A stretch of DNA of 64,000 nt. Origin: a virus. Positions 1 through 64,000 of this stretch are shown in pieces. Made by a program: the position numbers and the translations under genes. Below the pieces are notes generated by a model that saw nothing but the letters and a program-made list of their open reading frames with translations, did not search any database and had not been told where the DNA came from. The number at the start of each line of letters is the position of its first letter. Positions within the stretch are counted from its first letter, which is position 1. Where the stretch lies: positions 32,001-96,000 of the IMG/VR virus record IMGVR_UViG_3300009157_000001. One strand, written 5' to 3'.

Positions 1-490
1 CAAGATCTGAGAAAACTTTAAAAAACTCATACCTAAATACATTTCCGGTGATGTAGTCATTCATTATTCTTACTTCATTCTCTAAGGTAGTCATGACTTT
101 TTTCACAACCTGCTTTGTAATCTTCAGAGTATCATAGCATTCTTTTACATGATCTTTCTCTGCATATATAAATCCGATCTGACCGGAGTCCCATCTATCT
201 CCAAATGGAGTAGTCCTTATGCTCTGACCACTGTGATCATACATATAGATAGGAAGGATAGCTACAGCTTTGAATTCTTTCTGGATGTGCTTCTCCATCT
301 CTTGCCAGTTCTGGAAATCCTGGAAGGAAAAGGGTACAGTATCTCCAAAATCATACCTATTATGGAAGATAGCCATCGTGCCCACATTCTCCCATTCCCG
401 AGGACTCCAGTAGTTCTCATCATGGTGTATTTCTAATAATTTATGTTCCCTGATTCTCAGGGACATGTAAGAATCCTTTTCTTCTACCAT
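1..490 (-). CDS. Conserved phage hypothetical protein (partial, runs off the window start)
   Basis: Not in the ORF track. Read manually from ATG at 490: MVEEKDSY...SPREWENVG...LPIYMYDHSG...WDSGQIGFIY, a motif set I recognise from phage hypothetical proteins. Confidence 0.7.
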   Translation of the reverse strand, partial: MVEEKDSYMSLRIREHKLLEIHHDENYWSPREWENVGTMAIFHNRYDFGDTVPFSFQDFQNWQEMEKHIQKEFKAVAILPIYMYDHSGQSIRTTPFGDRWDSGQIGFIYAEKDHVKECYDTLKITKQVVKKVMTTLENEVRIMNDYITGNVFRYEFFKVFSDL

Positions 491-579
491 ACCAGCTCTT
501 GTCTTTATATAACATAGATAATACCACAAGATATATATGGAAGAGCCAACCTATAAGACCGGCCCTTCTTCTATAGTCT

Positions 580-1446
580 TTATATTTGCTGTTCAGTGTT
601 TGAAAGTTGGTCATCTGTTACTTGTTCTGGATCTACTCCTGGGACATCAAATATACTTACTTGATTGGGATTTGCAATAGGTTCTCCTTCAGAATTTGCA
701 GGTTGTTCCGGAGTTAATCCTGTGGCAGTTTCTATACTAAAACTATCACATAGAAAATGGTGGATTAATCTTTGTTGATCTAACCAATAACTTGGATGAG
801 CTTTTCTTAGGGAATAAGTTATATGATTATACATAGTCCACAGAGAGTCCTTATCTGCATTATAATCATACTCCGGGGTATTAAACTGGTTCTTTACTAT
901 GTTAACCTGTTCACTGTTGAGATATCCATGCTCGAAGTAGATCCTGCCCATAAGTTCAGCTCTCAGTCTCTTATTCACAATTACTTCCTTCATGTTTGCC
1001 TTGTCTGATACTAGTTGTTTGTAATAGTCCTCGGCATTCATTATCTGGTGTTCTATTACTTTAATGGTGTCTTTATCTGCTTCTCCTACATGTCTACGGG
1101 CCCAGGACCCCATTGTTCCTGATATTACCCCATTCATGCAGCAAAATACATAGCCTCCAATTGCACACTTGAATCTTCTGCTCTTATCATAAGAATTAGA
1201 CCAGGCAAACATCATACCCATCTCAGGATCTCCGTCATACTTTAAATGATATACCCCTTGGGCCAGATCTCCTGCTTTTGCACATCTGTAAAGTTCTCTT
1301 TCAATAGCAAATCCTGCAGTTGCAAGTTGCTCTATGGTTCTGTCAATCACAAAACCGTGAGGGATGACAGTATAGGTTTCACTGCCCTCAGGTAGAGTGC
1401 AGGTCTTAATAAATTCTTTTGTTGCTGTTTGTGCTCTTGATGCCAT
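580..1446 (-). CDS. DUF932-like phage protein
   Basis: NSYDKS...GGYVFCCMNG and SLWTMYNHIT motifs; acidic tail containing QVSIF, a clamp-binding-like motif. Confidence 0.6.
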   Translation of the reverse strand: MASRAQTATKEFIKTCTLPEGSETYTVIPHGFVIDRTIEQLATAGFAIERELYRCAKAGDLAQGVYHLKYDGDPEMGMMFAWSNSYDKSRRFKCAIGGYVFCCMNGVISGTMGSWARRHVGEADKDTIKVIEHQIMNAEDYYKQLVSDKANMKEVIVNKRLRAELMGRIYFEHGYLNSEQVNIVKNQFNTPEYDYNADKDSLWTMYNHITYSLRKAHPSYWLDQQRLIHHFLCDSFSIETATGLTPEQPANSEGEPIANPNQVSIFDVPGVDPEQVTDDQLSNTEQQI

Positions 1447-1447
1447 A

Positions 1448-1693
1448 TTATTTTATACTAAGTAAGTTCATTATTATTCTGAATTCTAGTTCTGAACTAC
1501 ACTTTCCACAATAGAAGTTAGTACTCCAGATACTCCTTTCAACCATGTCTCTTATTTCTATTCTATCATTAGGATACAGATCCATGATATATCTTCCGGT
1601 ATATTCATCACCAAATCTGAATAAAGTTCCAGAATTATTAATTTCCTTCCAACCTTGTTCTTTGATAAGAGATATATTAAATTCTTTCATCAA
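1448..1693 (-). CDS. Hypothetical protein
   Basis: 81 aa ORF overlapping the polymerase stop and abutting the next gene. Confidence 0.6.
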   Translation of the reverse strand: MMKEFNISLIKEQGWKEINNSGTLFRFGDEYTGRYIMDLYPNDRIEIRDMVERSIWSTNFYCGKCSSELEFRIIMNLLSIK

Positions 1694-3603
1694 AAGAGAG
1701 TTAATTGATTACTTACAGGAGGCATTATATTCTCTATCTCATTATAGATAGCCTCCAGGTAATAGTCTTCATTAATATCATAGTTTTCCCAGTTCTTACT
1801 TTCATACTTATTAAATACAGTCTGTAGCCATTTGCCACTTTCCAGTTGAATCTGCCTGGTATCTGTTTTACAGGCTTTGATGATCTTACATCCTTTATTT
1901 GATACATAATACCTTAGAGTACTCTGAAGATCCTCATAGACCACCTGACCATCTATTACACAGGTTTGCTGGAATTTCCAGTCTCCTTTGATTCTTACAC
2001 CTGCACAGTAATCATAGATATTTCTATTAGTCTTGAGATAGTCCTCCGGAGAGGTACCATTAACAAAGAACTCATAGAGACCTTTGGATACTATAAGATG
2101 ACTCTTATTCTTATGTAGAGGAAGATCCTCAAATTCAAACATTCCCTTACACTTGGTCTTTGCAGTACCTTTATAAATTGCCAGATAGTTATTTACATCC
2201 CGAAGGACTATCTTACTATACTCATCATGTTCAAGTCCTAGTTTAGTTAGATCCTCCCACTCTTTACATATTTCCATGTAAGCTTCTTTCTTCTCTTCAG
2301 GGATCATTATTTCCAAACCATCTGTATTAAGTATCAGTAGAGTAGACTCTGGTATTCTTGTAGATACCATCACATAAAGCATACAAAGAAGCATCTGACC
2401 ATTTACAGTTATTTGCATCCCAAATTGAGGATCATAGAGAAATGAGTTCTCATCTATACTAAGTCCAAAAGTTGAGTTGAGAATGATCTTATACACATAG
2501 TTCCTGGGGTCTTTCTTTGGAATCTTCTTTCTTTCCTCAAAGAACCATTCATACAGATCACAGAAATCTTTTACAGGCAAATGAGCCGGGGCCCACTTGT
2601 TCTTTATGGCAAGATTAGGATAGAAACTAGTAACATCCGAGGTCATGATTGTAGTACCTTCCTTAGCTTCATATACCCCCTCAGATCTAGCACCATGAAT
2701 TCCTCCCAGGCCAAAGTCTATCTTTACTCCCTTATGTTTTACAGAATACTTAAATCCTCCTTTTGTCTGAAGAGGGGTAATTACCACTTTTTTAAACTCA
2801 TCAAGAACTCCTTGAAATAAGGGTTCAGAGAAGTTTATTGCAGGAAGAAGTATATCAGATATTTTTATACTTTCTCTTATTGTCCTTAATGCTCTCAGAT
2901 CCCACTTGTTAGTTCCGGTCTTCTCACTTAAAAAGAGTAGGAACAGCTCCCGGGATATCTTAGGCTCAGATGCACTATATAGATTAATATTGTATTCTTT
3001 ACTCAGATCTCTTCTTAGTTTTATCTGATCCTTGCTTTTCTCCATTATCCTCTTGGTAGAGCTTACATCATTCCAACAATAATCTACAACAGTATCCAGG
3101 TCTTGCCAGGAGGTTATAGGTTTATAGTGAGGAATGGGCATCTCCTGAATATTCTCCCAGTCCATTGAATACTGGATCCATTTCAGGGAGCTTCTCTTAG
3201 CCGCATTATCCCAGTGATTTAGTTTAAATACATCAATATGCCTTATAGATAGATGTCTTTCTGAGAACTCAGGAAAACTCCTGATATCATTCTGCACCAT
3301 GATAATAGTCTGAGCTTTATCATATACCTCAGCTGCTATCCTTTCTGGAGGTAATTCCTGAAGTCTCTTATGATCCTTTATTATAAACTGTAGTATCTGG
3401 GAGTCAAATGCTAGTCCATTAAAGGCAACAAGCCATCTCCTGCTCTTTTTAAGATCCATAAGGAACTCCACCAGAGCATTAAAATCATTTCTTAAGTGGC
3501 ATACTACAAACTCTTTTCTCTCATTTGACTTATAGTCCTCAAAGCAGAAGACTGAGGTATTTACCATAGTCTCAATATCATACACGAAATTTGTGTCTAG
3601 CAT
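1690..3603 (-). CDS. polB: Family B DNA polymerase (crAss-like type)
   Basis: Exonuclease motifs YDIET, FNGLAFD and YCWNDV; polymerase motifs DVTSFYP, KIILNSTFG and NTDG; C-terminal QLTLF clamp-binding motif. Confidence 0.93.
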   Translation of the reverse strand: MLDTNFVYDIETMVNTSVFCFEDYKSNERKEFVVCHLRNDFNALVEFLMDLKKSRRWLVAFNGLAFDSQILQFIIKDHKRLQELPPERIAAEVYDKAQTIIMVQNDIRSFPEFSERHLSIRHIDVFKLNHWDNAAKRSSLKWIQYSMDWENIQEMPIPHYKPITSWQDLDTVVDYCWNDVSSTKRIMEKSKDQIKLRRDLSKEYNINLYSASEPKISRELFLLFLSEKTGTNKWDLRALRTIRESIKISDILLPAINFSEPLFQGVLDEFKKVVITPLQTKGGFKYSVKHKGVKIDFGLGGIHGARSEGVYEAKEGTTIMTSDVTSFYPNLAIKNKWAPAHLPVKDFCDLYEWFFEERKKIPKKDPRNYVYKIILNSTFGLSIDENSFLYDPQFGMQITVNGQMLLCMLYVMVSTRIPESTLLILNTDGLEIMIPEEKKEAYMEICKEWEDLTKLGLEHDEYSKIVLRDVNNYLAIYKGTAKTKCKGMFEFEDLPLHKNKSHLIVSKGLYEFFVNGTSPEDYLKTNRNIYDYCAGVRIKGDWKFQQTCVIDGQVVYEDLQSTLRYYVSNKGCKIIKACKTDTRQIQLESGKWLQTVFNKYESKNWENYDINEDYYLEAIYNEIENIMPPVSNQLTLF

Positions 3604-3612
3604 GGTCTTAAG

Positions 3613-3644
3613 ATAAAAAGACCCGGGAGTTTCCTCCCAGGTCC
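3613..3644 (-). terminator. Intrinsic terminator
   Basis: Minus strand GACCTGGGAG-GAAA-CTCCCGGGTC hairpin followed by TTTTTAT. Confidence 0.7.
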
Positions 3645-3665
3645 TTGTATATGTTATTACTGTCT

Positions 3666-4064
3666 TTAGGACTTCACTGCTTCCAGTGTCTGAACTACCT
3701 GCACCTCTGTAAGGTGAGATAGATAATCAAACTCAGAAGCATTAAAGGCCATTAATTCCACAACAGTCTTAATATCCTCTTTATTTTCAATGTAGTACTC
3801 AGTAAAAGTCTCAATTGCTTTTCTCTCTTGTTTTACTGACTTGCCTCCTTTTATGATTACAGGTTTTCCCTCATCATTAAGTTTTGGGATCATGTGCATA
3901 GTAGTCTTCATTGTCTTTCCAATGATCACGAATACTTTGCTCTCCGGGTCATAGAATCCTTCTACATAGGGGCAATCTAAGGTTACCGGAATCATCTTAA
4001 ATGTCTTTTTCTCGTTCCAGACTGAATTAATAAGGAGCATTGTAGCCCCCTCAAGTTTACTCAT
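3666..4064 (-). CDS. Hypothetical protein
   Basis: 132 aa ORF in the replication operon. Confidence 0.7.
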   Translation of the reverse strand: MSKLEGATMLLINSVWNEKKTFKMIPVTLDCPYVEGFYDPESKVFVIIGKTMKTTMHMIPKLNDEGKPVIIKGGKSVKQERKAIETFTEYYIENKEDIKTVVELMAFNASEFDYLSHLTEVQVVQTLEAVKS

Positions 4065-4085
4065 AGAGATGTTGGTTTTTGGTTC

Positions 4086-4655
4086 TCACAAATTTACTGC
4101 ATTATCCTTAATTTCCAAATTCCTTATCTCAATTTTTAATGTTTCTTTCTCCATATCGGGCTTACCACACAATTCTCCTACTTCCTGTAAGACTTTCTTC
4201 TGCACCCCCAGTAAATTTGAGTATATGTCAAAATACCTGTCAGGGTGAAGGAAGCTCTCCACATAAACATAATCATTCCTACTTTTTAGGTAGAACTCTT
4301 TAATCTTCTTCTTTAACTCAGGAGATAGTTTTGAGTACCGACCCCTCATAAACTTATCCCAGTCACTACCGTACTCTTTAAGATCAAAAATATAGACTCC
4401 TTTGTTATCCTCTGTCATCTTGAAATCATGAAAGAGTCTGTTTCCCAGGAGTTTGGTTTTCTCAAAGTTAATGAACTCTTGGTCTTTTCTTAGATGATAA
4501 AGACATACTAACTTTCTATCTTCTTGCTTTATCTTACCTTCCCAACAGGTAAAGATTTGGATGGGAGAATTACTCCCTCCTCTTTTTGTTCCAATTATAG
4601 GGAACAAAAACACTCCAGACTTCTGAAAATAATCCGAATATAAGGACTTAATCAT
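4086..4655 (-). CDS. Conserved phage hypothetical protein
   Basis: 189 aa ORF tightly packed between the exonuclease and 3666-4064. Confidence 0.7.
   Translation of the reverse strand: MIKSLYSDYFQKSGVFLFPIIGTKRGGSNSPIQIFTCWEGKIKQEDRKLVCLYHLRKDQEFINFEKTKLLGNRLFHDFKMTEDNKGVYIFDLKEYGSDWDKFMRGRYSKLSPELKKKIKEFYLKSRNDYVYVESFLHPDRYFDIYSNLLGVQKKVLQEVGELCGKPDMEKETLKIEIRNLEIKDNAVNL
4089..4096 (-). promoter_or_regulatory. Bacteroidota-type -7 promoter box TAAATTTG
   Basis: Matches TAnnTTTG, 25 nt upstream of the ATG at 4064. Confidence 0.5.
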
Positions 4656-4657
4656 AC

Positions 4658-5665
4658 TTACAAATATACTCCTTCCTTGATAAATCTATAAGGAAGTTTA
4701 TAATTTCTGGACTCATAATGGTATTTTGCTGCTTCTAATAGATGAGTCAATCGGAGCTCCCACTTAGTTACTGTCTCAGGACTTACCAGGAAAGGATAGA
4801 CTTGATTATACTTGTCTATTACTACAAATCTGAACTCTACTTTATAATCATCCGGGTTTCCTGTACAGTACTTTGCCAGCATCATATAAACCACAGATTG
4901 TATACAGTAGTTAAAATACTCCACAGATTCTGGGAAATCTACCAAAGACTTACCAGTCTTCTTCAGATCATTTATCTTAATAGTCTTATTCTCATGATCT
5001 ATAACACAGTTATCTATAATCCCTTTTAGTCCAAATGGATAATCAGTAAGATCCATTTGAGAGAGACTCTCATTGATTATGATAAGACTTTTAGTTGACT
5101 CACTGTCTAATTTAAGAAGATCCACAACTGCTTCATTTTCTTTAACTACAGATACAGACTCCTCACACCTCTCCATTATTTCAGCATCCAGGATAATCTT
5201 CCTTTCACTTTTCTTCAAGAAATCAAAGTATACCTCTGAATCCTGGGTTATTATCTTATCAAGTCTTTGTTTATCTGTCTTAAGTGATTGGTGCAGGTTC
5301 ATTTGTAGGAGCATCTCAAGGATCTCTGGCTCATATCCTGCCAGACTATCTCTCTGAGAACCTATTATTTCTAACTCCTGCTTATATTTGAAATAAACTG
5401 AATCAATTACCTTCTTTGTATTTTCACTTGGTACCGATCCCTGCATTATTATAAACTGCTTATCAAAACTCTTATCATCCAGGAGCTTACAGTGAATCAC
5501 TTTACCTTCAACAAGGTGGGATTCTGTAGACTCCTCCTTTTTCCTAAGGATGTAATCCTTATAAAATAGGTTTGGGGCATAATTAAGCCTACTCAATGAT
5601 GAGTAGCTAAAATAAAAAGGCTTGGAATAGAACTCTTCTTCCAGGGCCACTATGTTATCATTCAT
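4658..5665 (-). CDS. PD-(D/E)XK exonuclease (RecE/Cas4-like)
   Basis: N-terminal FSYSSLS, GKVIH, LKGIID...INDLK, Q...Y; probable start MNDNIV at 5665. Confidence 0.8.
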   Translation of the reverse strand: MNDNIVALEEEFYSKPFYFSYSSLSRLNYAPNLFYKDYILRKKEESTESHLVEGKVIHCKLLDDKSFDKQFIIMQGSVPSENTKKVIDSVYFKYKQELEIIGSQRDSLAGYEPEILEMLLQMNLHQSLKTDKQRLDKIITQDSEVYFDFLKKSERKIILDAEIMERCEESVSVVKENEAVVDLLKLDSESTKSLIIINESLSQMDLTDYPFGLKGIIDNCVIDHENKTIKINDLKKTGKSLVDFPESVEYFNYCIQSVVYMMLAKYCTGNPDDYKVEFRFVVIDKYNQVYPFLVSPETVTKWELRLTHLLEAAKYHYESRNYKLPYRFIKEGVYL

Positions 5666-6752
5666 CGTGTTCCTCCTCTTCTGGTTCTGGAATCCTTTCT
5701 TCAAGAATATGCTCTAGCTCTTCATCCTCCCGGTCAACCACATCTGAAAGCACCTCACTTGTTGGAACTACTGACTTGACTCTAAAGCTATTTTCTCTAA
5801 TATCATTCTGAATTTCCTCTGCTACTATACCCATAACAGTTCTCAGAACCTCTTTGGTCAGAAGCTTCTTCTTTCTTAGTATAGAAATAATCCTATCTGA
5901 ATTAATCCTGTGAATTTCTCCTTTAATATCCAAAAACTCTATGAGAGCCTTAAAATTCACATGGTGCCGGGTATTACAGTCATATATAGGATTGCCATAT
6001 TCCTTGAATAGTAGAAGTAGCCAGATACAAGACTTCTCATAATCAGAATTAGTCATGATTTCCAGAGCTATCACATGATTATCTTTATCATCACTACTTA
6101 GCATAGTCTTAATTTCATCATACATCTCCCTGGTCATAACATTTGTGTTGATAGACTTGAGAATATCATTTTGATGAAAGTATCTACCTTCAGGATCCAG
6201 ATACTCAAGGAACTTCTCCAAGGTTCCTTTCTCTTGTTTAAAGAACTCGTAAAGATCATAGGTCTGTTCCATCTCAATACTTAAGGTCTCATCTATTATA
6301 CAACTATCTGTGGAACCTGTAAGTATAAAGGAGGAGTCAAGTTGTTTAATTACTCCCCTATGTTTCATATGATTAATAGTACCTTCTCCAAAGAATTTGG
6401 AAATAAACTGATTGTATATGTCCACTGGTACTTGATACTCATAGGAGTTTTGTATAAACCCTTCCAGGTACTTATCTATCCCAAAGATAGCATTAGCCTT
6501 GTCAGGATCTCTTACTACACTAACTTTGTACTTTTCACAGTAATCTTTTATCTTAAATCTGGGTACAGTACAATCAGGCAAGAAGTGAATTTTATCTCCT
6601 TCTTTTGGTGTATATCCTGACTTAAACTTAAATTCTTGTTTCTTACCCGTATAGAGAAGTTTAATCCCACCTTCTACAGTCTTCTCCTCCTGATCAATAT
6701 CATCAACAACATAGACTCTTTGAAAATCACTCAGTTTTAACATATTGAGCAA
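5658..6752 (-). CDS. BRCT-like domain protein, paralog of 6727-7779
   Basis: GDKIHFLPDC...VVRDPDKANAIF aligns with GDKVFILPGS...RVTDIEKATLII of its neighbour; also carries the shared helical motif MYDEIKTMLSSDDKDNHVIA. Confidence 0.55.
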   Translation of the reverse strand: MLNMLKLSDFQRVYVVDDIDQEEKTVEGGIKLLYTGKKQEFKFKSGYTPKEGDKIHFLPDCTVPRFKIKDYCEKYKVSVVRDPDKANAIFGIDKYLEGFIQNSYEYQVPVDIYNQFISKFFGEGTINHMKHRGVIKQLDSSFILTGSTDSCIIDETLSIEMEQTYDLYEFFKQEKGTLEKFLEYLDPEGRYFHQNDILKSINTNVMTREMYDEIKTMLSSDDKDNHVIALEIMTNSDYEKSCIWLLLLFKEYGNPIYDCNTRHHVNFKALIEFLDIKGEIHRINSDRIISILRKKKLLTKEVLRTVMGIVAEEIQNDIRENSFRVKSVVPTSEVLSDVVDREDEELEHILEERIPEPEEEEHDE

Positions 6753-7779
6753 ACTTTTGGTTTATTGTTAGTTTCACATTATAGAACTTGTTCTCGGATC
6801 TCTCTTTGATCTCCTCTATTATTTCACCAGAGAGCTTAGAGAAGAGCTCAGTAGTGAGAAGTTTCTCATCACATAGATATTCTGCAAAGTTTTCCTCATC
6901 TAATTTCGAGAGCTGCCAGATATCTACTTTTCTTAAAAAAGCCTTTCCTATCTTGTCTCTTACTGAATAAGTAATTATTCCTGGAATACCATGTTCCGTA
7001 GATAGTTTCCATATATAATACATAGACTTTCTAACATCGCACTGCCAGAGGATATGTTTAGCTACCAGATGATCTGCTTCACTTTTGCTTTTAAACATAG
7101 CTCTTACAGATTCATAGGAGTTCTCATCCAGGACAGTTGACAAGATATTGTTTTCCATCACTGCTCTATCCAGAACTATAGGTACTTTATGAATAAGCAC
7201 TCTCTCAAGTACTTTAAGTCCCAGGGGACGTACTCCCCATACAGTATCACTCAAATAGTTACCTACTCTGGTGTGGTTCCACAGCCGTCCTGAGGAATCT
7301 ATTCTTGCTATCTTAGCTCCTTCTTGTGACAGCAGATAGTCTCGGGCGGTTCCTTTGATCTCAAACTGGTAACTTCTTTTAATTAATTCAATATCCCCGG
7401 ATCTGTAGCTACCCACAAGAGTAAAGGCCAGACAGGTCATCCTTGGCTCAGTACACCTATGTAAGATACTTCCATTACTTATTATAAGAGTTGCCTTCTC
7501 AATATCAGTTACTCTGGATGCACCTAGTTTTTTAAGTTGCTCTCTATAGTCTCTTTCTATAAACTGACTTCCCGGAAGTATGAATACTTTATCACCACTT
7601 ACTATCTTTCGGGTACCATCTCCATGAAGAGATTTCTCTATGGTTATATACCCTTCTTTATTTGTCTGGTAAACTGTATTTATCTTTTTATCCTTACCTG
7701 ATCCTTGTATAAAATACTTAGGTACAAGGTCAAGGTAAGGGGAGAGAGTCTCCTCTCTCCCTTCTTTAACTTCTGTCAT
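6727..7779 (-). CDS. BRCT-like domain protein, paralog of 5658-6752
   Basis: Same architecture as its neighbour; motif SYESVRAMFKSKSEADHLVAKHIL. Confidence 0.55.
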   Translation of the reverse strand: MTEVKEGREETLSPYLDLVPKYFIQGSGKDKKINTVYQTNKEGYITIEKSLHGDGTRKIVSGDKVFILPGSQFIERDYREQLKKLGASRVTDIEKATLIISNGSILHRCTEPRMTCLAFTLVGSYRSGDIELIKRSYQFEIKGTARDYLLSQEGAKIARIDSSGRLWNHTRVGNYLSDTVWGVRPLGLKVLERVLIHKVPIVLDRAVMENNILSTVLDENSYESVRAMFKSKSEADHLVAKHILWQCDVRKSMYYIWKLSTEHGIPGIITYSVRDKIGKAFLRKVDIWQLSKLDEENFAEYLCDEKLLTTELFSKLSGEIIEEIKERSENKFYNVKLTINQKFAQYVKTE

Positions 7780-9116
7780 TTTACTGCCATCTCTACCACC
7801 TTTTTATCGGTCATCAATTTTTGCCATTTTTGCTTATTTCCATTAAGCAGAGTTTTAATCATATGATAGTTCAGATCATCAGTAAAGATATCAGGGTCTG
7901 TTACCAGTCTTACAACTCTCTTACTCACTGCATCACTGATTGAGTTCTTCTCTGCATAAGTCAAAGAGTAGTTCATAACCCTGGTTGCCAGGATCGATGC
8001 TATGTCTGCCCTGTACTCAGTTTTGGTACCTATACATGACCTGAGTTCTCCTATAATATAAGTTTCATTCTCATGTAAAAGAATATCCTCAGGCTTCACC
8101 AATTTGTCTAACTTATTATTAATAAACAAGGTAAACATCTGGGTAAACTCCTGACCAACAGAACCTTCTCCTAATTGAGAGATCCTGGACAAGTCCTTCT
8201 GGAAATCTTGTATAGAAAAGATAGAATTGAAGAAGTTGGTAATACTTCTGGGATTTACTTCTTCTTTAACCAATTCCGGGTGTAGTAACAGAAAGTTAAT
8301 ACACCTACCATCAATCCCTTCTCTTTCTGCCCACTCTGCCCAACATTTTATATCAAAGACCAGATTCAGTCTTGTATACCGGGTCTTTTGAGCAATATCC
8401 ATGCTGTTGACCAAGTAGTTTCCTGAGTCAGGATTGGATGAAAGGATTATATGCCAGTCTTTAGGTAACTTCCAGGATACATACTCTTGCTGGTCAATGA
8501 TGTCCATACATGCTTGAATCATACGGACATCGGCCCGGGTATAGTCATCAATAAGGAAGATATATCCTTCTCCTTTGTCTGCAACCCAAGGAGGGGGACA
8601 GTAGTCCATTCTTTTATTACCAGTAAAGGTGTATCCGAGTTTAATGTACTCTCCAAGAGCATGTTCATCAACCCAAATACAATCAGAAGATGCTTCTATT
8701 ACTTCTACTTTTGCAACAGCAGTCTCTTCTTTTGGTACCTCTTGTTGTACAACAGGAACCTGGACAAGCTTTCCATCAATGAGCCGGGCAACAGTTTTGG
8801 CTGCGGGTTTAATAGGAACACTCTTTACTTCTTTCTTTTCAGATACTATACCTGCTTCTTTACACATCTGGAACTGCCTGATAGGAAAACCACACAAGTC
8901 TCCCAGCTCCTCCAATTGACTTAGAGAGAGCTTCTGGAAATTAAGGTTCATTTCCTGAGCTATTTGTTTTATGCACGAAGTCTTTCCAAGACCTGCCGTA
9001 CCCTCAACCTCAAAAGTTATGGGCTTCTTTCCTCTTTCTTGCAAGAACCTATTGTTCTCTACATTATACTTTATTAGCTCCTTGAGCTCCTTGATGTTAA
9101 GTGTTACTTGACTCAT
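7776..9116 (-). CDS. MoxR-like AAA+ ATPase
   Basis: Walker A GTAGLGKT, Walker B FLIDDYTRA, sensor-1 SSNP, arginine finger QKTR, NPRS; adjacent to a vWA gene. Confidence 0.85.
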   Translation of the reverse strand: MSQVTLNIKELKELIKYNVENNRFLQERGKKPITFEVEGTAGLGKTSCIKQIAQEMNLNFQKLSLSQLEELGDLCGFPIRQFQMCKEAGIVSEKKEVKSVPIKPAAKTVARLIDGKLVQVPVVQQEVPKEETAVAKVEVIEASSDCIWVDEHALGEYIKLGYTFTGNKRMDYCPPPWVADKGEGYIFLIDDYTRADVRMIQACMDIIDQQEYVSWKLPKDWHIILSSNPDSGNYLVNSMDIAQKTRYTRLNLVFDIKCWAEWAEREGIDGRCINFLLLHPELVKEEVNPRSITNFFNSIFSIQDFQKDLSRISQLGEGSVGQEFTQMFTLFINNKLDKLVKPEDILLHENETYIIGELRSCIGTKTEYRADIASILATRVMNYSLTYAEKNSISDAVSKRVVRLVTDPDIFTDDLNYHMIKTLLNGNKQKWQKLMTDKKVVEMAVK

Positions 9117-9134
9117 AGTTTAGTAAAGTGGTTA

Positions 9135-10445
9135 TTAATTAAGTTTAATGGTATGGCCTGGAAGGTGCTTATGATCCTTGGACTTTGTTGAGAGAACCCA
9201 AAGAATTCTTCCTAAGGGCTTTTCTGGAGCAGGTGCTTCACCATCTGTAAGAAATATACAACAGGTATACTTTCTTCTCTGCTCGTTGTAATACTGACAG
9301 AGAGGAGAGAAGTCGGTACCCCCTCTTCCTACAATTTTGATATCCTGATCTCTTCTATAAAGACTAATATCACTTATTGCAGCATCTGTCTGAGCCACTG
9401 TGACTTCAGCACCAGTTCTATGGATATGATCTATCTCTTTAAAGAACTCTACCAGTTCATCATTAGAGACTGATCCGGACGTGTCCACGGCAACCAGAAT
9501 ATGCTTCTTAGGCTTGATCTTAAGGCCCGGGTTATCCTCAAACCTCTTGTTGAACTTTCTCCTGAGCTTCTTTGTATAAACCCGGGTAGATCCTCCTGCA
9601 AAACGCCTAAGATACCCTCTCCAGTCAAATTTAGGAGGCTCCGGATTTTGAAGAGCTTTAATATAATCACTCATCTCTCCAGGAACAGTCCCCCTGCTCT
9701 TCTCTACCTGCTCAGCAACAGCTTTTAACTGGTAGTCAAGTTGAGACTTAAGTAACCTCTTTGTTGCATCATCCAGTCCTTCAAACTCACTCCAATCATG
9801 ATCACAAGGACCAGGTACTCCATCTTTCAGATCTTTTATAAGATCTCTAAGATTAGAATGACCCGGAGACTGTTTCTTTGACTTAGCCTCTTTTAATAAC
9901 TTGTCATAGTAGTAATCAGCTCCTCTTTTTAATTCCAGGTTAAGATCTTTGAAATCTTCAATGTATACTCCTCTTGGAGGAATATCCTTGCAGGCATTCA
10001 TATAATCTTCCCGGGTTATCTGTTTAGATAAGAACTTTACTTTTAGGCCTTCTACAATAGGATTCCACTTAGCATCAAACTGCTCTTTGGTCACATCTTT
10101 TGCAGGAAGATACAGATCTTCTATGTACTGATTCACACAGATATCAATTGCTATAGCATAGACTTCTTTCTCAGGATACTTACCACTCATACCCATTTCT
10201 ATATGAAAGAAGCATATATGCAAAAGCTCGTGCTTGAGAATTCCGGTTTTCCATGGATCCAGAAGTCTATCCCAGAAGCCCTCTCCGATAGTAAGCTGGT
10301 AGTTTATACCATTCTTACTTACTCCTGCAGTAGGAAAAGTGGAATGCCAGACTTTGTTTAAACCTATGAGAAAAAGCCCCCAAAAGGGCTCTTTCAACAT
10401 AAGGGTTTTACTAGCCTTAGCCAGGGATTCACTTCTGCTTCTCAT
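9135..10445 (-). CDS. Metallopeptidase-like + vWA domain protein (DUF2201-like)
   Basis: HELLH zinc motif, MIDAS DTSGS, GRGGTDF, LTDG. Confidence 0.88.
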   Translation of the reverse strand: MRSRSESLAKASKTLMLKEPFWGLFLIGLNKVWHSTFPTAGVSKNGINYQLTIGEGFWDRLLDPWKTGILKHELLHICFFHIEMGMSGKYPEKEVYAIAIDICVNQYIEDLYLPAKDVTKEQFDAKWNPIVEGLKVKFLSKQITREDYMNACKDIPPRGVYIEDFKDLNLELKRGADYYYDKLLKEAKSKKQSPGHSNLRDLIKDLKDGVPGPCDHDWSEFEGLDDATKRLLKSQLDYQLKAVAEQVEKSRGTVPGEMSDYIKALQNPEPPKFDWRGYLRRFAGGSTRVYTKKLRRKFNKRFEDNPGLKIKPKKHILVAVDTSGSVSNDELVEFFKEIDHIHRTGAEVTVAQTDAAISDISLYRRDQDIKIVGRGGTDFSPLCQYYNEQRRKYTCCIFLTDGEAPAPEKPLGRILWVLSTKSKDHKHLPGHTIKLN

Positions 10446-10866
10446 CTTCTTTCAGTGTTATTTTTATATCTACTTTCTCAATAAAATCATACCCCCATTC
10501 CAGGAGATTATCTTTCACTTTGATAGCAAACTCATCAAACATAAAAGCAACCTGTTCAATAGGATATCCATTCTTTCCCAGAATAGTTATAATTTTATTC
10601 CAGGTGGGGTTATCATCCCCTTTTATCCCAAGACCTTCTACTTTTTTCAGAGTGTTTGGAGCATTCTCTTTCCATAAGGAAGCACCAAGCTCAGACTTTT
10701 TGTGAAGAAGTAGGATTGGTCCAATAGAGTTCTTAAAATCACAGTTCTCAATCGACTGAAGACCTACTACTTTGTCTTCCTGATTTGAGGAGATGAGAAG
10801 TTGAAGTATCCCATCAAAGTTGCTTGAGTTAATTACTACCTTTTCAGTTGTTGTTTTTGTTGCCAT
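10429..10866 (-). CDS. Hypothetical protein carrying the shared helical motif
   Basis: NFDGILQLLISSNQEDKVVGLQSIENCDF resembles the C-terminal domain of 5658-6752 and 6727-7779. Confidence 0.65.
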   Translation of the reverse strand: MATKTTTEKVVINSSNFDGILQLLISSNQEDKVVGLQSIENCDFKNSIGPILLLHKKSELGASLWKENAPNTLKKVEGLGIKGDDNPTWNKIITILGKNGYPIEQVAFMFDEFAIKVKDNLLEWGYDFIEKVDIKITLKEDEKQK

Positions 10867-10867
10867 A

Positions 10868-11209
10868 TTAATCTTCCAGTTTTTGAGTTTTTAACATCCA
10901 TTTCTTGGGGGTTTTAAGGTTATCCACCCATTCCTTTGCACATGGGAGATATCCGTCACAGTCTTCACGGACATGTCTTTCTCCCACATAGCGAGTATAG
11001 ACGGTCTTCCCGTCTGAATTTACAAAAGAGGCCCCGAAGAGCCTCTCCATTTCAAATATACCTTCTGAGTGATGTCTGAACATCCTATGCACAGAATGTG
11101 ATATCCAACTTTTGGTTTCATCTAGCCAATTGTGCAGATGAATGTAATCTTGTTCCTTGCCTCCCCATTTCTTGACTGAGGATTTTGCATGCAATAAAGG
11201 ATGAGCCAC
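10868..11209 (-). CDS. DUF6915-like protein
   Basis: MAHPLLHAKSSVKKWGG...HRMFRHHSEG...HVREDC His-rich pattern. Confidence 0.7.
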   Translation of the reverse strand: MAHPLLHAKSSVKKWGGKEQDYIHLHNWLDETKSWISHSVHRMFRHHSEGIFEMERLFGASFVNSDGKTVYTRYVGERHVREDCDGYLPCAKEWVDNLKTPKKWMLKTQKLED

Positions 11210-11583
11210 TATCTCTCTCCTCCTTTCAGCATTCCTTCATGATTATAAGTTTCATACTGCTCTATCCTGATATTATTCTCAACAGTATACTCTCCGGAAG
11301 GAACTTGTATTTTAACAGTACCCCTTCCTCCTTCATTATTGATCCAATCTTCAATAATATCAGTATTAAGAATATGATCATAACAGTAGTCATGTACAAA
11401 GTCTACTATACTCTCAGAGATTTCTTGGATGAGATCCTCTCCCTCTTTATTCTCAAAGAATGTTTCATCTATCTGTCCACTGTCCCCTTCTCCAGAATAT
11501 TCTACTTTTATTTGTTTCACTCCAAGATCCTCAAGTTTGAACATAAGACCTTCCCAGTCTAAATTCTCATCTCTACCCCTCAT
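11209..11583 (-). CDS. DUF6878-like protein
   Basis: VEYSGEGDSGQI and WINNEGGRG motifs. Confidence 0.65.
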   Translation of the reverse strand: MRGRDENLDWEGLMFKLEDLGVKQIKVEYSGEGDSGQIDETFFENKEGEDLIQEISESIVDFVHDYCYDHILNTDIIEDWINNEGGRGTVKIQVPSGEYTVENNIRIEQYETYNHEGMLKGGER

Positions 11584-12092
11584 GAAAACTTTCTTCTTGC
11601 ATATTCGGACATAAGAAGAGCATCAACAATACCTTCATGGGCATTCTTGGATTTCTCGGACCCTCTCAGGTCCAGATCTGGAAAAAGTCTCTTTGCTGAA
11701 AGAAGTGCCATTGCTTTAGTGTCTTTAATCATAGTCTTTTTGCTTTTACTTGGTTTACTTATTTCTTGAACACCTTGGAATAGTTCCTTTTGCCAATCTT
11801 TAGCATTTACTTTAGTATAAGGAAGTCCACAGGCAATTACAGCCATCTCAGTTGCCCCGGCCACATGACCAAAGGTAAAAGTAGCCCCTGCAGCACTCCC
11901 AAAAATAGCTCTTAGATTCTCAAATACTACATGACATGGTTTATCTTTGAACTCTGACAAAATCTTGTACAGAGCATGATAATCCACCTCATTGTTTATT
12001 AGGGGTATGGTTACAAGAACAGTACTAAGTGGAGATTGTATTGCAATACCACCTTTTTTTCCTATATCTACACCTATGAAGGTCTTATCCAT
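11580..12092 (-). CDS. RuvC-like Holliday junction resolvase
   Basis: IGVDIGKKGGIA, VVFE, FTFG, W(Q)K, DALL. Confidence 0.8.
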   Translation of the reverse strand: MDKTFIGVDIGKKGGIAIQSPLSTVLVTIPLINNEVDYHALYKILSEFKDKPCHVVFENLRAIFGSAAGATFTFGHVAGATEMAVIACGLPYTKVNAKDWQKELFQGVQEISKPSKSKKTMIKDTKAMALLSAKRLFPDLDLRGSEKSKNAHEGIVDALLMSEYARRKFS

Positions 12093-13068
12093 ACATATCA
12101 AAATTTAAGGATTCTTTGAATACCCCGGCAAGTCTTCTTCTGACTTTGGTTATGCCATGGGTCTTTACTGCATCTGCTATGTCCTTCTCCATACTAAGTT
12201 GGATATAAGGAAGAGCATAAATTTCCTTGTACTTCTTCATTGCAAGAAGTCCGGATTTATCATTGTCCAGAAGAGTGCACACTATAGGATAGACCTCTTT
12301 GTAATACTCAATCTTTTCCTGAGGTATTAGGGTATTCTCACTATCCGGAGCTACTACTTCTAGGTTCCAACCGGTCTTGAGCAGACAAAGAGCATCCTTA
12401 AGTGAAGCACAAATTACCAGGATTGGTGAGGTAAAGGTCAGTTGATCACTTCCCTGGATATAACTCTTTACTTTGAGAAACTTCTTTTGTAAGATGGTAG
12501 GTTGATATATCTTATACAAGGTTCCTTCCTTATCAAAATACCCATAGATATAATGTCTGCAGATATTTATCTCTTCCCCGGTCCCATCTCTTCTCATAAG
12601 ATATGATTCCAGGGGTACAACATTATATTTCTCAAGAATAGTAGATGTTATACCATACTTAGTCCAGTATCTTTTGTCCAAGACATTCCAACCTCTTTTC
12701 TTAAAGTCTATAACCCGGTATCTTCCCTGGAGCCTCATCTCAGGAAACCGATATTCCCCATCCTGGATGAACCTTTCATAGTCCTCAATTATCCGGGTAG
12801 TAGCTTCGTCCTTAGACCTTAAGTCAAATAGGAGTCTTACCAGTTCCACTGCTGTTCCCTTGTGACCCGTAGAGAAGTCATTAAACATATACCTTCCTAC
12901 TTTTCCATTCCAGTATATACAGAATGAAGGATTGCTTTCCCCGGGATTAAACAAAGACTTCATCTTTATATCCTGTCCAGAGAGCTTCTCAGAAAGACTG
13001 CAGTACCTTTCAAATATCCACTCTGTGGGAACTTCGTGGAGACCCGTTACAATTTTAGTACTTATCAT
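12085..13068 (-). CDS. DNA primase (TOPRIM)
   Basis: SLFNPGESNPSF...FNDFSTG N-terminus; TOPRIM SLKD and LDNDKSG, KDIAD. Confidence 0.85.
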   Translation of the reverse strand: MISTKIVTGLHEVPTEWIFERYCSLSEKLSGQDIKMKSLFNPGESNPSFCIYWNGKVGRYMFNDFSTGHKGTAVELVRLLFDLRSKDEATTRIIEDYERFIQDGEYRFPEMRLQGRYRVIDFKKRGWNVLDKRYWTKYGITSTILEKYNVVPLESYLMRRDGTGEEINICRHYIYGYFDKEGTLYKIYQPTILQKKFLKVKSYIQGSDQLTFTSPILVICASLKDALCLLKTGWNLEVVAPDSENTLIPQEKIEYYKEVYPIVCTLLDNDKSGLLAMKKYKEIYALPYIQLSMEKDIADAVKTHGITKVRRRLAGVFKESLNFDMYG

Positions 13069-13080
13069 ATAGAGGAAAGT

Positions 13081-13106
13081 AAAATAGGGGGATTTCTCCC
13101 CCTATT
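13081..13106 (-). terminator. Intrinsic terminator
   Basis: AATAGGGGGA-GAAA-TCCCCCTATT hairpin followed by T residues, directly after the 13110 stop. Confidence 0.75.
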
Positions 13107-13109
13107 GAT

Positions 13110-13808
13110 TTAATCAAGATTGAAATCCGAGTCTACAGATGAAGAAGACTTGAGTCCTTCTTCTTCTTTATCATCAAAAGATGATACACTTTCTACTTTC
13201 TTTTTTCTTTTATGAGCAGTCTCATCAAATTTCATGAGTTTACTCACTTTGGGATCAGTATCTGCCAGTTCGAACATTACTTTGCCATCAGCAGATCTCG
13301 GCAAGAAAAGATCATAGTTTGTATAACCACTTTTACCTACATACTCTTTTCCTCCAAGACACCAATTCAGAGACTTCCCTTTGAATGGTTTTGCTTTGGC
13401 AAATGCTGCAACAAACCTTTCTATGGTCTCGTGCTTGTTATCCTGGGCATCAAACCACTTCATGGCTCCGGTTGCCTGACAAAGATCTCTGAGGAACTTA
13501 AGGATCTCCTTGTCCCTAAACATTTTTCTACCGCCTTTGGTTACCCTGTCTTCGTATGCATACTCATTGCTTCTCACTTTTCCTACCTGTCCTTTGTACC
13601 TTCCTAATTCTGGTTTGTCTTTGTCTATGAAAAACCCTTCAAATCCTTCTATTGGAGCAGTCTCCAGAAATAGAATCAAATGATAGGCTCCTTCTTTAAA
13701 CTGATATTTTTCCAGTTCTACTTCCTTGATTTCACAAGTGTTATTTCCTGGCTTAATTGATTTTGGTATTCCCCCACCTTCCTGTGGGAGGTCTTTAGTA
13801 CTTAGCAT
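13110..13808 (-). CDS. Putative single-stranded DNA-binding protein
   Basis: Acidic tail ending DSDFNLD; lies between primase and the AAA_24 ATPase. Confidence 0.55.
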   Translation of the reverse strand: MLSTKDLPQEGGGIPKSIKPGNNTCEIKEVELEKYQFKEGAYHLILFLETAPIEGFEGFFIDKDKPELGRYKGQVGKVRSNEYAYEDRVTKGGRKMFRDKEILKFLRDLCQATGAMKWFDAQDNKHETIERFVAAFAKAKPFKGKSLNWCLGGKEYVGKSGYTNYDLFLPRSADGKVMFELADTDPKVSKLMKFDETAHKRKKKVESVSSFDDKEEEGLKSSSSVDSDFNLD

Positions 13809-13832
13809 AAACTTCTAGTGGTTACAGGTTTA

Positions 13833-14612
13833 TTAATCAATGAAAATTTTATCCCAATAAGTAGTCAGTTTGTTATCTTTCTTCTCGGATATCAGAATTA
13901 CATTATTACTCAGATGAGGGGCTCTTGCACCACAAGAGACTTCATCCGAGGTTTTAAAACTAATAAAGTTCTGATCTTTTACTCTGTATAGATACCCCAC
14001 AGCATCTGAGTATGAGGTTGTAATCCTCTTCAGTTTACCTGTTAGATCTAAGTCCAGGGAGGTAAACTCACTGGTAGCTTTGTCTAGTTGGATGTCTTTG
14101 ACATGTCCCATCAGAATAATACGAGGGGCCCAGGTCTTTATATAATCTAAGGTCTTGGTAAAAGCCTCCCTTTGCCACATCCAACCTGCCCCATTCGGCA
14201 TATTGATGATACTTCCATACTTTGCTTTACCACTATCCGGAGCATACTTATCCGGATCATTGGGATCTTTCTTAAACCAGTTCATCCCCATAGGGGTCTT
14301 TGAGTAGATATCTTCTGCATAAGGAGTAACAATTTCCTCCAGAGCAGTAATTGTATCTACAACTATATAATCATAAGGCTTTGAGGCCTCCCTAATCTTC
14401 TTACCTATAATCTTAATATCTGCTACTGATCTTGCCTTAAGTTTTATAGCACTTACAAAATCTGAACCTTCTTCAAGATCCAGTAGAAGTGCATTATCCA
14501 GTGCAGCCGCAAGTTCTGTCTTACCAGTCTTGGGCTTTGAAAAGATAATTAAATTCCTTGGACTGGTTGAACCAGCCGGTACTTTCTTTGTTGGAAGAAT
14601 TAACTCACTCAT
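13833..14612 (-). CDS. AAA_24 (Sak4-like) ATPase
   Basis: SKPKTGKT, LLDLEEG, VVDTIT, LMGH. Confidence 0.8.
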   Translation of the reverse strand: MSELILPTKKVPAGSTSPRNLIIFSKPKTGKTELAAALDNALLLDLEEGSDFVSAIKLKARSVADIKIIGKKIREASKPYDYIVVDTITALEEIVTPYAEDIYSKTPMGMNWFKKDPNDPDKYAPDSGKAKYGSIINMPNGAGWMWQREAFTKTLDYIKTWAPRIILMGHVKDIQLDKATSEFTSLDLDLTGKLKRITTSYSDAVGYLYRVKDQNFISFKTSDEVSCGARAPHLSNNVILISEKKDNKLTTYWDKIFID

Positions 14613-15127
14613 TTTACCAGATTATTCAACCATTCCTTTAAAGAAATAGGTTTCCTTGTGAGAATTGCTGCCAGGTCCCTTATAGTCATCTGACTTATTG
14701 GAGCATCCAGATTTGGATCCAGGATCTCAAAATTATCAGGATTGGGTACAACAGAACCTCTATCAATTTTGATAAGTTCTGCTATAGGTACCAGATATCT
14801 GGTGTATCCTTTCTTCTCATCCTTAACCTTTTCAAATTCTTCTTCCCAGTGAGGATTATGCTTAAGCTTGTACAAGATCCTGGCAGGATCTTCTGAGTTG
14901 TAATCCTTATCTATAAACTCAGTATAGATATCTTCATTTTTTCTTAACTCACTCTCAAATAAACCTATATGGTGCTCAGCCCCGGATCTGGGTCTGTAGC
15001 TCATTTTAGGTATATATAAAGCCTCTGGCATTCCCAGTGCCTCAAACAAAGGTTGTTGATGTTCCCTAAGCTTAGCAATCTTGACCTTTCTTTCTTCAGG
15101 TCTGTTTGTTGTTTGGATCATTGTCAT
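14609..15127 (-). CDS. Conserved phage hypothetical protein
   Basis: 172 aa; C-terminal MTIRDLAAIL...WLN. Confidence 0.65.
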   Translation of the reverse strand: MTMIQTTNRPEERKVKIAKLREHQQPLFEALGMPEALYIPKMSYRPRSGAEHHIGLFESELRKNEDIYTEFIDKDYNSEDPARILYKLKHNPHWEEEFEKVKDEKKGYTRYLVPIAELIKIDRGSVVPNPDNFEILDPNLDAPISQMTIRDLAAILTRKPISLKEWLNNLVK

Positions 15128-16128
15128 GTTCTCATTCTTGTTTGTTTGGGTGGTGTCTTCATTTCTATGATTCTCATCCTGTCAAATTCTGCTTTGAAAA
15201 AACTCATTCTATTATCTCCATTCCGGCACTTTAAGAAGTGCATAACCAAAGTTTTATCATCTTCAATGATATACCGGTCCGGTCCATAAAATCTTATTTT
15301 CTGTTTACCCGGTCTGTTAAGACCCACTACCATATCTGCATGTTGTAGTAAAGCATCTGCCCCAAAAATATCACTCTCCAGGACATAATTGCCATACTTC
15401 CCATCTTCATTTCTGTCAGGACTATCTATCCCACGATTAAGTTGACTTAGTATTACAAAAGCTATTGGGTATTTCCTTTTAAGGTCAGTTACTACTTCTC
15501 CAAGTTCATAGAGCATATCTTGTTTGTCCTTCTGACCAACGGCCTTTTTTAGAAGTAAAGAGTGATCTATTGCAATAAGGGTTTTCAAATAAACAGTAGC
15601 ATCTCCAGATAGTACAGCATGATCTTTCATATACAACTTTATAATGTCATAGAATTCTCTCACAGTAGGAGGGGACTCAACAACATCAACAGGATAATCT
15701 GATCTTTTTTTAGCATACTTTAAGCACAACTCAAGATCCTCCCGGGTAAGAGGAGAATCTTCTGCACTACAGAGATATTTATAGGACTTTCCTAGACTAC
15801 TTGCATATTCCCTAATTGCAGAAGTTCTTGCCAACATCTCCATTTGAAATTCCAAGACCCTAAAATTCTCTCCTGGATTCAATTCAAAAGATTCTCTTAC
15901 TATTTGATTTAAGATAAGACTCTTACCTGAACCCGGTCTACCTGCAATTACAGTAGTGGAATTCCATTCTATACCCGCAGTACCTGCATCATTGAATTTG
16001 CTCCAGGGAGTTGATAGGCTTTTTATCTCTCCTTTCATTCTCCCTTGCATATATCTTAGAGAAGCAGTGAATCCTTCCTTCTGATCTTTCCAAGGTCTGT
16101 CTTTGGGTTTTTCTATAGGTTTTATCAT
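15124..16128 (-). CDS. DnaB-like replicative helicase (SF4)
   Basis: AGRPGSGKS, FQMEM, IDH, LSQLNR, ADMVVGLNR, KCRNG; probable start MIKPIEK at 16128. Confidence 0.9.
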   Translation of the reverse strand: MIKPIEKPKDRPWKDQKEGFTASLRYMQGRMKGEIKSLSTPWSKFNDAGTAGIEWNSTTVIAGRPGSGKSLILNQIVRESFELNPGENFRVLEFQMEMLARTSAIREYASSLGKSYKYLCSAEDSPLTREDLELCLKYAKKRSDYPVDVVESPPTVREFYDIIKLYMKDHAVLSGDATVYLKTLIAIDHSLLLKKAVGQKDKQDMLYELGEVVTDLKRKYPIAFVILSQLNRGIDSPDRNEDGKYGNYVLESDIFGADALLQHADMVVGLNRPGKQKIRFYGPDRYIIEDDKTLVMHFLKCRNGDNRMSFFKAEFDRMRIIEMKTPPKQTRMRT

Positions 16129-16316
16129 ATACTGAACCAACCCAGAAATCTTACCTTTTTCTGGGTGACCAAGGTATAAAATAAATGTGAAATTACCAAT
16201 ACAAACTCCACAATTATATAGTGAAGAAAGTCTATAGGAATCACCAGAATGTTCACAACTTGCCAGCATATAACTGACAAAATTGCAGCTAGAATTATTT
16301 TATTGATTGTCTTCAT
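16125..16316 (-). CDS. Small membrane protein
   Basis: Two hydrophobic segments; probable start MKTINK. Confidence 0.55.
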   Translation of the reverse strand: MKTINKIILAAILSVICWQVVNILVIPIDFLHYIIVEFVLVISHLFYTLVTQKKVRFLGWFSI

Positions 16317-16317
16317 A

Positions 16318-16929
16318 TTACACAACATTTTCTGGGAACTTGAATGAGTCATCACTCTTATTCCCTGATTTAACAATAGCACAGTAATTAGCCAATTCAC
16401 TCTCCCAGGACTTATCTGAAAGTTGTTTCCTTAAGAAATATTGACTATTTCTACAGTACATCCAGTTTTTGTCCTCATACTCAAAGACATATCTTTCAGT
16501 AGCTTTTAATACTGTTTCCCAGTCATACTTATAATTCCTGAAGAACCATACAAAAGCTCCTTTGAGATTGCCTGCATTAACCCGGGCCCTTTTACCACTG
16601 GGAAGTTTTATGTCAGGCCAGATATTCAGGTACTTTTCTACCTGAAGAGCAACAAGAGCAGCATCTGCACAAGGATCAATCATAGAAGGATCTTTGTCCA
16701 AAAAACTCTCAATCTCTGAAATAGCTTGTAAGCCCTTCTCAGAAATCTTTCCTTCGGAATCCAAGAACTCTGTTAGTATTAACCCTCTTACTTCCTGGTG
16801 TATGTTTACTCCGGGAAGAGCTGTATTCTTCTGTATATTAAGAAGTACATAAACCCTATTAGGGGTCAGACCCTGTTCAGACATCATCTGAAACAAATTC
16901 CAAAGACTGTAAGATTCAAGTTTTTTCAT
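16318..16929 (-). CDS. Replication-associated protein (initiator or helicase-loader-like)
   Basis: Upstream of DnaB; WP...SGK...W...ATERYV...YF pattern. Confidence 0.45.
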   Translation of the reverse strand: MKKLESYSLWNLFQMMSEQGLTPNRVYVLLNIQKNTALPGVNIHQEVRGLILTEFLDSEGKISEKGLQAISEIESFLDKDPSMIDPCADAALVALQVEKYLNIWPDIKLPSGKRARVNAGNLKGAFVWFFRNYKYDWETVLKATERYVFEYEDKNWMYCRNSQYFLRKQLSDKSWESELANYCAIVKSGNKSDDSFKFPENVV

Positions 16930-17359
16930 TTATCTCAGATAATCTAAAGTTAAGTTTCTCAGTTATTATTTGAACAATCCTAGTAACATTAGGGTCTTTT
17001 ATTTCCAACTGCTGAGTGATTCCTTTAATTGCTAAACTTATTGTAGAATGAGACCAAGTATTGTCCAGGTACCTCCTCATATGATTTTGACTATATCCAT
17101 AATTTTTACCAAAATAGAAGAAGATGTGTCTATAAAGAACGACACACTGATCCCTTACATGTTCTCTTATCCCTGGAGGTTTATATGAAGGATTACAAGA
17201 ATTTATAATATTCTCTATATCCTCAAGAGGGGGGACCCTTTTAGGTCTACCTATAGTCTCTAAATAATACACCTCCGGATAGTATCCAAATTTGCCTTTA
17301 AATTCTTCTTTGAATTTATCAGCAAATTGTCTCATTTGCTGTGATATCTCATCTTGCAT
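16916..17359 (-). CDS. DnaA domain IV-like HTH protein
   Basis: R..VVLYRHIFFY...GYS...HSTISLAI resembles the DnaA C-terminal HTH; probable start MQDEIS. Confidence 0.6.
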   Translation of the reverse strand: MQDEISQQMRQFADKFKEEFKGKFGYYPEVYYLETIGRPKRVPPLEDIENIINSCNPSYKPPGIREHVRDQCVVLYRHIFFYFGKNYGYSQNHMRRYLDNTWSHSTISLAIKGITQQLEIKDPNVTRIVQIITEKLNFRLSEINEKT

Positions 17360-17399
17360 ATTAGTATTTTTTTTGTATCTTGCCTCAAAATTACTCATC

Positions 17400-17675
17400 A
17401 TGTGGAAGAAAACAGTGAACTTTACTGATAAATTCTTAGGGGCCATGGGGAACACCCCAGGATCTTTCTCTCTTAGAAAATGGTTATCTGTAGGTCTTTT
17501 CTGGCTTGTATCTTATGTGACCATTAAGAATACTAATGAACAGAATATTGAGATGGTACTTACCATTCTCACTCCTTGTATGGTAACCATGGCCGGTATT
17601 TATAGTTACTTCAATAATAAGGATAAAAAGCTAGATCTTGAAAAAAAAGAAGAACCAGCCCGTCCTCAACCATGA
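17400..17675 (+). CDS. Putative holin
   Basis: Two TM segments, SLRKWL motif and charged C-terminus; first gene of a plus-strand three-gene island. Confidence 0.55.
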   Translation: MWKKTVNFTDKFLGAMGNTPGSFSLRKWLSVGLFWLVSYVTIKNTNEQNIEMVLTILTPCMVTMAGIYSYFNNKDKKLDLEKKEEPARPQP

Positions 17676-17986
17676 ATAAATCAACATTTGCAATTATTCT
17701 ACTAATCCTTCTGGTAGGAACTGTGGCATATGATATCTTCCTGAGAAAGACTGATATTTCTGCACCAGAGCTCTTTAATGAGAAACCTTATCGGGACTCC
17801 ATTAATTCTCTGGCCAGGAATATCAAGACCCTACAAGTAAAAATTGATAGTTTGGGATCTGAGAATCAAACTCTTTCTGAGCAAAAGTCTAAAACCAAAA
17901 TCATATATGTCCAAAAGATCAAGTTTATATCTGGTGCTTCTGTTTTTCAGTGTGATTCCATTATCCGGAATCTGTCAGGTTTCTGA
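17672..17986 (+). CDS. Spanin-like membrane-anchored coiled-coil protein
   Basis: N-terminal TM segment followed by coiled coil. Confidence 0.45.
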   Translation: MNKSTFAIILLILLVGTVAYDIFLRKTDISAPELFNEKPYRDSINSLARNIKTLQVKIDSLGSENQTLSEQKSKTKIIYVQKIKFISGASVFQCDSIIRNLSGF

Positions 17987-18311
17987 TACTACCAAGTGTT
18001 ACGGACTTACTGAACTTAGAAAGATTGCCATTAAATTAACCAAGTGCCAGGAATCGGATACCCTACTTGTCATAACCACCAAACAGTTAGACAATAGAAA
18101 CCAGACTATTCTTCTGAACGAGAAACAGATACAGAGTCTGTACCTGATCTCAGATCAGAAGGACAAAATAATTGAGGGCAAGAACCAGGATATCTCTAAC
18201 CTGACCCTCACCCTCTCTGACACACAGAAATCATTGAAATTCACTAAGTTAAAATGGTTGGGTACCACACTAGTTCTATCAGTCGGACTTATCTACTTTA
18301 TTGTGAACTAG
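17907..18311 (+). CDS. Spanin-like protein (signal peptide, coiled coil, C-terminal TM)
   Basis: Overlaps the previous gene in another frame; MSKRSSLYLVLLFF start. Confidence 0.45.
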   Translation: MSKRSSLYLVLLFFSVIPLSGICQVSDTTKCYGLTELRKIAIKLTKCQESDTLLVITTKQLDNRNQTILLNEKQIQSLYLISDQKDKIIEGKNQDISNLTLTLSDTQKSLKFTKLKWLGTTLVLSVGLIYFIVN

Positions 18312-18651
18312 CCTTTGCTTTAAGAACTGTATTGTAGAACCAGGAAAATACTACATTCCACACTACCCCTAGCAAAATCAGATATACCAGTTTATCCAAC
18401 CAAGAATCTATCCAGGAAGGACTAAGGCATATAGCAATACATAGGAGAATGATCATAATACTCTTGAATAGGTGCCATGCATCAAATTTCCACCTTGTAA
18501 GTGGTGCATACTGAGCCTCTTTCCAACTTATGTCCGGGTTCCAGAACTTGGGGTTCTTGTCTTTAAAGATACTCACATAAAAATGATGGGCCAGGGTATC
18601 CATGACAGCATTACAGATAGCAGCCAGACAAACCAGGATTACAGAGATCAT
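18298..18651 (-). CDS. Membrane protein
   Basis: Three TM segments; DAWHLFKS motif. Confidence 0.65.
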   Translation of the reverse strand: MISVILVCLAAICNAVMDTLAHHFYVSIFKDKNPKFWNPDISWKEAQYAPLTRWKFDAWHLFKSIMIILLCIAICLSPSWIDSWLDKLVYLILLGVVWNVVFSWFYNTVLKAKASSQ

Positions 18652-18874
18652 ATTGACCCCTTTCTCCTGAGTCTTTTAAAAGTCACCCAGGTCCCTACAA
18701 AGTTGCCAACATTGATTCCTACAAGGAATAAAGCTACCCATGGAGTTTCCGGGACCAGTTCCCATACAAAGAACAGATCAAACAATACCACCAGGGTAAA
18801 GATGATCAGGAACCAACTGTGAACTACTGCAAAGCTCTTCCTCCACAGGAAGAACTGGAAAAAGGTCATCTTCT

Positions 18875-19264
18875 TCATATGAATAGTTTATAAATTATTA
18901 CTAAGAGGGACTGACAGAGAAACTGATCTATCCCTAAAATCATGAAAGAGTTGGTATGCTCCCGATTTCTCTCAAATTTGGCTATAAGCCGGGAAGAGAA
19001 GTATTTCACTATCCAGTGACTTAGATAAGTCAAGGGTAATACTGCTATAAATCTCATAAGGTTAAACTCCTCAGGTTTATGAGCTATAACCATCAAAGCT
19101 ACAAAAAGCCAGCCCATAGATAGCATAAGACTATACATACCAGAATGAATGCTTAACCAAAGTATCCCCCGGCTCTTCTTAGCAGCCATCTCTGGGGTCT
19201 GACATATGTAGTCTCCCACAAAATGAGCTGCCAGTAGTACTATTATTGGTATAGTCTCCATCAT
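18875..19264 (-). CDS. DUF3307 family membrane protein
   Basis: HFVGDYICQT...H...HW...DQ. Confidence 0.75.
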   Translation of the reverse strand: MMETIPIIVLLAAHFVGDYICQTPEMAAKKSRGILWLSIHSGMYSLMLSMGWLFVALMVIAHKPEEFNLMRFIAVLPLTYLSHWIVKYFSSRLIAKFERNREHTNSFMILGIDQFLCQSLLVIIYKLFI

Positions 19265-19779
19265 CTTATACTTTATTTAGTTTAGACATCTTACGACAGT
19301 GCTTGCAATACATCCTGGCATAGATCCAGAACTCTTTTTCTATCTCTTCCTTAGTCCATTCATGATCTGCAGGTCTTGGACTAAACTCACAAGGAAGTCC
19401 TTCCTGAACCTTACTGGTCCAGTGATGGTATCCGAAGATATAACAATTAATCCAGTTTAGCAATTTCTTTCCCATAGTTCTTAGTTTTATTGTTCTCCAA
19501 ACCCCATTCTCAGGACATTAGCTCTACTTTTTATCCTGGAAATGCACTGATCAATGGCACCTTCCAGTATCTCTCTAAGTTCTGTCTGAAACTCTCGGTC
19601 CATATAGATAGGGCATGTGTCTGCAAATTCATCAATCCTAACCATAGTAGAACTTCCCTGCTTCAGTTCAAAAGGATATGCTCTGAAATTTATCTGATTA
19701 AGCTTATCTTTGAGATCATTGAGAGCTCTTGAATCTCTAACCAGATTATTTATCTTATTTAGTCTTTCTTCTGTCATGA

Positions 19780-20493
19780 TTACCAGGTTATTCCAGTTCC
19801 ATTTTGACCAATTAGTATATTGTTCACTTTTTGAAATACATCCCCAGAATCCCACTTCTCCTGTCTATTATGAGCAGCAGCTGCGGGATGCACTGTAAAG
19901 ATCTTGTGGTTCACATCCGGAATGGATTCAGACCACTCCTGAGCCTTCTTACCCATAAATATATATACCAGACCGGTATTAGTAAAACAGAGGACATCAA
20001 AGAGATATGCCATAAAAGGCTGCCAGATATTATAATGCTGACCTATCTTACCTACCGTGGTAGTCAGGGCACAGTTTAGCATCAGTACTCCTTGATTAGA
20101 CCATCTTTTAAGATCCAGTTGGTCCTTGTAAGGATAAGGATCCCCTTTATATACAGTTCTCTCTATCTCCTCAAACATGAATCTTAAGGAAGGTTGAGCT
20201 TTCTCCATCAAACTGCATGAAGTAGCTATCCCATCAGCACAATTGACGAAAGGATAAGGATCCTGAAGTAACATAATAACTCTCAGGTCCGAGTACTTAC
20301 ACTCCTCAAAAGCCCTAAAGACAAGTTTAAGAGGAGGAGTAAATCTTCTTCCTTCCCGAGACTCCTTTGCTAGGTATTCCAAGAGCTTATCCATATCTTC
20401 TGATAATAGAAATGCCTTGAGCTTGTCGGCCCAACCGGAAGGCCGGAGTCTTTCATACAACTTGGACTTTATATCCTGAATATTTACACTCAT
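19780..20493 (-). CDS. ung: Uracil-DNA glycosylase (family 1)
   Basis: QDPY, QPSLR, WSNQGVLMLN, HP motifs. Confidence 0.9.
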   Translation of the reverse strand: MSVNIQDIKSKLYERLRPSGWADKLKAFLLSEDMDKLLEYLAKESREGRRFTPPLKLVFRAFEECKYSDLRVIMLLQDPYPFVNCADGIATSCSLMEKAQPSLRFMFEEIERTVYKGDPYPYKDQLDLKRWSNQGVLMLNCALTTTVGKIGQHYNIWQPFMAYLFDVLCFTNTGLVYIFMGKKAQEWSESIPDVNHKIFTVHPAAAAHNRQEKWDSGDVFQKVNNILIGQNGTGITW

Positions 20494-20782
20494 GGTATCT
20501 GATGAGTTGTATGAAACCTTACCCGGGGGAGATAACCTATCTCTGCCAGGCTTCCTTTTTTAACCTTCTTTTTGGGGATTCTCTTAGTCTTGATCTCGAT
20601 AATACACTCTTCTCTAATTTCCAGATCCTTAATAGTCTTCTCCAGAAAGTTAAGAACCTCATTTAAGACTCGATACTCCTTTTTTTCATAGAGAGTATGA
20701 AGATTTGATCTTTGTACCCTGAGGTTGTCATACCAGTTCTCTAAATCTTTAAGATTTACTTTCATATTACACTTTTTAAGTT

Positions 20783-20790
20783 TAAATTTG
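20783..20790 (+). promoter_or_regulatory. Bacteroidota -7 box TAAATTTG
   Basis: Immediately upstream of the isolated plus-strand gene 20795-21088. Confidence 0.55.
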
Positions 20791-20794
20791 CTCC

Positions 20795-21088
20795 ATGATA
20801 AAGACCAGAGCAATAGAACCAGATTCACTCATTGACATCAAAGTCAGTGGGTACTTCTATGGAAGACTCCAAGTCTTATTAATATGGCTTGCTAGTCACT
20901 ATGAAGAAAAAGACTTCATAAAGCATATGCAAATCATAAAAGACAAGGAGGTCGATTTAAAGACCCATCCCGAGGCTTATAACCTGGAGACAGTACTGTC
21001 TATCATAAATGAGCTAGAAGTCTCTGCTAAAGACCAGGATAAAGTCAAAGAGGTAGAAATTCCAGAGGAAGGAGCTAGTCCTACCTAA
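20795..21088 (+). CDS. Hypothetical protein
   Basis: Isolated plus-strand ORF with its own promoter box. Confidence 0.65.
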   Translation: MIKTRAIEPDSLIDIKVSGYFYGRLQVLLIWLASHYEEKDFIKHMQIIKDKEVDLKTHPEAYNLETVLSIINELEVSAKDQDKVKEVEIPEEGASPT

Positions 21089-21467
21089 GGTTTATATTGA
21101 CCAGATCTCCTGCTTCTATACAGGCCTGGATAAATAGACCAAGTTCTTCTACACTGCACTTGCTTAGGGATTTGCATATTATATACATCTCTCCTTCAAG
21201 TTCTTTCTTGACACAGAGTCCAGCTTTCTTCTTAATTTCGAGTTTAAGATCTTCAAAACTGTACCCCATCTCTGGGGCTAGTAGTCTTACACACTTATGG
21301 GCCTTGGCCAGTTGAGCCAAGGTCTTATTCTCAGTATTAGCATCAAAGAAGGCATCTACTACCTGACCTTCTTCTAATAAGTTGACAAAGTCTGTATACC
21401 TGATATCCCCACCACTCATAGCATTGGTGAGTTTACCATTCTCCTTCTTCAGGAGTATATGAAGCAT
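21081..21467 (-). CDS. NinB/Orf-like protein
   Basis: TLAQ...LAPEMGYSFEDLK...KSLSKCSVEEL..FI pattern. Confidence 0.5.
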   Translation of the reverse strand: MLHILLKKENGKLTNAMSGGDIRYTDFVNLLEEGQVVDAFFDANTENKTLAQLAKAHKCVRLLAPEMGYSFEDLKLEIKKKAGLCVKKELEGEMYIICKSLSKCSVEELGLFIQACIEAGDLVNINLR

Positions 21468-21468
21468 G

Positions 21469-21996
21469 TTATCCTTTTGCTTCTTCCCCATCTTGCTGAG
21501 TTGTGGCTTTGTTAGAATTGAGCCTGATCACTAACTGACTTATCTCATTCCTAAACTTCTGGATATCTTTCTCCAGGTTTGCTATTTTCTTATTCTTGTT
21601 AGTGATTTCATTCTTTAGAGAAGTTACATACTGATCCTTTTTGAACTGGTCCATTTCCTCTTTGGAAAAATGGATCTTAAACTTCTCTCCAACAGCTTTC
21701 TCTAGTACTTTCTTTTCTTTCTCAAGCTCTTCTATCTTCCTTCTTAGTTCTACAAGTTCACCATGTTGAGTCTTTACTATAACTCTATCTGGAAGTTTTT
21801 GAGGCTCAGTATTTTGATCTGCTTCTTTCCACTCTACATATATCCTTACAATACCTTTTTCTTTATGTATCCAACTCATTGCATGCCTTACATCACTATC
21901 GAGGTGGCATCCTAAAATAGGGAAGAGTTGATATTTAGACACATTATTTTTGGTAAGATGCCAACTATAATCTATACCATTAGGAGTCTTCTCCAC
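21469..21996 (-). CDS. Coiled-coil hypothetical protein
   Basis: Heptad-rich C-terminal half. Confidence 0.6.
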   Translation of the reverse strand: MEKTPNGIDYSWHLTKNNVSKYQLFPILGCHLDSDVRHAMSWIHKEKGIVRIYVEWKEADQNTEPQKLPDRVIVKTQHGELVELRRKIEELEKEKKVLEKAVGEKFKIHFSKEEMDQFKKDQYVTSLKNEITNKNKKIANLEKDIQKFRNEISQLVIRLNSNKATTQQDGEEAKG

Positions 21997-22186
21997 GATC
22001 CAGTATTACACCAATAGCAGAAGCCCCTCTCGGACTAGATTTCTCGTCAAAGAGAACCCTATCATCCATCTTAATCTTATCTATGCACCCACTTACATGA
22101 GTGAATATATCAGGTCCACCATCATCAGGAGTGATGAACCCGTATTTTTTGTCCTGGTTAAAGAATTTAACTTTTCCCTTCCTCAT
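21980..22186 (-). CDS. Cold-shock domain protein
   Basis: KGKVKFFNQDKKYGFITPDDGGPDIFTHVS (RNP1/RNP2). Confidence 0.92.
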   Translation of the reverse strand: MRKGKVKFFNQDKKYGFITPDDGGPDIFTHVSGCIDKIKMDDRVLFDEKSSPRGASAIGVILDRGEDS

Positions 22187-22796
22187 CTTCTTCTGTTTTT
22201 TGTTGTTCTTTTCTGGTAAGCCAGACAGGAAAGACACTTTGGTCCATTCCCATTTCTCTGGTAAATTCTTCTACAAGTTTACACATATCACTTCTGTTAT
22301 ACAAATCCTTTCTTGTAGTTGCAGCAAGATGAAACCTCTTCTTAGGAATTAATAAAGCAACTGATTGTTTCTCACAGCATTCCTTACAGAGCTTCTGCTT
22401 GGGATATCCCTCAAAATCATTACTACAGAGTCTACACTGTAAGGCAGAGTGACCGGAATAAAAAGGGGTAGGACTTATCTTAGCCTCAACTATAACTCCC
22501 TTATCCAGTTCATCATTCCTAATAATGGGCATCCACTGATGATACTTTATTTTTACCTCAGGACCATCTGTTGGAAAAGGAACAAAGACCGGATAAGCTA
22601 ATCTATCCAGTTCCATAATCTCTTCCCCCTGTACAGTATCTTCTCTTAAGAAATACCAATTCCCAGACGTAGCCAGATGAGTTAGGGTACCTACTGAGAG
22701 ACTTTTCTTCTGCCAATCAAATCTTATAACCCGGAGACCCTCAATGATTTCCTCCTTCTTGTAATCTCTGCTTTCTATATGTCCACTTAGTATCAT
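22167..22796 (-). CDS. Hypothetical protein with zinc ribbon
   Basis: CRLC...CKECC. Confidence 0.6.
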   Translation of the reverse strand: MILSGHIESRDYKKEEIIEGLRVIRFDWQKKSLSVGTLTHLATSGNWYFLREDTVQGEEIMELDRLAYPVFVPFPTDGPEVKIKYHQWMPIIRNDELDKGVIVEAKISPTPFYSGHSALQCRLCSNDFEGYPKQKLCKECCEKQSVALLIPKKRFHLAATTRKDLYNRSDMCKLVEEFTREMGMDQSVFPVWLTRKEQQKTEEDEEGKS

Positions 22797-23368
22797 CAGG
22801 TTTTGATTCTTGGCATTATTATAGCAACTCTTTCTGATACTGAATACTCCTTAAAAGTAAGAAGTACACTATCTTTTGCTGACTTAAAAGTACATATAAG
22901 AGCACCTTCCTTATCATCAAACCCAAGGACTTCCTGACAAGCAAGAAGAGCTTTTGGATTAATACTTATGCTCTTATCCCAAATAATCTTAGTTCTTGTC
23001 TTGACCAATCTCTCTTTTATAAGTTTGTCAATAGAGTTTACAAACTTCTGGGAGGGAAGATCTGTCTCCTCTGGTTCATACTTCCAATCAACCCCCTTTT
23101 CTATTCCTATAATACATTTGGTATAAATAAAAGGAACATAAGCCCTCTTGTTTTTCTGATAAAGTTCCTGGTAAATATACCAAGGAACTGATGCAAAGTT
23201 CAGACAAACCGGAAGATCATCCATTTTCATTCTTACTGCCATAAAACCATTGGTTGCATAAGCATACTTATCTGTGAAATGAACCTTTGTCATGATAGGT
23301 CTGATATCATCTTTGCTACATACTTTGTGTAATGGTATATCAAAGATACTTTCTATTCTTTTTGCCAT
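22796..23368 (-). CDS. Sliding-clamp (beta-clamp)-like protein, shortened
   Basis: SKDDIRPIMTKVHF, YATNGF, INPKALL and AIIMP resemble DnaN motifs; only 190 aa. Confidence 0.6.
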   Translation of the reverse strand: MAKRIESIFDIPLHKVCSKDDIRPIMTKVHFTDKYAYATNGFMAVRMKMDDLPVCLNFASVPWYIYQELYQKNKRAYVPFIYTKCIIGIEKGVDWKYEPEETDLPSQKFVNSIDKLIKERLVKTRTKIIWDKSISINPKALLACQEVLGFDDKEGALICTFKSAKDSVLLTFKEYSVSERVAIIMPRIKT

Positions 23369-23949
23369 AGTTTATACTTGTTAATTAATCTGTGATTGTA
23401 ATTAGTGCTCATTCTGATATTATCACTGAATCCATCGTGTTGAATAGCAACCATAGGATAGCATAGATGACTAAGATAATTCCCGTGTCTTTTACTCCCT
23501 ATCCACTTATCCAGGTTAGTATTCTCATCAGCTCCTAGAAAAGTATCATAAAACCGGTGACTTACCATATAACAGTGAAGTCCACTGAATTCTCTGACTT
23601 GGGCCAGTTCTTCTGTGATTGGATATATCTTACCTTCATATACTCCCGATAAATAGATATTCCAGTCAACTGGTAGATCCTTTTTAAGGTTAAGGAATCT
23701 CTGGTAAGATCCTTCAGATGTAAATTTTATATCATCCTCCCAGATGTTTACTTCAGACCACCCTTCCTGTTTAGCCCATCTAACACAGTTTTTATGTGCC
23801 TGGGAGATGTTTACCACAGGTTTCTTAGAAGTATGTACTGAAGGCATCAGGGCATAATCACTTATACCCTGCTCCTTCAGTTCTTTCTCAAGGGTCTCCC
23901 AGCGATCTTTTCTAAGAGGATTGTGAATTATTAAGACCTTAGTTGACAA
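23353..23949 (-). CDS. Glycosyltransferase family 25-like
   Basis: RKDRW, AH, WEDD, GLHCY, QHDGFSD. Confidence 0.75.
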   Translation of the reverse strand: MSTKVLIIHNPLRKDRWETLEKELKEQGISDYALMPSVHTSKKPVVNISQAHKNCVRWAKQEGWSEVNIWEDDIKFTSEGSYQRFLNLKKDLPVDWNIYLSGVYEGKIYPITEELAQVREFSGLHCYMVSHRFYDTFLGADENTNLDKWIGSKRHGNYLSHLCYPMVAIQHDGFSDNIRMSTNYNHRLINKYKLWQKE

Positions 23950-24217
23950 GTTCTATTGAGGTTCCTTTAGGTAATGCATTGTAGTCCTCACCACTTACAT
24001 CAGATTCCCAGGTCTTACCTATATCCGGTGAGCTAGGATTTTTCTTATCGTGTAATACTGTTACATATGTTGCAGAAGCAGAACCATCCTCCTTCTTATC
24101 ATTGCTCTTGGTTACAAGTACAATTTGTCCGTACTTACTTACCATCAATCTGGGGAACTCCCCTGTGTTCTTCTCAATTGGTTTATAGGTTACTTGCATA
24201 ATTATTATTGGTTTTAG

Positions 24218-24303
24218 TTGTGATGACTGGCATCGAACCAGCAACCTCCAGTCAGAAATGGGTTCAGAACTGACTGGTGCTCTACCAATTGAGCTACACC
24301 ACA
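24218..24303 (-). tRNA. tRNA-like RNA with an expanded anticodon arm
   Basis: Acceptor TGTGGTG/CATCACA, D arm GCTC-AATTGGTA-GAGC, T arm GCTGG-TTCGATG-CCAGT; anticodon arm CCAGTCAG/CTGACTGG with a 14-nt loop, so no anticodon can be assigned. Confidence 0.8.
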
Positions 24304-24310
24304 AACTTCT

Positions 24311-24646
24311 TTATATTTCCTCAATCTCAGCAGTTAGGCCGTTCTCAAGGAGTGCTTCACAAATAGGTAGGAGCTTGTCATAAGTCCCTCTCTTAACATC
24401 ACACCGACCATTATTGTGGACGATAAGAGCACACTGGTGCCCTTGATGAACCGAGTGTTTACAGTACTTGACTAAACACTCAATGACATGATCAAAAGAA
24501 TTGAAATCATCATTAATTAAAACAATAGACTTCTGTCTATCTTTCTTTTCTTTAACAATGACTTCTTCTTCATCCTGCCACTGAGGATTGAACTTAACCA
24601 GGAGAGGATCATCTCCTCTTCCTGGTCTTGGTTTTTCTCTTTGCAT
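24311..24646 (-). CDS. clpS: ATP-dependent Clp protease adaptor ClpS
   Basis: IVLINDDFNSFDHVIECL...ALIVHNNGRC...GLTAEI. Confidence 0.9.
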   Translation of the reverse strand: MQREKPRPGRGDDPLLVKFNPQWQDEEEVIVKEKKDRQKSIVLINDDFNSFDHVIECLVKYCKHSVHQGHQCALIVHNNGRCDVKRGTYDKLLPICEALLENGLTAEIEEI

Positions 24647-24938
24647 TTTTCCTAGGTTTAGATTTAACCTTCTTTTTCTTGAGTTTTGGAAAGTAGGCCT
24701 TGGCAAATACTTTGTTGTAGTCAGCAAGCATTTTCCTGGGATCTACCTCTATGCAAGAACTAGTATTCTCCCTTACTTTAAGTATAGAAGCTTTACCACC
24801 ATCTGGAGAAGTTCTCATTATAACTCCTTCAAGATACACTCCTCCATAAGAATCATCCCCAACATGACTTACCTTTATAGGCCCTCTATAAGGAAGCCAG
24901 TATACCTTACCTATCTTAAACTCTTTTTTCTTAGCCAT
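24609..24938 (-). CDS. CarD/TRCF RNAP-interaction-domain-like protein
   Basis: FKIGKVYWLPYRGPIKVSHV resembles the CarD FKVGDKVVYP.HG motif; basic tail. Confidence 0.4.
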   Translation of the reverse strand: MAKKKEFKIGKVYWLPYRGPIKVSHVGDDSYGGVYLEGVIMRTSPDGGKASILKVRENTSSCIEVDPRKMLADYNKVFAKAYFPKLKKKKVKSKPRKNAKRKTKTRKRR

Positions 24939-24950
24939 AATTTTACAAAT

Positions 24951-25265
24951 TTAGTTAATTCTCCAGATACTTGTTCCTTTGTACTTTTTATTCATATCCT
25001 GAATTGCCCTACAAGCATAATCACAGGATTTCATGGTTTTGTACTTCTCCCGGAATTCTGACTTCAGTTTACTTACCAAGTAAGATACTGTTTGTTTATT
25101 AGGAATCTGTGTTCCAGGAACAAATACACTCTTAAATTTATCCACAGGAAGAGCCAGTAGACTTTCTTTGAGATAGTTCATTATCTCAGGACTCATAGAT
25201 CTGGGTCCTGTAAGAGATGTGTCCTCCAGTATCTGGAAGGGGTTTTCTTTGCTTAGTTTAGTCAT
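24951..25265 (-). CDS. Hypothetical protein
   Basis: Ends in GTSIWRI, similar to the IRVWRV end of 43300-43542. Confidence 0.6.
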   Translation of the reverse strand: MTKLSKENPFQILEDTSLTGPRSMSPEIMNYLKESLLALPVDKFKSVFVPGTQIPNKQTVSYLVSKLKSEFREKYKTMKSCDYACRAIQDMNKKYKGTSIWRIN

Positions 25266-25280
25266 AATTATTATTGGTTT

Positions 25281-26366
25281 TTAGTATTCAACATAAGTGA
25301 TTTTTGATTCATCAAAGTCCTCTAAGGCACTTGCCACCCACCGGGTGTCAACTGTGTCCCTATAACAGAGGATATGAACTGTTGCTGTATCTTTTGGGTT
25401 CAGAGAAAGCATTCTACCTATCCTCTGAGCAGTTTTGGTATTATTCCCATAAGAATGAAGAAGAATCCCTTCCTTTAATTCAGGGATTGTAATGCCCTCA
25501 TTCAACTGTAATACACAGGAAAGTCTGATTATTTCCCCACTCTTAAATTTCTGAAGGTTCTCCTCAGAAGTAGGATTCTTACTATGATAACTATAAGGAC
25601 ATAACCGGTCTGCTTGTTCCTGGGTATTAGCAAAGAGTATGCATTTATTCTCAGACTTAAAAAATATCTCTTTTGCAATTACCTCCTTACTAGGAAATCC
25701 CATAAGAGCTTTCATTCTCATAATAGACATAATCTGTTGTTCCTTGGCAGTAGAGGCATTGTCCAGTCTACCACTCCAATACTCATAAGATTTTAACTCT
25801 GAGGTATACCAGGATTTCCCCCGGACTTCTACTTTGAGTGTATTATCTGTAGCTAATGAAAGGTTGTGTATAATGATCCTGTAATCATTTAGGATCTTAT
25901 CTGCTACTGCTTCTTTGACTATGTATTTATAGACAATAGGACAGTACATATCTACCATCTTTCCTTTCTCCGATACAGGAACCCTTGGAGGAGTACCAGT
26001 CAATCCTACAATCTTCCCCTTAAAGTTAGACAACCACTCATCATGATTATACAATAAATTATGACACTCATCCAGATAAACTATATCATAATCCAAAGTC
26101 TGTTTGGTCAAGGAAAGATATGTGGTAAATGTGATATGATCCAATAAATGAACCAGATCAAACTTCTCAGCATCATCTTTCCAGCTCTGGAATATAGACA
26201 ACTTCGGGGCAACTACCAGAACCCTTAAAGTATCTGAGTAGTGGTTGTCCATATGTCTGAGCCCTACAAGAGTTTTACCAACCCGCATTGACACAGCTAT
26301 AGTGCCTCTCTCAACTTTAGACATTGCTTCTAATGCCTCATCTTGCACTATGTTTCTTGTTTTCAT
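25281..26366 (-). CDS. SF2 (DEAH-type) helicase
   Basis: RVGKT, LDECH, GLTGTP, QRIGR. Confidence 0.9.
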   Translation of the reverse strand: MKTRNIVQDEALEAMSKVERGTIAVSMRVGKTLVGLRHMDNHYSDTLRVLVVAPKLSIFQSWKDDAEKFDLVHLLDHITFTTYLSLTKQTLDYDIVYLDECHNLLYNHDEWLSNFKGKIVGLTGTPPRVPVSEKGKMVDMYCPIVYKYIVKEAVADKILNDYRIIIHNLSLATDNTLKVEVRGKSWYTSELKSYEYWSGRLDNASTAKEQQIMSIMRMKALMGFPSKEVIAKEIFFKSENKCILFANTQEQADRLCPYSYHSKNPTSEENLQKFKSGEIIRLSCVLQLNEGITIPELKEGILLHSYGNNTKTAQRIGRMLSLNPKDTATVHILCYRDTVDTRWVASALEDFDESKITYVEY

Positions 26367-26808
26367 AAGTTACCTTAATTATATACCTTTTCCTAAAAGG
26401 ATAGTTCCATCCTCGAGCTCTTTTAATACTAGTTGCAGAACATCTCAAGTATCTAGCAGCCATCTCCATACTAGGAAAATACATCTGATTCATACTTTCC
26501 TTATCAAAACAACTTACCAAATATCCATCAGTCTTGACTGGCTTTACATAAACTTTACAAGGACAACCTAATTTATAGATAAGGTGGTTATTGAATTTTG
26601 GTTGCTTTCTTCTACCTTTTCCAAGAATGATTTGGGAAATCATAGATTGAATACTTTTTCTAGGAAGATTATACATCCCAAGTAAATATCTAGAAGCATC
26701 ATTCTGAGATTCAGCCTTATACACCTCCTTACACTGAAGAGTATAGACAGTAACTGGAATTTTCTTGTCATCATGAGAAGGATATTTAAGAGTACCTTCT
26801 GCTTTCAT
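26338..26808 (-). CDS. NUMOD1-like HTH DNA-binding protein (possible homing-endonuclease remnant)
   Basis: Two repeats, ESQNDASRYL and FPSMEMAARYL; no nuclease motif seen. Confidence 0.55.
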   Translation of the reverse strand: MKAEGTLKYPSHDDKKIPVTVYTLQCKEVYKAESQNDASRYLLGMYNLPRKSIQSMISQIILGKGRRKQPKFNNHLIYKLGCPCKVYVKPVKTDGYLVSCFDKESMNQMYFPSMEMAARYLRCSATSIKRARGWNYPFRKRYIIKVTYENKKHSAR

Positions 26809-26934
26809 CCTGAATCTGATTCTTATCTTTTTTCATAGTACTTTGTATTAAGGTCCTTTCCAGTTTCCTTACTAAGGTCCTTCTCTGTTCAGTCATTTTC
26901 TGGCAAGAGCCAAAGCTTTATACTTATTTGTAGA

Positions 26935-27010
26935 CAAAGTAGTAGCTACCTGGATGGTTAGAATTGTCATGATTGTAATTCACATCATTCAGTACCTAGC
27001 TAGAGGTAGT
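26935..27010 (-). repeat. DGR template repeat TR-B
   Basis: Non-coding and AAT-rich; differs from VR-C only at adenines and from VR-B almost only at adenines. Confidence 0.95.
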
Positions 27011-27018
27011 ATAAAAGC

Positions 27019-27525
27019 TTAATCTAAGTAATCTATCCATACATCCATAAAAGTAGAAACAGCAAATTTACACTTTTCTTCAGTCTCAAAGTAGCAGCCA
27101 CCCGGACGGTTAGAAACGGCACGAGTGAAGGAAATCCCAACATTCAGCACCCAGCCAGAGGTAGTCTTCTTAAACCAAGGATAATACTTCTTCTGATCAC
27201 CATTATTGAAGTCAGCAATCCACTCACCATTTAGAATAGTGGATATATTGTTAATTCTATGTAATGCAAACTGTCTCTTTCTCTGATCCTCAGGTAAAAA
27301 AGAGAAGTGTTCTAAAGTAAGTTCTTCAAATCCACCTTCTTCACAAATATCCTGGTAGTCTTTTATCCTACTAACAAGATCAATCTTGCTCAGAAGAGAC
27401 TTTGCAGATCTCTTATTAAGACAATGACTAGTCCCACGAAGAATAGTAGCAGCAAGATACATAGACTGCGGATCTTTACTTGTAACCATTTCTTTTAAAG
27501 AATTATAGTTCTGATTTGTCTTCAT
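27019..27525 (-). CDS. DGR target protein B (YPWF family)
   Basis: LNGEWIADF...KKYYPWF followed by VR-B. Confidence 0.9.
   Translation of the reverse strand: MKTNQNYNSLKEMVTSKDPQSMYLAATILRGTSHCLNKRSAKSLLSKIDLVSRIKDYQDICEEGGFEELTLEHFSFLPEDQRKRQFALHRINNISTILNGEWIADFNNGDQKKYYPWFKKTTSGWVLNVGISFTRAVSNRPGGCYFETEEKCKFAVSTFMDVWIDYLD
27087..27165 (-). repeat. DGR variable repeat VR-B
   Basis: About 15 substitutions at TR-B adenines, plus one T>G and one extra codon. Confidence 0.9.
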
Positions 27526-28476
27526 ACTGAATACTTTTTTCTTAGATTCTTACTATCACAATACTTAAGCCATCCATTGTAGGAATTAAGAGATGCTCTG
27601 TTCTTTCTGTACTTTACCATCTTTATAAACCTCTTCTTTATTCCTTTTCTGAGAAGAATATGTGTATGATAAAACTTGTACCCCACAAAATCTATTCCTC
27701 TGGAACTAACCGGGAATACCTGATGATTGAAATTAACCAGAAGTTTTAGATTATTCCATAAATACTGCTTAATTTTTACCAAAAGATCATGTAACTCCTT
27801 CTTGTTTGATCCCAGGATAACTATATCATCACAATACCTAAAATAGTATTTTACCCCCCCCTGAACTACTCTTAATCCAATGGTCAAAGTAAGTAAGATA
27901 GAAATTGGCCAAGTATTGTGAAAGATAATTTCCGATTGGTATACCCGGAGCACTGTTAATTATCTCATCTAGAAGTAATAAGAGCCTGGGATCTTTGAAC
28001 TTTTTCCTAAGAAGAACTTTCAGAATATCATGATCTATAGAAGGATAGAACTTCTTTATATCAAGTTTTAGACAGTAAGTTGTTCCCTGGACATCCAAAA
28101 GAGATTTTCTTAAAGTTCTCCAAACCCCATGTATACCCCTACCTTCTATACAACTGTAGGTATCTGCTGTAAAAATGGACAGGAATATAGGCTTTAGAAT
28201 ATTCATTATTCCATGATGAACTATCCGATCAGGATAATAAGGAAGTCTATAAATCTCTCTTTTCTTAGGCTCGGAAATTGTATAAACCGTATAAAGAGAG
28301 GTCTTGTACTCTCTCTTATTCAGAACATGATAAAGATTTATGATATTGTCTTCCTTATTCTTGTCATGGAGAATCACTCCATACTGTCTGGACTTTCCCA
28401 GTCTAGCTTTGGAATCTGCTAACTTGAGATTAGCTATAGTACATATTTTTGAGTAAAGATTTCCAACTCTTTTCAT
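27522..28476 (-). CDS. DGR reverse transcriptase, split by a frameshift at a G8 run (27854-27861)
   Basis: ORF 27838-28476 has DRIVHH, KLDIKKFYPSIDH and GIPIGNYLSQ; ORF 27522-27953 has YFRYCDD and GIDFVGY; removing one G joins them into a protein of about 317 aa. Confidence 0.93.
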
Positions 28477-28581
28477 AGATTCACTTCACTTAAGATCTTC
28501 TTCCCAAAGATTTTGGTACCAAAGCTCTTGTTACTAATGTTTGTCTTTTACCTAGAGGTAAGATCATACTACACATAAAGA

Positions 28582-28650
28582 AGTGGAGACTGAAGCTCAT
28601 GTTAGCATTATCATCATTCCAATTAGTATAAGAATTCACTCGCTAACTAG
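28582..28650 (-). repeat. DGR template repeat TR-A
   Basis: 69 nt; 16 of 17 differences from VR-A are at TR adenines. Confidence 0.95.
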
Positions 28651-28670
28651 CTGAGAATTAATAATATGAC

Positions 28671-29201
28671 CTACTCAGGAAGCCACTCTATATATTGTGG
28701 AAGGAAGATGTTTCCTCCAAATAGAGCAAGCTCCTCAGATTTATAGTGAAGACCGAAGCCCACGTCAGCACTACCATCAGCCCAACCAGCACAAGAACTC
28801 ACCCGCCAACCAGAAGAGGTTTTCTCAAACCAGGGAAAGTACTTCTTCTGATTTTTGTCCAGGAAATTTGGTATCCATCCTTCATTAAGGGCTAGAATCC
28901 CATACTGAAGTTTGGCCTGTCCATTTTGTGATATCTGATACTTGTTCTTGGGGTTTAAAAAAGGCAAGATATCTGACTCTATAACCCCGGTCTCATCATA
29001 AGCATCGGATATTGATTTGATCCTTTCCATAATAGGAATCTTACCAAGAAGACTCCTTGCCATTCTCTCTTCTATATGAAGAGAATTACCTCTCAAAAAA
29101 CAAGCAGCTAAGTATCTTGACTGAACATCTTTAGACTCAATCAGTTCCTTTATTCCCTGAATTGTTTTTATTTCTGTGGTTTTCTTCATCTCGGTAAACA
29201 T
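28671..29201 (-). CDS. DGR target protein A (YPWF family)
   Basis: ALNEGWIPNF...KKYFPWF followed by VR-A. Confidence 0.9.
   Translation of the reverse strand: MFTEMKKTTEIKTIQGIKELIESKDVQSRYLAACFLRGNSLHIEERMARSLLGKIPIMERIKSISDAYDETGVIESDILPFLNPKNKYQISQNGQAKLQYGILALNEGWIPNFLDKNQKKYFPWFEKTSSGWRVSSCAGWADGSADVGFGLHYKSEELALFGGNIFLPQYIEWLPE
28745..28813 (-). repeat. DGR variable repeat VR-A
   Basis: Colinear with TR-A; encodes GWRVSSCAGWADGSADVGFGLH. Confidence 0.92.
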
Positions 29202-29692
29202 ATATCATGTAAATAGATCATTCCTGTTGCAAAACCGATTGATTCCTCCGGAAAAAATACTTGGGTAAGCCTCTCCATATTATGATACACATGGTACAGA
29301 TCGTCTCTTCTACAAAGAGCTGTATGTCTTGTTCTTACTTTCTTACTTGTTATTTTCTTTGCTTTTTCAATACTTAGTACTAAATTCTTATATAATGCAT
29401 AAAGATCAAATTCTGCTACTGAGGGAATAAACTCACAGTATAAAACTTGCTTATACATTAATCCTTTACTTACAATAGACTTGTGTTTTGCTGTACTATT
29501 AGAATATCCCTGACTTGTAAAAAGATAGAGTATAGACCCATCTTGTTTAAGTACTCTCTTTGCTATAGGGAAATGATATCCATAAGAATAAATTGCATTT
29601 TTCTCAAAAAACATACTTCTACTATAAGTTTCTCCTTGAATATCTCCTGCTACAAAACCTTCTACAAGTTCTTCCTGACTTCTATACTTCAT
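29186..29692 (-). CDS. Conserved phage hypothetical protein
   Basis: IYSYGYHFPIA...YSNSTAKH motif. Confidence 0.65.
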   Translation of the reverse strand: MKYRSQEELVEGFVAGDIQGETYSRSMFFEKNAIYSYGYHFPIAKRVLKQDGSILYLFTSQGYSNSTAKHKSIVSKGLMYKQVLYCEFIPSVAEFDLYALYKNLVLSIEKAKKITSKKVRTRHTALCRRDDLYHVYHNMERLTQVFFPEESIGFATGMIYLHDICLPR

Positions 29693-30102
29693 GCAAGTCT
29701 GGATTCTGAAAATCCCAGGGCTTTTGCCATTGAGGGCATCGTCTCAATCATATGATGACAGTTAGCACAGGAAGATAACCAGGTAGACACATCAAGATAG
29801 TACTTCCCCCTACCTTTTTTATGATGGACCTGACTAGCTCTTGTCTGACACTTAGAAAGTCTTGCTTGACAGAAAGGATTCTTTTCCAAGAACTCTTTCC
29901 TGAGTTTTGAGTATTCTTTGTCTTGAACCTTCCTCTTAGAAGATCGAGGGGAGATGGGTTTCTGTTTCCTTGTTGGTTTAAACTTGGACTGACTAGTGTT
30001 GGCAACTCCAGCACAGTATCTACAGAACCCCTTCCCCTCAATTCTTTTCCAAATTGGTCTTTTCCTTTTACAATTACTACAGATCTTTTTTTTCTGTATC
30101 AT
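29689..30102 (-). CDS. HNH endonuclease-like protein
   Basis: CQARL..C...HHKKGR...CANCH. Confidence 0.75.
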   Translation of the reverse strand: MIQKKKICSNCKRKRPIWKRIEGKGFCRYCAGVANTSQSKFKPTRKQKPISPRSSKRKVQDKEYSKLRKEFLEKNPFCQARLSKCQTRASQVHHKKGRGKYYLDVSTWLSSCANCHHMIETMPSMAKALGFSESRLA

Positions 30103-30592
30103 TTACTTCAGGGATTTCTGGTTCACCCTCTTGTTTTCTTATCATACCCCTCCTTGTAAGAGCCAGGCCATTTTTAACTGTTTTGTTAAGAATGCTCATA
30201 CTACTCCGGAACTCCACTATATCATTATCCTGTCTGGATAAAGTTTTGAGAAGTTCCTCTTCCATAGGATTTTCTGGAGTAAGTACAAGAGTAACATAAT
30301 CACTCACTATAAAGTCATATTTCATGCTAGTGCCTCCACTCCTTTAAACATTTGGTCAAGATGATCATACATTTCTACCTCACTTTCTTTTATCAGGGTC
30401 ACAATAGGTTCTAACTTACTATTGACCTCACGAGCACACCTATAAAATTCTGACTTCTTCAGTTCTTCTATGGCATCAGGTTCTACCGGTTTGAAGATCT
30501 TCACATCCCCAAGTCCTGGTAAAGGAATATTAGCATTCACATGAAAGCCTTTATTCTCTATACACCTCTGGTACTTTAACATGGTAATTCTA

Positions 30593-31129
30593 TTACACAT
30601 GTATAGGTATACTATCTCTTCGTTGTTTAAGTTGTGGTAGCCCATGAGGATCAGTTATTAGTTCATAAAAATTAGGAGGGAGTATCCCTTCCTGGATAAA
30701 CTTGTCAACTACTACCCTTTTATCAATTTTCAAGTCCTTAAGACTTAACTCAATAGGATAATCAGGATCAATCAGCTCAGATTCTGAGAACAGTTCTGAT
30801 CCCAGGATACTCTTAGGAAACATCTGATCTGCAAATCCACCTACTATTTTATTCACTTTTTCCTGCTTAAGGATATTAACCAGGATCTTAGCCTTTTTGT
30901 GGACTTTCAAAATCCTCTGTTTTTTCTCCCTATGCATCTCCTTTAACTCATTTGGCTGGAATATATCCAGACCATATAGTGCTCTCTGGTACAGAAACTT
31001 CTGGTACTTGGTCATAGATAATGCACTGTATCTGCGTCCTTTATACTCAGAACCCTCCTGCTGAAGTTTTTCTAGTTTGCCGAGATACTGCAGGGATTTC
31101 TCAGACAACTGATCAATGATTGGAACCAT
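30593..31129 (-). CDS. Conserved phage hypothetical protein
   Basis: 178 aa; LYQRALYGL and EGILPPNFY. Confidence 0.65.
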   Translation of the reverse strand: MVPIIDQLSEKSLQYLGKLEKLQQEGSEYKGRRYSALSMTKYQKFLYQRALYGLDIFQPNELKEMHREKKQRILKVHKKAKILVNILKQEKVNKIVGGFADQMFPKSILGSELFSESELIDPDYPIELSLKDLKIDKRVVVDKFIQEGILPPNFYELITDPHGLPQLKQRRDSIPIHV

Positions 31130-31162
31130 AAATATACAGATTTTTGGATGAATACTAGGAGA

Positions 31163-31198
31163 GAAAAAAAGAGGAGAGGCCTGTATGACCCCTCCTCT
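31163..31198 (-). terminator. Intrinsic terminator
   Basis: AGAGGAGGGG...CCTCTCCTCT hairpin followed by a T run. Confidence 0.65.
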
Positions 31199-31215
31199 GT
31201 TATAGATGATCTGGA

Positions 31216-31665
31216 CTACTTCTTTTCCAGTCCGGCTTTCTGAAGCTCCAGGTAAGCAGCCTTGATGGCCTCACCATTGGTATGAGCAACAAGCTCATCT
31301 TAAGCATCAGGATCCAAGGTGAACATCTGCTTGCGGTAGATAGGATCCCCACCTACACAACAAACAATCTTGGTTTCACCAGCCACTTTATAATCCCTCT
31401 CAGGATTTTTAGGATTGAGGGCTTCCAGAGATTCTTTGATGATAATCTTACCATCAATCTCCTGGCCATTTGCCCATTTCATTCCTTCCAGGTCAGCAAC
31501 TGTACCCGGGATGAAAGCACTTACTTTCTGCCTGCGCAAAAAGCCTGCTTCATCAATCATAGCACGGGTTTGTTCTACTCTCACTGAGCCATACTCAGGA
31601 TTGTTTTTGGAAGCTACCACGACTTTTCCATCGGGTGATGCAACCACTTTCACTTTTGTGTTCAT
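31216..31665 (-). pseudogene. Conserved phage protein (possibly OB-fold) interrupted by an in-frame TAA at 31300-31302
   Basis: The frame continues after the stop as DELVAHTNGEAIKAAYLELQKAGLEKK to a TAG at 31216, followed by a terminator. Confidence 0.55.
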
Positions 31666-34600
31666 TTTGAGTTGATTTTTGAGTTAAATAAGGACCATGA
31701 GTTGTAAAGATCACTCCAAACCCGGTCCGGGATCTGGATGACCTATATAGTGAAAGCACCTTCTTACTAGGATTCAGTGCTGTCTATATCTTCTTCTGGA
31801 ATTTCAAGAGTAGATTGATCAATCTCCTCTAATTTGGGTTTTTGTAGAGTATCCTCCTCTGGAGAGATATCTAGTTCATTACTAAGTCTTATAGACCTTT
31901 CTTTCTTTCCCAGGGCTGAACCATACCAGGGATATTGTATTACTTCACCGGCATTAATAGAGAGGAGGTATTGATAATCCTGATCATCAAGATCAAGATA
32001 TTCCTCCACGGACATATGGACCACTCTGCCGTTTCCTATACTTACTATCACTAAATGAGGGTATTATACAAACAGACCCCAAAGTTAGTAAACCTTCATG
32101 ATTTAAACAAAATAAATTTGGAGATTAGGAAAGAGGGACCAATTTCCCCCTTTCCATCCTCTCCTGATTAATGGTTCCATCATTAATCTTAAGCTTCCTC
32201 TTCCTTCATCTCTGGAAGTACATCTTCCAAAGGTTGGACCTCTTTTTCATGTACTGGATACTCATATTGACAGTCTTGATCCTTAGAATCTTTATATGTG
32301 TACTGAACTTCCAGCTTATGCTTCTTATAAAGATCTATTGCTATAATTTCAGTTTTGAGACAGTGTCCCTTAACAAATAGACCTGCAGACTCAGTCTTAG
32401 CATTATCTATGCTGTAACTGTTGAGGTGTTTTACATCAACCAAGACCTCATCACCTATTTTGTATGCAGAGACTGGAGCTAGACCTTGTAATGCCTTATA
32501 GAACTGCTCCAGACCATATCCATTCTCACTTTTAGAAAGATGATTTAATATCACATCTACTATGAGATTTCTATAAGGATGATTAATCATACCTCTTAGG
32601 GAATCTCTTAGCTCTTTTACTGTTATACTGACTTGTATCTTCTTATTATCCTCCAGCATGTATCTTGAATAAATGGTTAAGTATCATGGGCCATAGTTCC
32701 GCTCCCGGGTCAGGTCAGCTCCCATGATACAAACCCTATTGCGGATTTCCACCAATTTGTTTCTCATTTCTTCTTCTTAGGACCTAATCAACTTTGGGCA
32801 AAACCTGTCTGTTGACATAATAATACATTATTTGTCCAGGAGAATCTTCCGGGGCAACAGTTATCATCTGAGCATAAACCTCACTTCCTACCCCTATAGA
32901 TTTACCTATAGTAATAGTAAAAGAGGTTGAGTCATTAATACAGTAGTACTTGTTTTCTCCAAGGTCTCTTAGAATCTTATACCGGTCTGCATTAATACTG
33001 ATCTTGTTCTCAAACACAGCAACCTGTATATGAGAATCATGAGTCCCGGATTTAGTCCTGATCATACCTCCCTGATAATTCTGAGAATACACAAAAGAGG
33101 ATATGACCAGTAATAGTACTGTAAATAGCTTTTCCATGTGTGAGTTAAAGTTTTGAGTTCAAGTTGAGTAACAAATTTAGAGTTATTTCAGATCTTTTTC
33201 AATAAGGTCTACAAAGTAGATACTAGGTACAAATTATAGAGATCCTCAGTAGTCTTCTCAGGACTCTTTCCATCCTGTTGATTAAACCACCACATATCAG
33301 GTTTATCGGGTATTTTATATATACCATACTTAGCAATCCATAAAGCAAAGTCCTGACATTCCTTGGAATTTGTTATAGGTTCATAATGCTTAGTTTCATC
33401 ACCTACTACTTTGACTTTGGATCCACAGACAGGACAGTTTTGGCTACTCATATGGACAAACCCTTTCGTGTTTGTTCTTGTATATCTTCTGAAGTCTTTC
33501 GGAACTTACAGAGGATACTTCCTGATCGACCTGGTGGATCTCTTTAAGTACATCCAGTACTTTGCAAAGTCCCTCAAATTGCATAAGAGTTTCATTCTCA
33601 GACCTAACTGTCTTTTTAGAAATAGATTCAAAAGCCTTTTCTATCCTAGCAAGTTCTTTCCAGTGGTAACCCGTACATTCCACATGAGTCCTGATAACAG
33701 AATCTTTTCCCAGGATCTTTTCTGGAATTTTAGAAATGAACTGTCTTGAGTGTCCAGGTCTGCTGGTTACAAATAATCTGGTCCAAGTTCTCAGAGTAAT
33801 CCGACTTCCCATTCTTTCCAGATCATCCATAGTATAAGATTTGCCAAGTTTTTTCATCCCATCCCCCACAAGATTCCCTACAGCACAAGCAGTGCAATCT
33901 CCATGTTTGAGTTTTTTATCATTGTATGCATCCAGGAGTACATCTACTGAATGGTAATAAAGTTCTGATCTGTTCATAATTTGATTAGGTTTAGATGTTA
34001 AGAAATTTCTTGGACCTGTATTCCGGTAACACAGGAGTAATGGACCTCTATTGCCACTGCATTATAAGGTTTACCGGCTCTACACTTATTCTGATCATCT
34101 AGGTCATTTCCCGGACCCAGAGCTACTAAAGTAGTATAATCCCCTTCTTTAAAAGGTTCCTTACAAGCAGGGCATTCCTGTCCAATAGAAGGATGATCTG
34201 ATCTCTTGGGTCCAAATTTTGGTGCTTCACTCATTTATTTTCTCCTTTCTGATAGGTCTGAATAATAATCCTCCCCGCTCTACATAAGCTTTGATATTAG
34301 TAAATATCTCAAGAGCCATATCAGATTTTAGGTCCCTCAAGTCTTCTTCTGTGGGATTATACCATTCGTGGGTAGGCTCTAAGGATTGATCTACCCTGTA
34401 CATAGAAGACCTGGCAGTTTTAGGTGGAGGACATTCAGGACAAGCTATTAGAAAGGCCGTTGTCCCTTTATCTCTGTCCACAGTTACTGTTTTGTGACCC
34501 TCATTACAAATATAAATATTCTTCTTACCTTTGTACATAGTTGATTGATTTAATGAGTTTTAAATGGACAGGCAATATAGAACCCTTCAAGTTCCACAGA

Positions 34601-34696
34601 TCCTATAAAGATCCTGTCCACTGTATAGACCTGGGAGTGTGAATGCCACATAACTAACATGAACTTCTCCTAGGTACTACACGTCCCTTTAAGGTT

Positions 34697-35128
34697 TTAG
34701 GCAACTAGTTTTCTTGAAAGATAACAGAGTACAGGGTCTACCTGACTAAAAGTACCGAGACCTTCTATAAAAGATATCTCGTCACTATTAGATAAACATA
34801 AAGGCATCCTGTGATGATAAGGTCTTACTGTTGGATTTGCATCCACAGTAACAATACTAAACTCTCCTTCAGAGTTAAAAATTACTCCTATCTGAAAGTT
34901 TATACCACTATACCTTCTAAACTCTGCTCCTCCTTCCCAGAAGGACTCTATACTTAGAATCCCCCGGTTCTGCTCAATCTTCTTCCAAGTAGACTTAAGA
35001 TTTTCCAGACGAGAGTTATAAGTATCTCCTCCAAATAAACCCCAGGTCATCTCTCTTTCACCTTTTCTAGTTGCAATCCTGAACCTTGTTTTTGGGGCAC
35101 TGAATCCCGCCCCTATCCTGTAACACAT
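34697..35128 (-). CDS. SRAP (SOS response-associated peptidase, abasic-site protection) protein
   Basis: Starts Met-Cys; TWGL, YNSRLE, FWE, HHRMP. Confidence 0.8.
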   Translation of the reverse strand: MCYRIGAGFSAPKTRFRIATRKGEREMTWGLFGGDTYNSRLENLKSTWKKIEQNRGILSIESFWEGGAEFRRYSGINFQIGVIFNSEGEFSIVTVDANPTVRPYHHRMPLCLSNSDEISFIEGLGTFSQVDPVLCYLSRKLVA

Positions 35129-35132
35129 ATTA

Positions 35133-36299
35133 TTAAGCAGCTACTGTTATAGAGTTTTCTCCCTTTATAAGATCAGCAGCATAAATCTGAAGATTTGTGG
35201 TGATCCTTTTGAAGAACAACTGAAGACTCTTTTCAGATACTATAGACTCAATTATCTCCCTTATATCTGCAGGACAAGAAGCATTTCTCAGTCCACAGAT
35301 CTGATCTATAACAAACTCATTAGTACCTTCCCCAAAAATAGCTTTTCTTATACCAATAGTGAACCTTTTACTATAGTCATGGATAGGAGAAGGAGTATAA
35401 CTAATAACAAAATAAGATAAGTCCTTAATTCTGTTTCTGTAGTTAGTATAAACACAATGACTCATCTCCTTCCCTTCTCTGAATAATTCCCGATCACTGG
35501 TTATCAAACAGAAGCCTTCAGGTAGTTCTGGTATTTTACCATAACCAAAATCTGTATCTGGAATACTCATTACCTCATATTCCATGAGTTTTCTGGTCAT
35601 TCTCTGATGTTCTTCTTCCAATCTCTTCTTGCTCCACCTGTGATCTACCTTTTCCCCAAGCATCATTGCTTGGTCTAGGATATCTTTGTATTGACTACCC
35701 TCAGGTTCTCCCTCTTCCACTATATGCTTCAAGTAAGCTGCTGGGTTCTTTGCTTGTTTGAGAAATCTGCTGTAATAAGCAAGAGTTGTATTTGGAGCCT
35801 CCTGAGCTAACTTATAGAAATACTTTGGAGAAAGTCCTTTTATCTTAAGACTTGTAGATACCCACCTCCTTATAAGCTGGGTAGGGTTAGTAATCTTTTT
35901 GCTTAGGATCAATCCTAAGGTAGTATCTGTGATTACTTGTGTAATAGAATGAGGAAGTATGCAGACCCATTCATTACCTGTATATTTGAAAAGTTCACAG
36001 ATAGCATGTATATTCTTACCTGTTTTTCCAAACCAGGTTTTGACCTTCCTTGTCTTTTTGTCATAAGACATACCAGATCGGACTTTGTCCCGTCTGTAAA
36101 AGGCTGTACCAAATCCTACTACTACTTCTTTACTGGAAAAACAGATCTTCTCGTCATTTTCATAGATCTCTTTATAAGTCATCCCAGTAAACTTCTTAGA
36201 AAAGACCATCCATCTCTGAACATCGGGAGCAAACTCCTTTATCTTACTAAGAAGGTCCCAGTTCTCTCCAACGGTATTTACAAGTATTCTTTTTTCCAT
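35133..36299 (-). CDS. PcfJ-like domain protein
   Basis: ELFREGKEMSHCVY...QICGLRN. Confidence 0.75.
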   Translation of the reverse strand: MEKRILVNTVGENWDLLSKIKEFAPDVQRWMVFSKKFTGMTYKEIYENDEKICFSSKEVVVGFGTAFYRRDKVRSGMSYDKKTRKVKTWFGKTGKNIHAICELFKYTGNEWVCILPHSITQVITDTTLGLILSKKITNPTQLIRRWVSTSLKIKGLSPKYFYKLAQEAPNTTLAYYSRFLKQAKNPAAYLKHIVEEGEPEGSQYKDILDQAMMLGEKVDHRWSKKRLEEEHQRMTRKLMEYEVMSIPDTDFGYGKIPELPEGFCLITSDRELFREGKEMSHCVYTNYRNRIKDLSYFVISYTPSPIHDYSKRFTIGIRKAIFGEGTNEFVIDQICGLRNASCPADIREIIESIVSEKSLQLFFKRITTNLQIYAADLIKGENSITVAA

Positions 36300-36364
36300 A
36301 AACCTGCTAATTAGAAGACCATACCAGATCTCTCCAGTATGGTCTTGAGTTTTGTGATTATGAG

Positions 36365-36820
36365 TTATCTTACCAGTATATACCGGTAGAAAGAAGCTGA
36401 TCCGGATGCTCCCCACTGATCCAGTACCATAGAATCCTTAGTCAAGTATTTTATCTTGTATTCTGCATTAGTAATATACATAGAGGTGTCCTTATAAATA
36501 GCCCAGGTAGATCCTGTTACAGGAGTACAACTTAATCCCTGAATACAGTAATACTTCATGGTCAAATTAGTACTGCTGAATACATTGGATGTGAAATCCA
36601 TAAGACACTTATCTCTATCTGTGTTGTTATCCACAGAAAAGAGAGTGTCTGGTGTCCCCATTCTCCACTCTCTTCGTTTGAAGAACCACTTACCAAGAGC
36701 ATCCTGCTCCATTTTAGTAAGTGTGGGAGCAGTAGTTACCGGAGGTGTTGCAGGAGCCGGATTCTCCTTCTTACATGAGAACATTCCCAGCAAGATAAAA
36801 CAAAACAATAGTTTTTTCAT
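36365..36820 (-). CDS. Lipoprotein (lipocalin-like)
   Basis: MKKLLFCFILLGMFSCKK lipobox; GKW. Confidence 0.75.
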   Translation of the reverse strand: MKKLLFCFILLGMFSCKKENPAPATPPVTTAPTLTKMEQDALGKWFFKRREWRMGTPDTLFSVDNNTDRDKCLMDFTSNVFSSTNLTMKYYCIQGLSCTPVTGSTWAIYKDTSMYITNAEYKIKYLTKDSMVLDQWGASGSASFYRYILVR

Positions 36821-37436
36821 AGTCTTAGTTTTTAGAGTTACACAATTTAGTCAAATTCAATGAGTTTATCAAGAAGATTAATTATAACATTCTGAACAGA
36901 TATAGGAGTTATTACTAACCAGTTAAATAGATCAGGAATCCCTACAACTTTATCAGGAAAATATACTTTCCAGATACTTTGTTCATCAAACCCCTTATCC
37001 ATACACTCCTGGATAATAGTAACCAGGTCTGCTTTTGAGAACAATCTGTCTTTGTAAGGTTCCAATAATGTACAGTGAAAAATGATATCTTCACTAGTTG
37101 TACAAGCTCGGACTTGTCGCAGTATCTTAGTAAAAAGAATCATATCTAGGACAGGGTTGTCTATCTTAGGAAGTTTCTCTAGGAAAAGTTCTGTACATAT
37201 AGTTGACCTAAAGCCTGTATTTATAGATTGATCTATAATCCATCTCCCTTCAGATCTTGAAGTATTCGTTCCCTGTCCAGTACCCTTACCGAACTTTTCT
37301 GTCAAAAGCTTATAAAGAGCTGCTTTGCCATTTCTTTTATACCAAGACCCTCTTGTTAGTCTATATCCTGAGAACTTTACACCGATACTTACTGCTCTAT
37401 ACCCACACTCATAGTATACTGTGTTAAAATACTCTC

Positions 37437-38198
37437 TTATTCTTTCAGGGGACATGCTTTCCATAGGGCTTCCAGATCAATATTCAGGGTAGTATTTTGT
37501 GGTATCTTACCCAGGATATTATCCAGAGTTCTTATATCATGTTTCATATCCAAGGGCTCATAAATCTCATGGCCCACGCTTCTTAGATAATCCCTGAATT
37601 TGGTCCCATCCCCAAGTACTCCTTCTGAGAACTTAACCCACATACAAGGTTTCTCATAGGTATGAGCTACTATAATTCCATGAAGTGAAGAACTGATTAA
37701 CTGCTCACATTCCTGGACCCGGTTTACTACATGTTCTATACCCAAAGTCAGATCAATTACCTGGACTTCTTTCATGTCCCAGTATTTCATCTTAGTCTGT
37801 GCATAATCAATCATATGAGGGATTATCCCGAGTTTATACTTCTTTCCTCCTACTTGCCCAGAATAAAACCTGGGTAGTAAAAGGCAAGGATCTCCATAAA
37901 CCTCAGGACAGTCATGACCAAATCTCATGATTATCTCTCTACTTATAGGTCCTCTTACAGCCTTTATATCTAAAGGTTTCTTTATAAGAGTGTCAGAATA
38001 AGCTATCCCGGCACCCCACACAATACATGATTGAATCATAGGATCATTGAGAAGACTTCCCGTTATCATATACTTAGGTTCATACTCCTGGTTAGACCAG
38101 ACAGCATCAAGACCTGTTATTTGTTTTACTAAATAAGCTGTCAGGTGATCCCCAAAGTTAGGGGACTTATGCCAGTAACAAGGTATTGCTTTGATCAT
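37437..38198 (-). CDS. Polysaccharide pyruvyl transferase family
   Basis: NFGD, AVRGP, GDP, IIPH, SSSLHG. Confidence 0.85.
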   Translation of the reverse strand: MIKAIPCYWHKSPNFGDHLTAYLVKQITGLDAVWSNQEYEPKYMITGSLLNDPMIQSCIVWGAGIAYSDTLIKKPLDIKAVRGPISREIIMRFGHDCPEVYGDPCLLLPRFYSGQVGGKKYKLGIIPHMIDYAQTKMKYWDMKEVQVIDLTLGIEHVVNRVQECEQLISSSLHGIIVAHTYEKPCMWVKFSEGVLGDGTKFRDYLRSVGHEIYEPLDMKHDIRTLDNILGKIPQNTTLNIDLEALWKACPLKE

Positions 38199-38365
38199 GT
38201 TTTGCTCATTTTTTCATAAGTAGATATATGAATCTTCAACAGATCCAACCGTCTTTTGAATTCTTTTTTCCTAAATTTGCTCAATGCCAGAAGCATCTTT
38301 ACATCCCCCTGAAATTGGTAAGCAAAAGCCTCTTCTCTATTCTTTGGTACAAGTTTGCTCATAAG

Positions 38366-38824
38366 TTACCTCCATTTTACTTTTCTCATCTTCAGACTCA
38401 TCCCCTTTTCCATAAGGAGATTTCCTGCATAGTCATAACAGACTACATGCCCATTATACATACCAAAGTTATCGTATTTTATATCTGTCAGGAACTCAGG
38501 TAGTTTAGCTGGGTACGGATATATCAAAGGTTTACATTTCTTCATTAGAAGTATTCTACCACACTTAGACATCAAGGTCACCGGGGCAAACCACTTATTG
38601 ATACTCTTTACTTCAGATACCCGGGTCCAGACCTGGTGTTCCATAACATTGGCATTCCAGTTACTCACATCAATCTTAATCACTGTAGTTTTATCAAAGG
38701 GATTCTCAAAGACCCGTCTACTACAACCATACCCTAACATTTCTCCCAGAAAGAAGTCTGCAAATTCCAGGGATACAATCTTGTCACTAAGTATTTGTTC
38801 TATAGCCTCATCTTTAGTAAACAT
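38366..38824 (-). CDS. Kinase-like protein
   Basis: LGYGCSRRVF, VIK, DIKYDNFG, DY. Confidence 0.7.
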   Translation of the reverse strand: MFTKDEAIEQILSDKIVSLEFADFFLGEMLGYGCSRRVFENPFDKTTVIKIDVSNWNANVMEHQVWTRVSEVKSINKWFAPVTLMSKCGRILLMKKCKPLIYPYPAKLPEFLTDIKYDNFGMYNGHVVCYDYAGNLLMEKGMSLKMRKVKWR

Positions 38825-39417
38825 CAGTCTCGGGGCATTATAAAAACACAACCCCTGCGGGCCCCAGTTGCCTGGTGATTAAAATAATGATAGTAATTGT
38901 CTTGTCCATAGATATTATCTATGTGATTCTTAATCCAGGACCACTCATAGACTATTTTCTGATCCGGATAAGTATCATATCCTAAAGTAAGATCATTAGG
39001 GGACTTGAAGTCATGAATAGCAATTATAGGCTTGATTTCTGCCCAAGCTATCTGTTCTAACTCCTTGAGTACCGGGTTTTTATACCAATGAGCATCCAGG
39101 AATATAAGACATGCTCTCTTGGAAAGAGAAGCAAGTACTTTCCCCAAATCCTTAGAAGAATCCCCTTCTACTGTTTGTACATGAGAGAACTCTTTCAGAG
39201 TAGCCCGGGCTATTTTCAGGTATTCCGGATTGGACTCTATAGTTACTACCTTTTCAAAGTTCTGAGCCAACCACTCAGTAGTAACTCCATGATAGGTTCC
39301 AGTTTCAACTACTTCTTTAATCTTGTATTTATCCCTGAGGTTCAGGAATTCATCTTGGAGAAAACTATCTCCATTAAAAGGAAGGGCTTTTGTCATAGTT
39401 TTTATATTTCTTCCCAA
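38824..39417 (-). CDS. Class I SAM methyltransferase
   Basis: VETGTYHG, GDS, FLDAH, IHD. Confidence 0.8.
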   Translation of the reverse strand: MGRNIKTMTKALPFNGDSFLQDEFLNLRDKYKIKEVVETGTYHGVTTEWLAQNFEKVVTIESNPEYLKIARATLKEFSHVQTVEGDSSKDLGKVLASLSKRACLIFLDAHWYKNPVLKELEQIAWAEIKPIIAIHDFKSPNDLTLGYDTYPDQKIVYEWSWIKNHIDNIYGQDNYYHYFNHQATGARRGCVFIMPRD

Positions 39418-40073
39418 TCAGCATCAGGTCTATGAGCATGATAAGGATAATGTTGAAAGTCTACTTTAATCTCTGCATTTGGATCAACCAAAAGGTCTTT
39501 CCTGAGCATATACAGGTTCAGGGCATCATTCTGAAATATGACCTTGTAACCGGTCATCTCGGCAAGTTTGACCCCGGCACTGAAACTGAATCCATAGAAG
39601 TCATCTCCAGAATACTTATGATCGGGATTGTATCTTATAGTCTTACTAAACTCAATAGGAATAGTCCCATTTATTTCACAAACTACCAGATCTGGTTGAT
39701 ACTCAGTTATTACCTCTTTTAGAATATAATAATCATTACCATCCAGATCCAATGACAAGAAAGAGAACTTCTTAGGACAAGAATAGGACCTGAGAGTCTC
39801 TATAATATTGTCTCTAGTAACCCAGAGATTCTTAATCTCTGGGTTACCAAAGTTCTTTCCATCTATAAGAATACTATTGTATCCTTTCTCCATCCTGAAG
39901 TACCTAGTATTAGAGTTACTTTTTCCATCACTGGCTCCTATATCAACAAGGAATTTATCCCCATAACCTATATGACTCAGAATGAAGTCAATATAACCCT
40001 CTTCTCCGGCCTGGCTCCACTTCTTAATCTTAGGGGAAGATCCGATCTTGTTTATCCAGGAATCATCTTTCAT
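39402..40073 (-). CDS. FkbM-like methyltransferase
   Basis: WSQAGEEG, VDIGASDG..SNT, SLDLDGND. Confidence 0.8.
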   Translation of the reverse strand: MKDDSWINKIGSSPKIKKWSQAGEEGYIDFILSHIGYGDKFLVDIGASDGKSNSNTRYFRMEKGYNSILIDGKNFGNPEIKNLWVTRDNIIETLRSYSCPKKFSFLSLDLDGNDYYILKEVITEYQPDLVVCEINGTIPIEFSKTIRYNPDHKYSGDDFYGFSFSAGVKLAEMTGYKVIFQNDALNLYMLRKDLLVDPNAEIKVDFQHYPYHAHRPDADWEEI

Positions 40074-41668
40074 ATAGCCAGGATTTTTAGTAGTTCCTTG
40101 ATCCTGCTTTCCCAGGTATGTTTACTATGTACCAGATTACACCCGGTTATGGCTATGTCCTTCCTGAGCTTATCCTGGCCCAGATAGTAGTCTATCTTCT
40201 CACAGAGCTCATCTGTATCCACCCAGGTGTCCAACTCCCATCCTGGTCTGAAATCCTTCTCTAGGCCTGGATAATAGTGGCTCAGACAGAATGCTCCGGA
40301 TCCCATAATTCTAAAGATTCTATCAGAAGAATACCTCTCATAGTTAAAGTGGGAGAAGTTAATAGCAATTTTACATCCTCTATAACAGTCTGCTTCTCCC
40401 TGAATATCATTCATCAGGTTACCTGCTGCAAGAGATGACCAATTACCTCCATATACCCCGAATTTCTCACCATATTTAGTGGCCAGGAGCTTAACCATCT
40501 CAGTTCTAGCTACTGATAGAGGAAACTGAGTATTATAGTTATTACCCAGAAATACTATCTCAGGCCAGGTCTTTTTAGGTTCACCTGCTATAAAGATCTC
40601 ATTATCAAATCCTATTTGTAAATACTGAGATTTTACTCCTAGTCTTTTTATCCTTTCTACATCAGTCTCATTAGAAAAACAAGTAAGATCTACATGTTTA
40701 CCAAGTTCTGCATACCACTTTTGCTGCGGGAACCTGACATCTCCGGACCAGTTAACAAACTGAGTATTAGGACACAAAGATCTCATTGTAATGATAGTCC
40801 CGGGATCCACAATATTAGCAGTCTGAACATGCATAAAGACAAGATTGTACTGATCTGCTTGTTGTGAAGCAATCATCAGTTTTCTTAGTTCAGGAACCTT
40901 TCCCTGATAATCTGTCCATTTAATAAATTTATACTTAGTTGCTATCTTAGCAAATACTTTCTCCAAAGGAGCCTGATCAAATCCTACATGTAGTATCTTC
41001 ATAGATTTCTTTGTTACTGAGCTAGTTACAGTCTGAGTAGTGTTTAGAGAACTTAAGGTACAGGGTTCTACAAAATGATAAGGGCCCGGTACTGTATCTA
41101 TTCCGGATTTATAGTTTCTTACCTTGGATAGATGAAGATGATGAAATATCACATCCTTGGAAGGATTGAGTATCTGATACCCTTGTTCTTTTATTTCCTG
41201 TGCTATCCGATTATCACATCCGGGAACCCCAATACCATAGAAACCAGGTATTTCCTTAATTGGAGACCTGAATATCCACACGTCCTGAGAGTCTTTTCTT
41301 ACATAATGCTTACTTGATCTACTAGACATAATATCCCACCGGGATAATGCATAGCACTGACTATCTGTTATACCCTTAATCTTTTCTATTGCACCTTCTG
41401 ATGGATATAAGTCTGTGTTAGCTATAATCACTATATCTCCATCCTTGGAGATGTGATTACCTACACTGAACATATCCCTGTACCTTATCCGGCCTTCCAT
41501 ATATTCAACCACGAGCTTCTCTGACTTAACAGGAAGCTCACAGTTAGTAAATACATGAACCAGGTCAATTTGAGGATGATTTATTACATTCTGAAGACAG
41601 GTTGTTAGTTCCTCTCTTCTTCTTTCATCCTTTTCCTCATACCATGATAATAAATAGATGACTCTCAT
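40070..41668 (-). CDS. Two-domain glycosyltransferase (GT-A-like + CgeB/GT1_2-like)
   Basis: ANTD, ALSRW, SQDVW, GCDNR; C-terminal SDRIFRIMGSG...HTWESR. Confidence 0.8.
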   Translation of the reverse strand: MRVIYLLSWYEEKDERRREELTTCLQNVINHPQIDLVHVFTNCELPVKSEKLVVEYMEGRIRYRDMFSVGNHISKDGDIVIIANTDLYPSEGAIEKIKGITDSQCYALSRWDIMSSRSSKHYVRKDSQDVWIFRSPIKEIPGFYGIGVPGCDNRIAQEIKEQGYQILNPSKDVIFHHLHLSKVRNYKSGIDTVPGPYHFVEPCTLSSLNTTQTVTSSVTKKSMKILHVGFDQAPLEKVFAKIATKYKFIKWTDYQGKVPELRKLMIASQQADQYNLVFMHVQTANIVDPGTIITMRSLCPNTQFVNWSGDVRFPQQKWYAELGKHVDLTCFSNETDVERIKRLGVKSQYLQIGFDNEIFIAGEPKKTWPEIVFLGNNYNTQFPLSVARTEMVKLLATKYGEKFGVYGGNWSSLAAGNLMNDIQGEADCYRGCKIAINFSHFNYERYSSDRIFRIMGSGAFCLSHYYPGLEKDFRPGWELDTWVDTDELCEKIDYYLGQDKLRKDIAITGCNLVHSKHTWESRIKELLKILAI

Positions 41669-41672
41669 TGTG

Positions 41673-41788
41673 CGGGGAAGATGGGAATCGAACCCACGTC
41701 CACTTCCTGGTCTAGTCTAGACTGCCAGGTTTAGCATTTGAATAGTTCCGGATATCTCCTTTATCTATTCCCTCTCTGCAACTTCCCC
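41673..41788 (-). ncRNA. tRNA-like RNA of about 116 nt with expanded D and anticodon arms
   Basis: Acceptor GGGGAAG/CTTCCCC; T arm GTGGG-TTCGATT-CCCAT; CCTGG/CCAGG arm with a 14-nt loop. Confidence 0.7.
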
Positions 41789-41789
41789 T

Positions 41790-41985
41790 TGGTGAACATG
41801 GTGGGTACTGCCCCCACTGAGTTGATGAATCCTAATACCGGACTCTTGATTGAAGAGACTTATACACCCACACCATTATGTGGAGGGTATTCCCACTCTC
41901 TCCCTTTCCCGGCAGCACTCTTAACTGCCATGGATTTATCCCTGGTTGGTCCCCAGGGCCAGACTTCTATGCCTGGACCATGTTC
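41790..41985 (-). ncRNA. tRNA-like RNA of about 196 nt ending in ACCA
   Basis: Acceptor GAACATG/CATGTTC-ACCA; T arm GTGGG-GGCAGTA-CCCAC; multi-hairpin body. Confidence 0.7.
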
Positions 41986-44034
41986 ATAAGATTGGACTAT
42001 TGATAGGCTTGCAAGCTCCAGAGCGATGATCCCTCCTCTACTATTGTCCTTGTTGATTTTTCACAACTAAGTGGGTCCTGAGACAGCTTTCCTGATATCA
42101 ATAATCCAAATTCTTCAAATAACTTTGATAATAGGGGTTTCTCCCCTTCTGTAGATATATTCCCTTTTTGGGATAGTTTTCTTCTTAGTTTTGATCCCCA
42201 GTGCTTTCCTTCTGGCATTCTCTTCATTTAAAGCCCAGACTGTTTTATCACCAATTGTGAACTCCATGAGTCCATTACTCATTCTGGTGTGTCTTTGAGC
42301 ATTATAAATCCGGGTCTTTTCCTGCTCAATCATCTGCTCCAGATCCTCATCACTCATCTTTCTCATTCTCTTCTGATTACCTCCTGCAAACATCATCATT
42401 GCTGCTGCCATCAGTCCTGCACTTGATCTCATTGGTTGTTGTGCCATGGTTTTATTGGTTTTTAGAGTTACAAATATAATAAATTTCTTAATCTCTCAAT
42501 TTGTGATGAATACACCCAAAATCCTTTGTTGTATAGACAGCATTTCCTGAATTAAAAGGTTTTTTCTGATCAGGATACTCCCCCGGTCTCAAAATACCCA
42601 CTCGGGGTCCTGTACTTACACCTGATAATTTACTACAGAATGATGCCGGGTTTGTGTAAAGAAGGACCTCCCAAAACCTACAGTTCTTACAAGCTATGAG
42701 TTTATCCATATTCAAGTTTTAAGAAGAATACTAATCTAGTAAGAGCTTGGAAGTCCTCATAGTTTGTCTCAGGCCAGAATCCTATATCAGTAGAATATCC
42801 ATATATTTTTGAGATCTTCTCTCTTATCTCAACTGTTCCCACAAATCCAAGCTTTTTAAAAATAACAAGGGAGGTACTATGATCAGTAGCAGCCATAAAA
42901 AGACCACCTTTTCCTCCTATAGAGACTTTATAGACACGACTCCCTATAGATATATTCTGATTTAGTTTAACTGGTCTATCAAAAGTCAATCTCGAGATCT
43001 TCCGGTGTTCCATGTTTTAACAGTCCTGAATAATACTGATCATAGATCCAATGAGGTACCCCGGATTCTGATACTTTTTCCAGATACTCTTCATGCTCCT
43101 GAATAAAAGGATCCTCGGATACTTTTTCTTTCTTAAGTGAATTACTCATAGTGTCCATGATTTGTATAAGTCTCAGATGATTTAGCAGGAACATCCTTTG
43201 CCCCGATCTTTTCATATAGAAGATCTATTATTTTGTATAAGGAGAAACCTCCTAAAACTAAGAGAAAGGCTCCTAAGAGATAAGTGAGAATCTTCTTCTT
43301 CATTGTACCCTCCAAACTCTTATCCAATTCTCTGATTTGGAACTTCTTATCATGAACTTCCATTTCTGTCCTTTATCTGTGTACTTTTTAAAACTCTGTA
43401 TAGCAGAATATATTGACATATGACTAAGTCTGTCATAAGGGATCTTAAAAGAATCTCCCACAACCATCTTGTCAAATGGGTATTTCCTGGATCCTTTTCT
43501 TCTGCAAATAGGTACTCCTTTTTCAATTTTGATTTTTTTCATTGTCTTTTATTTATATGTTGGTAATAGGGGATTTGGGGAGACCAGGATCATTCCTGGT
43601 CCTCCTCCCCTTGTCTGGAAACTCTGCCTAGTAAGAAAGTTATCTCAGTTCTTTCTTTCTTGTTCCCTTCTTTTCCTCCTTTTAGCCCGCCCTCCTTCTG
43701 GAGAAACATAAGGTTCTACCAGAGATTCGAGTTTCTGTATTACAAAAGGTTTTGGAGGTTCTACTGATATATTTGGTAGAAAAGACTTCATGTCCTCGGG
43801 TTTTACTAGGATCACAGAAGTTGTATCCATCCCAGCAGCTTTTAACTTGGAGAGGATGTCTGAACCATCTCCGTGGTCTATTAAAATGATCTTATTTTCC
43901 ATCTCTTCTTTTTTTATAGATTTCTACATCCTTGGGTGTTGCAGGTTTTATGTCTTCTGTACTGGCAAGATGAGATATAACTCCATATAGAGTGATTACT
44001 CCTTGCCAGACTACTATTTCTTGTTGGGAATAAC

Positions 44035-45769
44035 TCATATCCTTTTCAGTATCTGAGGTTTTATTATACTCTGAAGTGCAAATTCAAAAGTATGAGGACT
44101 TTCTCTCATATAATGTACATTGATTTTATGTTTGGTAATAAGCATGGCTCTTAGATAAGTTTGATAAGGACCGTGTGTTGTGATAAATTTCTCTCTTTTA
44201 CCCATATTCTCTTCTACCCAGAAATTTATCTTGTCTCCTTCTGCAATATCCCAACCAAACACACACCTATCCTCAATAGGATCATAGGTTTTGATCATAT
44301 CTTTTTATCATTTTGGGTTCAGTTACTTGTTTGAATCTAATTGTCTCATATGTAGTAAAAGACAATGAAGGGGAAAGATAAAGTAGTTCATTTGAAAGTT
44401 TATATACATACCCAGTTCTGGGAAATCCTATTACCATACCAGATACAGTAATTATCACCTGATCTCCTTTTTGTACATCCCATCCAAATATTGCATGGCT
44501 ATTAAGTGGTTCCTCAGTCATGTATTTTGAAATTAATTATGTTCTGAGTAACATAGATCTTGGACATGTTGGGTTTACTTCCATTAAAAGACATCACATT
44601 TATATAGAAATCTGATACCTCTGACATAAACAGACCTTGTATATGTTCTACCTCATCTATATAATCCCCGGGTGCATGTTTCCACCTCTTAGTAATATAG
44701 TCAAAGGATACCCTGGCATGCTTAAAAATATCTATTCCAAATAGAGGGAAGTCCTCTATAGGGTCTGGGAATATATAAGGATTATTCTTTAGAGTTACAT
44801 GGTTCTTATCTACTCTTTCTGTAAGATTCATAGTCTTCTTATTGATAAACAGTCTTCTATACGAATTATGTTGAGCGGATCTTTGAAATAAAAGAACTGA
44901 TCAGACCCCAGTTTTATTGACATGAAGATCCCCACAAAGGGAGGATTCTCTCCCAAAGAGTTATCTCCAGATTTAAAAACAATAACTTTTTCTCTATCCT
45001 CAATATCCACACCAAATACTGGTTTATAATCAAGACTCTCTTTTTCCATAGACCCAAGATTTACCTATATGATATACACCTATATTTCTTGACCTGTAGA
45101 CTCTTCTGTTATGTGTTCTCATATCTGTAATTACTACAGTTGTTTCAAGTCCCTTTTTATAAATATGATGAATCCTCCCTGTTACGAGACTGACACCATT
45201 TCCCACATGAACAAACTTCACAAAGTCTCCGGGTTCCGCTTCTGCTCCAAATACTGGCTTTCTTTCTAGAGGTTCAAGTACCTCTTCCATATACCCTCCT
45301 TAGTTTTGTGATCCGTGTTTTAGCAAAATGTTTCATACTAGGAAAATCATGAGGATCTATCTCTATTATACCAAACTCAACTCTCAGAAAGTTCCCTCTA
45401 TGAGAAGTTCTGCCGGCATGGCTTAGGTAGATAAACTCTATGACCTCTCCTTTTTCAAAATCCAGCTCAAATACTGGTCTGTTTTCAATAGGATCTTGGA
45501 GCTTATTCACTCTCTCTTTTTAAGTTTCTTATTCGAATCTTACTAAATTCATAGAGCCCTCCGGACAAGGCACTTCCTTCTTTTGTACTTACCAGCAAAG
45601 AGGAAGTTTTTACTTCATGTAACAATCCTACCCAAGGATCATAACGACTTCTACCAGCAAAGGTCTCACTAAATGTGATTAACTCTCCCCATTCAAGATC
45701 ACAACCAAATACATCTACTAATTCCAATGGTTCAACATCATCAAATATTCTTACTTGGTGATAATTCAT
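44035..45769 (-). repeat. Tandem array of 7 small paralogous genes (PVFG family, cluster 1)
   Basis: ORFs 44035, 44282, 44514, 44828, 45030, 45274 and 45503 share the near-N-terminal motif [DE]P[LI][ED]xxP[VI]FG. Confidence 0.85.
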
Positions 45770-46029
45770 TTTGCTGGAAAAGTAGTCACAGTAATGTTCT
45801 CAGCACAGACTTTCTGCCGGAGTCCAAGCATATTGACAAAATCCACACATCTCTCTGACTGAAAGATAATACTATCTGCAGTATACACATTCTGAGTCTG
45901 GTTATCATAAGCTTCAATCAGATAGAGTGAACTGGACTGATACCCTTTTGTATCCAGTCTTATTGATAATGCTGCTACATATACTACACAGAGTAATGTT
46001 ATGAATCCTATAATCAGTTTTCTTCTCAT

Positions 46030-46469
46030 ATCTTCTTAGTTTTAAGTTTGTTATTCAGATCTCCCCAAGCTTTTGAGGATTGTTCTCCCCACCAGTATCT
46101 TATCCATCTGTATTTGAGAGGATGAAATAAGGGAAGGAAGAACCTTAAAATTCTCAAAGTTATCATCATCTATGGTTTTTACATTGGTATGAATGAAGCT
46201 GCGTACACTACTACTAGCAGTATTAATAAGACTTTACATTCTTGTAGTCCTAGTCTCCTTTTACCAATGCTATCAAATCTACTTGTAGGCATAGTCGACG
46301 CAGTGTGTTTCAACATGCCGCCTTTGCTTCTTTCGTTGCAATTACTCTCCTTACATTACAAGCCGCCCCTTTAGAAGGCTAGAGATGATTTCATAATCCT
46401 CCAGGGCCGTCCCGCTACACACTTGAAGTTATCTTTGTGTATAGGAGGGACATTCCTTAGAGGTGTTTC
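46030..46469 (-). ncRNA. Candidate large structured ncRNA
   Basis: 440-nt gap with no minus-strand ORF in the track, several complementary segments and locally retained CpGs. Confidence 0.45.
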
Positions 46470-46913
46470 TTATTTGAGCTTTGCCAGTTTCTGGGTAAGA
46501 AGAGCCATCCGGTCATCTTTGTCCATCAATTCTGTGTACTCCTTCTTGATGGCAGTAAGCTCCTCAAGTCTTTCTTTGTTCTCAATAATGGCAATCCTGA
46601 GCTGGATATCCTGTTTGTAGTCATCCAGAGAGAATCCATTTATCTTGAACTCAGGCACTGTTGTAAGTTCAAGGATCTGCTGAGATTCATCATAAGCTTT
46701 CTTCCGGGCAAGTACTGATGAGAACATCTTTATGAGCTCCATCACATTTGTCTCAGTCTCAATACTGTTGGAAAACCCATCCAGTTTACCTGAGGTCCTG
46801 TATACCTTGTCCTGAATATGCTTAAGTGCCTCAATCTTCTGATTGACAATCTCAATTCCTGATACAACACTTGTTACAGTCTGTACTCCTGTTTCTTCTT
46901 TTTTCTCTTGCAT
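46470..46913 (-). CDS. Coiled-coil hypothetical protein
   Basis: 147 aa, helical. Confidence 0.7.
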   Translation of the reverse strand: MQEKKEETGVQTVTSVVSGIEIVNQKIEALKHIQDKVYRTSGKLDGFSNSIETETNVMELIKMFSSVLARKKAYDESQQILELTTVPEFKINGFSLDDYKQDIQLRIAIIENKERLEELTAIKKEYTELMDKDDRMALLTQKLAKLK

Positions 46914-46939
46914 GATTATTATTGGTTTTAGTTATTGAT

Positions 46940-49187
46940 TTAGAAAATTGTGTATGTTTCTAGTTTTGGTGATTCTTCAAGAAGAGGTGCCCATTTCCCA
47001 CCACTATAGATATATCCTGCACCAGCATCTATACGAAGAGGGTTCTTATCTAGAACTCGTACATCTCTAGATGTTGTAGTAATATTATGAGGACTTACAT
47101 CAAGTACCCTCCCATGTCCATTCATATAATAATGTTTGGTACCTTTTGGGTATCTTCTCTGAGCTTCTTTTATTATCTCTTCTTCAGTCATAATTAGAAT
47201 ATTTTGTATGATTCCACATCAGGGATTATCTTTGCCCATTCTCCATTATTATAGATCCTGGCATTACATCCTGTATTTATTCTAAACCAGAGTTCACTGG
47301 TATTACCTGAACCTTGGCATCTGGTACTATCTATAATCTTACCAAAATACTGCCTGGGATTAAAAGTAGAGATTACAAAAACTCCTGTATTGTATCCTCT
47401 TGCATGTGCTTCCCTTATAAGTTCTTCTTTAGTCATGATCCTAGAATATTTGATATAATTCAAGTTTTGGTAGTTGAGCAACTTCAGAAATCACCGCCCA
47501 TTGTTCTTTGTAATAAATTATCTCTGAGAAGTCATGTCCATTCTTTGTCATATCACCACTGCTTTCCTGAATAGCAGAATCAGTCAAATAAAACCTTTCT
47601 GGATCATATACTGTACATATCCTATCTCTGGCAGGACCAAGATGAACTGGGAAATATTTAGTCCCAGCAGGATATCTCCTTCGGGCTTCTTCAAGTAATT
47701 GCTTTTCATCCATGACTTAAAAGATTTTGTAAGTTTCTACTTTATCTTTATGACATACTTCAGCCCAAACCCTATTGCGATTACTATAAAGATTTGCAGT
47801 ATCAATAACCCAAACTTCACCGTCCCTATCTATATAGATCCTAGGCTCTCTCTTAGATGTGTATACTGAGGCTGATAATTTTCCACTAACCTGAACTGGT
47901 CTAAATCTGGTTCCTTCTGGAAACCTTCTTCTGGCCTCATCTAATAATTCCTGTTGGTTCATAGTCTAAAAGATTTGATAGTTTTCTAATGGGGAAGAGA
48001 TGTCTTGACTATCAGGTCTTGGTACTAACTTATTAGCTCTTATACAGAGCTCTAACCAGTACTTCTCTGAAACAGAAGCCAAGGTGATTTTTCTTTCCCC
48101 ATAGTAAGGGGTACTTTTCTCAAAACAAAAGTCCTCTCCACCTCTCATATTGCTTAGGCAGTATGAGTCTTCAAATCTGTTACGACCATCATGAGAACCA
48201 GAAAATCGAGTGATTGTATAAGTGGGATCTGTTTCATGATTTATCCTATAAAACTCTCCTTTGATACAGTCTTTTGCATTTATCATGATTAAAAGATTTT
48301 ATAGGTTTCCATATGAATTTCTTGTGTTTCCTGAACCAGGATAAAATTATCAGGGTCCCATCCCATACTGCTGCCCACTTCTTCTCTTGTTCCTAGTACA
48401 CATATCCTCACATTACCTATGTCCTCCTGATCATAAAGAACTCCATATATATTTCCCCTAAGCATACCTCTATCCGACCTATCCGGTCCTTTGTGTCTTT
48501 TTATTACATCTCCTTTTTTGAATAGTCTCATGGTTTAGAATATTTTGTAGGTTTCCAAACAATTATACTTAGATTCTAGCTCAAAGTAAGATGCTTCCCA
48601 GCTGCCATTAGCTCTTCCTGTATTTATAATAGGAATCCCTGTAAGATCTTCTACTATTACATCACTAGCTGATATTTGGTCGAATCTCACAATATAAGTA
48701 ACTCCTATAAACATTCCTTTTGAAGGATTAACATGACCCTGATGAACCCTAACAATACGATCTCCTTTCTTGAATATTGACATAGTTCTTTGTTTTTAGT
48801 AAATAAAAGATAAAGTTCCGGGAGTGGTTTAAACTCTTCAACCAGACTCACACTGGTCCCGGATCTTCTGCATAGGCATCTGTAATTTCTTTATATTGTG
48901 TACCTTTCTAATGACTCTACTGGATCAATAAATCTCCCAGCTCTTTCACATATTTCCAGTCTTTCAATTTCTCCCGGGGTAGCAAGTCTTATGGTAGTTA
49001 CCTGATTTGGAGAACTTGATCCTTTTGTAGTAAAATCAGTAAACCGACCTGAAAGAGTTATACGTAAAAAAGTATCTTTATCTGGTGGGATGAATCTACT
49101 TATATATCCTTTCTTACCATTACCAAGATCAACATAAGGTATCTGATAATACACTTTTCCTGGTATTAGCTTATTATATGGGATCAT
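46940..49187 (-). repeat. Tandem array of 8 small genes sharing a C-terminal ExYxIF tag
   Basis: C-termini LETYTIF, VESYKIF, LELYQIF, VETYKIF, LENYQIF, METYKIF, LETYKIF, LERYTI. Confidence 0.85.
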
Positions 49188-49479
49188 ATCTCATCTTGTT
49201 TTGGACAGAAACATCCTTCCTCACATCCTATCTCCCGGCATCTCCAAATACCTCCATCCTGTCTCTTTGCTACAAGAAGGATAGCTCCATGTATCTTACA
49301 AGCAGGATACTCTCCCGGGGCCAAAGGGAAGTACTGATTGAATACTTTCCCTTCAGTTACTGATCTTACCCCTATAAATCCAGGTTGGTACTTGTACCCA
49401 GGGGTTTGTTCTATATCCATAAGTACCCGAGACTTAATTGATTCTTCCATACTACCAGTTTTTTAAATAAGTAAATATA

Positions 49480-49770
49480 CTCTTCCCAAATGCAGTTGCG
49501 GATCAGAAGTAAATCTTCACCGGCAGAGGCATTTGGTAATGAACCCTTTATCCTTCTGACCAGGATTTCCGGTTAGCCCTGGACCCTTGGTACGCCCAAC
49601 AGTCTATGTTGAACCCCTTACCTAAGACAAGATGGGAAGAGCAATTTCCTTATGATAGTCTGACTTCCACAGACAGCAGGCCTTAGTATCCTGGTATCAT
49701 AAATAAGTTTTGGCAGCCAGGTCAGGACTGGTGCTTCCTGGATGACCTCTCAACAATGAGGATACTGCCA
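49480..49770 (-). ncRNA. Three consecutive stem-closed structured elements
   Basis: Closing stems TGGCAG/CTGCCA, TTATGATA/TATCATAA and CTCTTCCCA/TGGGAAGAG. Confidence 0.45.
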
Positions 49771-49777
49771 ATATTTT

Positions 49778-50203
49778 TTAACTATTAAGCCATCTTGTGT
49801 AACTGATGGATAAGAACCTCTCTGTTATTAATCTGGCAGTACTCTCCTCTTTAAAGTAGCAGCCACCCGGACGGCAAGAACCGTCACGATCGCAATACAC
49901 AGCATACAGTACCCAGCCAGAGGCAGTTTTTCTAAACCAAGGATAATACTTGGGAGTATTATCAGTAAAATCTGCCTTCCAGATCCTGTAACCATTATCC
50001 AGATAGTTGGCAGCTTTTATAATAGCTCTGATCTCCTCATCAGGTGAAGGTGAAACTTTTGGTTTCTCTTTCAGGATCTTAACTGCACTTTTATAAGAGA
50101 TGAGACTATCCATTCCTTTATCATCCTTCTCAATTATCTTTCTGAGTGCTAGAGCTTCTGCATCCAGAGCATCCATACGTTTTAGTGTTTCTTTTCTGTT
50201 CAT
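49778..50203 (-). CDS. Remote DGR target protein C (YPWF family)
   Basis: WKADF...KYYPWF followed by VR-C. Confidence 0.92.
   Translation of the reverse strand: MNRKETLKRMDALDAEALALRKIIEKDDKGMDSLISYKSAVKILKEKPKVSPSPDEEIRAIIKAANYLDNGYRIWKADFTDNTPKYYPWFRKTASGWVLYAVYCDRDGSCRPGGCYFKEESTARLITERFLSISYTRWLNS
49853..49927 (-). repeat. DGR variable repeat VR-C (template TR-B)
   Basis: 75 nt, ungapped against 26936-27010; all 17 mismatches are at TR adenines. Confidence 0.95.
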
Positions 50204-50216
50204 GTCTTATGGGTTT

Positions 50217-50789
50217 TTAAATGAGATTTAGTTTATCTATAGCACTCTTCATATCATTATCTGTGAGTCCTGTCTCACTACTGGTTTTTATAAACCAAGG
50301 AGCCTGCTCTAAGAGCATATCTGCATCATCATCCAAAATAATATAAACAAAGTCCTTTCCTAGTTTATTTGAGAACATCTTCTTGAATGATTGATCTTCT
50401 TTAAATTCCTTATAAAGATGATCTAATTCCGGATTAGCATGCCAAGGGTAGACCAAATGTCTATCTATCCAGTGTTTTATCTCAACTCCCCGGGGAATAG
50501 GTAAAGAGCTTCCTTTCTTAGTCTCTGTATACCCATGGACTGTGATTCCTATAATCTCATCCCAAAGATCCTGAGGGAAACCGTGTTTGTCAAACTGCTC
50601 TTTCATAAGAGTGGAGTCACTGCACCGCCAGGAGGATGATACCACAATCTTGGCACCGGTCTGCTGGATTATATATTTTAACCTTTCCATACACAAGACA
50701 TCAAACATATTGTAGGGAGGAATATTGACTACTCCATCTATGTCCAAGAATATGATCTTTGCAGGGAGTCCTCCGGTTATTGTTTTCAT
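50217..50789 (-). CDS. HAD-family protein (Swiss-army-knife RNA-repair HAD-like)
   Basis: IFLDIDGV, VVSSSWR, RGVEI, ILDD. Confidence 0.8.
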   Translation of the reverse strand: MKTITGGLPAKIIFLDIDGVVNIPPYNMFDVLCMERLKYIIQQTGAKIVVSSSWRCSDSTLMKEQFDKHGFPQDLWDEIIGITVHGYTETKKGSSLPIPRGVEIKHWIDRHLVYPWHANPELDHLYKEFKEDQSFKKMFSNKLGKDFVYIILDDDADMLLEQAPWFIKTSSETGLTDNDMKSAIDKLNLI

Positions 50790-51025
50790 GACCTTGGTAT
50801 TTGTAATTTAATGATTTACAGGAATTATACCTCTGGGAAAGTAATGAAGGGAAGCTTCTACTCTTTCTTCTGAGTAATCAGTACCAAACTGCCCTCCAAA
50901 ATACTCAAATGCGAGTTTTCTTCCTTCCTCATAGTCCTTACACTGAATAGAAGCAATACAGTCTTTATCAAAGGTTTTGCCATTTACAGAATGAGTATGG
51001 ATTTGTCCAAAGCTTATGTATAGTT

Positions 51026-51894
51026 TCATGGTCTGATAATTTTAAATTGGGTTATGTGTCTCTTTATGTATACAGTTATCCCTTCATCTGATGTATCCAG
51101 GCCTATATAGAAAGAAGTATTCTTGTCCAGTTGACCCGAAACAACCTGGTCATTATAACAAAACTGTACATATCTTGGAGGTTCCCAGTCTATTCCAAAT
51201 ACCGGACGATCTTCCAGGACCTCAGCATGTTTCTTTTTACCCCAGAAATCCTCATCCATAAGAACCTACCATATCAAGTCTCAGATTGCCTTGTACTATG
51301 GTTTCTTCCGGACTCTGTCCTTTAAGAGCACTGGGATATAAATACACGGATTCTACTCCAAGTAATTGGACAGAACAGTACCGGGTTCCAAACTTACAAT
51401 CTTTGTACATCTTCCCATTTGGGGCTATGTAGTACTTAGTTGGTTGGTTCATGATCTTAGTATTTTAAAGTTGGTTATATGGTCTATATCAAACACCATC
51501 AGTCTTTTTTGATCTCTAACAAAACTATGATCTGTCACAAAAATGTACAAGTACTTTTGTGTCTTGTTGAAACCATTTATCTGTCCTGAAACAAATCTCT
51601 GATCGTGATAAAGATAAGTAAAAGCAACTTTCTCAGCTATCTGAATATCAATTCCAAATACAGGATCTTTGTCCAGAGGTTCCTTTTTCATCTTCTCCAA
51701 ACTTCAAAATCAGAAACTATAGTAGCAGAACAACTTATAAGAGGACTTGCTGTATGTAGATACATATCTTTTTCATGATAATATTGAAAGGTTGCCTCAC
51801 AGTATCCATGTCCTTTGATACGAAAGTTTATGAGTTCTCCTCTTTCAGCATCTATTCCGAATATAGATCTTTCCTCTAGTGGTTCCTTCTCCAT
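51026..51894 (-). repeat. PVFG family cluster 2 (51026, 51449, 51688)
   Basis: LEDRPVFGID, PLDKDPVFGID, PLEERSIFGID. Confidence 0.8.
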
Positions 51895-52794
51895 CTTTGA
51901 GACAGCATCTTCTTAATTCGGGGCTCCAAAGAATTCCTGATTGCTTTTGCAATCAAAGTTCGGATGTCTCTATTCTGAGCCCTTGAGTAAAGTCTGTCTA
52001 CTGCATTAGCTATTTGCCGGGCAGATAAATTCTTTCTCTTGAGTATCTCTACCGGGTGGGTAATTTTGCCATAGTCTTGGTTCTTTAGTTTAAACCTCAA
52101 ATATAAAGTATCACCTGACATGTGAGCAACCATCAGATCAGGGTTCTTGGAATTCTTACTGATCTCAGGAAACTCTTCTGGTAGATCTATTATATAGGTT
52201 GAATCGGTTACCTGGTTGTAGATCTTACCATTGGAATTCCACTCTCTATGCTCATATCCTGTCAAGTAACTTAGTATAATAACAAGCATAACACATGTGG
52301 ATAAAAAGACATAAGGGATTTTCATAGTGAGTTGGTTTTTAGAGTTAGACTTACAGAAGATTCAAAGCATGTTCTATTGCAATATTGAGTATTGCATATC
52401 GGTCACCGGCTCCCAGATCATCTGCAGGCCCAGGTTTTGGTTTTCCTACTTGCCAGATGAAAGCACGATAACAAGGAGTATTTACACTAGTATTTTCTCC
52501 CCATCCATCTATTATAAGTTCAATATAGATCCCTTTGGTTTCTAACCAGTCAAGAACCTGTTGGTAAAAGGGAGCAGAAATTACAGTTCTATGTGTATCT
52601 CTTATCCAGTTTGTACTTGAATTAGTATAAGTCCTCCATTCACTATCAGTATCCTCATATTCAACACATTCCTGTTTATTATTAAGAAGATGGCCATTTA
52701 CATACTCTGCTATACAAGGTTTATCAAAACCCTTTTTCTTAACTAAAAGAGCCAGCCTGTGTGGAATAAATAAATGTTTCATGTTCTTAGTTTT

Positions 52795-53424
52795 TTAGAA
52801 TAGTAAAGGTAATAATCTGTCAATTCCTAAAGCAAATCCAATCCCTCCATCATATTGTCCTCCACCACATACTTGTTTGGAGGACCCTAGAGAATCACAG
52901 ATGATCTCAAAGCCCTTACCTTCCTTGTAATAGTCCAAGCCTCGGGTTACCTCATAGTTTATCTTGAATAGATCTAACTGGAAGCTTGTATCAAGTAGTC
53001 TCATTGCAGCTACATGTATTGCATCATACAAATCTGTAGGGTTAAGTATCTCAACTCCTAATTGTGTAAATTGTCTATATCTCCCAGCCTGGGGTTTTTC
53101 ACCTCTAAAACACTCCTGGACATAAAACAACTTCACATTCTTCTGGTCCTTAAAGTAAGTACCTGCTAATTTCTGTATTACTGCAGTATATTCAGGTGCT
53201 AGGCACAAGCCCCGGTCTCCCCGGTCTTTAAAGTTGTACATAAGGTTATTGTTCTCTTCTCCTACTTTACCAGAAAAGGTTCCTTGGTGTTGTATAATAG
53301 GAACTGAGATCTCAGTAAATCCATCTCCGATTAAGAGAGCAACCATTCTTTGGATCATCTCTCTCTTTTTATTACCTAGAAGGATCCTGGTGCCTTTGTA
53401 GCATGTCTCTTTGATTTCTTTCAT
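52795..53424 (-). CDS. Minimal histidyl-tRNA synthetase catalytic domain
   Basis: KGT, PEYT, FRGEKPQAGRYRQFTQLGVE (motif 2), RGLDYY, GGGQYD, GFALGIDRL (motif 3); stops right after motif 3. Confidence 0.88.
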   Translation of the reverse strand: MKEIKETCYKGTRILLGNKKREMIQRMVALLIGDGFTEISVPIIQHQGTFSGKVGEENNNLMYNFKDRGDRGLCLAPEYTAVIQKLAGTYFKDQKNVKLFYVQECFRGEKPQAGRYRQFTQLGVEILNPTDLYDAIHVAAMRLLDTSFQLDLFKINYEVTRGLDYYKEGKGFEIICDSLGSSKQVCGGGQYDGGIGFALGIDRLLPLLF

Positions 53425-53444
53425 ACTTAATAATTTAAGTTAAA

Positions 53445-53927
53445 AACTCTGATTAGGTTATCTACCCAGGCCAAACCTGGAAAACTCATATAAGTGTGAG
53501 TACAACTATCCATGTTACCACAGATATTTCTGTTTATCACCAATAGATTCTTTATCTCAGAGCAAGCTCTTATAATAATCTTCTGTGCTTCTGCTGCAGT
53601 AGTTTAGAATGGGAACCCGGTATCTCAACCGGTATTTATCATTCCACCACTTCTGGTTGCCTATGGTTAACCCTAAGACTTAAGGCTTTAACGGGTGTTT
53701 TAAGTCTTTTTGCATTGCTGCCCTACAGCAGAAGACACAGAAGATTTTGTACATTCCCAACAATCAAGGTTGTTTACACCCAGCTCTCCAGCTAGAGAGC
53801 ACTACTGTGCTAATAAATAGTTGAGTCTTTTAGATTGTTGGGTATCTACATAAAAAGCTGCCGGTATTCCTTCAAGCATCAGGGTTCTTTTGAAACCACT
53901 GACATCGGGCCTGATCCACTGCCGGCT
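53445..53927 (-). ncRNA. Cluster of stem-closed structured elements
   Basis: AATCTTCTGTG-CTTCTGCTG (53577) pairs with CAGCAGAAG-A-CACAGAAGATT (about 53746); CCCAACAATC pairs with GATTGTTGGG. Confidence 0.5.
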
Positions 53928-55981
53928 ACATACCCAGTGGAGGAAATAAAAGATGACTGAGGGCATATGCCTGCTTTTTGCCCAGGTAATGACGCTTTTT
54001 CAATAGAAAAGACCATATCGTCTTTTGGTCTTGCAGTCCCTTTTCAGTCATATATCTTAATGATTTGTTGCCCAGATGTGTGGACAAAGACCATGCCCTG
54101 GATATTCTCTCCAGGAAATTCTCTTTATAATCCAGAACCCTTCTGTCCATTCTTTTCCAGAACTTCCGGTCTTATCTCCCGGTTGAAAGGATTTAGTAAT
54201 ATACTTGGTTATATCACAAGCCCATACCTCATCTTCCTTACTTGGAATCTGTGGAAAAGGCCAGTCTACCTCAAAGGTAGCAACATCCGAGGAAGAGTCC
54301 AGTTTTATAACTTTGAATATTATCTTCATAGTAGTTAGGTATTAGTGAAGTTTTCAAGATCTAGTATGTAACTAACTATATACATCCTCTCATCAATATT
54401 CAGAGTCCGAGAATCTGTCCCTCCTATTAGTTTAGCTACTACAAGGGATCTTTCTAACCCACTCTGAACCAGATGATTTATAAATGCAGTGTTACTCTTG
54501 TCAAGTTTTTCTTTTATCTCATGATCAAAAGGAACCTGGGTAGATGAAATAACCTTTCTCCAATAATTTAAGTCTTTCATGTTCAATAGTTTTGGGGGAT
54601 TAGATACTCGAGTTTTTCATCTATATAAATCTTATAGTCCTGGTTACCATGAAGTTGGCATCCCTGGGATATTGTATAAGTCACTTTCTTACCTAATTTA
54701 GTAGAAAGCCGGTTTATCCAGGTTGTAATACTGAAAGAAAAGTCTTTAATCTTACATTCAGTCCGGACTATCTCAAAAGAACCTCGGGTATCAGTCTCCA
54801 GAGAGATTCTATTAGCCGAGGACCTTATACATTTGTACCAATTCCCACCGTATAATACCTTCTCCTCTTTTAGTCTATGAGCAGAGCACTCACTTTTCTG
54901 AGGTACCCGGAGTCTTCCTGTTTCCAGGAAGCACTCAGAATACTGTTCACCTAATAAAGCTTTGAAAGTTGTATACATAGTTTCTTGGTTATTTGAGTTC
55001 TCCGGAGGCATGGATAACCTTTCCTTCCAGTATCATTTTGACAGGTACAAAATAGAAGGATATACAGTCTTTAGACTGGGTAGTGAGAGTTAAGAAGCTC
55101 TCATCCGGTATGAGTCCTTCAGGTATTTCCTGTATATATTTTTGATCTTCTTCATCATCCTTGCCTTCTGCAGAACCTCCAATTTGATAAGTTTCATCAT
55201 TAAACTTGTGGAAGAATACCCACCGGTCTTTTGTATTGAACAGAAGAGAGAATATCCCATTAGGATGTTCCATTATCCGGTAACCGGTTACTTGCTTAGA
55301 GTTTTTCATGATTTAGTAAGTTTGTTTAGTTTCTTTTGAAGACTTTCCTGGAGTTTGCCCTGGAACTCATCTATATATGCTACTGCCTTCTCATAAGCAG
55401 TCCATGGATCCTTGTATGGGGTAACCAGGACACTACCATGATGGTTATATCTTTTCTGAGATCCCCGGGAACCACTCATATGCCTGAGCAGGATATGTTT
55501 ACCAGTTTGAGTAACATGAAAGATCTTGTACTGGGGCTGGGCCCCGGAAGTAACCTGGATCTTATACTCCTTGTAAAGGTGCTCTCTTATAATCATAAGT
55601 AGTAGAGTTTAAGAGGTTAGTTATAAATGACCCAATCTAATCATTTGAGCAATGTCCGGATCCACATCCTTAAGCAAGTTCTCCATAGCTGCTCTTATCC
55701 CATCATTCCACATTACCTCATCCCCGGTTTGTTCAGACCCCGGATCTCCCACTATCTGAGACCTAAGAGATCTATACTTAATAAGTAATTGTATTATAGG
55801 TATAGAGTATTAAAGAAGTTAGTAATAAGAAGGTGTGCTATATACTGCGCCCAAAACCCATGATTTGAGTGGTTTTGGGGGTTTTGAGGAGTTAGAGGAA
55901 GGGGGAGAGGGAGGGTCTGCCCTCATATTCTCACCTTCTTTTCCCCCAAAATGAAGGAATTTCCCGGTAAAACACCCAGAC

Positions 55982-56684
55982 TCACTCTATCTTCTTACTA
56001 GTTCTCCTTATATATACCAGTTCTGAGTAGGTGAAGTATGCTGGATAAGCTACTGTGGTAGTATAATACTTATATATATCCACCACTATATCCTTATTAT
56101 ATAAGTGATTTACTCTTCCTTTATATAATCCGGTTATTACTTTGATCTCAACCTCTTCTCCCGGGTCTATTCCTATACCAAATACAGGTTTAGTATCTAT
56201 ATCTTCTGATTTCATGGTTATAATCTCCTGATCTTAAGTAATTCATAATTAGTAAATAACCAGGCCTCCTTTACTTCCGGTCTATCCTGTAGTTTTACAA
56301 GTAAAGATATGTCCTTACCATAACATCTATATACACTTCCCCGGACTATCTTGTCTACTGTGGTTACTTGTACCTGGGTACGAAGTTCATACTCCATCCC
56401 GAAGACCGGTCTATCCTCAATGGGATCATTACCAAATGTTGTCATGGATCTATCCGGGTTATACTCCTTATATTCTCTATATCTATTCTTCTGCTACCTC
56501 CAAGGTTAGGAGGAATATCATAGAGTATCAAATAAGACTCTCTTATATAGTATATAATACCCTGGAGTTCTTCACCATAATGTATCTGGCTATCTCTTAT
56601 CTGTATATCTACCATATCCCCTGGTCCATATCCTATACCAAAGATAGGGCCCAGGTCTATGTACTCATCTGAAAATGCATTCAT
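55982..56684 (-). repeat. PVFG family cluster 3 (55982, 56218, 56442)
   Basis: IDTKPVFGIG, PIEDRPVFGME, IDLGPIFGIG. Confidence 0.8.
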
Positions 56685-56881
56685 ATCTTCTTGGTTATCA
56701 AGTTAAAACCGGTAGGTGTACCAGTGACATATCTACTCCAACATTTTTACTCTTACCCCAACTCACAATGCAGGGTAGCCTTGTGTGGGAGCGCATTGTG
56801 TGTGGAGGGTTGCCAATGAGATACCAGGAAGAGGAAAAGGGAGAGGTTTTCCCCTCCCCTTATTCCTTATGATCCAGGGTC

Positions 56882-57268
56882 TTACGACTTGGCCAGATCT
56901 GCAGGTGCTTCCACCGGCACTGATGCAGGAACACCTCCACTGAACAGCTTTGCAGCTGCTGCATTGGCAATGGCCTGTCCCAGGTTACCACCGTACTGTG
57001 CAGCAAGGTTGGCCTGAGCATTGATTTCACTCATGTCTGCAATGTACCGACCTGCAGAAGTCTTCACAATTCCTGCTGATTTGCCAGCAAAACGGGTGGC
57101 GAAGAATAAAGGCTGACCCTTGTCATCTTCCCGGAGATTCTCTCCCTGATCTTTCTTGTACTCAGCAATCTCTGATTCTGAGCCGGACACTGCATAGACA
57201 AACACGTCATTTACATTGCCACTTGGGCTCCTTTTCTTGTAGGAGCTGCGCATTGTTCCTTTTAACAT
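56882..57268 (-). CDS. Hypothetical protein, probably highly expressed
   Basis: 128 aa, Ala/Gly-rich, followed by a hairpin at about 56833-56866. Confidence 0.7.
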   Translation of the reverse strand: MLKGTMRSSYKKRSPSGNVNDVFVYAVSGSESEIAEYKKDQGENLREDDKGQPLFFATRFAGKSAGIVKTSAGRYIADMSEINAQANLAAQYGGNLGQAIANAAAAKLFSGGVPASVPVEAPADLAKS

Positions 57269-58688
57269 GACTTACAATTTTGAGTTAAACTACATATGCA
57301 TTTTGCACATGCACTTCCTGTTCAGGGTTGCATATGGAGATACTGGGCTCAAAAGAGAAAAGCTAGGATAGATCCTAGCTAATTCTCTGATACTCTGTCT
57401 ATTCCGGTCTCTACGAGAACCTGGACAATCTCAGTGCCTACTATGGTAAGTCCATCATTGATGAGGATCTCAGGTTGTTTCTCTTTCATTCCCTGGATCC
57501 AGCCTCTGGCAAAAGCCACTGATGGCAAGATGTTCACCATGTTATAACTATCTGAGAACCTTATTATTCCTATTATCATAGCTTTGGTTTTTTATGGTTT
57601 CTAACTAGTCTTTCTGCATCATAGAAGAATTGACTCATTTGGTTAAAGGTGCCACCGAAGATAATATGTCCATTGGTTGTGAAGTGGATCATCATCTCCG
57701 GATATCTTCCTTTAAGTAAGTTTACTCCCGCATGAGCATGTATACTAACCCTATACTTAATAGAGTAGTATGATCCTTGACTGGTTCTATGTCCCCAGCC
57801 TGGTAATTGTAATAGTCTCTCTATCATCTTATTAAGTGTTAAGGGTTAGTAAATAAGTACTGATGAGCTAAATGCTCACCAGTACACCTGCAACCGGGTT
57901 CAGTTTATAGAACCTTGAGTTGATATCATCAAAGAAGGTATTATCCTGCTCAGTCTCTTTCAATACTGATATAGGTATACCTTTAAGATTGTGGATCCGG
58001 GCCACTCTCTTTCTCATGTTACTGTACCTGAAGATCTTCACTTTGTGAAGAATGCCTTCAATAATGCATGCTGCTATCATGGTTAGTTGGTTTAGGTTAA
58101 ACTTTAATTTGGTTTAGGGTTGCTTTCACAGAACGTAATGAGAAAGCTCTCGGGAGGAAACAGAACATTATTCTGTTTGGAGGTAAAGCACCAGGTTTAG
58201 AACCCGGTGCTTATCCAACAAGCAGCAATCAAGAGAACATCAGCAATGACAGTGACAGGAAGAAGAGGCCTAGTGTGCTTCGTACCTTCGGTCCTTAGGA
58301 CCTGGATGAGACATAGTGTTATCATATAGTTGCAGGTTATTGGTTACTAGACTGTTACTCGAAAAGCAGCATGAGGAGGACGTAGCTAAGAGGACCTCAT
58401 CCCTCTCACCCGCATCGGGTGTCCTTATAAGCTGCTTCTTGGGTGAAGGGATAAGCCCTATTCCCGGGGATACACTTTAGCTCAGGCCGTAATAGTAGGC
58501 ATAGAGCTCATACTCTCTGTTATTCATGATAACTTTTGATTTTAGTTCAGGGTTGAGATTCACATTCTGGGAAAGCATGAGAAGGAGCACAACAAATCTA
58601 AGTCTCTTCCCAGAGAGAAGACTTGTTCTGTGCCATGAACTTTTTTCCTCAAGGACCTAATAGATAAGATCCTGATCCAGAGAAGGCA

Positions 58689-58735
58689 GGGGGTAGGGCC
58701 GGTTGGGGGAGAGAGCGGGGGGTTTGCGGGTGGGG
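58689..58735 (+). other. G-quadruplex-forming tract at the strand switch
   Basis: G5-TA-G3-CCGGTT-G5-AGAGAGC-G6-TTTGC-G3-T-G4. Confidence 0.6.
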
Positions 58736-58812
58736 AGTAGTGACATTCTCTACTTCAGATAAAACCTCCCCTAGAATTTTGATATAAGGTTTATACCCCT
58801 TACCTTTAGAAG

Positions 58813-59631
58813 ATGGGGTATAAAAAAATTTCTGGGATATACCTGATAAGAAATCTTCTGAATAGGAAGGTTTATGTAGGATCTTCTGTGAGCATAAAGA
58901 AACGGTGGCTTAATCATAGGAAGATACTAAAAGAAGGACTTCACCATAATACTCATCTTCAGTCTTCCTGGAAGAAGTATAGAGAGAACCTCTTTGATTT
59001 TTCTATAGTGGAGCTGTGTTCCCAAGAGGAGTTTGTAGATAAAGAAAGCTACTGGATAAGGTTTTATAAGTCTTTGGACCGGGCTCATGGTTATAATGCA
59101 GTGATCCCGGATTCTCCTAAAGTTTATGTTAAGAGAATTGTAAAAGCCAAAGCTCAGATACAGAAAGTTATAGTTTGTATAGAGATCAAAACCGGGGTTT
59201 TACAAAGAAGAACTCGTCTGGATATAGAAAAGGATTTGGGAATCCCTCCCAAACGTGTTGGAAGAGTTTTGGATTACTGGATTTCTTCTTCTAAAAAGTA
59301 TCTAAAAAGAAGTTATAAAGGGTATCTTTTTATAAGAAGTGAAGAATACATTCCAGATTTTGATTATATAAACTATCACAAAAGTTCAAAGAAGAGAGTA
59401 AAATCAAACCCTCTCCCAAGATTAAAGAAGATATACAAGCCTGTATCTGAGTATAATATAAAAAGAATTCCTATAATAGCTCAGAATGTAGAAACTGGAC
59501 AGGAACAAACCTTCCCGAGTATTGAGAATTGTATAAACTCTCTAAAGCTTCTTCCTAGAAGAGTATATGAGGCTCTTGCAAAGAACTTTAAGGTCCGGAG
59601 TCACAGAGGATTTTATTTTAGAAAAGCCTAA
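58813..59631 (+). CDS. GIY-YIG homing endonuclease
   Basis: SGIYLIRN...VYVGSS...R...H..HLQ...E...GYN; C-terminal NUMOD1-like FPSIENC. Confidence 0.88.
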   Translation: MGYKKISGIYLIRNLLNRKVYVGSSVSIKKRWLNHRKILKEGLHHNTHLQSSWKKYRENLFDFSIVELCSQEEFVDKESYWIRFYKSLDRAHGYNAVIPDSPKVYVKRIVKAKAQIQKVIVCIEIKTGVLQRRTRLDIEKDLGIPPKRVGRVLDYWISSSKKYLKRSYKGYLFIRSEEYIPDFDYINYHKSSKKRVKSNPLPRLKKIYKPVSEYNIKRIPIIAQNVETGQEQTFPSIENCINSLKLLPRRVYEALAKNFKVRSHRGFYFRKA

Positions 59632-59902
59632 GAATCGCTATATTTGTCTTTTATGACTGATATGACCCTTTCTGAGTTTATTACTCTTTCTACTGCCAGG
59701 GATAACTCAGACGGGTCCTGGTCTGTTGGTATTATCCTCTCTACCGGTCAGCCTAGTACTTTAACTATCCAGAACTGTTCCTCAGAGTTTGATGCCAAGG
59801 AGAGGTCTTTTCTTTACCTGAGGAGTTTGATATATAAGGAATAGTTTGTAGATTTGACTTGACCATCGAGCAATTAAGCCATGGTATTAATCTATCCAAA
59901 CT

Positions 59903-60217
59903 ATGAAAAGCAGAATATCTATTGATGTTGATCAGGACAACCAACCTATCATCAAGATTGATCATGTTCACTCAGCGGATGTGAGAGATAAATTAGTAAA
60001 GAAGTTCCTGGAAGCTTTTGGTACCATGTCTTCCTGGTGCAAAGTAGATTTTAATCCCATCTACCAAGACCCTTCCAGAGACTGGGATGTGAACACGGTA
60101 CATATAAGGCCCATATCCCCGGCAGAGCTCCCTGAACATATTGCTGGTATGGCAGAGTCCGAGACTTTAAGACAAGATTTCTTTAAACTTCAAAACAATG
60201 AGTCTAAGAAAAAGTAA
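59903..60217 (+). CDS. Hypothetical protein
   Basis: 104 aa ORF in the plus-strand arm. Confidence 0.6.
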   Translation: MKSRISIDVDQDNQPIIKIDHVHSADVRDKLVKKFLEAFGTMSSWCKVDFNPIYQDPSRDWDVNTVHIRPISPAELPEHIAGMAESETLRQDFFKLQNNESKKK

Positions 60218-60353
60218 GGGTAAGCCCCGGGATGTCCAGGTTAGGATCCAGAAACTGGAAAAGGAACTGGACAAGCTTTATGAGAAGAAGAGGAAAGATA
60301 CTCTCATTGGGTTCCGGACCCCTGGGGATAATAGGTAATTCCCTATTTATTTC

Positions 60354-60361
60354 TAACTTTG
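60354..60361 (+). promoter_or_regulatory. Bacteroidota -7 box TAACTTTG
   Basis: 7 nt upstream of the ATG at 60369. Confidence 0.5.
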
Positions 60362-60368
60362 ATCTTCC

Positions 60369-61754
60369 ATGGCTACATTCATATATACTAGGGTAACTTT
60401 CTCAGCACTTCTCTATCTTAACCAGTCTAATCAGGCTCTGGTTGGGACTAGATACATCACCCCTGATGAGTTTTTACATGAAGGTCAACCAGACGGTACT
60501 ACTAAAAAGATTAGACAAGGTGCTGAGGCCTTTGTTGAGGATACTACATTAGATGCTCCCAGATCTTCTGTGGAGCCACCTGGACAAATACCTTTTTCTT
60601 ATTCTAGTTCCGGGGTTGTTTCAAATCATATAGCTGGAGAGAATATCCCAGCAGGAAGAGTAGTCTCTCTTATAAATGGAAGAGTGTATCTATTCAATCC
60701 ATCCAATACTAGTAACAGTTCCCGGGCAATAGGAGTATCCAAGGTTCTTGCTTGTAATGGTAAAAACTGTATTGTGATAAGAATGGGACAGCATATCTCA
60801 GCTACTAATCCTTTTACCACAAATTCTATTTACTATGCTACAGCTTACGGAGTTCTATCAACTATCCCCGATCCTAATATAACTCTTGAGGTAGCAATAG
60901 CAAGAAATGATCATACTTTAGAAGTTGCTCTTAATTTTACCCCAGCTCCTCTTGCTACTAACCTGGGTATATCAAATAGAACAGCTACTACTTTAGATAT
61001 AACCAGTTCTACTGGCACAAGTGCCACTGTTCCAGAAGCTTCTATCACAGAAGCAGGTCTTTTAAATGCCTCAGATAAAATCCAACTCAACAACTTAGCA
61101 ACAGATCTATCTTCCAAACTTGTTAAGGCATCTAATCTCTCAGATCTTACTAATGTATCAGATGCCAGAACTAATCTTGGTCTTGTAATAGGAACAGATG
61201 TACAGGCTTATGATCCCTCACTATCTTCAATAGCAGGAGTATCTTGGGTTCAGGGTGATGTTCCCTACTTCAGTGGAGTAGATACTGCAGCTGCTCTGGC
61301 TAAAGATACGGGAACATCCCGGTTTATAAAGAACTCCGGGGCAAGCAACAACCCGGCATGGGCACAACCTGCAACAACAGATCTTTCAGATGTAACCACA
61401 TGGACCGATTATAGCGCAACATCGACTATATCCGGGTGGAGTTCTTTTACCACAAAGATACTCCGGTATCATGTAATGGGGAAAACTGTTATTTATTTTT
61501 GGTATATCTCGGGGACATCAAATTCCGTCAGTAAATCCTACACAATAGCACAAATAGGAGTATCATTTGGAGGCGGTCAGAATGAAGCTGCAGGGTTTTC
61601 TGTTAATAATGGCACAACAAGTGCATCCGTAGGGTATCTCAATCTACCAGCCAATAGCAGTACAGCAAATGTGTACGCTACAGGAGCTGGGTCAAACTGG
61701 ACAGGTTCCGGCACAGCAACATCTACTGGAGTGGTAACACTGGGAATACAATAA
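60369..61754 (+). CDS. Putative tail fibre or virion structural protein
   Basis: S/T/G-rich; NLSDLTNVSDARTNLGL and GTDVQAYD fibre-type repeats. Confidence 0.7.
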   Translation: MATFIYTRVTFSALLYLNQSNQALVGTRYITPDEFLHEGQPDGTTKKIRQGAEAFVEDTTLDAPRSSVEPPGQIPFSYSSSGVVSNHIAGENIPAGRVVSLINGRVYLFNPSNTSNSSRAIGVSKVLACNGKNCIVIRMGQHISATNPFTTNSIYYATAYGVLSTIPDPNITLEVAIARNDHTLEVALNFTPAPLATNLGISNRTATTLDITSSTGTSATVPEASITEAGLLNASDKIQLNNLATDLSSKLVKASNLSDLTNVSDARTNLGLVIGTDVQAYDPSLSSIAGVSWVQGDVPYFSGVDTAAALAKDTGTSRFIKNSGASNNPAWAQPATTDLSDVTTWTDYSATSTISGWSSFTTKILRYHVMGKTVIYFWYISGTSNSVSKSYTIAQIGVSFGGGQNEAAGFSVNNGTTSASVGYLNLPANSSTANVYATGAGSNWTGSGTATSTGVVTLGIQ

Positions 61755-61774
61755 CATAATAAACCAAAAAAACT

Positions 61775-62338
61775 ATGAAAACATTTATTGGAACAGAAGT
61801 AACAGAAGTAATCCAAGCAGTTGCCGAGGATAAAATGCAAAAAATAACTATTCACAACCTTTCTATTATTGACCTGAATGTTGATGTGTGGATTGAAGAC
61901 GAGCAAGGGGTAAAATCCTCCATTCGGGAACAGGGAGAATCTGCTATCCATGCTGCCCGAGGACATGCCAACTATGAGTTCAGTATTAAGACAGGAGGGA
62001 AATTACTGGCAAAAGCGGAGAAGGAAGACTCTGTTATTATTGAAATCATTGATTTTACAAAGGAAGAGTTGGAAATTAAGATTACTCAAATAGAAAAGAG
62101 GATTCAGGATAGGAAATTAGAGGGAATAAAAATGAGTAAAGAGATCAGTTCTCAAGTACAACAGTATGAAACAGGTATTCTTTTTCTGGAAGAAGATTAC
62201 ATAAAGAAGAAACAACAGCATCGGGATTCTATTGCTTCTCTTACAGCAAATAAGGTTAGTTTAGATAATTCAATCTTGGTAAATGAGGAGAATGATCTAA
62301 AAGAAATAGAAATGTACAGGTCTCAAATTAAACCTTGA
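61775..62338 (+). CDS. Hypothetical protein
   Basis: 187 aa with a coiled-coil C-terminus. Confidence 0.6.
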   Translation: MKTFIGTEVTEVIQAVAEDKMQKITIHNLSIIDLNVDVWIEDEQGVKSSIREQGESAIHAARGHANYEFSIKTGGKLLAKAEKEDSVIIEIIDFTKEELEIKITQIEKRIQDRKLEGIKMSKEISSQVQQYETGILFLEEDYIKKKQQHRDSIASLTANKVSLDNSILVNEENDLKEIEMYRSQIKP

Positions 62339-62439
62339 GGAGATCCAATTTAATAGAAATATCCAAGTTTCTAGGAAATTATAAGAAAGTTTGCAGAAAA
62401 GACTTATATTTGCTATATTGTATGTAAAATCTATTTATC

Positions 62440-63279
62440 ATGGGACTAGAAAAGAATACCTACGGGGGCAAAGGAGATAGTGTCAGTTTCAAGATCAGGG
62501 TACTTAAACTTCTGGCTGCTATAGGAACCTCTGGGGGAGGAAGTGCCACAGAAGCTACTCTCTTACAGGTCTTAACTGCCCTTCAGAATATAGATATTAG
62601 TGTAGATAATATCGAGATTGATGCAGACCAGATCAATCTTAACACCGATACCCTGGAGGCCCTGATTGCTGCATCCAATGCCTTACTCACCACAATAGAT
62701 ACTTCCCTCAATAATATCGAGTCTGACTCTGCGGCTATCCTCTCTGGAATAACCGGGGTTGGGGGTACAAATTTCTTTCTTGCTTCTCTTGATGGTAATA
62801 CAGTTTCTATTCTAACAGAGGTTACTGCTATTGATGCAGGCATAAATGGAGTAGGAGGGGTTATTGACAAGTTAAGCACAGCAAACATTTCTCTTAGTGT
62901 ATTAGATGATTGGGATGAAAGTGACCGGGCAAAGGTGAATCTTATTGTAGGACAAGTAGGTGTTGCAGGAGGAACAGGGGTAGATGCAGCAAATGTTATA
63001 AGAGTATCATTAGCAACAGACGTGCCTTTGCCGGCATTTGCATCAGGTACAGAAACCCCTACTGCTTCTATTGCAACAGATAGTACTGGTTCTCCTGTGA
63101 CAGCCGGGAAAAAAGCAGTAATATTTACTACCGATGCAACTTTTGCTGGCACTATATTAGGAGTTGCGAGAAATCCAAATACTTCTTATCCCTTTGAGGT
63201 TACAAATCCTGGTGCTACTCTTGCTGCAATTGCTTATACTGTAACTGCAGGAAGTATGACTATTGATGTACAAGTTTAA
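62440..63279 (+). CDS. Putative virion structural protein
   Basis: ATEATL motif, I/D heptads and a beta-rich C-terminus; TATATTTG box at 62405-62412. Confidence 0.55.
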   Translation: MGLEKNTYGGKGDSVSFKIRVLKLLAAIGTSGGGSATEATLLQVLTALQNIDISVDNIEIDADQINLNTDTLEALIAASNALLTTIDTSLNNIESDSAAILSGITGVGGTNFFLASLDGNTVSILTEVTAIDAGINGVGGVIDKLSTANISLSVLDDWDESDRAKVNLIVGQVGVAGGTGVDAANVIRVSLATDVPLPAFASGTETPTASIATDSTGSPVTAGKKAVIFTTDATFAGTILGVARNPNTSYPFEVTNPGATLAAIAYTVTAGSMTIDVQV

Positions 63280-63409
63280 TTTTCTGGAACAATAAATCCA
63301 GAAGGGCTTACATCTATCACAGTAGCATTTGCAACTACTAAGTAATTATAACAGCCCAAATACTAACAGACGAAGATAAGATACGCCGGTCATTTATAAA
63401 ACCATAACT

Positions 63410-63694
63410 ATGCTACTATTCACAGTTACAATCACATGGGAGGCCGTTGCTGGGGTAATTGGCCTTGCTACATTCATCTGGGCTGTATTACGATATGTAA
63501 ACGGCAAAGACAAGAATATTGCTGACCTAAAAGAGAGTTCTGCTCTTGTAGCAATAAACAGTCTGCGAGATGCCTTCAAGAAACTTTCAGATGAATTTGC
63601 CGAGAGGGACAGACAGATTATTATTTTGATGGAACAGCATAACCAGCACCGTAAGGAGATTGATCTGATCTGGAAGAAACTTGAACATGAATAA
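63410..63694 (+). CDS. Holin-like membrane protein
   Basis: One N-terminal TM segment followed by coiled coil. Confidence 0.4.
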   Translation: MLLFTVTITWEAVAGVIGLATFIWAVLRYVNGKDKNIADLKESSALVAINSLRDAFKKLSDEFAERDRQIIILMEQHNQHRKEIDLIWKKLEHE

Positions 63695-63894
63695 CACCCT
63701 CCCCTATCTACTCAACTTGTCCGAACCCAAAGATCACTTTCTCAAGAAGACTTCCAGGTTTAGAAAGAAGTCCTAACTTTATTAATCTCTGTATCAAGAG
63801 ATTATCTATCATCTTCTCAATTATCTTCAAGTAAACTTTGTAGGGTTAAACTTTTGATGTATCTTAGCATCAGAAATTTAAACCTTAAACCAAC

Positions 63895-64000
63895 ATGGAA
63901 GAAACCAAAGCATCTGACCCCCAACCCACTCCTGAACAGATTAAAGAACACAGAGAACTCATGGGAAAATTCTATGAGGAAAACATCCCATTTTTAGAAA
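63895..64000 (+). CDS. Partial CDS (MEETKASDPQPTPEQIKEHRELMGKFYEENIPFLE...)
   Basis: Open to the window end, after an A-rich AAACCTTAAACCAAC leader. Confidence 0.6.
   Translation, partial: MEETKASDPQPTPEQIKEHRELMGKFYEENIPFLE

Follow-up and report, generated by a model that had tools for sequence, protein, structure and literature searches.

A candidate Avd-less diversity-generating retroelement with two template modules flanking a single reverse transcriptase gene in a phage genome

Described retroelements and the architecture of the phage locus

In the diversity-generating retroelement (DGR) of Bordetella phage BPP-1 (Mtd/Avd/TR/bRT), a single template repeat (TR) serves a tail-fibre C-type lectin target, Avd is required and the spacer supplies the priming adenosine. 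DGRs that lack Avd and DGRs with several TRs have both been described before. Within the available text of Wu et al. (2018; PMC5758913), 75 of 372 DGRs are reported to lack any accessory gene, and co-transcription of the TR and the reverse transcriptase (RT) is described as not required. Likewise, the available portions of two further reports describe two TRs and six VRs in Stenotrophomonas sp. SKA14 (PMC6642488) and three TR–VR pairs in the zeta crAss-like phages Lera and ct1yV3 (PMC12386605), the second and third pairs of Lera carrying non-adenine substitutions that led the authors to read them as formerly active.

Here, we describe a locus within a 64-kb window (the whole stretch of DNA analysed) of a 126,634-bp (126.6-kb) phage genome, with all elements on the minus strand (table 1). 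We interpret it as an Avd-less DGR of a large phage clade in which two complete template modules flank a single RT gene, a reading to which we assign a probability of roughly two in three. In each module a TR is followed by a conserved, structured spacer RNA of ~105 nt that resembles RT-17, and the two modules lie on opposite sides of the RT. The locus combines two different TRs, each matching its own VRs, with one RT gene; there is a single RT locus in the whole 126.6-kb genome. The order of elements proposed in an initial annotation of the sequence was recovered from the ORFs and repeats. Its statement that Avd is missing also held in an HMM search of the whole genome, in which Pfam PF05635 found no match across 126.6 kb even at E ≤ 10, Avd being poorly conserved such that a very divergent copy is possible. 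That annotation had presented the lack of Avd and the two TRs as special, and on both counts it does not stand: PF05635 is found in none of five relatives' records (E ≤ 1), making the absence clade-wide, and the available text of the reports cited above already places DGRs without an accessory gene (PMC5758913) and multi-TR DGRs (PMC6642488; PMC12386605) in print.

The closest described layout is the Avd-less Architecture A (target-TR-RT) of Wu et al. (2018; PMC5758913), which, as far as the available text describes it, shares with our locus an RT with GxxxSQ and YxDD motifs, a TR directly upstream of the RT, the lack of an accessory gene in cassette or genome, VRs in the C-terminal part of the targets and adenine mismatches. 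The window differs in that a further TR, accompanied by a spacer RNA of its own, follows the RT, in that no C-type lectin or Ig domain is recognisable in its targets of ~160 aa, and in that ~23 more residues come after the VR. SKA14 and Lera/ct1yV3 resemble the window in having several TRs per RT, with different TRs matching different VRs; Lera, however, has Avd, tail-fibre C-type lectin targets and extra pairs with non-adenine substitutions (PMC12386605). In the window, two structurally complete modules lie on either side of the RT; the available text on SKA14 and Lera/ct1yV3 makes no mention of a spacer RNA for each TR. The logic of mutagenic retrohoming is alike in BPP-1, which nonetheless differs from the window in its one TR and its need for Avd, as against two TR-RNA modules and no Avd, and in its target, since the targets here look nonstructural and lie in the replication arm.

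Table 1. Coordinates of the features of the locus within the window
Feature	Coordinates	Strand	Description
TR-A	28582..28655	−	Template repeat, noncoding; in-frame TAG opposite an invariant Trp codon
VR-A	28745..28818	−	Residues ~129–153 of target A
TR-B	26937..27011	−	Second template repeat, for VR-B and VR-C
VR-B	27089..27166	−	Residues ~120–146 of target B; 3-nt insertion (27131–27133) relative to TR-B
VR-C	49854..49928	−	Residues ~93–117 of target C; cleanest TR-B match, no indel
Spacer RNA A	28474..28585	−	Between TR-A and RT start; R1 51 bits, E 6.6e-10, full length
Spacer RNA B	26834..26938	−	Directly after TR-B; R1 47.4 bits, E 4.9e-9, model positions 1–107
RT 5′ ORF	27838..28476	−	212 aa; IGNYLSQ (GxxxSQ motif); stop 5 codons past the G run
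RT 3′ ORF	27522..27953	−	143 aa; YCDD and thumb; meaningful part begins at the G run
G8 homopolymer	27854..27861	−	C8 on the plus strand; RT frameshift site
Target A	28671..29189	−	172 aa from ATG at 29189 (176 aa from 29201); phrog_11581, E 2.3e-9
Target B	27019..27525	−	168 aa; start overlaps RT stop (ATGA)
Target C	49778..50203	−	141 aa (P0003); remote paralogue

Template repeats and spacer RNAs

The differences between templates and VRs are concentrated at template adenines. TR-A and VR-A are mismatched at 19 of 74 nt, and 17 of these mismatches fall on the 22 adenines of the TR (hypergeometric P = 1.65e-10), the exceptions being a G>T close to the 5′ edge and, 5 nt before the 3′ end, a C>T. 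For TR-B and VR-B, 15 of 18 mismatches are at adenines (P = 3e-7), and VR-B contains one internal T>G mismatch besides its 3-nt insertion, a feature overlooked in the initial annotation. The adenine bias claimed there (16 of 17 differences for VR-A and about 15 for VR-B) is therefore real, with the counts revised as above. The third VR that it named is likewise present: VR-C, in a 141-aa ORF 22.8 kb from TR-B, matches that template over 75 nt with 17 of 18 mismatches at adenines and the remaining one at an edge base (P = 1.9e-10). TR-A and TR-B do differ from one another, as had been stated (50 of 68 aligned bases are identical), and a scan that tolerated adenine differences, run across all 126,634 bp of the genome, matched each TR to its own VRs only and found no further VR. 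The exact TR-A and TR-B patterns had no match in the viral contig collection.

From this arrangement we infer that the RT would bind either TR-spacer RNA and reverse-transcribe the TR, misincorporating opposite adenines, and that the cDNA would replace the matching VR, such that VR-A would be rewritten from TR-A and VR-C, and probably VR-B, from TR-B. The predicted outcome of such homing, which may be ongoing, is a diversified patch of ~20–25 residues in three paralogous proteins of ~140–170 aa.

To describe the spacers we used a covariance model (R1) derived from the TR-to-RT spacers of 63 distinct relatives, with the window sequence excluded; all 12 pairs predicted from the alignment of these spacers are accompanied by compensatory changes. 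R1 has exactly two strong matches in the 64-kb window, immediately 3′ of TR-A and of TR-B (the next match has an E value of 2.5), and flags no noncanonical pair in either spacer, spacer B keeping all 12 modelled pairs. Each TR is therefore accompanied by a separate, complete copy of the clade's conserved structured RNA, and the two-template idea is better supported than it was at first reading. The original formulation, that one RT runs two independent templates, gains from these spacer copies and from the same layout in the closest RT relatives; its verb presumes a working RT, and the gene is frameshifted as assembled. Spacer B ends at an ATG that opens an ORF of only 16 codons, and since an ATG remains where the RT start would be, module B most likely originated by duplication of a target-TR-spacer unit. 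Promoter and terminator prediction was uninformative, giving 14 promoter-like sites where 12.9 were expected and no terminators.

In a search of 80 related loci, R1 produced 83 matches, with two per locus only in L003, L004, L040, and L051, the same four loci to which an independent adenine-bias repeat finder assigned two TRs; two modules are hence found in 4 of 80 related loci. Comparison with Rfam is less favourable. The best matches of the window spacers are to the RT-17 (RF03020) and RT-18 (RF03021) RNAs (Weinberg et al. 2017) and lie below threshold, with spacer A scoring 26.3 bits for RT-17 (gathering score 40.4) and spacer B 28.5 bits for RT-18 (gathering score 41.3), which counts against the two-module explanation. 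Among eight related loci searched, four reach the gathering score of RT-17, L003 (both copies) and L025 fall below it, and L040 and L001 are not among the matches listed. The window also differs from these described RNAs in that, as in L003 and L004, a copy lies on each side of the RT.

The frameshifted reverse transcriptase and the standing of the second module

The RT gene had been drawn as one ORF (28476–27522), which proved incorrect: two ORFs are split by a frameshift at the G8 run, and no intact RT ORF is present in the assembled sequence. The two halves abut on protein profiles (positions 310/311 of phrog_1423 and 143/147 of RVT_1; phrog_1423 matches them with E values of 6e-73 and 3e-33) and together hold the GxxxSQ and YxDD motifs, adjoining a TR, of a DGR-type RT; no NCBIfam model reaches its cut-off for the window RT. 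Apart from the single frameshift both are open, with 72% and 69% identity to the RT of L003. Overall, the window RT is 63–72% identical to 80 RTs, 73 of which have TR/VR pairs nearby, and in these relatives 1,878 of 2,015 mismatches are at adenines, a share inflated by a finder that allows at most 2 non-adenine mismatches per 45 nt. The truncated 212-aa ORF occurs on both contigs that hold these proteins, and this frameshift counts against a working two-module DGR: either the element is off in this copy of the genome, or the length of the G run is mis-assembled or polymorphic.

One explanation, which we regard as a serious possibility without favouring it, is that the run was miscounted in sequencing or assembly, or that G8 is a minority allele; the RT would then be intact (G7) and the DGR an ordinary working one. 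Consensus indel errors are commonest at homopolymers, and with one G fewer the RT reads HWIKSSSGGVKYYFRYCDD in one continuous frame. Against a simple miscount, the run is the sole G/C run of at least 8 nt in the 126,634-bp genome (~0.4 expected), and it encodes an insertion absent from the 30 relatives compared, so the sequence is at the least unusual. A pattern spanning the run had no match in metagenome contigs.

That the frameshift is instead fixed and inactivating, leaving an RT pseudogene and a DGR that is currently dead, seems unlikely to us. Such an outcome would agree with the broken frame found on both recorded contigs and with the relatives, in which the RT ORFs are intact in 31 of 31 parsed (316–352 aa) and no G run occurs at the homologous place in the 30 compared. 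However, the halves are otherwise open and conserved, the TR/VR pairs have undergone almost no non-adenine decay, so that any inactivation of the RT would be very recent, and a single-base homopolymer error or polymorphism fits the data equally well.

A further reading concerns module B alone, which could be the relic of a tandem cassette duplicate that lost its RT, with TR-B no longer copied and the adenine pattern of VR-B and VR-C a fossil. The insertion and internal non-adenine mismatch in VR-B do count against two live modules, and the extra TR–VR pairs of Lera are read as formerly active in the available text of that report (PMC12386605). A further comparison is with the closest RT relatives, L003 and L004, in which the target-TR-RT-target-TR order recurs around an intact RT of 319 aa; a quick tree places the window RT as their sister (SH-aLRT 92, below the 95 mark). 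These two loci are 99.69% identical over 7.2 kb, yet their VR1 sequences differ by six substitutions, all six at TR adenines, and by a 3-nt indel, whereas TR1 is identical. Such a pattern, adenine-only change and an indel against a constant template, shows that DGRs of this subclade are active in nature and that codon indels arise in live VRs. A VR varying against a constant TR was found for VR1 only; because these two loci have identical VR2 and TR2 sequences, activity may be lower in the RT-distal module, as it would be in a relic. The same loci nevertheless weaken the argument, since the indel resembling that of VR-B sits in a VR with demonstrable turnover, and since the downstream module has been kept there at an RT identity of just 72%, with a clean TR2/VR2 pair (16 adenine mismatches, none elsewhere in the core). 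Within the window, moreover, spacer B has all 12 modelled pairs and scores close to spacer A (47.4 vs 51 bits), and VR-C has no internal non-adenine mismatch over 75 nt. We accordingly consider it distinctly doubtful that module B is a relic.

Finally, it is improbable that the G8 run acts as a contingency tract or a site of recoding, at which G7/G8/G9 replication slippage, or +1 slippage of tRNA-Gly or RNA polymerase, switches or throttles RT production, and equally so that hypermutation is thereby active in just a fraction of the phage population. No other long G/C homopolymer exists in the 126.6 kb, and this one lies within an RT loop whose sequence varies among relatives and permits the required +1 shift because GGG re-pairs with GGG, but no such tract occurs in the 30 relatives compared and the 0-frame stop is 5 codons downstream, away from the slip site.

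Target proteins and implications

We return to the preferred reading, two complete template modules around one RT, and to the proteins that they would diversify. Targets A, B, and C align as members of a large phage family of small proteins (~160 aa) that is uncharacterised and unnamed and comprises 2,286 clusters at 50% identity. Target A had been placed at 29201–28671; the ORF is there, and its start is more likely at 29189, given the ATGA overlap with the upstream ORF and the 172-aa form in the protein collection (P0002). Targets B and C and the RT 5′ ORF each form a singleton protein cluster recorded on two contigs, and the collection had no entry identical to the 176-aa form of target A or to the RT 3′ ORF. 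With target B as query a word-based protein search returned only target B itself and a search of related loci returned nothing. Both targets of L003 match target B best. The genes flanking L003 are mostly unrelated to those of the window, and a 20-kb portion of the window had no megablast match among phage records.

Pfam had no match in 132 members of the target family, and the family profile found nothing among PDB sequences. An alignment-based AF2 model of target B reached a pLDDT of 92.8 (47.4 for the single-sequence model), and in a Foldseek search of the whole model against the PDB none of the 177 listed matches had E ≤ 0.001, the best TM score was 0.29 and lectin was named in none of the matches listed. 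The ~23 residues after the VR are predicted by the model to form two helices.

The initial annotation placed the targets inside the replication/early arm, and this is so: replication and recombination genes surround the cassette here and in four of four relatives examined, and the target family sits next to genes for RecT, an exonuclease, a helicase, and a methylase rather than for tail proteins. Since the target proteins also contain no hydrophobic segment, an intracellular role is plausible, and the suggestion that they are diversified intracellular effectors is a reasonable one from gene context and composition. Our literature searches found a description neither of this target family nor of spacer RNAs for each TR; Table S1 of Wu et al. 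(2018) or the target clusters of Roux (2021) may list both.

At its most ambitious, and with little confidence, we hypothesize that the DGR of this clade diversifies a new nonlectin scaffold, in the form of small cytoplasmic early proteins that would bind variable host factors such as defence proteins, and not host attachment; that the TR-RNA module has been multiplied in subclades, allowing a single RT to serve several independent repertoires; and that the G8 tract might switch the mutator within the population. The target family deserves notice in its own right as a large, unnamed family for which a confident predicted model drew no lectin or Ig match in the PDB search. With a structurally complete TR-RNA module on each side of its RT, the locus offers a natural test of the RNA needs of a DGR RT and of whether such an RT can work in trans on a template unfused to its own mRNA, a question that bears on the reprogramming of DGRs for directed evolution. 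If the targets act inside the cell, the known uses of phage DGRs would widen beyond receptor binding.

Cassette layout and repeat pairs

The virus record, of which the window is bases 32001-96000, is 126,634 bp long, has a G+C content of 38.7% and a terminal repeat of 123 bp, and carries a genuine diversity-generating retroelement (DGR) of the known Avd-less kind. On the minus strand, target A is followed by template repeat A (TR-A), a spacer, the reverse transcriptase (RT) gene, target B, TR-B and a second spacer, which is the order read in the initial annotation. Targets A, B and C can be aligned, and in all three the variable stretch is immediately preceded by the motif KY(Y/F)PWFxKTxSGW. 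The ORF that directly precedes target A (29186-29692) matches phrog_7247 (unknown function; E 6.9e-19), overlaps the likely start of target A by ATGA and may be co-transcribed with the cassette.

Positions and alignment statistics of the DGR components, in window numbering
Feature	Position	Strand	Details
Target A	28671-29189/29201	minus	upstream member of cassette
Spacer A		minus	105 nt, between TR-A and RT
Target B	27019-27525	minus	start overlaps RT stop
Target C	49778-50203	minus (same strand)	third paralogue, 22.8 kb away
TR-A/VR-A			74 nt; 22 A in TR; 19 mismatches, 17 at A; hypergeometric P 1.65e-10
TR-B/VR-B			75 nt (insert removed); 24 A in TR; 18 mismatches, 15 at A; hypergeometric P 3e-7
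TR-B/VR-C			75 nt; 24 A in TR; 18 mismatches, 17 at A; hypergeometric P 1.9e-10
Spacer A RNA match	28474-28585		51 bits, E 6.6e-10; TR-A end to RT ATG
Spacer B RNA match	26834-26938		47.4 bits, E 4.9e-9; begins at TR-B end

The adenine-specific differences originally described between the two templates and their variable repeats (VRs) VR-A and VR-B are upheld, and VR-C shows them too (table). VR-A departs from TR-A elsewhere by a G>T near the 5' edge and a C>T 5 nt from the 3' end; VR-C aligns to TR-B without an indel, its sole non-adenine mismatch being the first (edge) base; and VR-B, whose alignment to TR-B requires a 3-nt insertion in the VR, has non-adenine mismatches at one edge base, at one internal T>G and at one T>C beside the indel. 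When the whole genome was scanned with both TRs, tolerating changes at adenines, only these three VRs were found, each TR matching its own alone, and the TRs are identical at 50 of 68 positions, so neither could template the other's VR; the view that they are different templates, each with its own VR, thus stands.

In the frame of their VRs, both TRs abound in AAT and AAC codons. Each also has a TAG where the SGW motif has its invariant Trp (TGG) (28645-28643 in TR-A, 26999-26997 in TR-B), so that faithful copying would install a stop codon; TR1 and TR2 of L003, a related locus fetched by RT similarity, do likewise, and only 3 of 114 TR/VR pairs among relatives have this arrangement. This leaves two readings: A>G is the only outcome to survive at this position, or transfer does not include the 5' end of the TR. 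In VR-A (28745-28818), 15 of 17 changes at adenines are A>G, compared with 46% among the mismatches of 124 TR/VR pairs in relatives; the excess may be due to chance or to selection favouring Gly, Ala or Trp codons.

Spacer RNAs and two-module loci

A covariance model was built from an alignment of the 110 nt before the RT start in 63 distinct relatives, with the window sequence excluded. RNAalifold folds these spacers into a 4-bp hairpin, an A-run and a three-part helix, with compensatory changes at 12 of 12 predicted pairs. On the 64-kb window the model gave two strong matches (the next had E 2.5), both full length and neither with flagged non-canonical pairs; each TR therefore has its own spacer copy, which supports the proposal of two templates for one RT. 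The Rfam RT-17 (RF03020) gathering score was passed by the spacers of four of eight relatives searched, and the window copies matched RT-17 and RT-18 below threshold only; RNA motifs of this type have been proposed to serve DGRs (Weinberg et al. 2017). The spacer B match runs to an ATG that stands in place of the RT start and opens only a 16-codon ORF (26836-26786), which fits the idea that the second copy arose when a target-TR-spacer unit was duplicated. A gene at 26338-26808 (weak NUMOD1-like match) begins 28 nt after this ATG, in a different frame.

Among more than 568 RT relatives in IMG/VR, we analysed the best 80 (63-72% identity). Target ORFs, recognized with a target-family profile (A4), are present in 66 of these 80 loci (8 with one, 52 with two, 6 with three); most loci have them immediately before the RT. 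An adenine-bias repeat finder, which in a test on window positions 26001-30000 picked out the two pairs that flank the RT (TR-A/VR-A and TR-B/VR-B), gave one TR in 69 of the 80 loci, two in 4 and none in 7; 50 TRs have two VRs, 23 have one and 4 have three. By these counts the usual layout is two tandem targets, one TR and the RT, the TR lying ~100-190 nt before the RT. The covariance model produced 83 matches across the 80 loci, and double matches were confined to L003, L004, L040 and L051, the same four in which the repeat finder gave two TRs.

L003 and L004 have the order target, TR1, RT, target, TR2, as in the window, and all three carry a spacer RNA copy on each side of the RT. In L040 and L051, one module (TR plus spacer RNA) 2.7 kb upstream serves a small-family target, and a second, RT-adjacent module serves a 451-aa protein that does not match the small-family target profile. 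The L040 modules occupy 670-1315 and 2351-4003, with L051 alike, and the small-family target is 137 aa. A quick tree places the window RT as sister to L003/L004 (SH-aLRT 92) and L040, L046 and L051 elsewhere (SH-aLRT 99); on that tree the two-module design has at least two origins, and the L040/L051 version appears to be independent of that of the window and L003/L004.

The RT frame and evidence of activity

The RT, initially annotated as a single ORF, is instead broken at a run of eight G (27854-27861) into ORFs of 212 and 143 aa. The two pieces abut on profile models (positions 310/311 of phrog_1423, 143/147 of RVT_1) and are 72% and 69% identical to the corresponding halves of the L003 RT. 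Removal of one G gives the in-frame reading HWIKSSSGGVKYYFRYCDD; relatives read HWIKE-xxx-(V/I)KYY at this position, where none of 30 compared has a G run, and 31 of 31 RT ORFs of relatives parsed intact (316-352 aa). The run is the sole G/C homopolymer of at least eight in the whole genome (about 0.4 expected), and the truncated ORF is present in both contigs on record. The run may have been miscounted in assembly, be polymorphic in length, act as a recoding site or be a fixed lesion.

L003 and L004, which come from two samples, are 99.69% identical over 7.2 kb. Their VR1 sequences differ by six substitutions, all six opposite TR1 adenines, and by a 3-nt indel, and TR1 is identical; these changes against a constant template argue that the subclade of the window, L003 and L004 is active in nature, and are indirect evidence of activity for the window genome. 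VR2 and TR2 are identical between the two loci, the RT-distal module thus being without turnover on the timescale of their divergence. The indel in VR1 also shows that codon indels arise in live VRs, which weakens the case for the VR-B insertion as decay. Relative to the TR, L004 VR1 (about 2870; L003, 3726) has a 3-nt insertion and is otherwise changed only at adenine positions, the same kind of event as in VR-B; together the two insertions suggest template slippage during cDNA synthesis or integration in the clade.

Targets, genomic setting and relation to known DGRs

The targets match no Pfam or NCBIfam family, their sole profile match being phrog_11581 (unknown function), and their profile found nothing among PDB sequences. 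Of 1.84 billion representatives the target profile matched 2,286 at E<=1e-3, 596 of them at E<=1e-10; the matches listed are mostly 120-200 aa long. A confident alignment-based AF2 model of target B (pLDDT 92.8, pTM 0.88) predicts an N-terminal helical half, four short strands, a loop and two C-terminal helices, with VR-B (residues about 120-146) covering the last strands and the loop. Foldseek with the full-length model returned nothing from the PDB at E<=0.001 (best TM 0.29, to designed repeat proteins) and only uncharacterised phage proteins from BFVD, some from crAss-like viruses; ESM Atlas matches were viral hypothetical clusters. Roux et al. (2021) expected VR domains without annotation to turn out as novel C-type lectin variants.

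In line with the initial annotation, no Avd was detected: PF05635 had no match at E<=10 in the whole genome and none at E<=1 in the records of five relatives, of which three are 90% complete or more. The gap between the last target and the RT is typically ~200 nt, leaving no room for an accessory gene. Architectures without Avd are on record for 75 of 372 DGRs in PMC5758913, and the present element is in keeping with them.

The leftward arm that holds the cassette also encodes DNA polymerase, primase and two helicases, one of them DnaB-like; a tail-fibre-like gene lies on the opposite strand at 60.4 kb. Ten flanking proteins of four relatives (L005, L012, L025 and L031) comprise a RecT-like annealing protein, two exonucleases, two DNA methyltransferases, an HNH endonuclease, a helicase and three of unknown function, with no structural proteins among them. 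Early-region placement is therefore a habit of the clade. The targets, moreover, have no hydrophobic segment (19-residue Kyte-Doolittle mean at most 0.6). The intracellular role first proposed for them is thus supported, in that this placement favours a non-virion function, without being proven.

In temperate relatives (L005 339-2149, L012 1522-2217 and other flanks) the cassette adjoins genes for the RecT-like annealing protein and exonuclease; the idea that, without Avd, cDNA installation could be aided by a phage single-strand annealing protein is pure speculation. The minus strand at about 41500-56300 carries 48-50-nt direct repeat families (D1, D2) within many small ORFs. VFGID recurs in ORFs 51026-51259 and 51449-51700, and the paralogues 48289-48531 and 48535-48783 both end in ETYKIF; the small ORFs around target C look like an expanded set of small paralogous proteins.

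Two TRs and the lack of Avd, initially taken as departures from canonical DGRs, are both present, but each has been published (PMC5758913 for Avd-less and PMC6642488 and PMC12386605 for multi-TR DGRs). What appears to be new is a complete, covariation-supported spacer RNA for each TR, with copies on both sides of one RT; a two-module design that recurs within the clade; an RT broken by a unique G8 tract; and a large, unnamed target scaffold that sits in the replication region.

Follow-up and report, generated by a model that had tools for sequence, protein, structure and literature searches.

Why should both TRs of a DGR hold an in-frame TAG where every VR that they template has the tryptophan codon TGG? 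The question is raised by a 64,000-nucleotide stretch of viral DNA (the whole of it is called the window here), which carries the DGR of a crAss-like phage. All parts are on the minus strand:

28671..29201, minus strand: target gene A, 176 aa, TAG stop; phrog_11581, E 2.3e-9
28746..28811, minus strand: core of VR-A, 66 nt, with TGG for Trp (28808..28806); aligned base by base with TR-A
28583..28648, minus strand: core of TR-A, 66 nt, with TAG in frame (28645..28643); its ortholog is the downstream TR of the related locus L006
27838..28476, minus strand: N-terminal ORF of the RT, 212 aa, with IGNYLSQ; RVT_1, E 4.3e-9, and phrog_1423, E 6e-73
27854..27861, minus strand: G8 homopolymer, at which the RT frame shifts just ahead of YCDD
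27522..27860, minus strand: C-terminal part of the RT in the shifted frame, with YCDD; RVT_1, E 5.8e-4, which does not reach the curated cut-off, and phrog_1423, E 7e-33
27019..27525, minus strand: target gene B, 168 aa, TAA stop; phrog_11581, E 4.8e-14
27088..27165, minus strand: VR-B, 78 nt, of which 3 nt are an insertion near 27130-27132; Trp codon TGG (27153..27151)
26936..27010, minus strand: core of TR-B, 75 nt, with TAG in frame (26998..26996); template of VR-B as well as VR-C
49778..50203, minus strand: target gene C, 141 aa; ORF and translation, aligned with targets A and B
49853..49927, minus strand: VR-C, 75 nt; TGG at 49915..49913

Target gene C is located about 22 kb away from the cassette. 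In all three targets (ORFs of 141-176 aa) the VR lies about 20-25 codons ahead of the stop, and the RT shows both motifs of a DGR enzyme, [LIV]GxxxSQ (IGNYLSQ) and, in the shifted frame, YxDD (YCDD). Neither of the ORFs on the two sides of the cassette matched an Avd-type family in Pfam or PHROGs. The AlphaFold model of target B has a pLDDT of 92; Foldseek returned no match to it in the PDB at E <= 0.001, and the best Z from VIA-align wide (6.3) covers residues 1-66 only. For the VR-bearing part of the target, neither search gave a convincing match to a known fold. The RT frame is broken in this record by a one-base shift at the G8 run, the only run of seven or more Gs in the window. Sequencing error, slippage and phase variation are candidate causes. 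The RT of L006 is whole (319 aa), with no G run at the corresponding place. Because the RT is frameshifted in this record and VR-B carries an indel, the DGR may be inactive now.

Alignment of the repeats in the target frame bears out the pairing that had been noticed from the sequence, with TAG in both TRs against TGG in three of three VRs; the TAG of TR-B is in frame with the TGG codons of VR-B and VR-C alike. The A>G counts of the original prediction also stand (15/16 in VR-A, 13/17 in VR-C and 9/15 in VR-B). Over the 75-nt core of TR-B, which has 24 As, VR-C shows 13 G, 3 T and 1 C and keeps seven As, all 17 differences falling at template As with zero non-A mismatches. VR-B shows 9 G, 4 T and 2 C and keeps nine As; beyond the A changes, it differs from TR-B by one T>G (27137) and the 3-nt insertion. 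In the 66-nt core shared by TR-A and VR-A (21 As), 15 are G, one is C and five are kept. The single non-A change of VR-A is a C>T at 28749, at the 3' edge, and 16 of the 17 core differences are at As. The TR/VR differences are adenine-specific, as in a DGR. Pooled over the window, 37 of 48 changes are to G (binomial P = 7e-10 against one third, and P = 3e-4 against the family mean of 0.52). The G share of VR-A (15/16) tops that of all 125 VRs in the family survey, whose maximum is 0.92. Outcomes other than G are confined to AAY, GAY and TAC codons, and the silent changes CGA>CGG, GTA>GTG (VR-B only) and CCA>CCG (VR-B and VR-C) are real, both as had been claimed. As seen in VRs, which are snapshots and not cDNA, G accounts for 26 of 30 changes in non-AAY codons and 11 of 18 in AAY codons; window As that precede G are G in 13 of 13 cases. 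The 3' end of each VR is richer in GC than the TR (0.54-0.56 for the VRs, 0.36-0.37 for the TRs).

The TAG is a genuine stop in this genome, as first proposed. Target A ends with TAG, and 15 of the 86 ORFs of at least 150 aa do so. The only tRNA found is a tRNA-Gln(ctg), and there is no suppressor tRNA. Treating TAG, TGA or TAA as sense lengthens the ORFs about equally. Recoding of TAG to a sense codon was rejected on these two grounds.

The pairing is not peculiar to this phage and is also present in related phages. The RT has 568 relatives, the best 80 of which are 63-72% identical. TR/VR scans covered 239 related loci, taken from RT relatives (80), target relatives (79) and metagenomes (80), and same-build TR/VR pairs were present in 73 of the 80 RT-relative loci (best 80 of 568), 47 of the 79 target-relative loci and 33 of the 80 metagenome loci. 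The scans detect same-strand, indel-free pairs only, so the window's own TR-B/VR-B would escape them. Identical TR/VR pairs were entered once. One L037 pair, whose best frame ended more than 200 nt past the VR, was left out. The second and third scans left out pairs with at least two non-A mismatches or with a TR-VR distance below 150 nt (tandem repeats), and the third also loci shorter than 1500 nt. Close relatives of target B were not found by a single-protein scan of viral contigs; they were then found with an alignment as query. L084/L085 and L006/L007 are the same contigs, and so are L163 and L086. L086/L163, with a target 46% identical, gave no TR within 3 kb by adenine-tolerant local alignment. 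The TAG/TGG pair is present in both TRs of L006, in L007 and in TR1 of L164. Related TRs with G at the Trp codon would have spoken against the original prediction, and L006/L007 and L164 have A. An in-frame stop of some kind is present in 17 of 120 distinct TRs. Framework As recur as well; of 48 distinct TR 3' ends, 43 have AGN for the Gly codon and 43 have CAN for the Arg codon. Adenine-specific TR/VR differences, framework sites with A for G, and TAG/TGG pairs are therefore shown to recur in related elements.

The outcome at a template A varies with its neighbours. Across 198 distinct related TR/VR pairs, the As preceding G (n = 503) appear as 427 G, 54 A, 20 T and 2 C, the counted sites often being homologous positions and hence not independent. 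Changed sites alone give G in 427 of 449 (again VR snapshots, not cDNA), and C-A-G sites give G in 399 of 414. Silent four-fold sites behave in the same way, with G at 143 of 147 A-before-G sites and A kept at three. In one TR group with 53 natural alleles, a silent GCA followed by GG and located between variable sites is G in 51. Of the adenines after C (CpA in the TR, CpG in the VR), 93% are changed, and G makes up 84% of these changes; after other 5' neighbours, about 40% are G. An absolute 3'-neighbour rule was rejected, as T-A-G sites retain A in 49 of 72 cases; the retained As belong mostly to one Ser codon (44 of 53 alleles), and in L164 the T-AGT that adjoins the TAG is likewise retained. 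A rule by which the RT copies the 3' neighbour (dislocation) fits A before G going to G and CTA before T going to T, but fails at A before C, where 71% of changes are to G and 4% to C.

We regard the DGR as an ordinary one, in a phage clade with small target proteins, whose untranslated templates hold A in place of G at a large number of conserved framework sites, the Trp codon with its TAG among them. The pattern is then probably, if only just, the product of two things together, an A-to-G bias of the RT and the loss of truncated alleles. It had been suggested that the RT reads isolated As almost always as G, or that unmutated copies are purged because they truncate the protein, acting as a checkpoint. 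The first idea is supported by the silent and A-before-G counts, but the retained T-A-G sites show that the effect is not absolute. Purging seems to contribute alongside the RT effect, and the role of a checkpoint is unsupported. Loss of truncated alleles must also act because the TAG of TR-A stands in a T-A-G-C context, and the combination is the best reading since the published BPP-1 RT makes A-to-G changes predominantly outside AAC/AC.

The process would run in three steps. The RT would make cDNA from the TR RNA. It would mostly insert C opposite template As outside AAY codons, giving A-to-G changes, and nearly always so at As before G, above all in C-A-G and A-G-G; many cDNAs would then already carry TGG and the Gly and Arg codons. 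Homing events that left the TAG, or a wrong framework residue, would yield a target about 45 residues shorter or misfolded, and such alleles would vanish from the population. Framework differences would be visible only at template As because only these can stay different from the VR in a working DGR, and the G outcome there would account for the large excess of A-to-G as well as for the richness of the VRs in CpG. Two points weigh against this scheme. If the enzyme behaved like bRT, A would persist at most silent sites before G, which is seen at 3 of 147, and the TAG of TR-A (T-A-G-C) would need heavy purging.

More tentatively, and in our view with less than an even chance of being right, the As before G (above all in C-A-G and A-G-G) may be 'hidden guanines', at which the RT writes G almost obligatorily, perhaps by slipping back onto the base just copied. 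If so, a template may hold stops and need not match its targets at framework sites, or even at silent ones. It could stay poor in GC and CpG and yet regenerate a functional GC-rich VR, and perhaps escape being a homing target itself. The TAG would be no defect, and the DGR code would have a second, deterministic layer beside the random AAY layer.

It is also conceivable, though unlikely, that the flanks, the TAG codon included, are rarely or never rewritten, that homing replaces the AAY-rich core only, and that the flank differences are old and fixed. Such differences could be functional, like those between IMH and IMH*, which lie at the repeat ends in the crAssphage LMMB (available text of PMC7290462). 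The independent VR1 alleles of L006 and L007 have five of five 5'-flank A-to-G changes in common while their cores differ. CTA followed by TGC goes to CTT as a constant change (74 of 78). TR-A has CTC against CTT in VR-A, at a site where the family shows CTA>CTT, which points to a site that is not overwritten; this mismatch in the alignment suggests a 3' edge that may not be transferred. However, the flank differences are nearly all at template As, and drift of untransferred flanks should add C/T and other mismatches. The 3'-flank A sites of the 53-allele group take T, C, G or A independently of one another, as mutagenesis would predict. The codon beside the TAG is TCA in one and CGA in another of the orthologous TRs, and the VRs match their own TR (TCG and CGG, respectively). 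As each VR follows its own TR there, homing has covered the codon next to the TAG.

A selected 'mutagenesis checkpoint', in which the in-frame TAG ensures that full-length protein is made only from error-containing cDNA, appears improbable. The TAG is at the same codon in the TRs of three lineages (the window, L006/L007 and L164), and other family TRs keep a 3'-end TAA where the VRs have Phe or Tyr; but a nearly neutral adenine that is usually written as G predicts this conservation equally well. The benefit is not evident, one adenine reports on one position only, and in most family TRs the equivalent aromatic residue is encoded by TTC or TTT, which is adenine-free.

Base composition bears on two further explanations, both of which we consider very improbable. 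The genome is AT-rich (38.7% GC) and CpG-poor (CpG o/e 0.236), and the VRs carry 3, 4 and 5 CpG, at least 3 being found in just 2.4% of 76-nt genome windows. The claim of CpG-rich VRs in a CpG-poor genome is hence correct; that the Gs were written recently does not follow, because the CA-to-CG rule is also present in relatives with normal CpG. All five CpG of VR-C correspond to CA in TR-B. Loss of CpG from the TRs by deamination was rejected, as the median CpG o/e of the related loci is 0.965; in related loci with values near 1, the TR is still below the VR in CpG (6.7 versus 10.2). One explanation is that the DGR is inactive and decaying, the template As having arisen by recent G-to-A decay of the TRs. 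The frameshift of the RT at the G8 run, the 3-nt insertion and T>G mismatch of VR-B and the composition of the genome would all suit it. The same TAG and framework As are, however, present in the TRs of L006/L007, where the RT is intact, and of L164, and relatives whose CpG o/e is near 1 follow the CA-to-CG rule too. The differences are strand-specific, with A in the TR against G in the VR and never T against C, unlike ordinary decay, and the cores of VR-A and VR-C are free of non-A mismatches but for the one at the edge of VR-A.

The other explanation makes the Gs of the VR 'sticky'. T:G mismatch repair can restore C:G, and a faithful cDNA T placed against a VR G could be corrected in this way. 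The frequent change of adenines after C, mostly to G, and the persistence of G at silent sites agree with this, but an RT context effect fits the same data too, and the four T-A-G sites of the window are not CpG and yet are G in both VRs. The least credible alternative, A-to-I editing of the TR RNA that the RT then reads as G, predicts pure A-to-G changes at particular sites, silent ones included, but is unsupported, since the phage encodes no CDA-fold deaminase (PF00383; control matched in 12 of 14 genomes), although a host enzyme might act, the same pattern is present across many phages from different habitats, and the published bRT bias yields A-to-G without editing. A profile of the ADAR-type deaminase (PF02137) was uninformative, its control matching nowhere.

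In three phage lineages or more, then, natural templates contain a real stop where a Trp is conserved, and in the wider family some in-frame stop is present in about one template in seven. The silent-site counts are a selection-free natural read-out and suggest that the RTs of this clade convert A before G to G far more completely than bRT does. bRT is the one measured enzyme, and the behaviour of the clade RTs is deduced from VR alleles. If confirmed, this would refine the way in which template As are read in calculations of DGR diversity, because many of them would not be variable, and it would supply design rules for DGR-based mutagenesis tools; otherwise, the pattern is one of survivorship, a curiosity within a known system.

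Earlier work has treated both the bias and the stops. In the available text of DiGReF 2012 (PMC3521204), G is the commonest and C the rarest outcome across 155 DGRs, single VRs vary widely and observed VRs are described as a selection-biased snapshot; that text argued against a strong enzymatic bias, and does not split the outcomes by context or into silent and coding sites. Template composition is said to prevent nonsense codons in the parts available of PMC4372165, PMC10907252 and PMC12875486. In the papers that we consulted, we found no natural TR with an in-frame stop or with fixed A-to-G framework sites.

The system resembles that of BPP-1 in its adenine-specific TR-to-VR differences, in the mixed outcomes at AAY codons and in an RT with the [LIV]GxxxSQ motif. 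For bRT, the available texts report that C misincorporation makes up 59.3% of errors in E. coli (PMC12875486), that A-to-G is the leading change in most contexts, the spectrum broadening only in AAC/AC (bioRxiv 10.1101/2025.08.18.670894), and that a 3' G strongly biases A towards A-to-G (bioRxiv 10.1101/2025.03.24.644984). The window and its relatives agree in being mainly A-to-G outside AAC/AC and in the effect of a 3' G. They differ in completeness, for in these texts bRT has a mean error rate of about 30%, and a lower one before G, whereas among the surviving alleles here G stands at 427 of 503 As before G, and at 143 of the 147 silent ones, with three As kept. An A-C context raises A-to-C in bRT, as far as the same texts go, but A-C sites here are 71% G among changes. 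Here, one RT serves two TRs, no Avd-type match is present in the two ORFs flanking the cassette (Pfam, PHROGs), the targets are proteins of 140-176 aa and no tail-fibre protein, and the TRs hold in-frame stops, which natural TRs avoid according to the available text of the cited bRT papers.

Another known system of this kind is the crAssphage LMMB DGR, which in the available text of PMC7290462 belongs to lineage 3, is arranged as target-VR(IMH)-TR(IMH*)-RT and has no avd, as is described there for lineage 3 DGRs. 'Stop codon' and 'TAG' have 0 occurrences in the LMMB paper. Both belong to crAss-like phages, with a TR directly upstream of the RT, and the RT regions have 74.6% DNA similarity across 126 nt; as for avd, the two ORFs beside the present cassette gave no Avd-type match. 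The LMMB target is described in the same text as a 486-aa tail-collar fibre protein, its 35-codon VR being of the C-type lectin class, whereas the DGR described here has two TRs and three targets, all of them small, and its third VR lies far from the cassette.

The source virus record is 126,634 bp long with direct terminal repeats (the window covers bases 32001-96000), and the GC content is 38.7%. At the DNA level, the RT region has matches among RT genes of crAss-like phages, from which we infer that the phage is crAss-like. The diversity-generating retroelement (DGR) contains a reverse transcriptase (RT), untranslated template repeats (TR-A and TR-B) and target genes carrying variable repeats (VR-A to VR-C).

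Features of the DGR in the window, all on the minus strand
29201..28671, minus: target A with VR-A, 176 aa; first in DGR order, followed by TR-A
between target A and the RT, minus: TR-A, template of VR-A
28476..27838, then 27860..27522 in another frame, minus: RT, split at a run of eight G
27525..27019, minus: target B with VR-B, 168 aa; after the RT, followed by TR-B
after target B, minus: TR-B, template of VR-B, also matched by VR-C
50203..49778, minus: target C with VR-C, 141 aa; about 22 kb away, VR-C matching TR-B

In translation, the RT has the motifs IGNYLSQ and YCDD; its family matches are RVT_1 and phrog_1423. Both target A and target B hit phrog_11581, a family without an assigned function. 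Target B is modelled with confidence (pLDDT 92): its N-terminal part is predicted to be helical, the VR begins in a beta hairpin, and two helices lie at the C-terminus. In PDB, no fold match extends over the part that bears the VR. The small-target family as a whole has motifs in common, among them KYYPWF and GSRLCF. The only tRNA of the genome, tRNA-Gln(ctg) at window 24217-24303 (minus strand), is 87 nt by ARAGORN, which exceeds standard tRNA length.

Read in the target frame, TR-B has TAG at 26998..26996 and TR-A at 28645..28643 (contexts T-A-G-G and T-A-G-C, respectively); opposite both, all three VRs have TGG inside an S-G-W motif. TAG is a genuine stop, terminating target A and 15 of 86 long ORFs, and the genome has no suppressor tRNA. 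From TR-B to VR-C (75-nt core, 24 template As), 13 As become G, three T and one C, with seven kept and no mismatch at non-A bases. From TR-B to VR-B, the counts are nine G, four T, two C and nine kept, plus a 3-nt insertion and one T>G; from TR-A to VR-A (66-nt core, 21 As), 15 G, one C and five kept, with one C>T at the 3' edge. Changes to G make up 37 of 48 in the three pairs together (P = 7e-10 against one third), and every A before G in the window (13/13) is G. Eight As of TR-B are read as G in VR-B and VR-C alike, against 4.7 expected (hypergeometric P = 0.008). The original prediction is thus borne out by frame-aligned reading as regards the TAG/TGG pairs, the stop and the A>G counts per VR; non-G outcomes are limited, as it stated and as data on bRT (the RT of Bordetella phage BPP-1) predict, to AAY, GAY and TAC codons. 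It also held for CpG: the VRs contain 3, 4 and 5 CpG in a genome with an o/e of 0.236. Each of the five CpG in VR-C corresponds to CA in TR-B, and the CpG-rich VRs would be a by-product of CA written as CG, consistent with the same finding in relatives of normal CpG content. The closest relatives, loci L006 and L007, are strongly CpG-depleted as well (o/e 0.32-0.35), with most other DGR-family loci near 1.

Immediately 5' of TR-B and overlapping the end of target B, ACT TAG ATT AAG (window 27018-27029, minus strand) has the VR-B counterpart CCT TGG TTT AAG (27170-27181, minus strand; P-W-F-K); the three mismatches all fall on template As, and a 4-nt indel comes next. The 12-base match may have arisen by chance, or may be what is left of a longer TR that had a second TAG/TGG pair. 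Outside the window, at G000:C1:99179-104161, ORFs of 733 and 926 aa share a frame with a single TAG between them and may be two neighbouring genes or one case of read-through.

Related loci were surveyed with our own DiGReF-like scan, which accepted pairs with the TR on the same strand as the RT or target, agreement at every non-A base, a length of 50 nt or more and seven or more adenine substitutions. TR/VR pairs were found at 73 of 80 loci of RT relatives (the best 80 of 568, 63-72% identity), 47 of 79 viral loci with target relatives and 33 of 80 metagenome loci with target relatives. The family has a uniform build: the RT is directly preceded by a TR of about 75 nt, and the TR in turn by one to three target genes in tandem (125-200 aa). 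L006 and L007, the top RT matches among those listed (72% identity), have a window-like second target and TR downstream of an intact RT of 319 aa; their TRs, orthologous to TR-A and TR-B, both contain TAG, with TGG in the VRs. A third lineage, L164, has two TRs and reads CAG TAG in the TR against CGG TGG in the VR. The TAG/TGG pair is therefore not peculiar to this phage; the TRs at these related loci do not have the G that the original prediction had associated with recent decay, and the TAG is evidently inherited. Among the 120 distinct in-frame TRs of the three surveys, 17 have an in-frame stop; tallied by TR/VR row instead of by distinct TR, the stops comprise nine TAG>TGG, 29 TAA>TTT, TTC or TAT at the 3' end and two odd cases. 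At the TR-terminal TAA (L046, L051, L052, L059, L063, L067, L078, L083, L149-L152, L205, L206, L222, L232), opposite Phe or Tyr in the VR, adenines are written as T, not G. Module order is swapped between the window (A-type target and TR upstream of the RT, B-type downstream) and L006 (the reverse). A homologous target at L086/L163, one and the same contig (46% identity, S-G-W), is an orphan like target C, no TR being found within 3 kb of it.

Adenines also template other framework residues. Across 48 distinct TR 3' ends, the conserved VR Gly is templated by AGN in 43 and the conserved Arg by CAN in 43; in 37, the Leu after this Arg differs between TR (CTA) and VR (CTT). The first survey comprised 125 pairs with 2617 template As; G was the outcome of 52% of all changes, of 41% in AAY codons and of 64% elsewhere, with a per-VR share (125 VRs) of median 0.53, 95th percentile 0.77 and maximum 0.92. 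VR-A (0.94) exceeds all 125, VR-C (0.76) comes close to the 95th percentile and VR-B (0.60) is unremarkable. The window is richer in G than the family in non-AAY codons (26/30 against 0.64, P = 0.006); in AAY codons the excess is weak (11/18 against 0.41, P = 0.07).

Outcomes at template As by context, from 198 distinct TR/VR pairs
All A before G, n = 503: G 427, A kept 54, T 20, C 2
C-A-G, n = 414: G 399, A kept 5, T 10, C 0
C-A-C, n = 189: G 162, A kept 21, T 6, C 0
T-A-G, n = 72: G 15, A kept 49, T 6, C 2

In the same pairs, 93% of As with a 5' C are changed, 84% of these changes being to G, compared with about 40% G for other 5' neighbours. At silent four-fold positions preceding a G, 143 of 147 As read G (C-A-G-G, 129 of 133). 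Clearest of all is a single group of almost identical TRs, for which there are 53 distinct natural VR alleles. Outcomes at its core sites are mixed. A silent GCA|GGT amid variable sites has G in 51 alleles and A in 2, C-AGG-T has G in 49 alleles and T in 4, and at T-AGC-A, four bases away from that silent site, A is retained in 44.

G at silent A-before-G sites would also be accounted for if the flanks were rarely rewritten. L006 and L007 have five of five 5'-flank changes in common while their cores differ, and TR-A CTC against VR-A CTT marks an extreme 3' site that escapes rewriting. However, flank differences are almost confined to template As, the codon beside TAG changed in the TR, either in the window or in L006, and the change was passed on to the VR, and 3'-flank sites vary independently among natural alleles. 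Flank variants in the 53-allele group arise independently of one another, and the flank region is therefore mutagenised; we consider rarely rewritten flanks unlikely. The CTC/CTT difference (window 28586 in TR-A, 28749 in VR-A) is a silent non-A mismatch where the family has CTA>CTT (74/78), which suggests that this 3' edge lies outside the rewritten tract, like the repeat-end element IMH.

TR/VR differences are adenine-specific, family-wide and context-dependent, and occur at silent sites too. We propose that, in this clade, the RT puts C opposite template As that lie outside AAY codons, almost always at A before G and especially in C-A-G and A-G-G, so that many cDNAs would already carry TGG and the framework Gly and Arg codons. 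Homing events leaving TAG or a wrong framework residue would be lost; since faithful copying can occur at T-A-G sites, this step is necessary. Non-adenine bases would be copied faithfully, so only adenine positions could stay different between TR and VR, and framework differences would for this reason resemble A-to-G bias. RT bias and purging acting together is the most likely explanation; both had been proposed originally, along with a checkpoint and RNA editing, which are unsupported. A TAG designed as a mutagenesis checkpoint is quite improbable, since most family TRs encode the aromatic residue adenine-free. Very little weight can be given to a DNA-level process that keeps the G, or to recent TR decay as the source of the template As, which the inherited TAG contradicts. 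A-to-I editing of the TR RNA is highly improbable, since the phage encodes no CDA-fold deaminase.

The run of eight G (window 27854-27861, minus strand) shifts the RT frame directly before YCDD; it is the sole run of seven or more G in the window and is absent at the matching place in L006. The insertion and T>G of VR-B lie at 27130-27137 (minus strand), and VR-B has therefore not been rewritten from TR-B since those changes; VR-A and VR-C, the latter 22 kb off, are clean. In this record the cassette may have been turned off, or may have suffered damage recently. As the TAG is older than this copy, the damage leaves its reading unchanged.

The DGR itself is of a known kind. In published work, G is the most frequent outcome across 155 DGRs, with much of it ascribed to selection (DiGReF, PMC3521204), and natural TRs are said to avoid nonsense codons (PMC12875486; 10.1101/2025.08.18.670894; 10.1101/2025.03.24.644984; PMC4372165; PMC10907252). 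Full-text literature searches, which do not reach supplements, returned no description of a natural TR with an in-frame stop, and the clade-wide habit of templating framework Gs, even in the Trp codon, by adenines is apparently undescribed. Two studies of bRT in E. coli found that it errs at a rate of about 30%; misincorporation of C (A-to-G) dominates most contexts, the spectrum broadens only in AAC/AC contexts, and a 3' G brings a strong A-to-G bias yet a lower error rate (PMC12875486 with its preprint 10.1101/2025.08.18.670894; DGRec preprint 10.1101/2025.03.24.644984). Such rates would leave most silent A-before-G sites as A, whereas here only 3 of 147 are A; the high G at these sites may mean that the RT of this clade is far more complete there than bRT.
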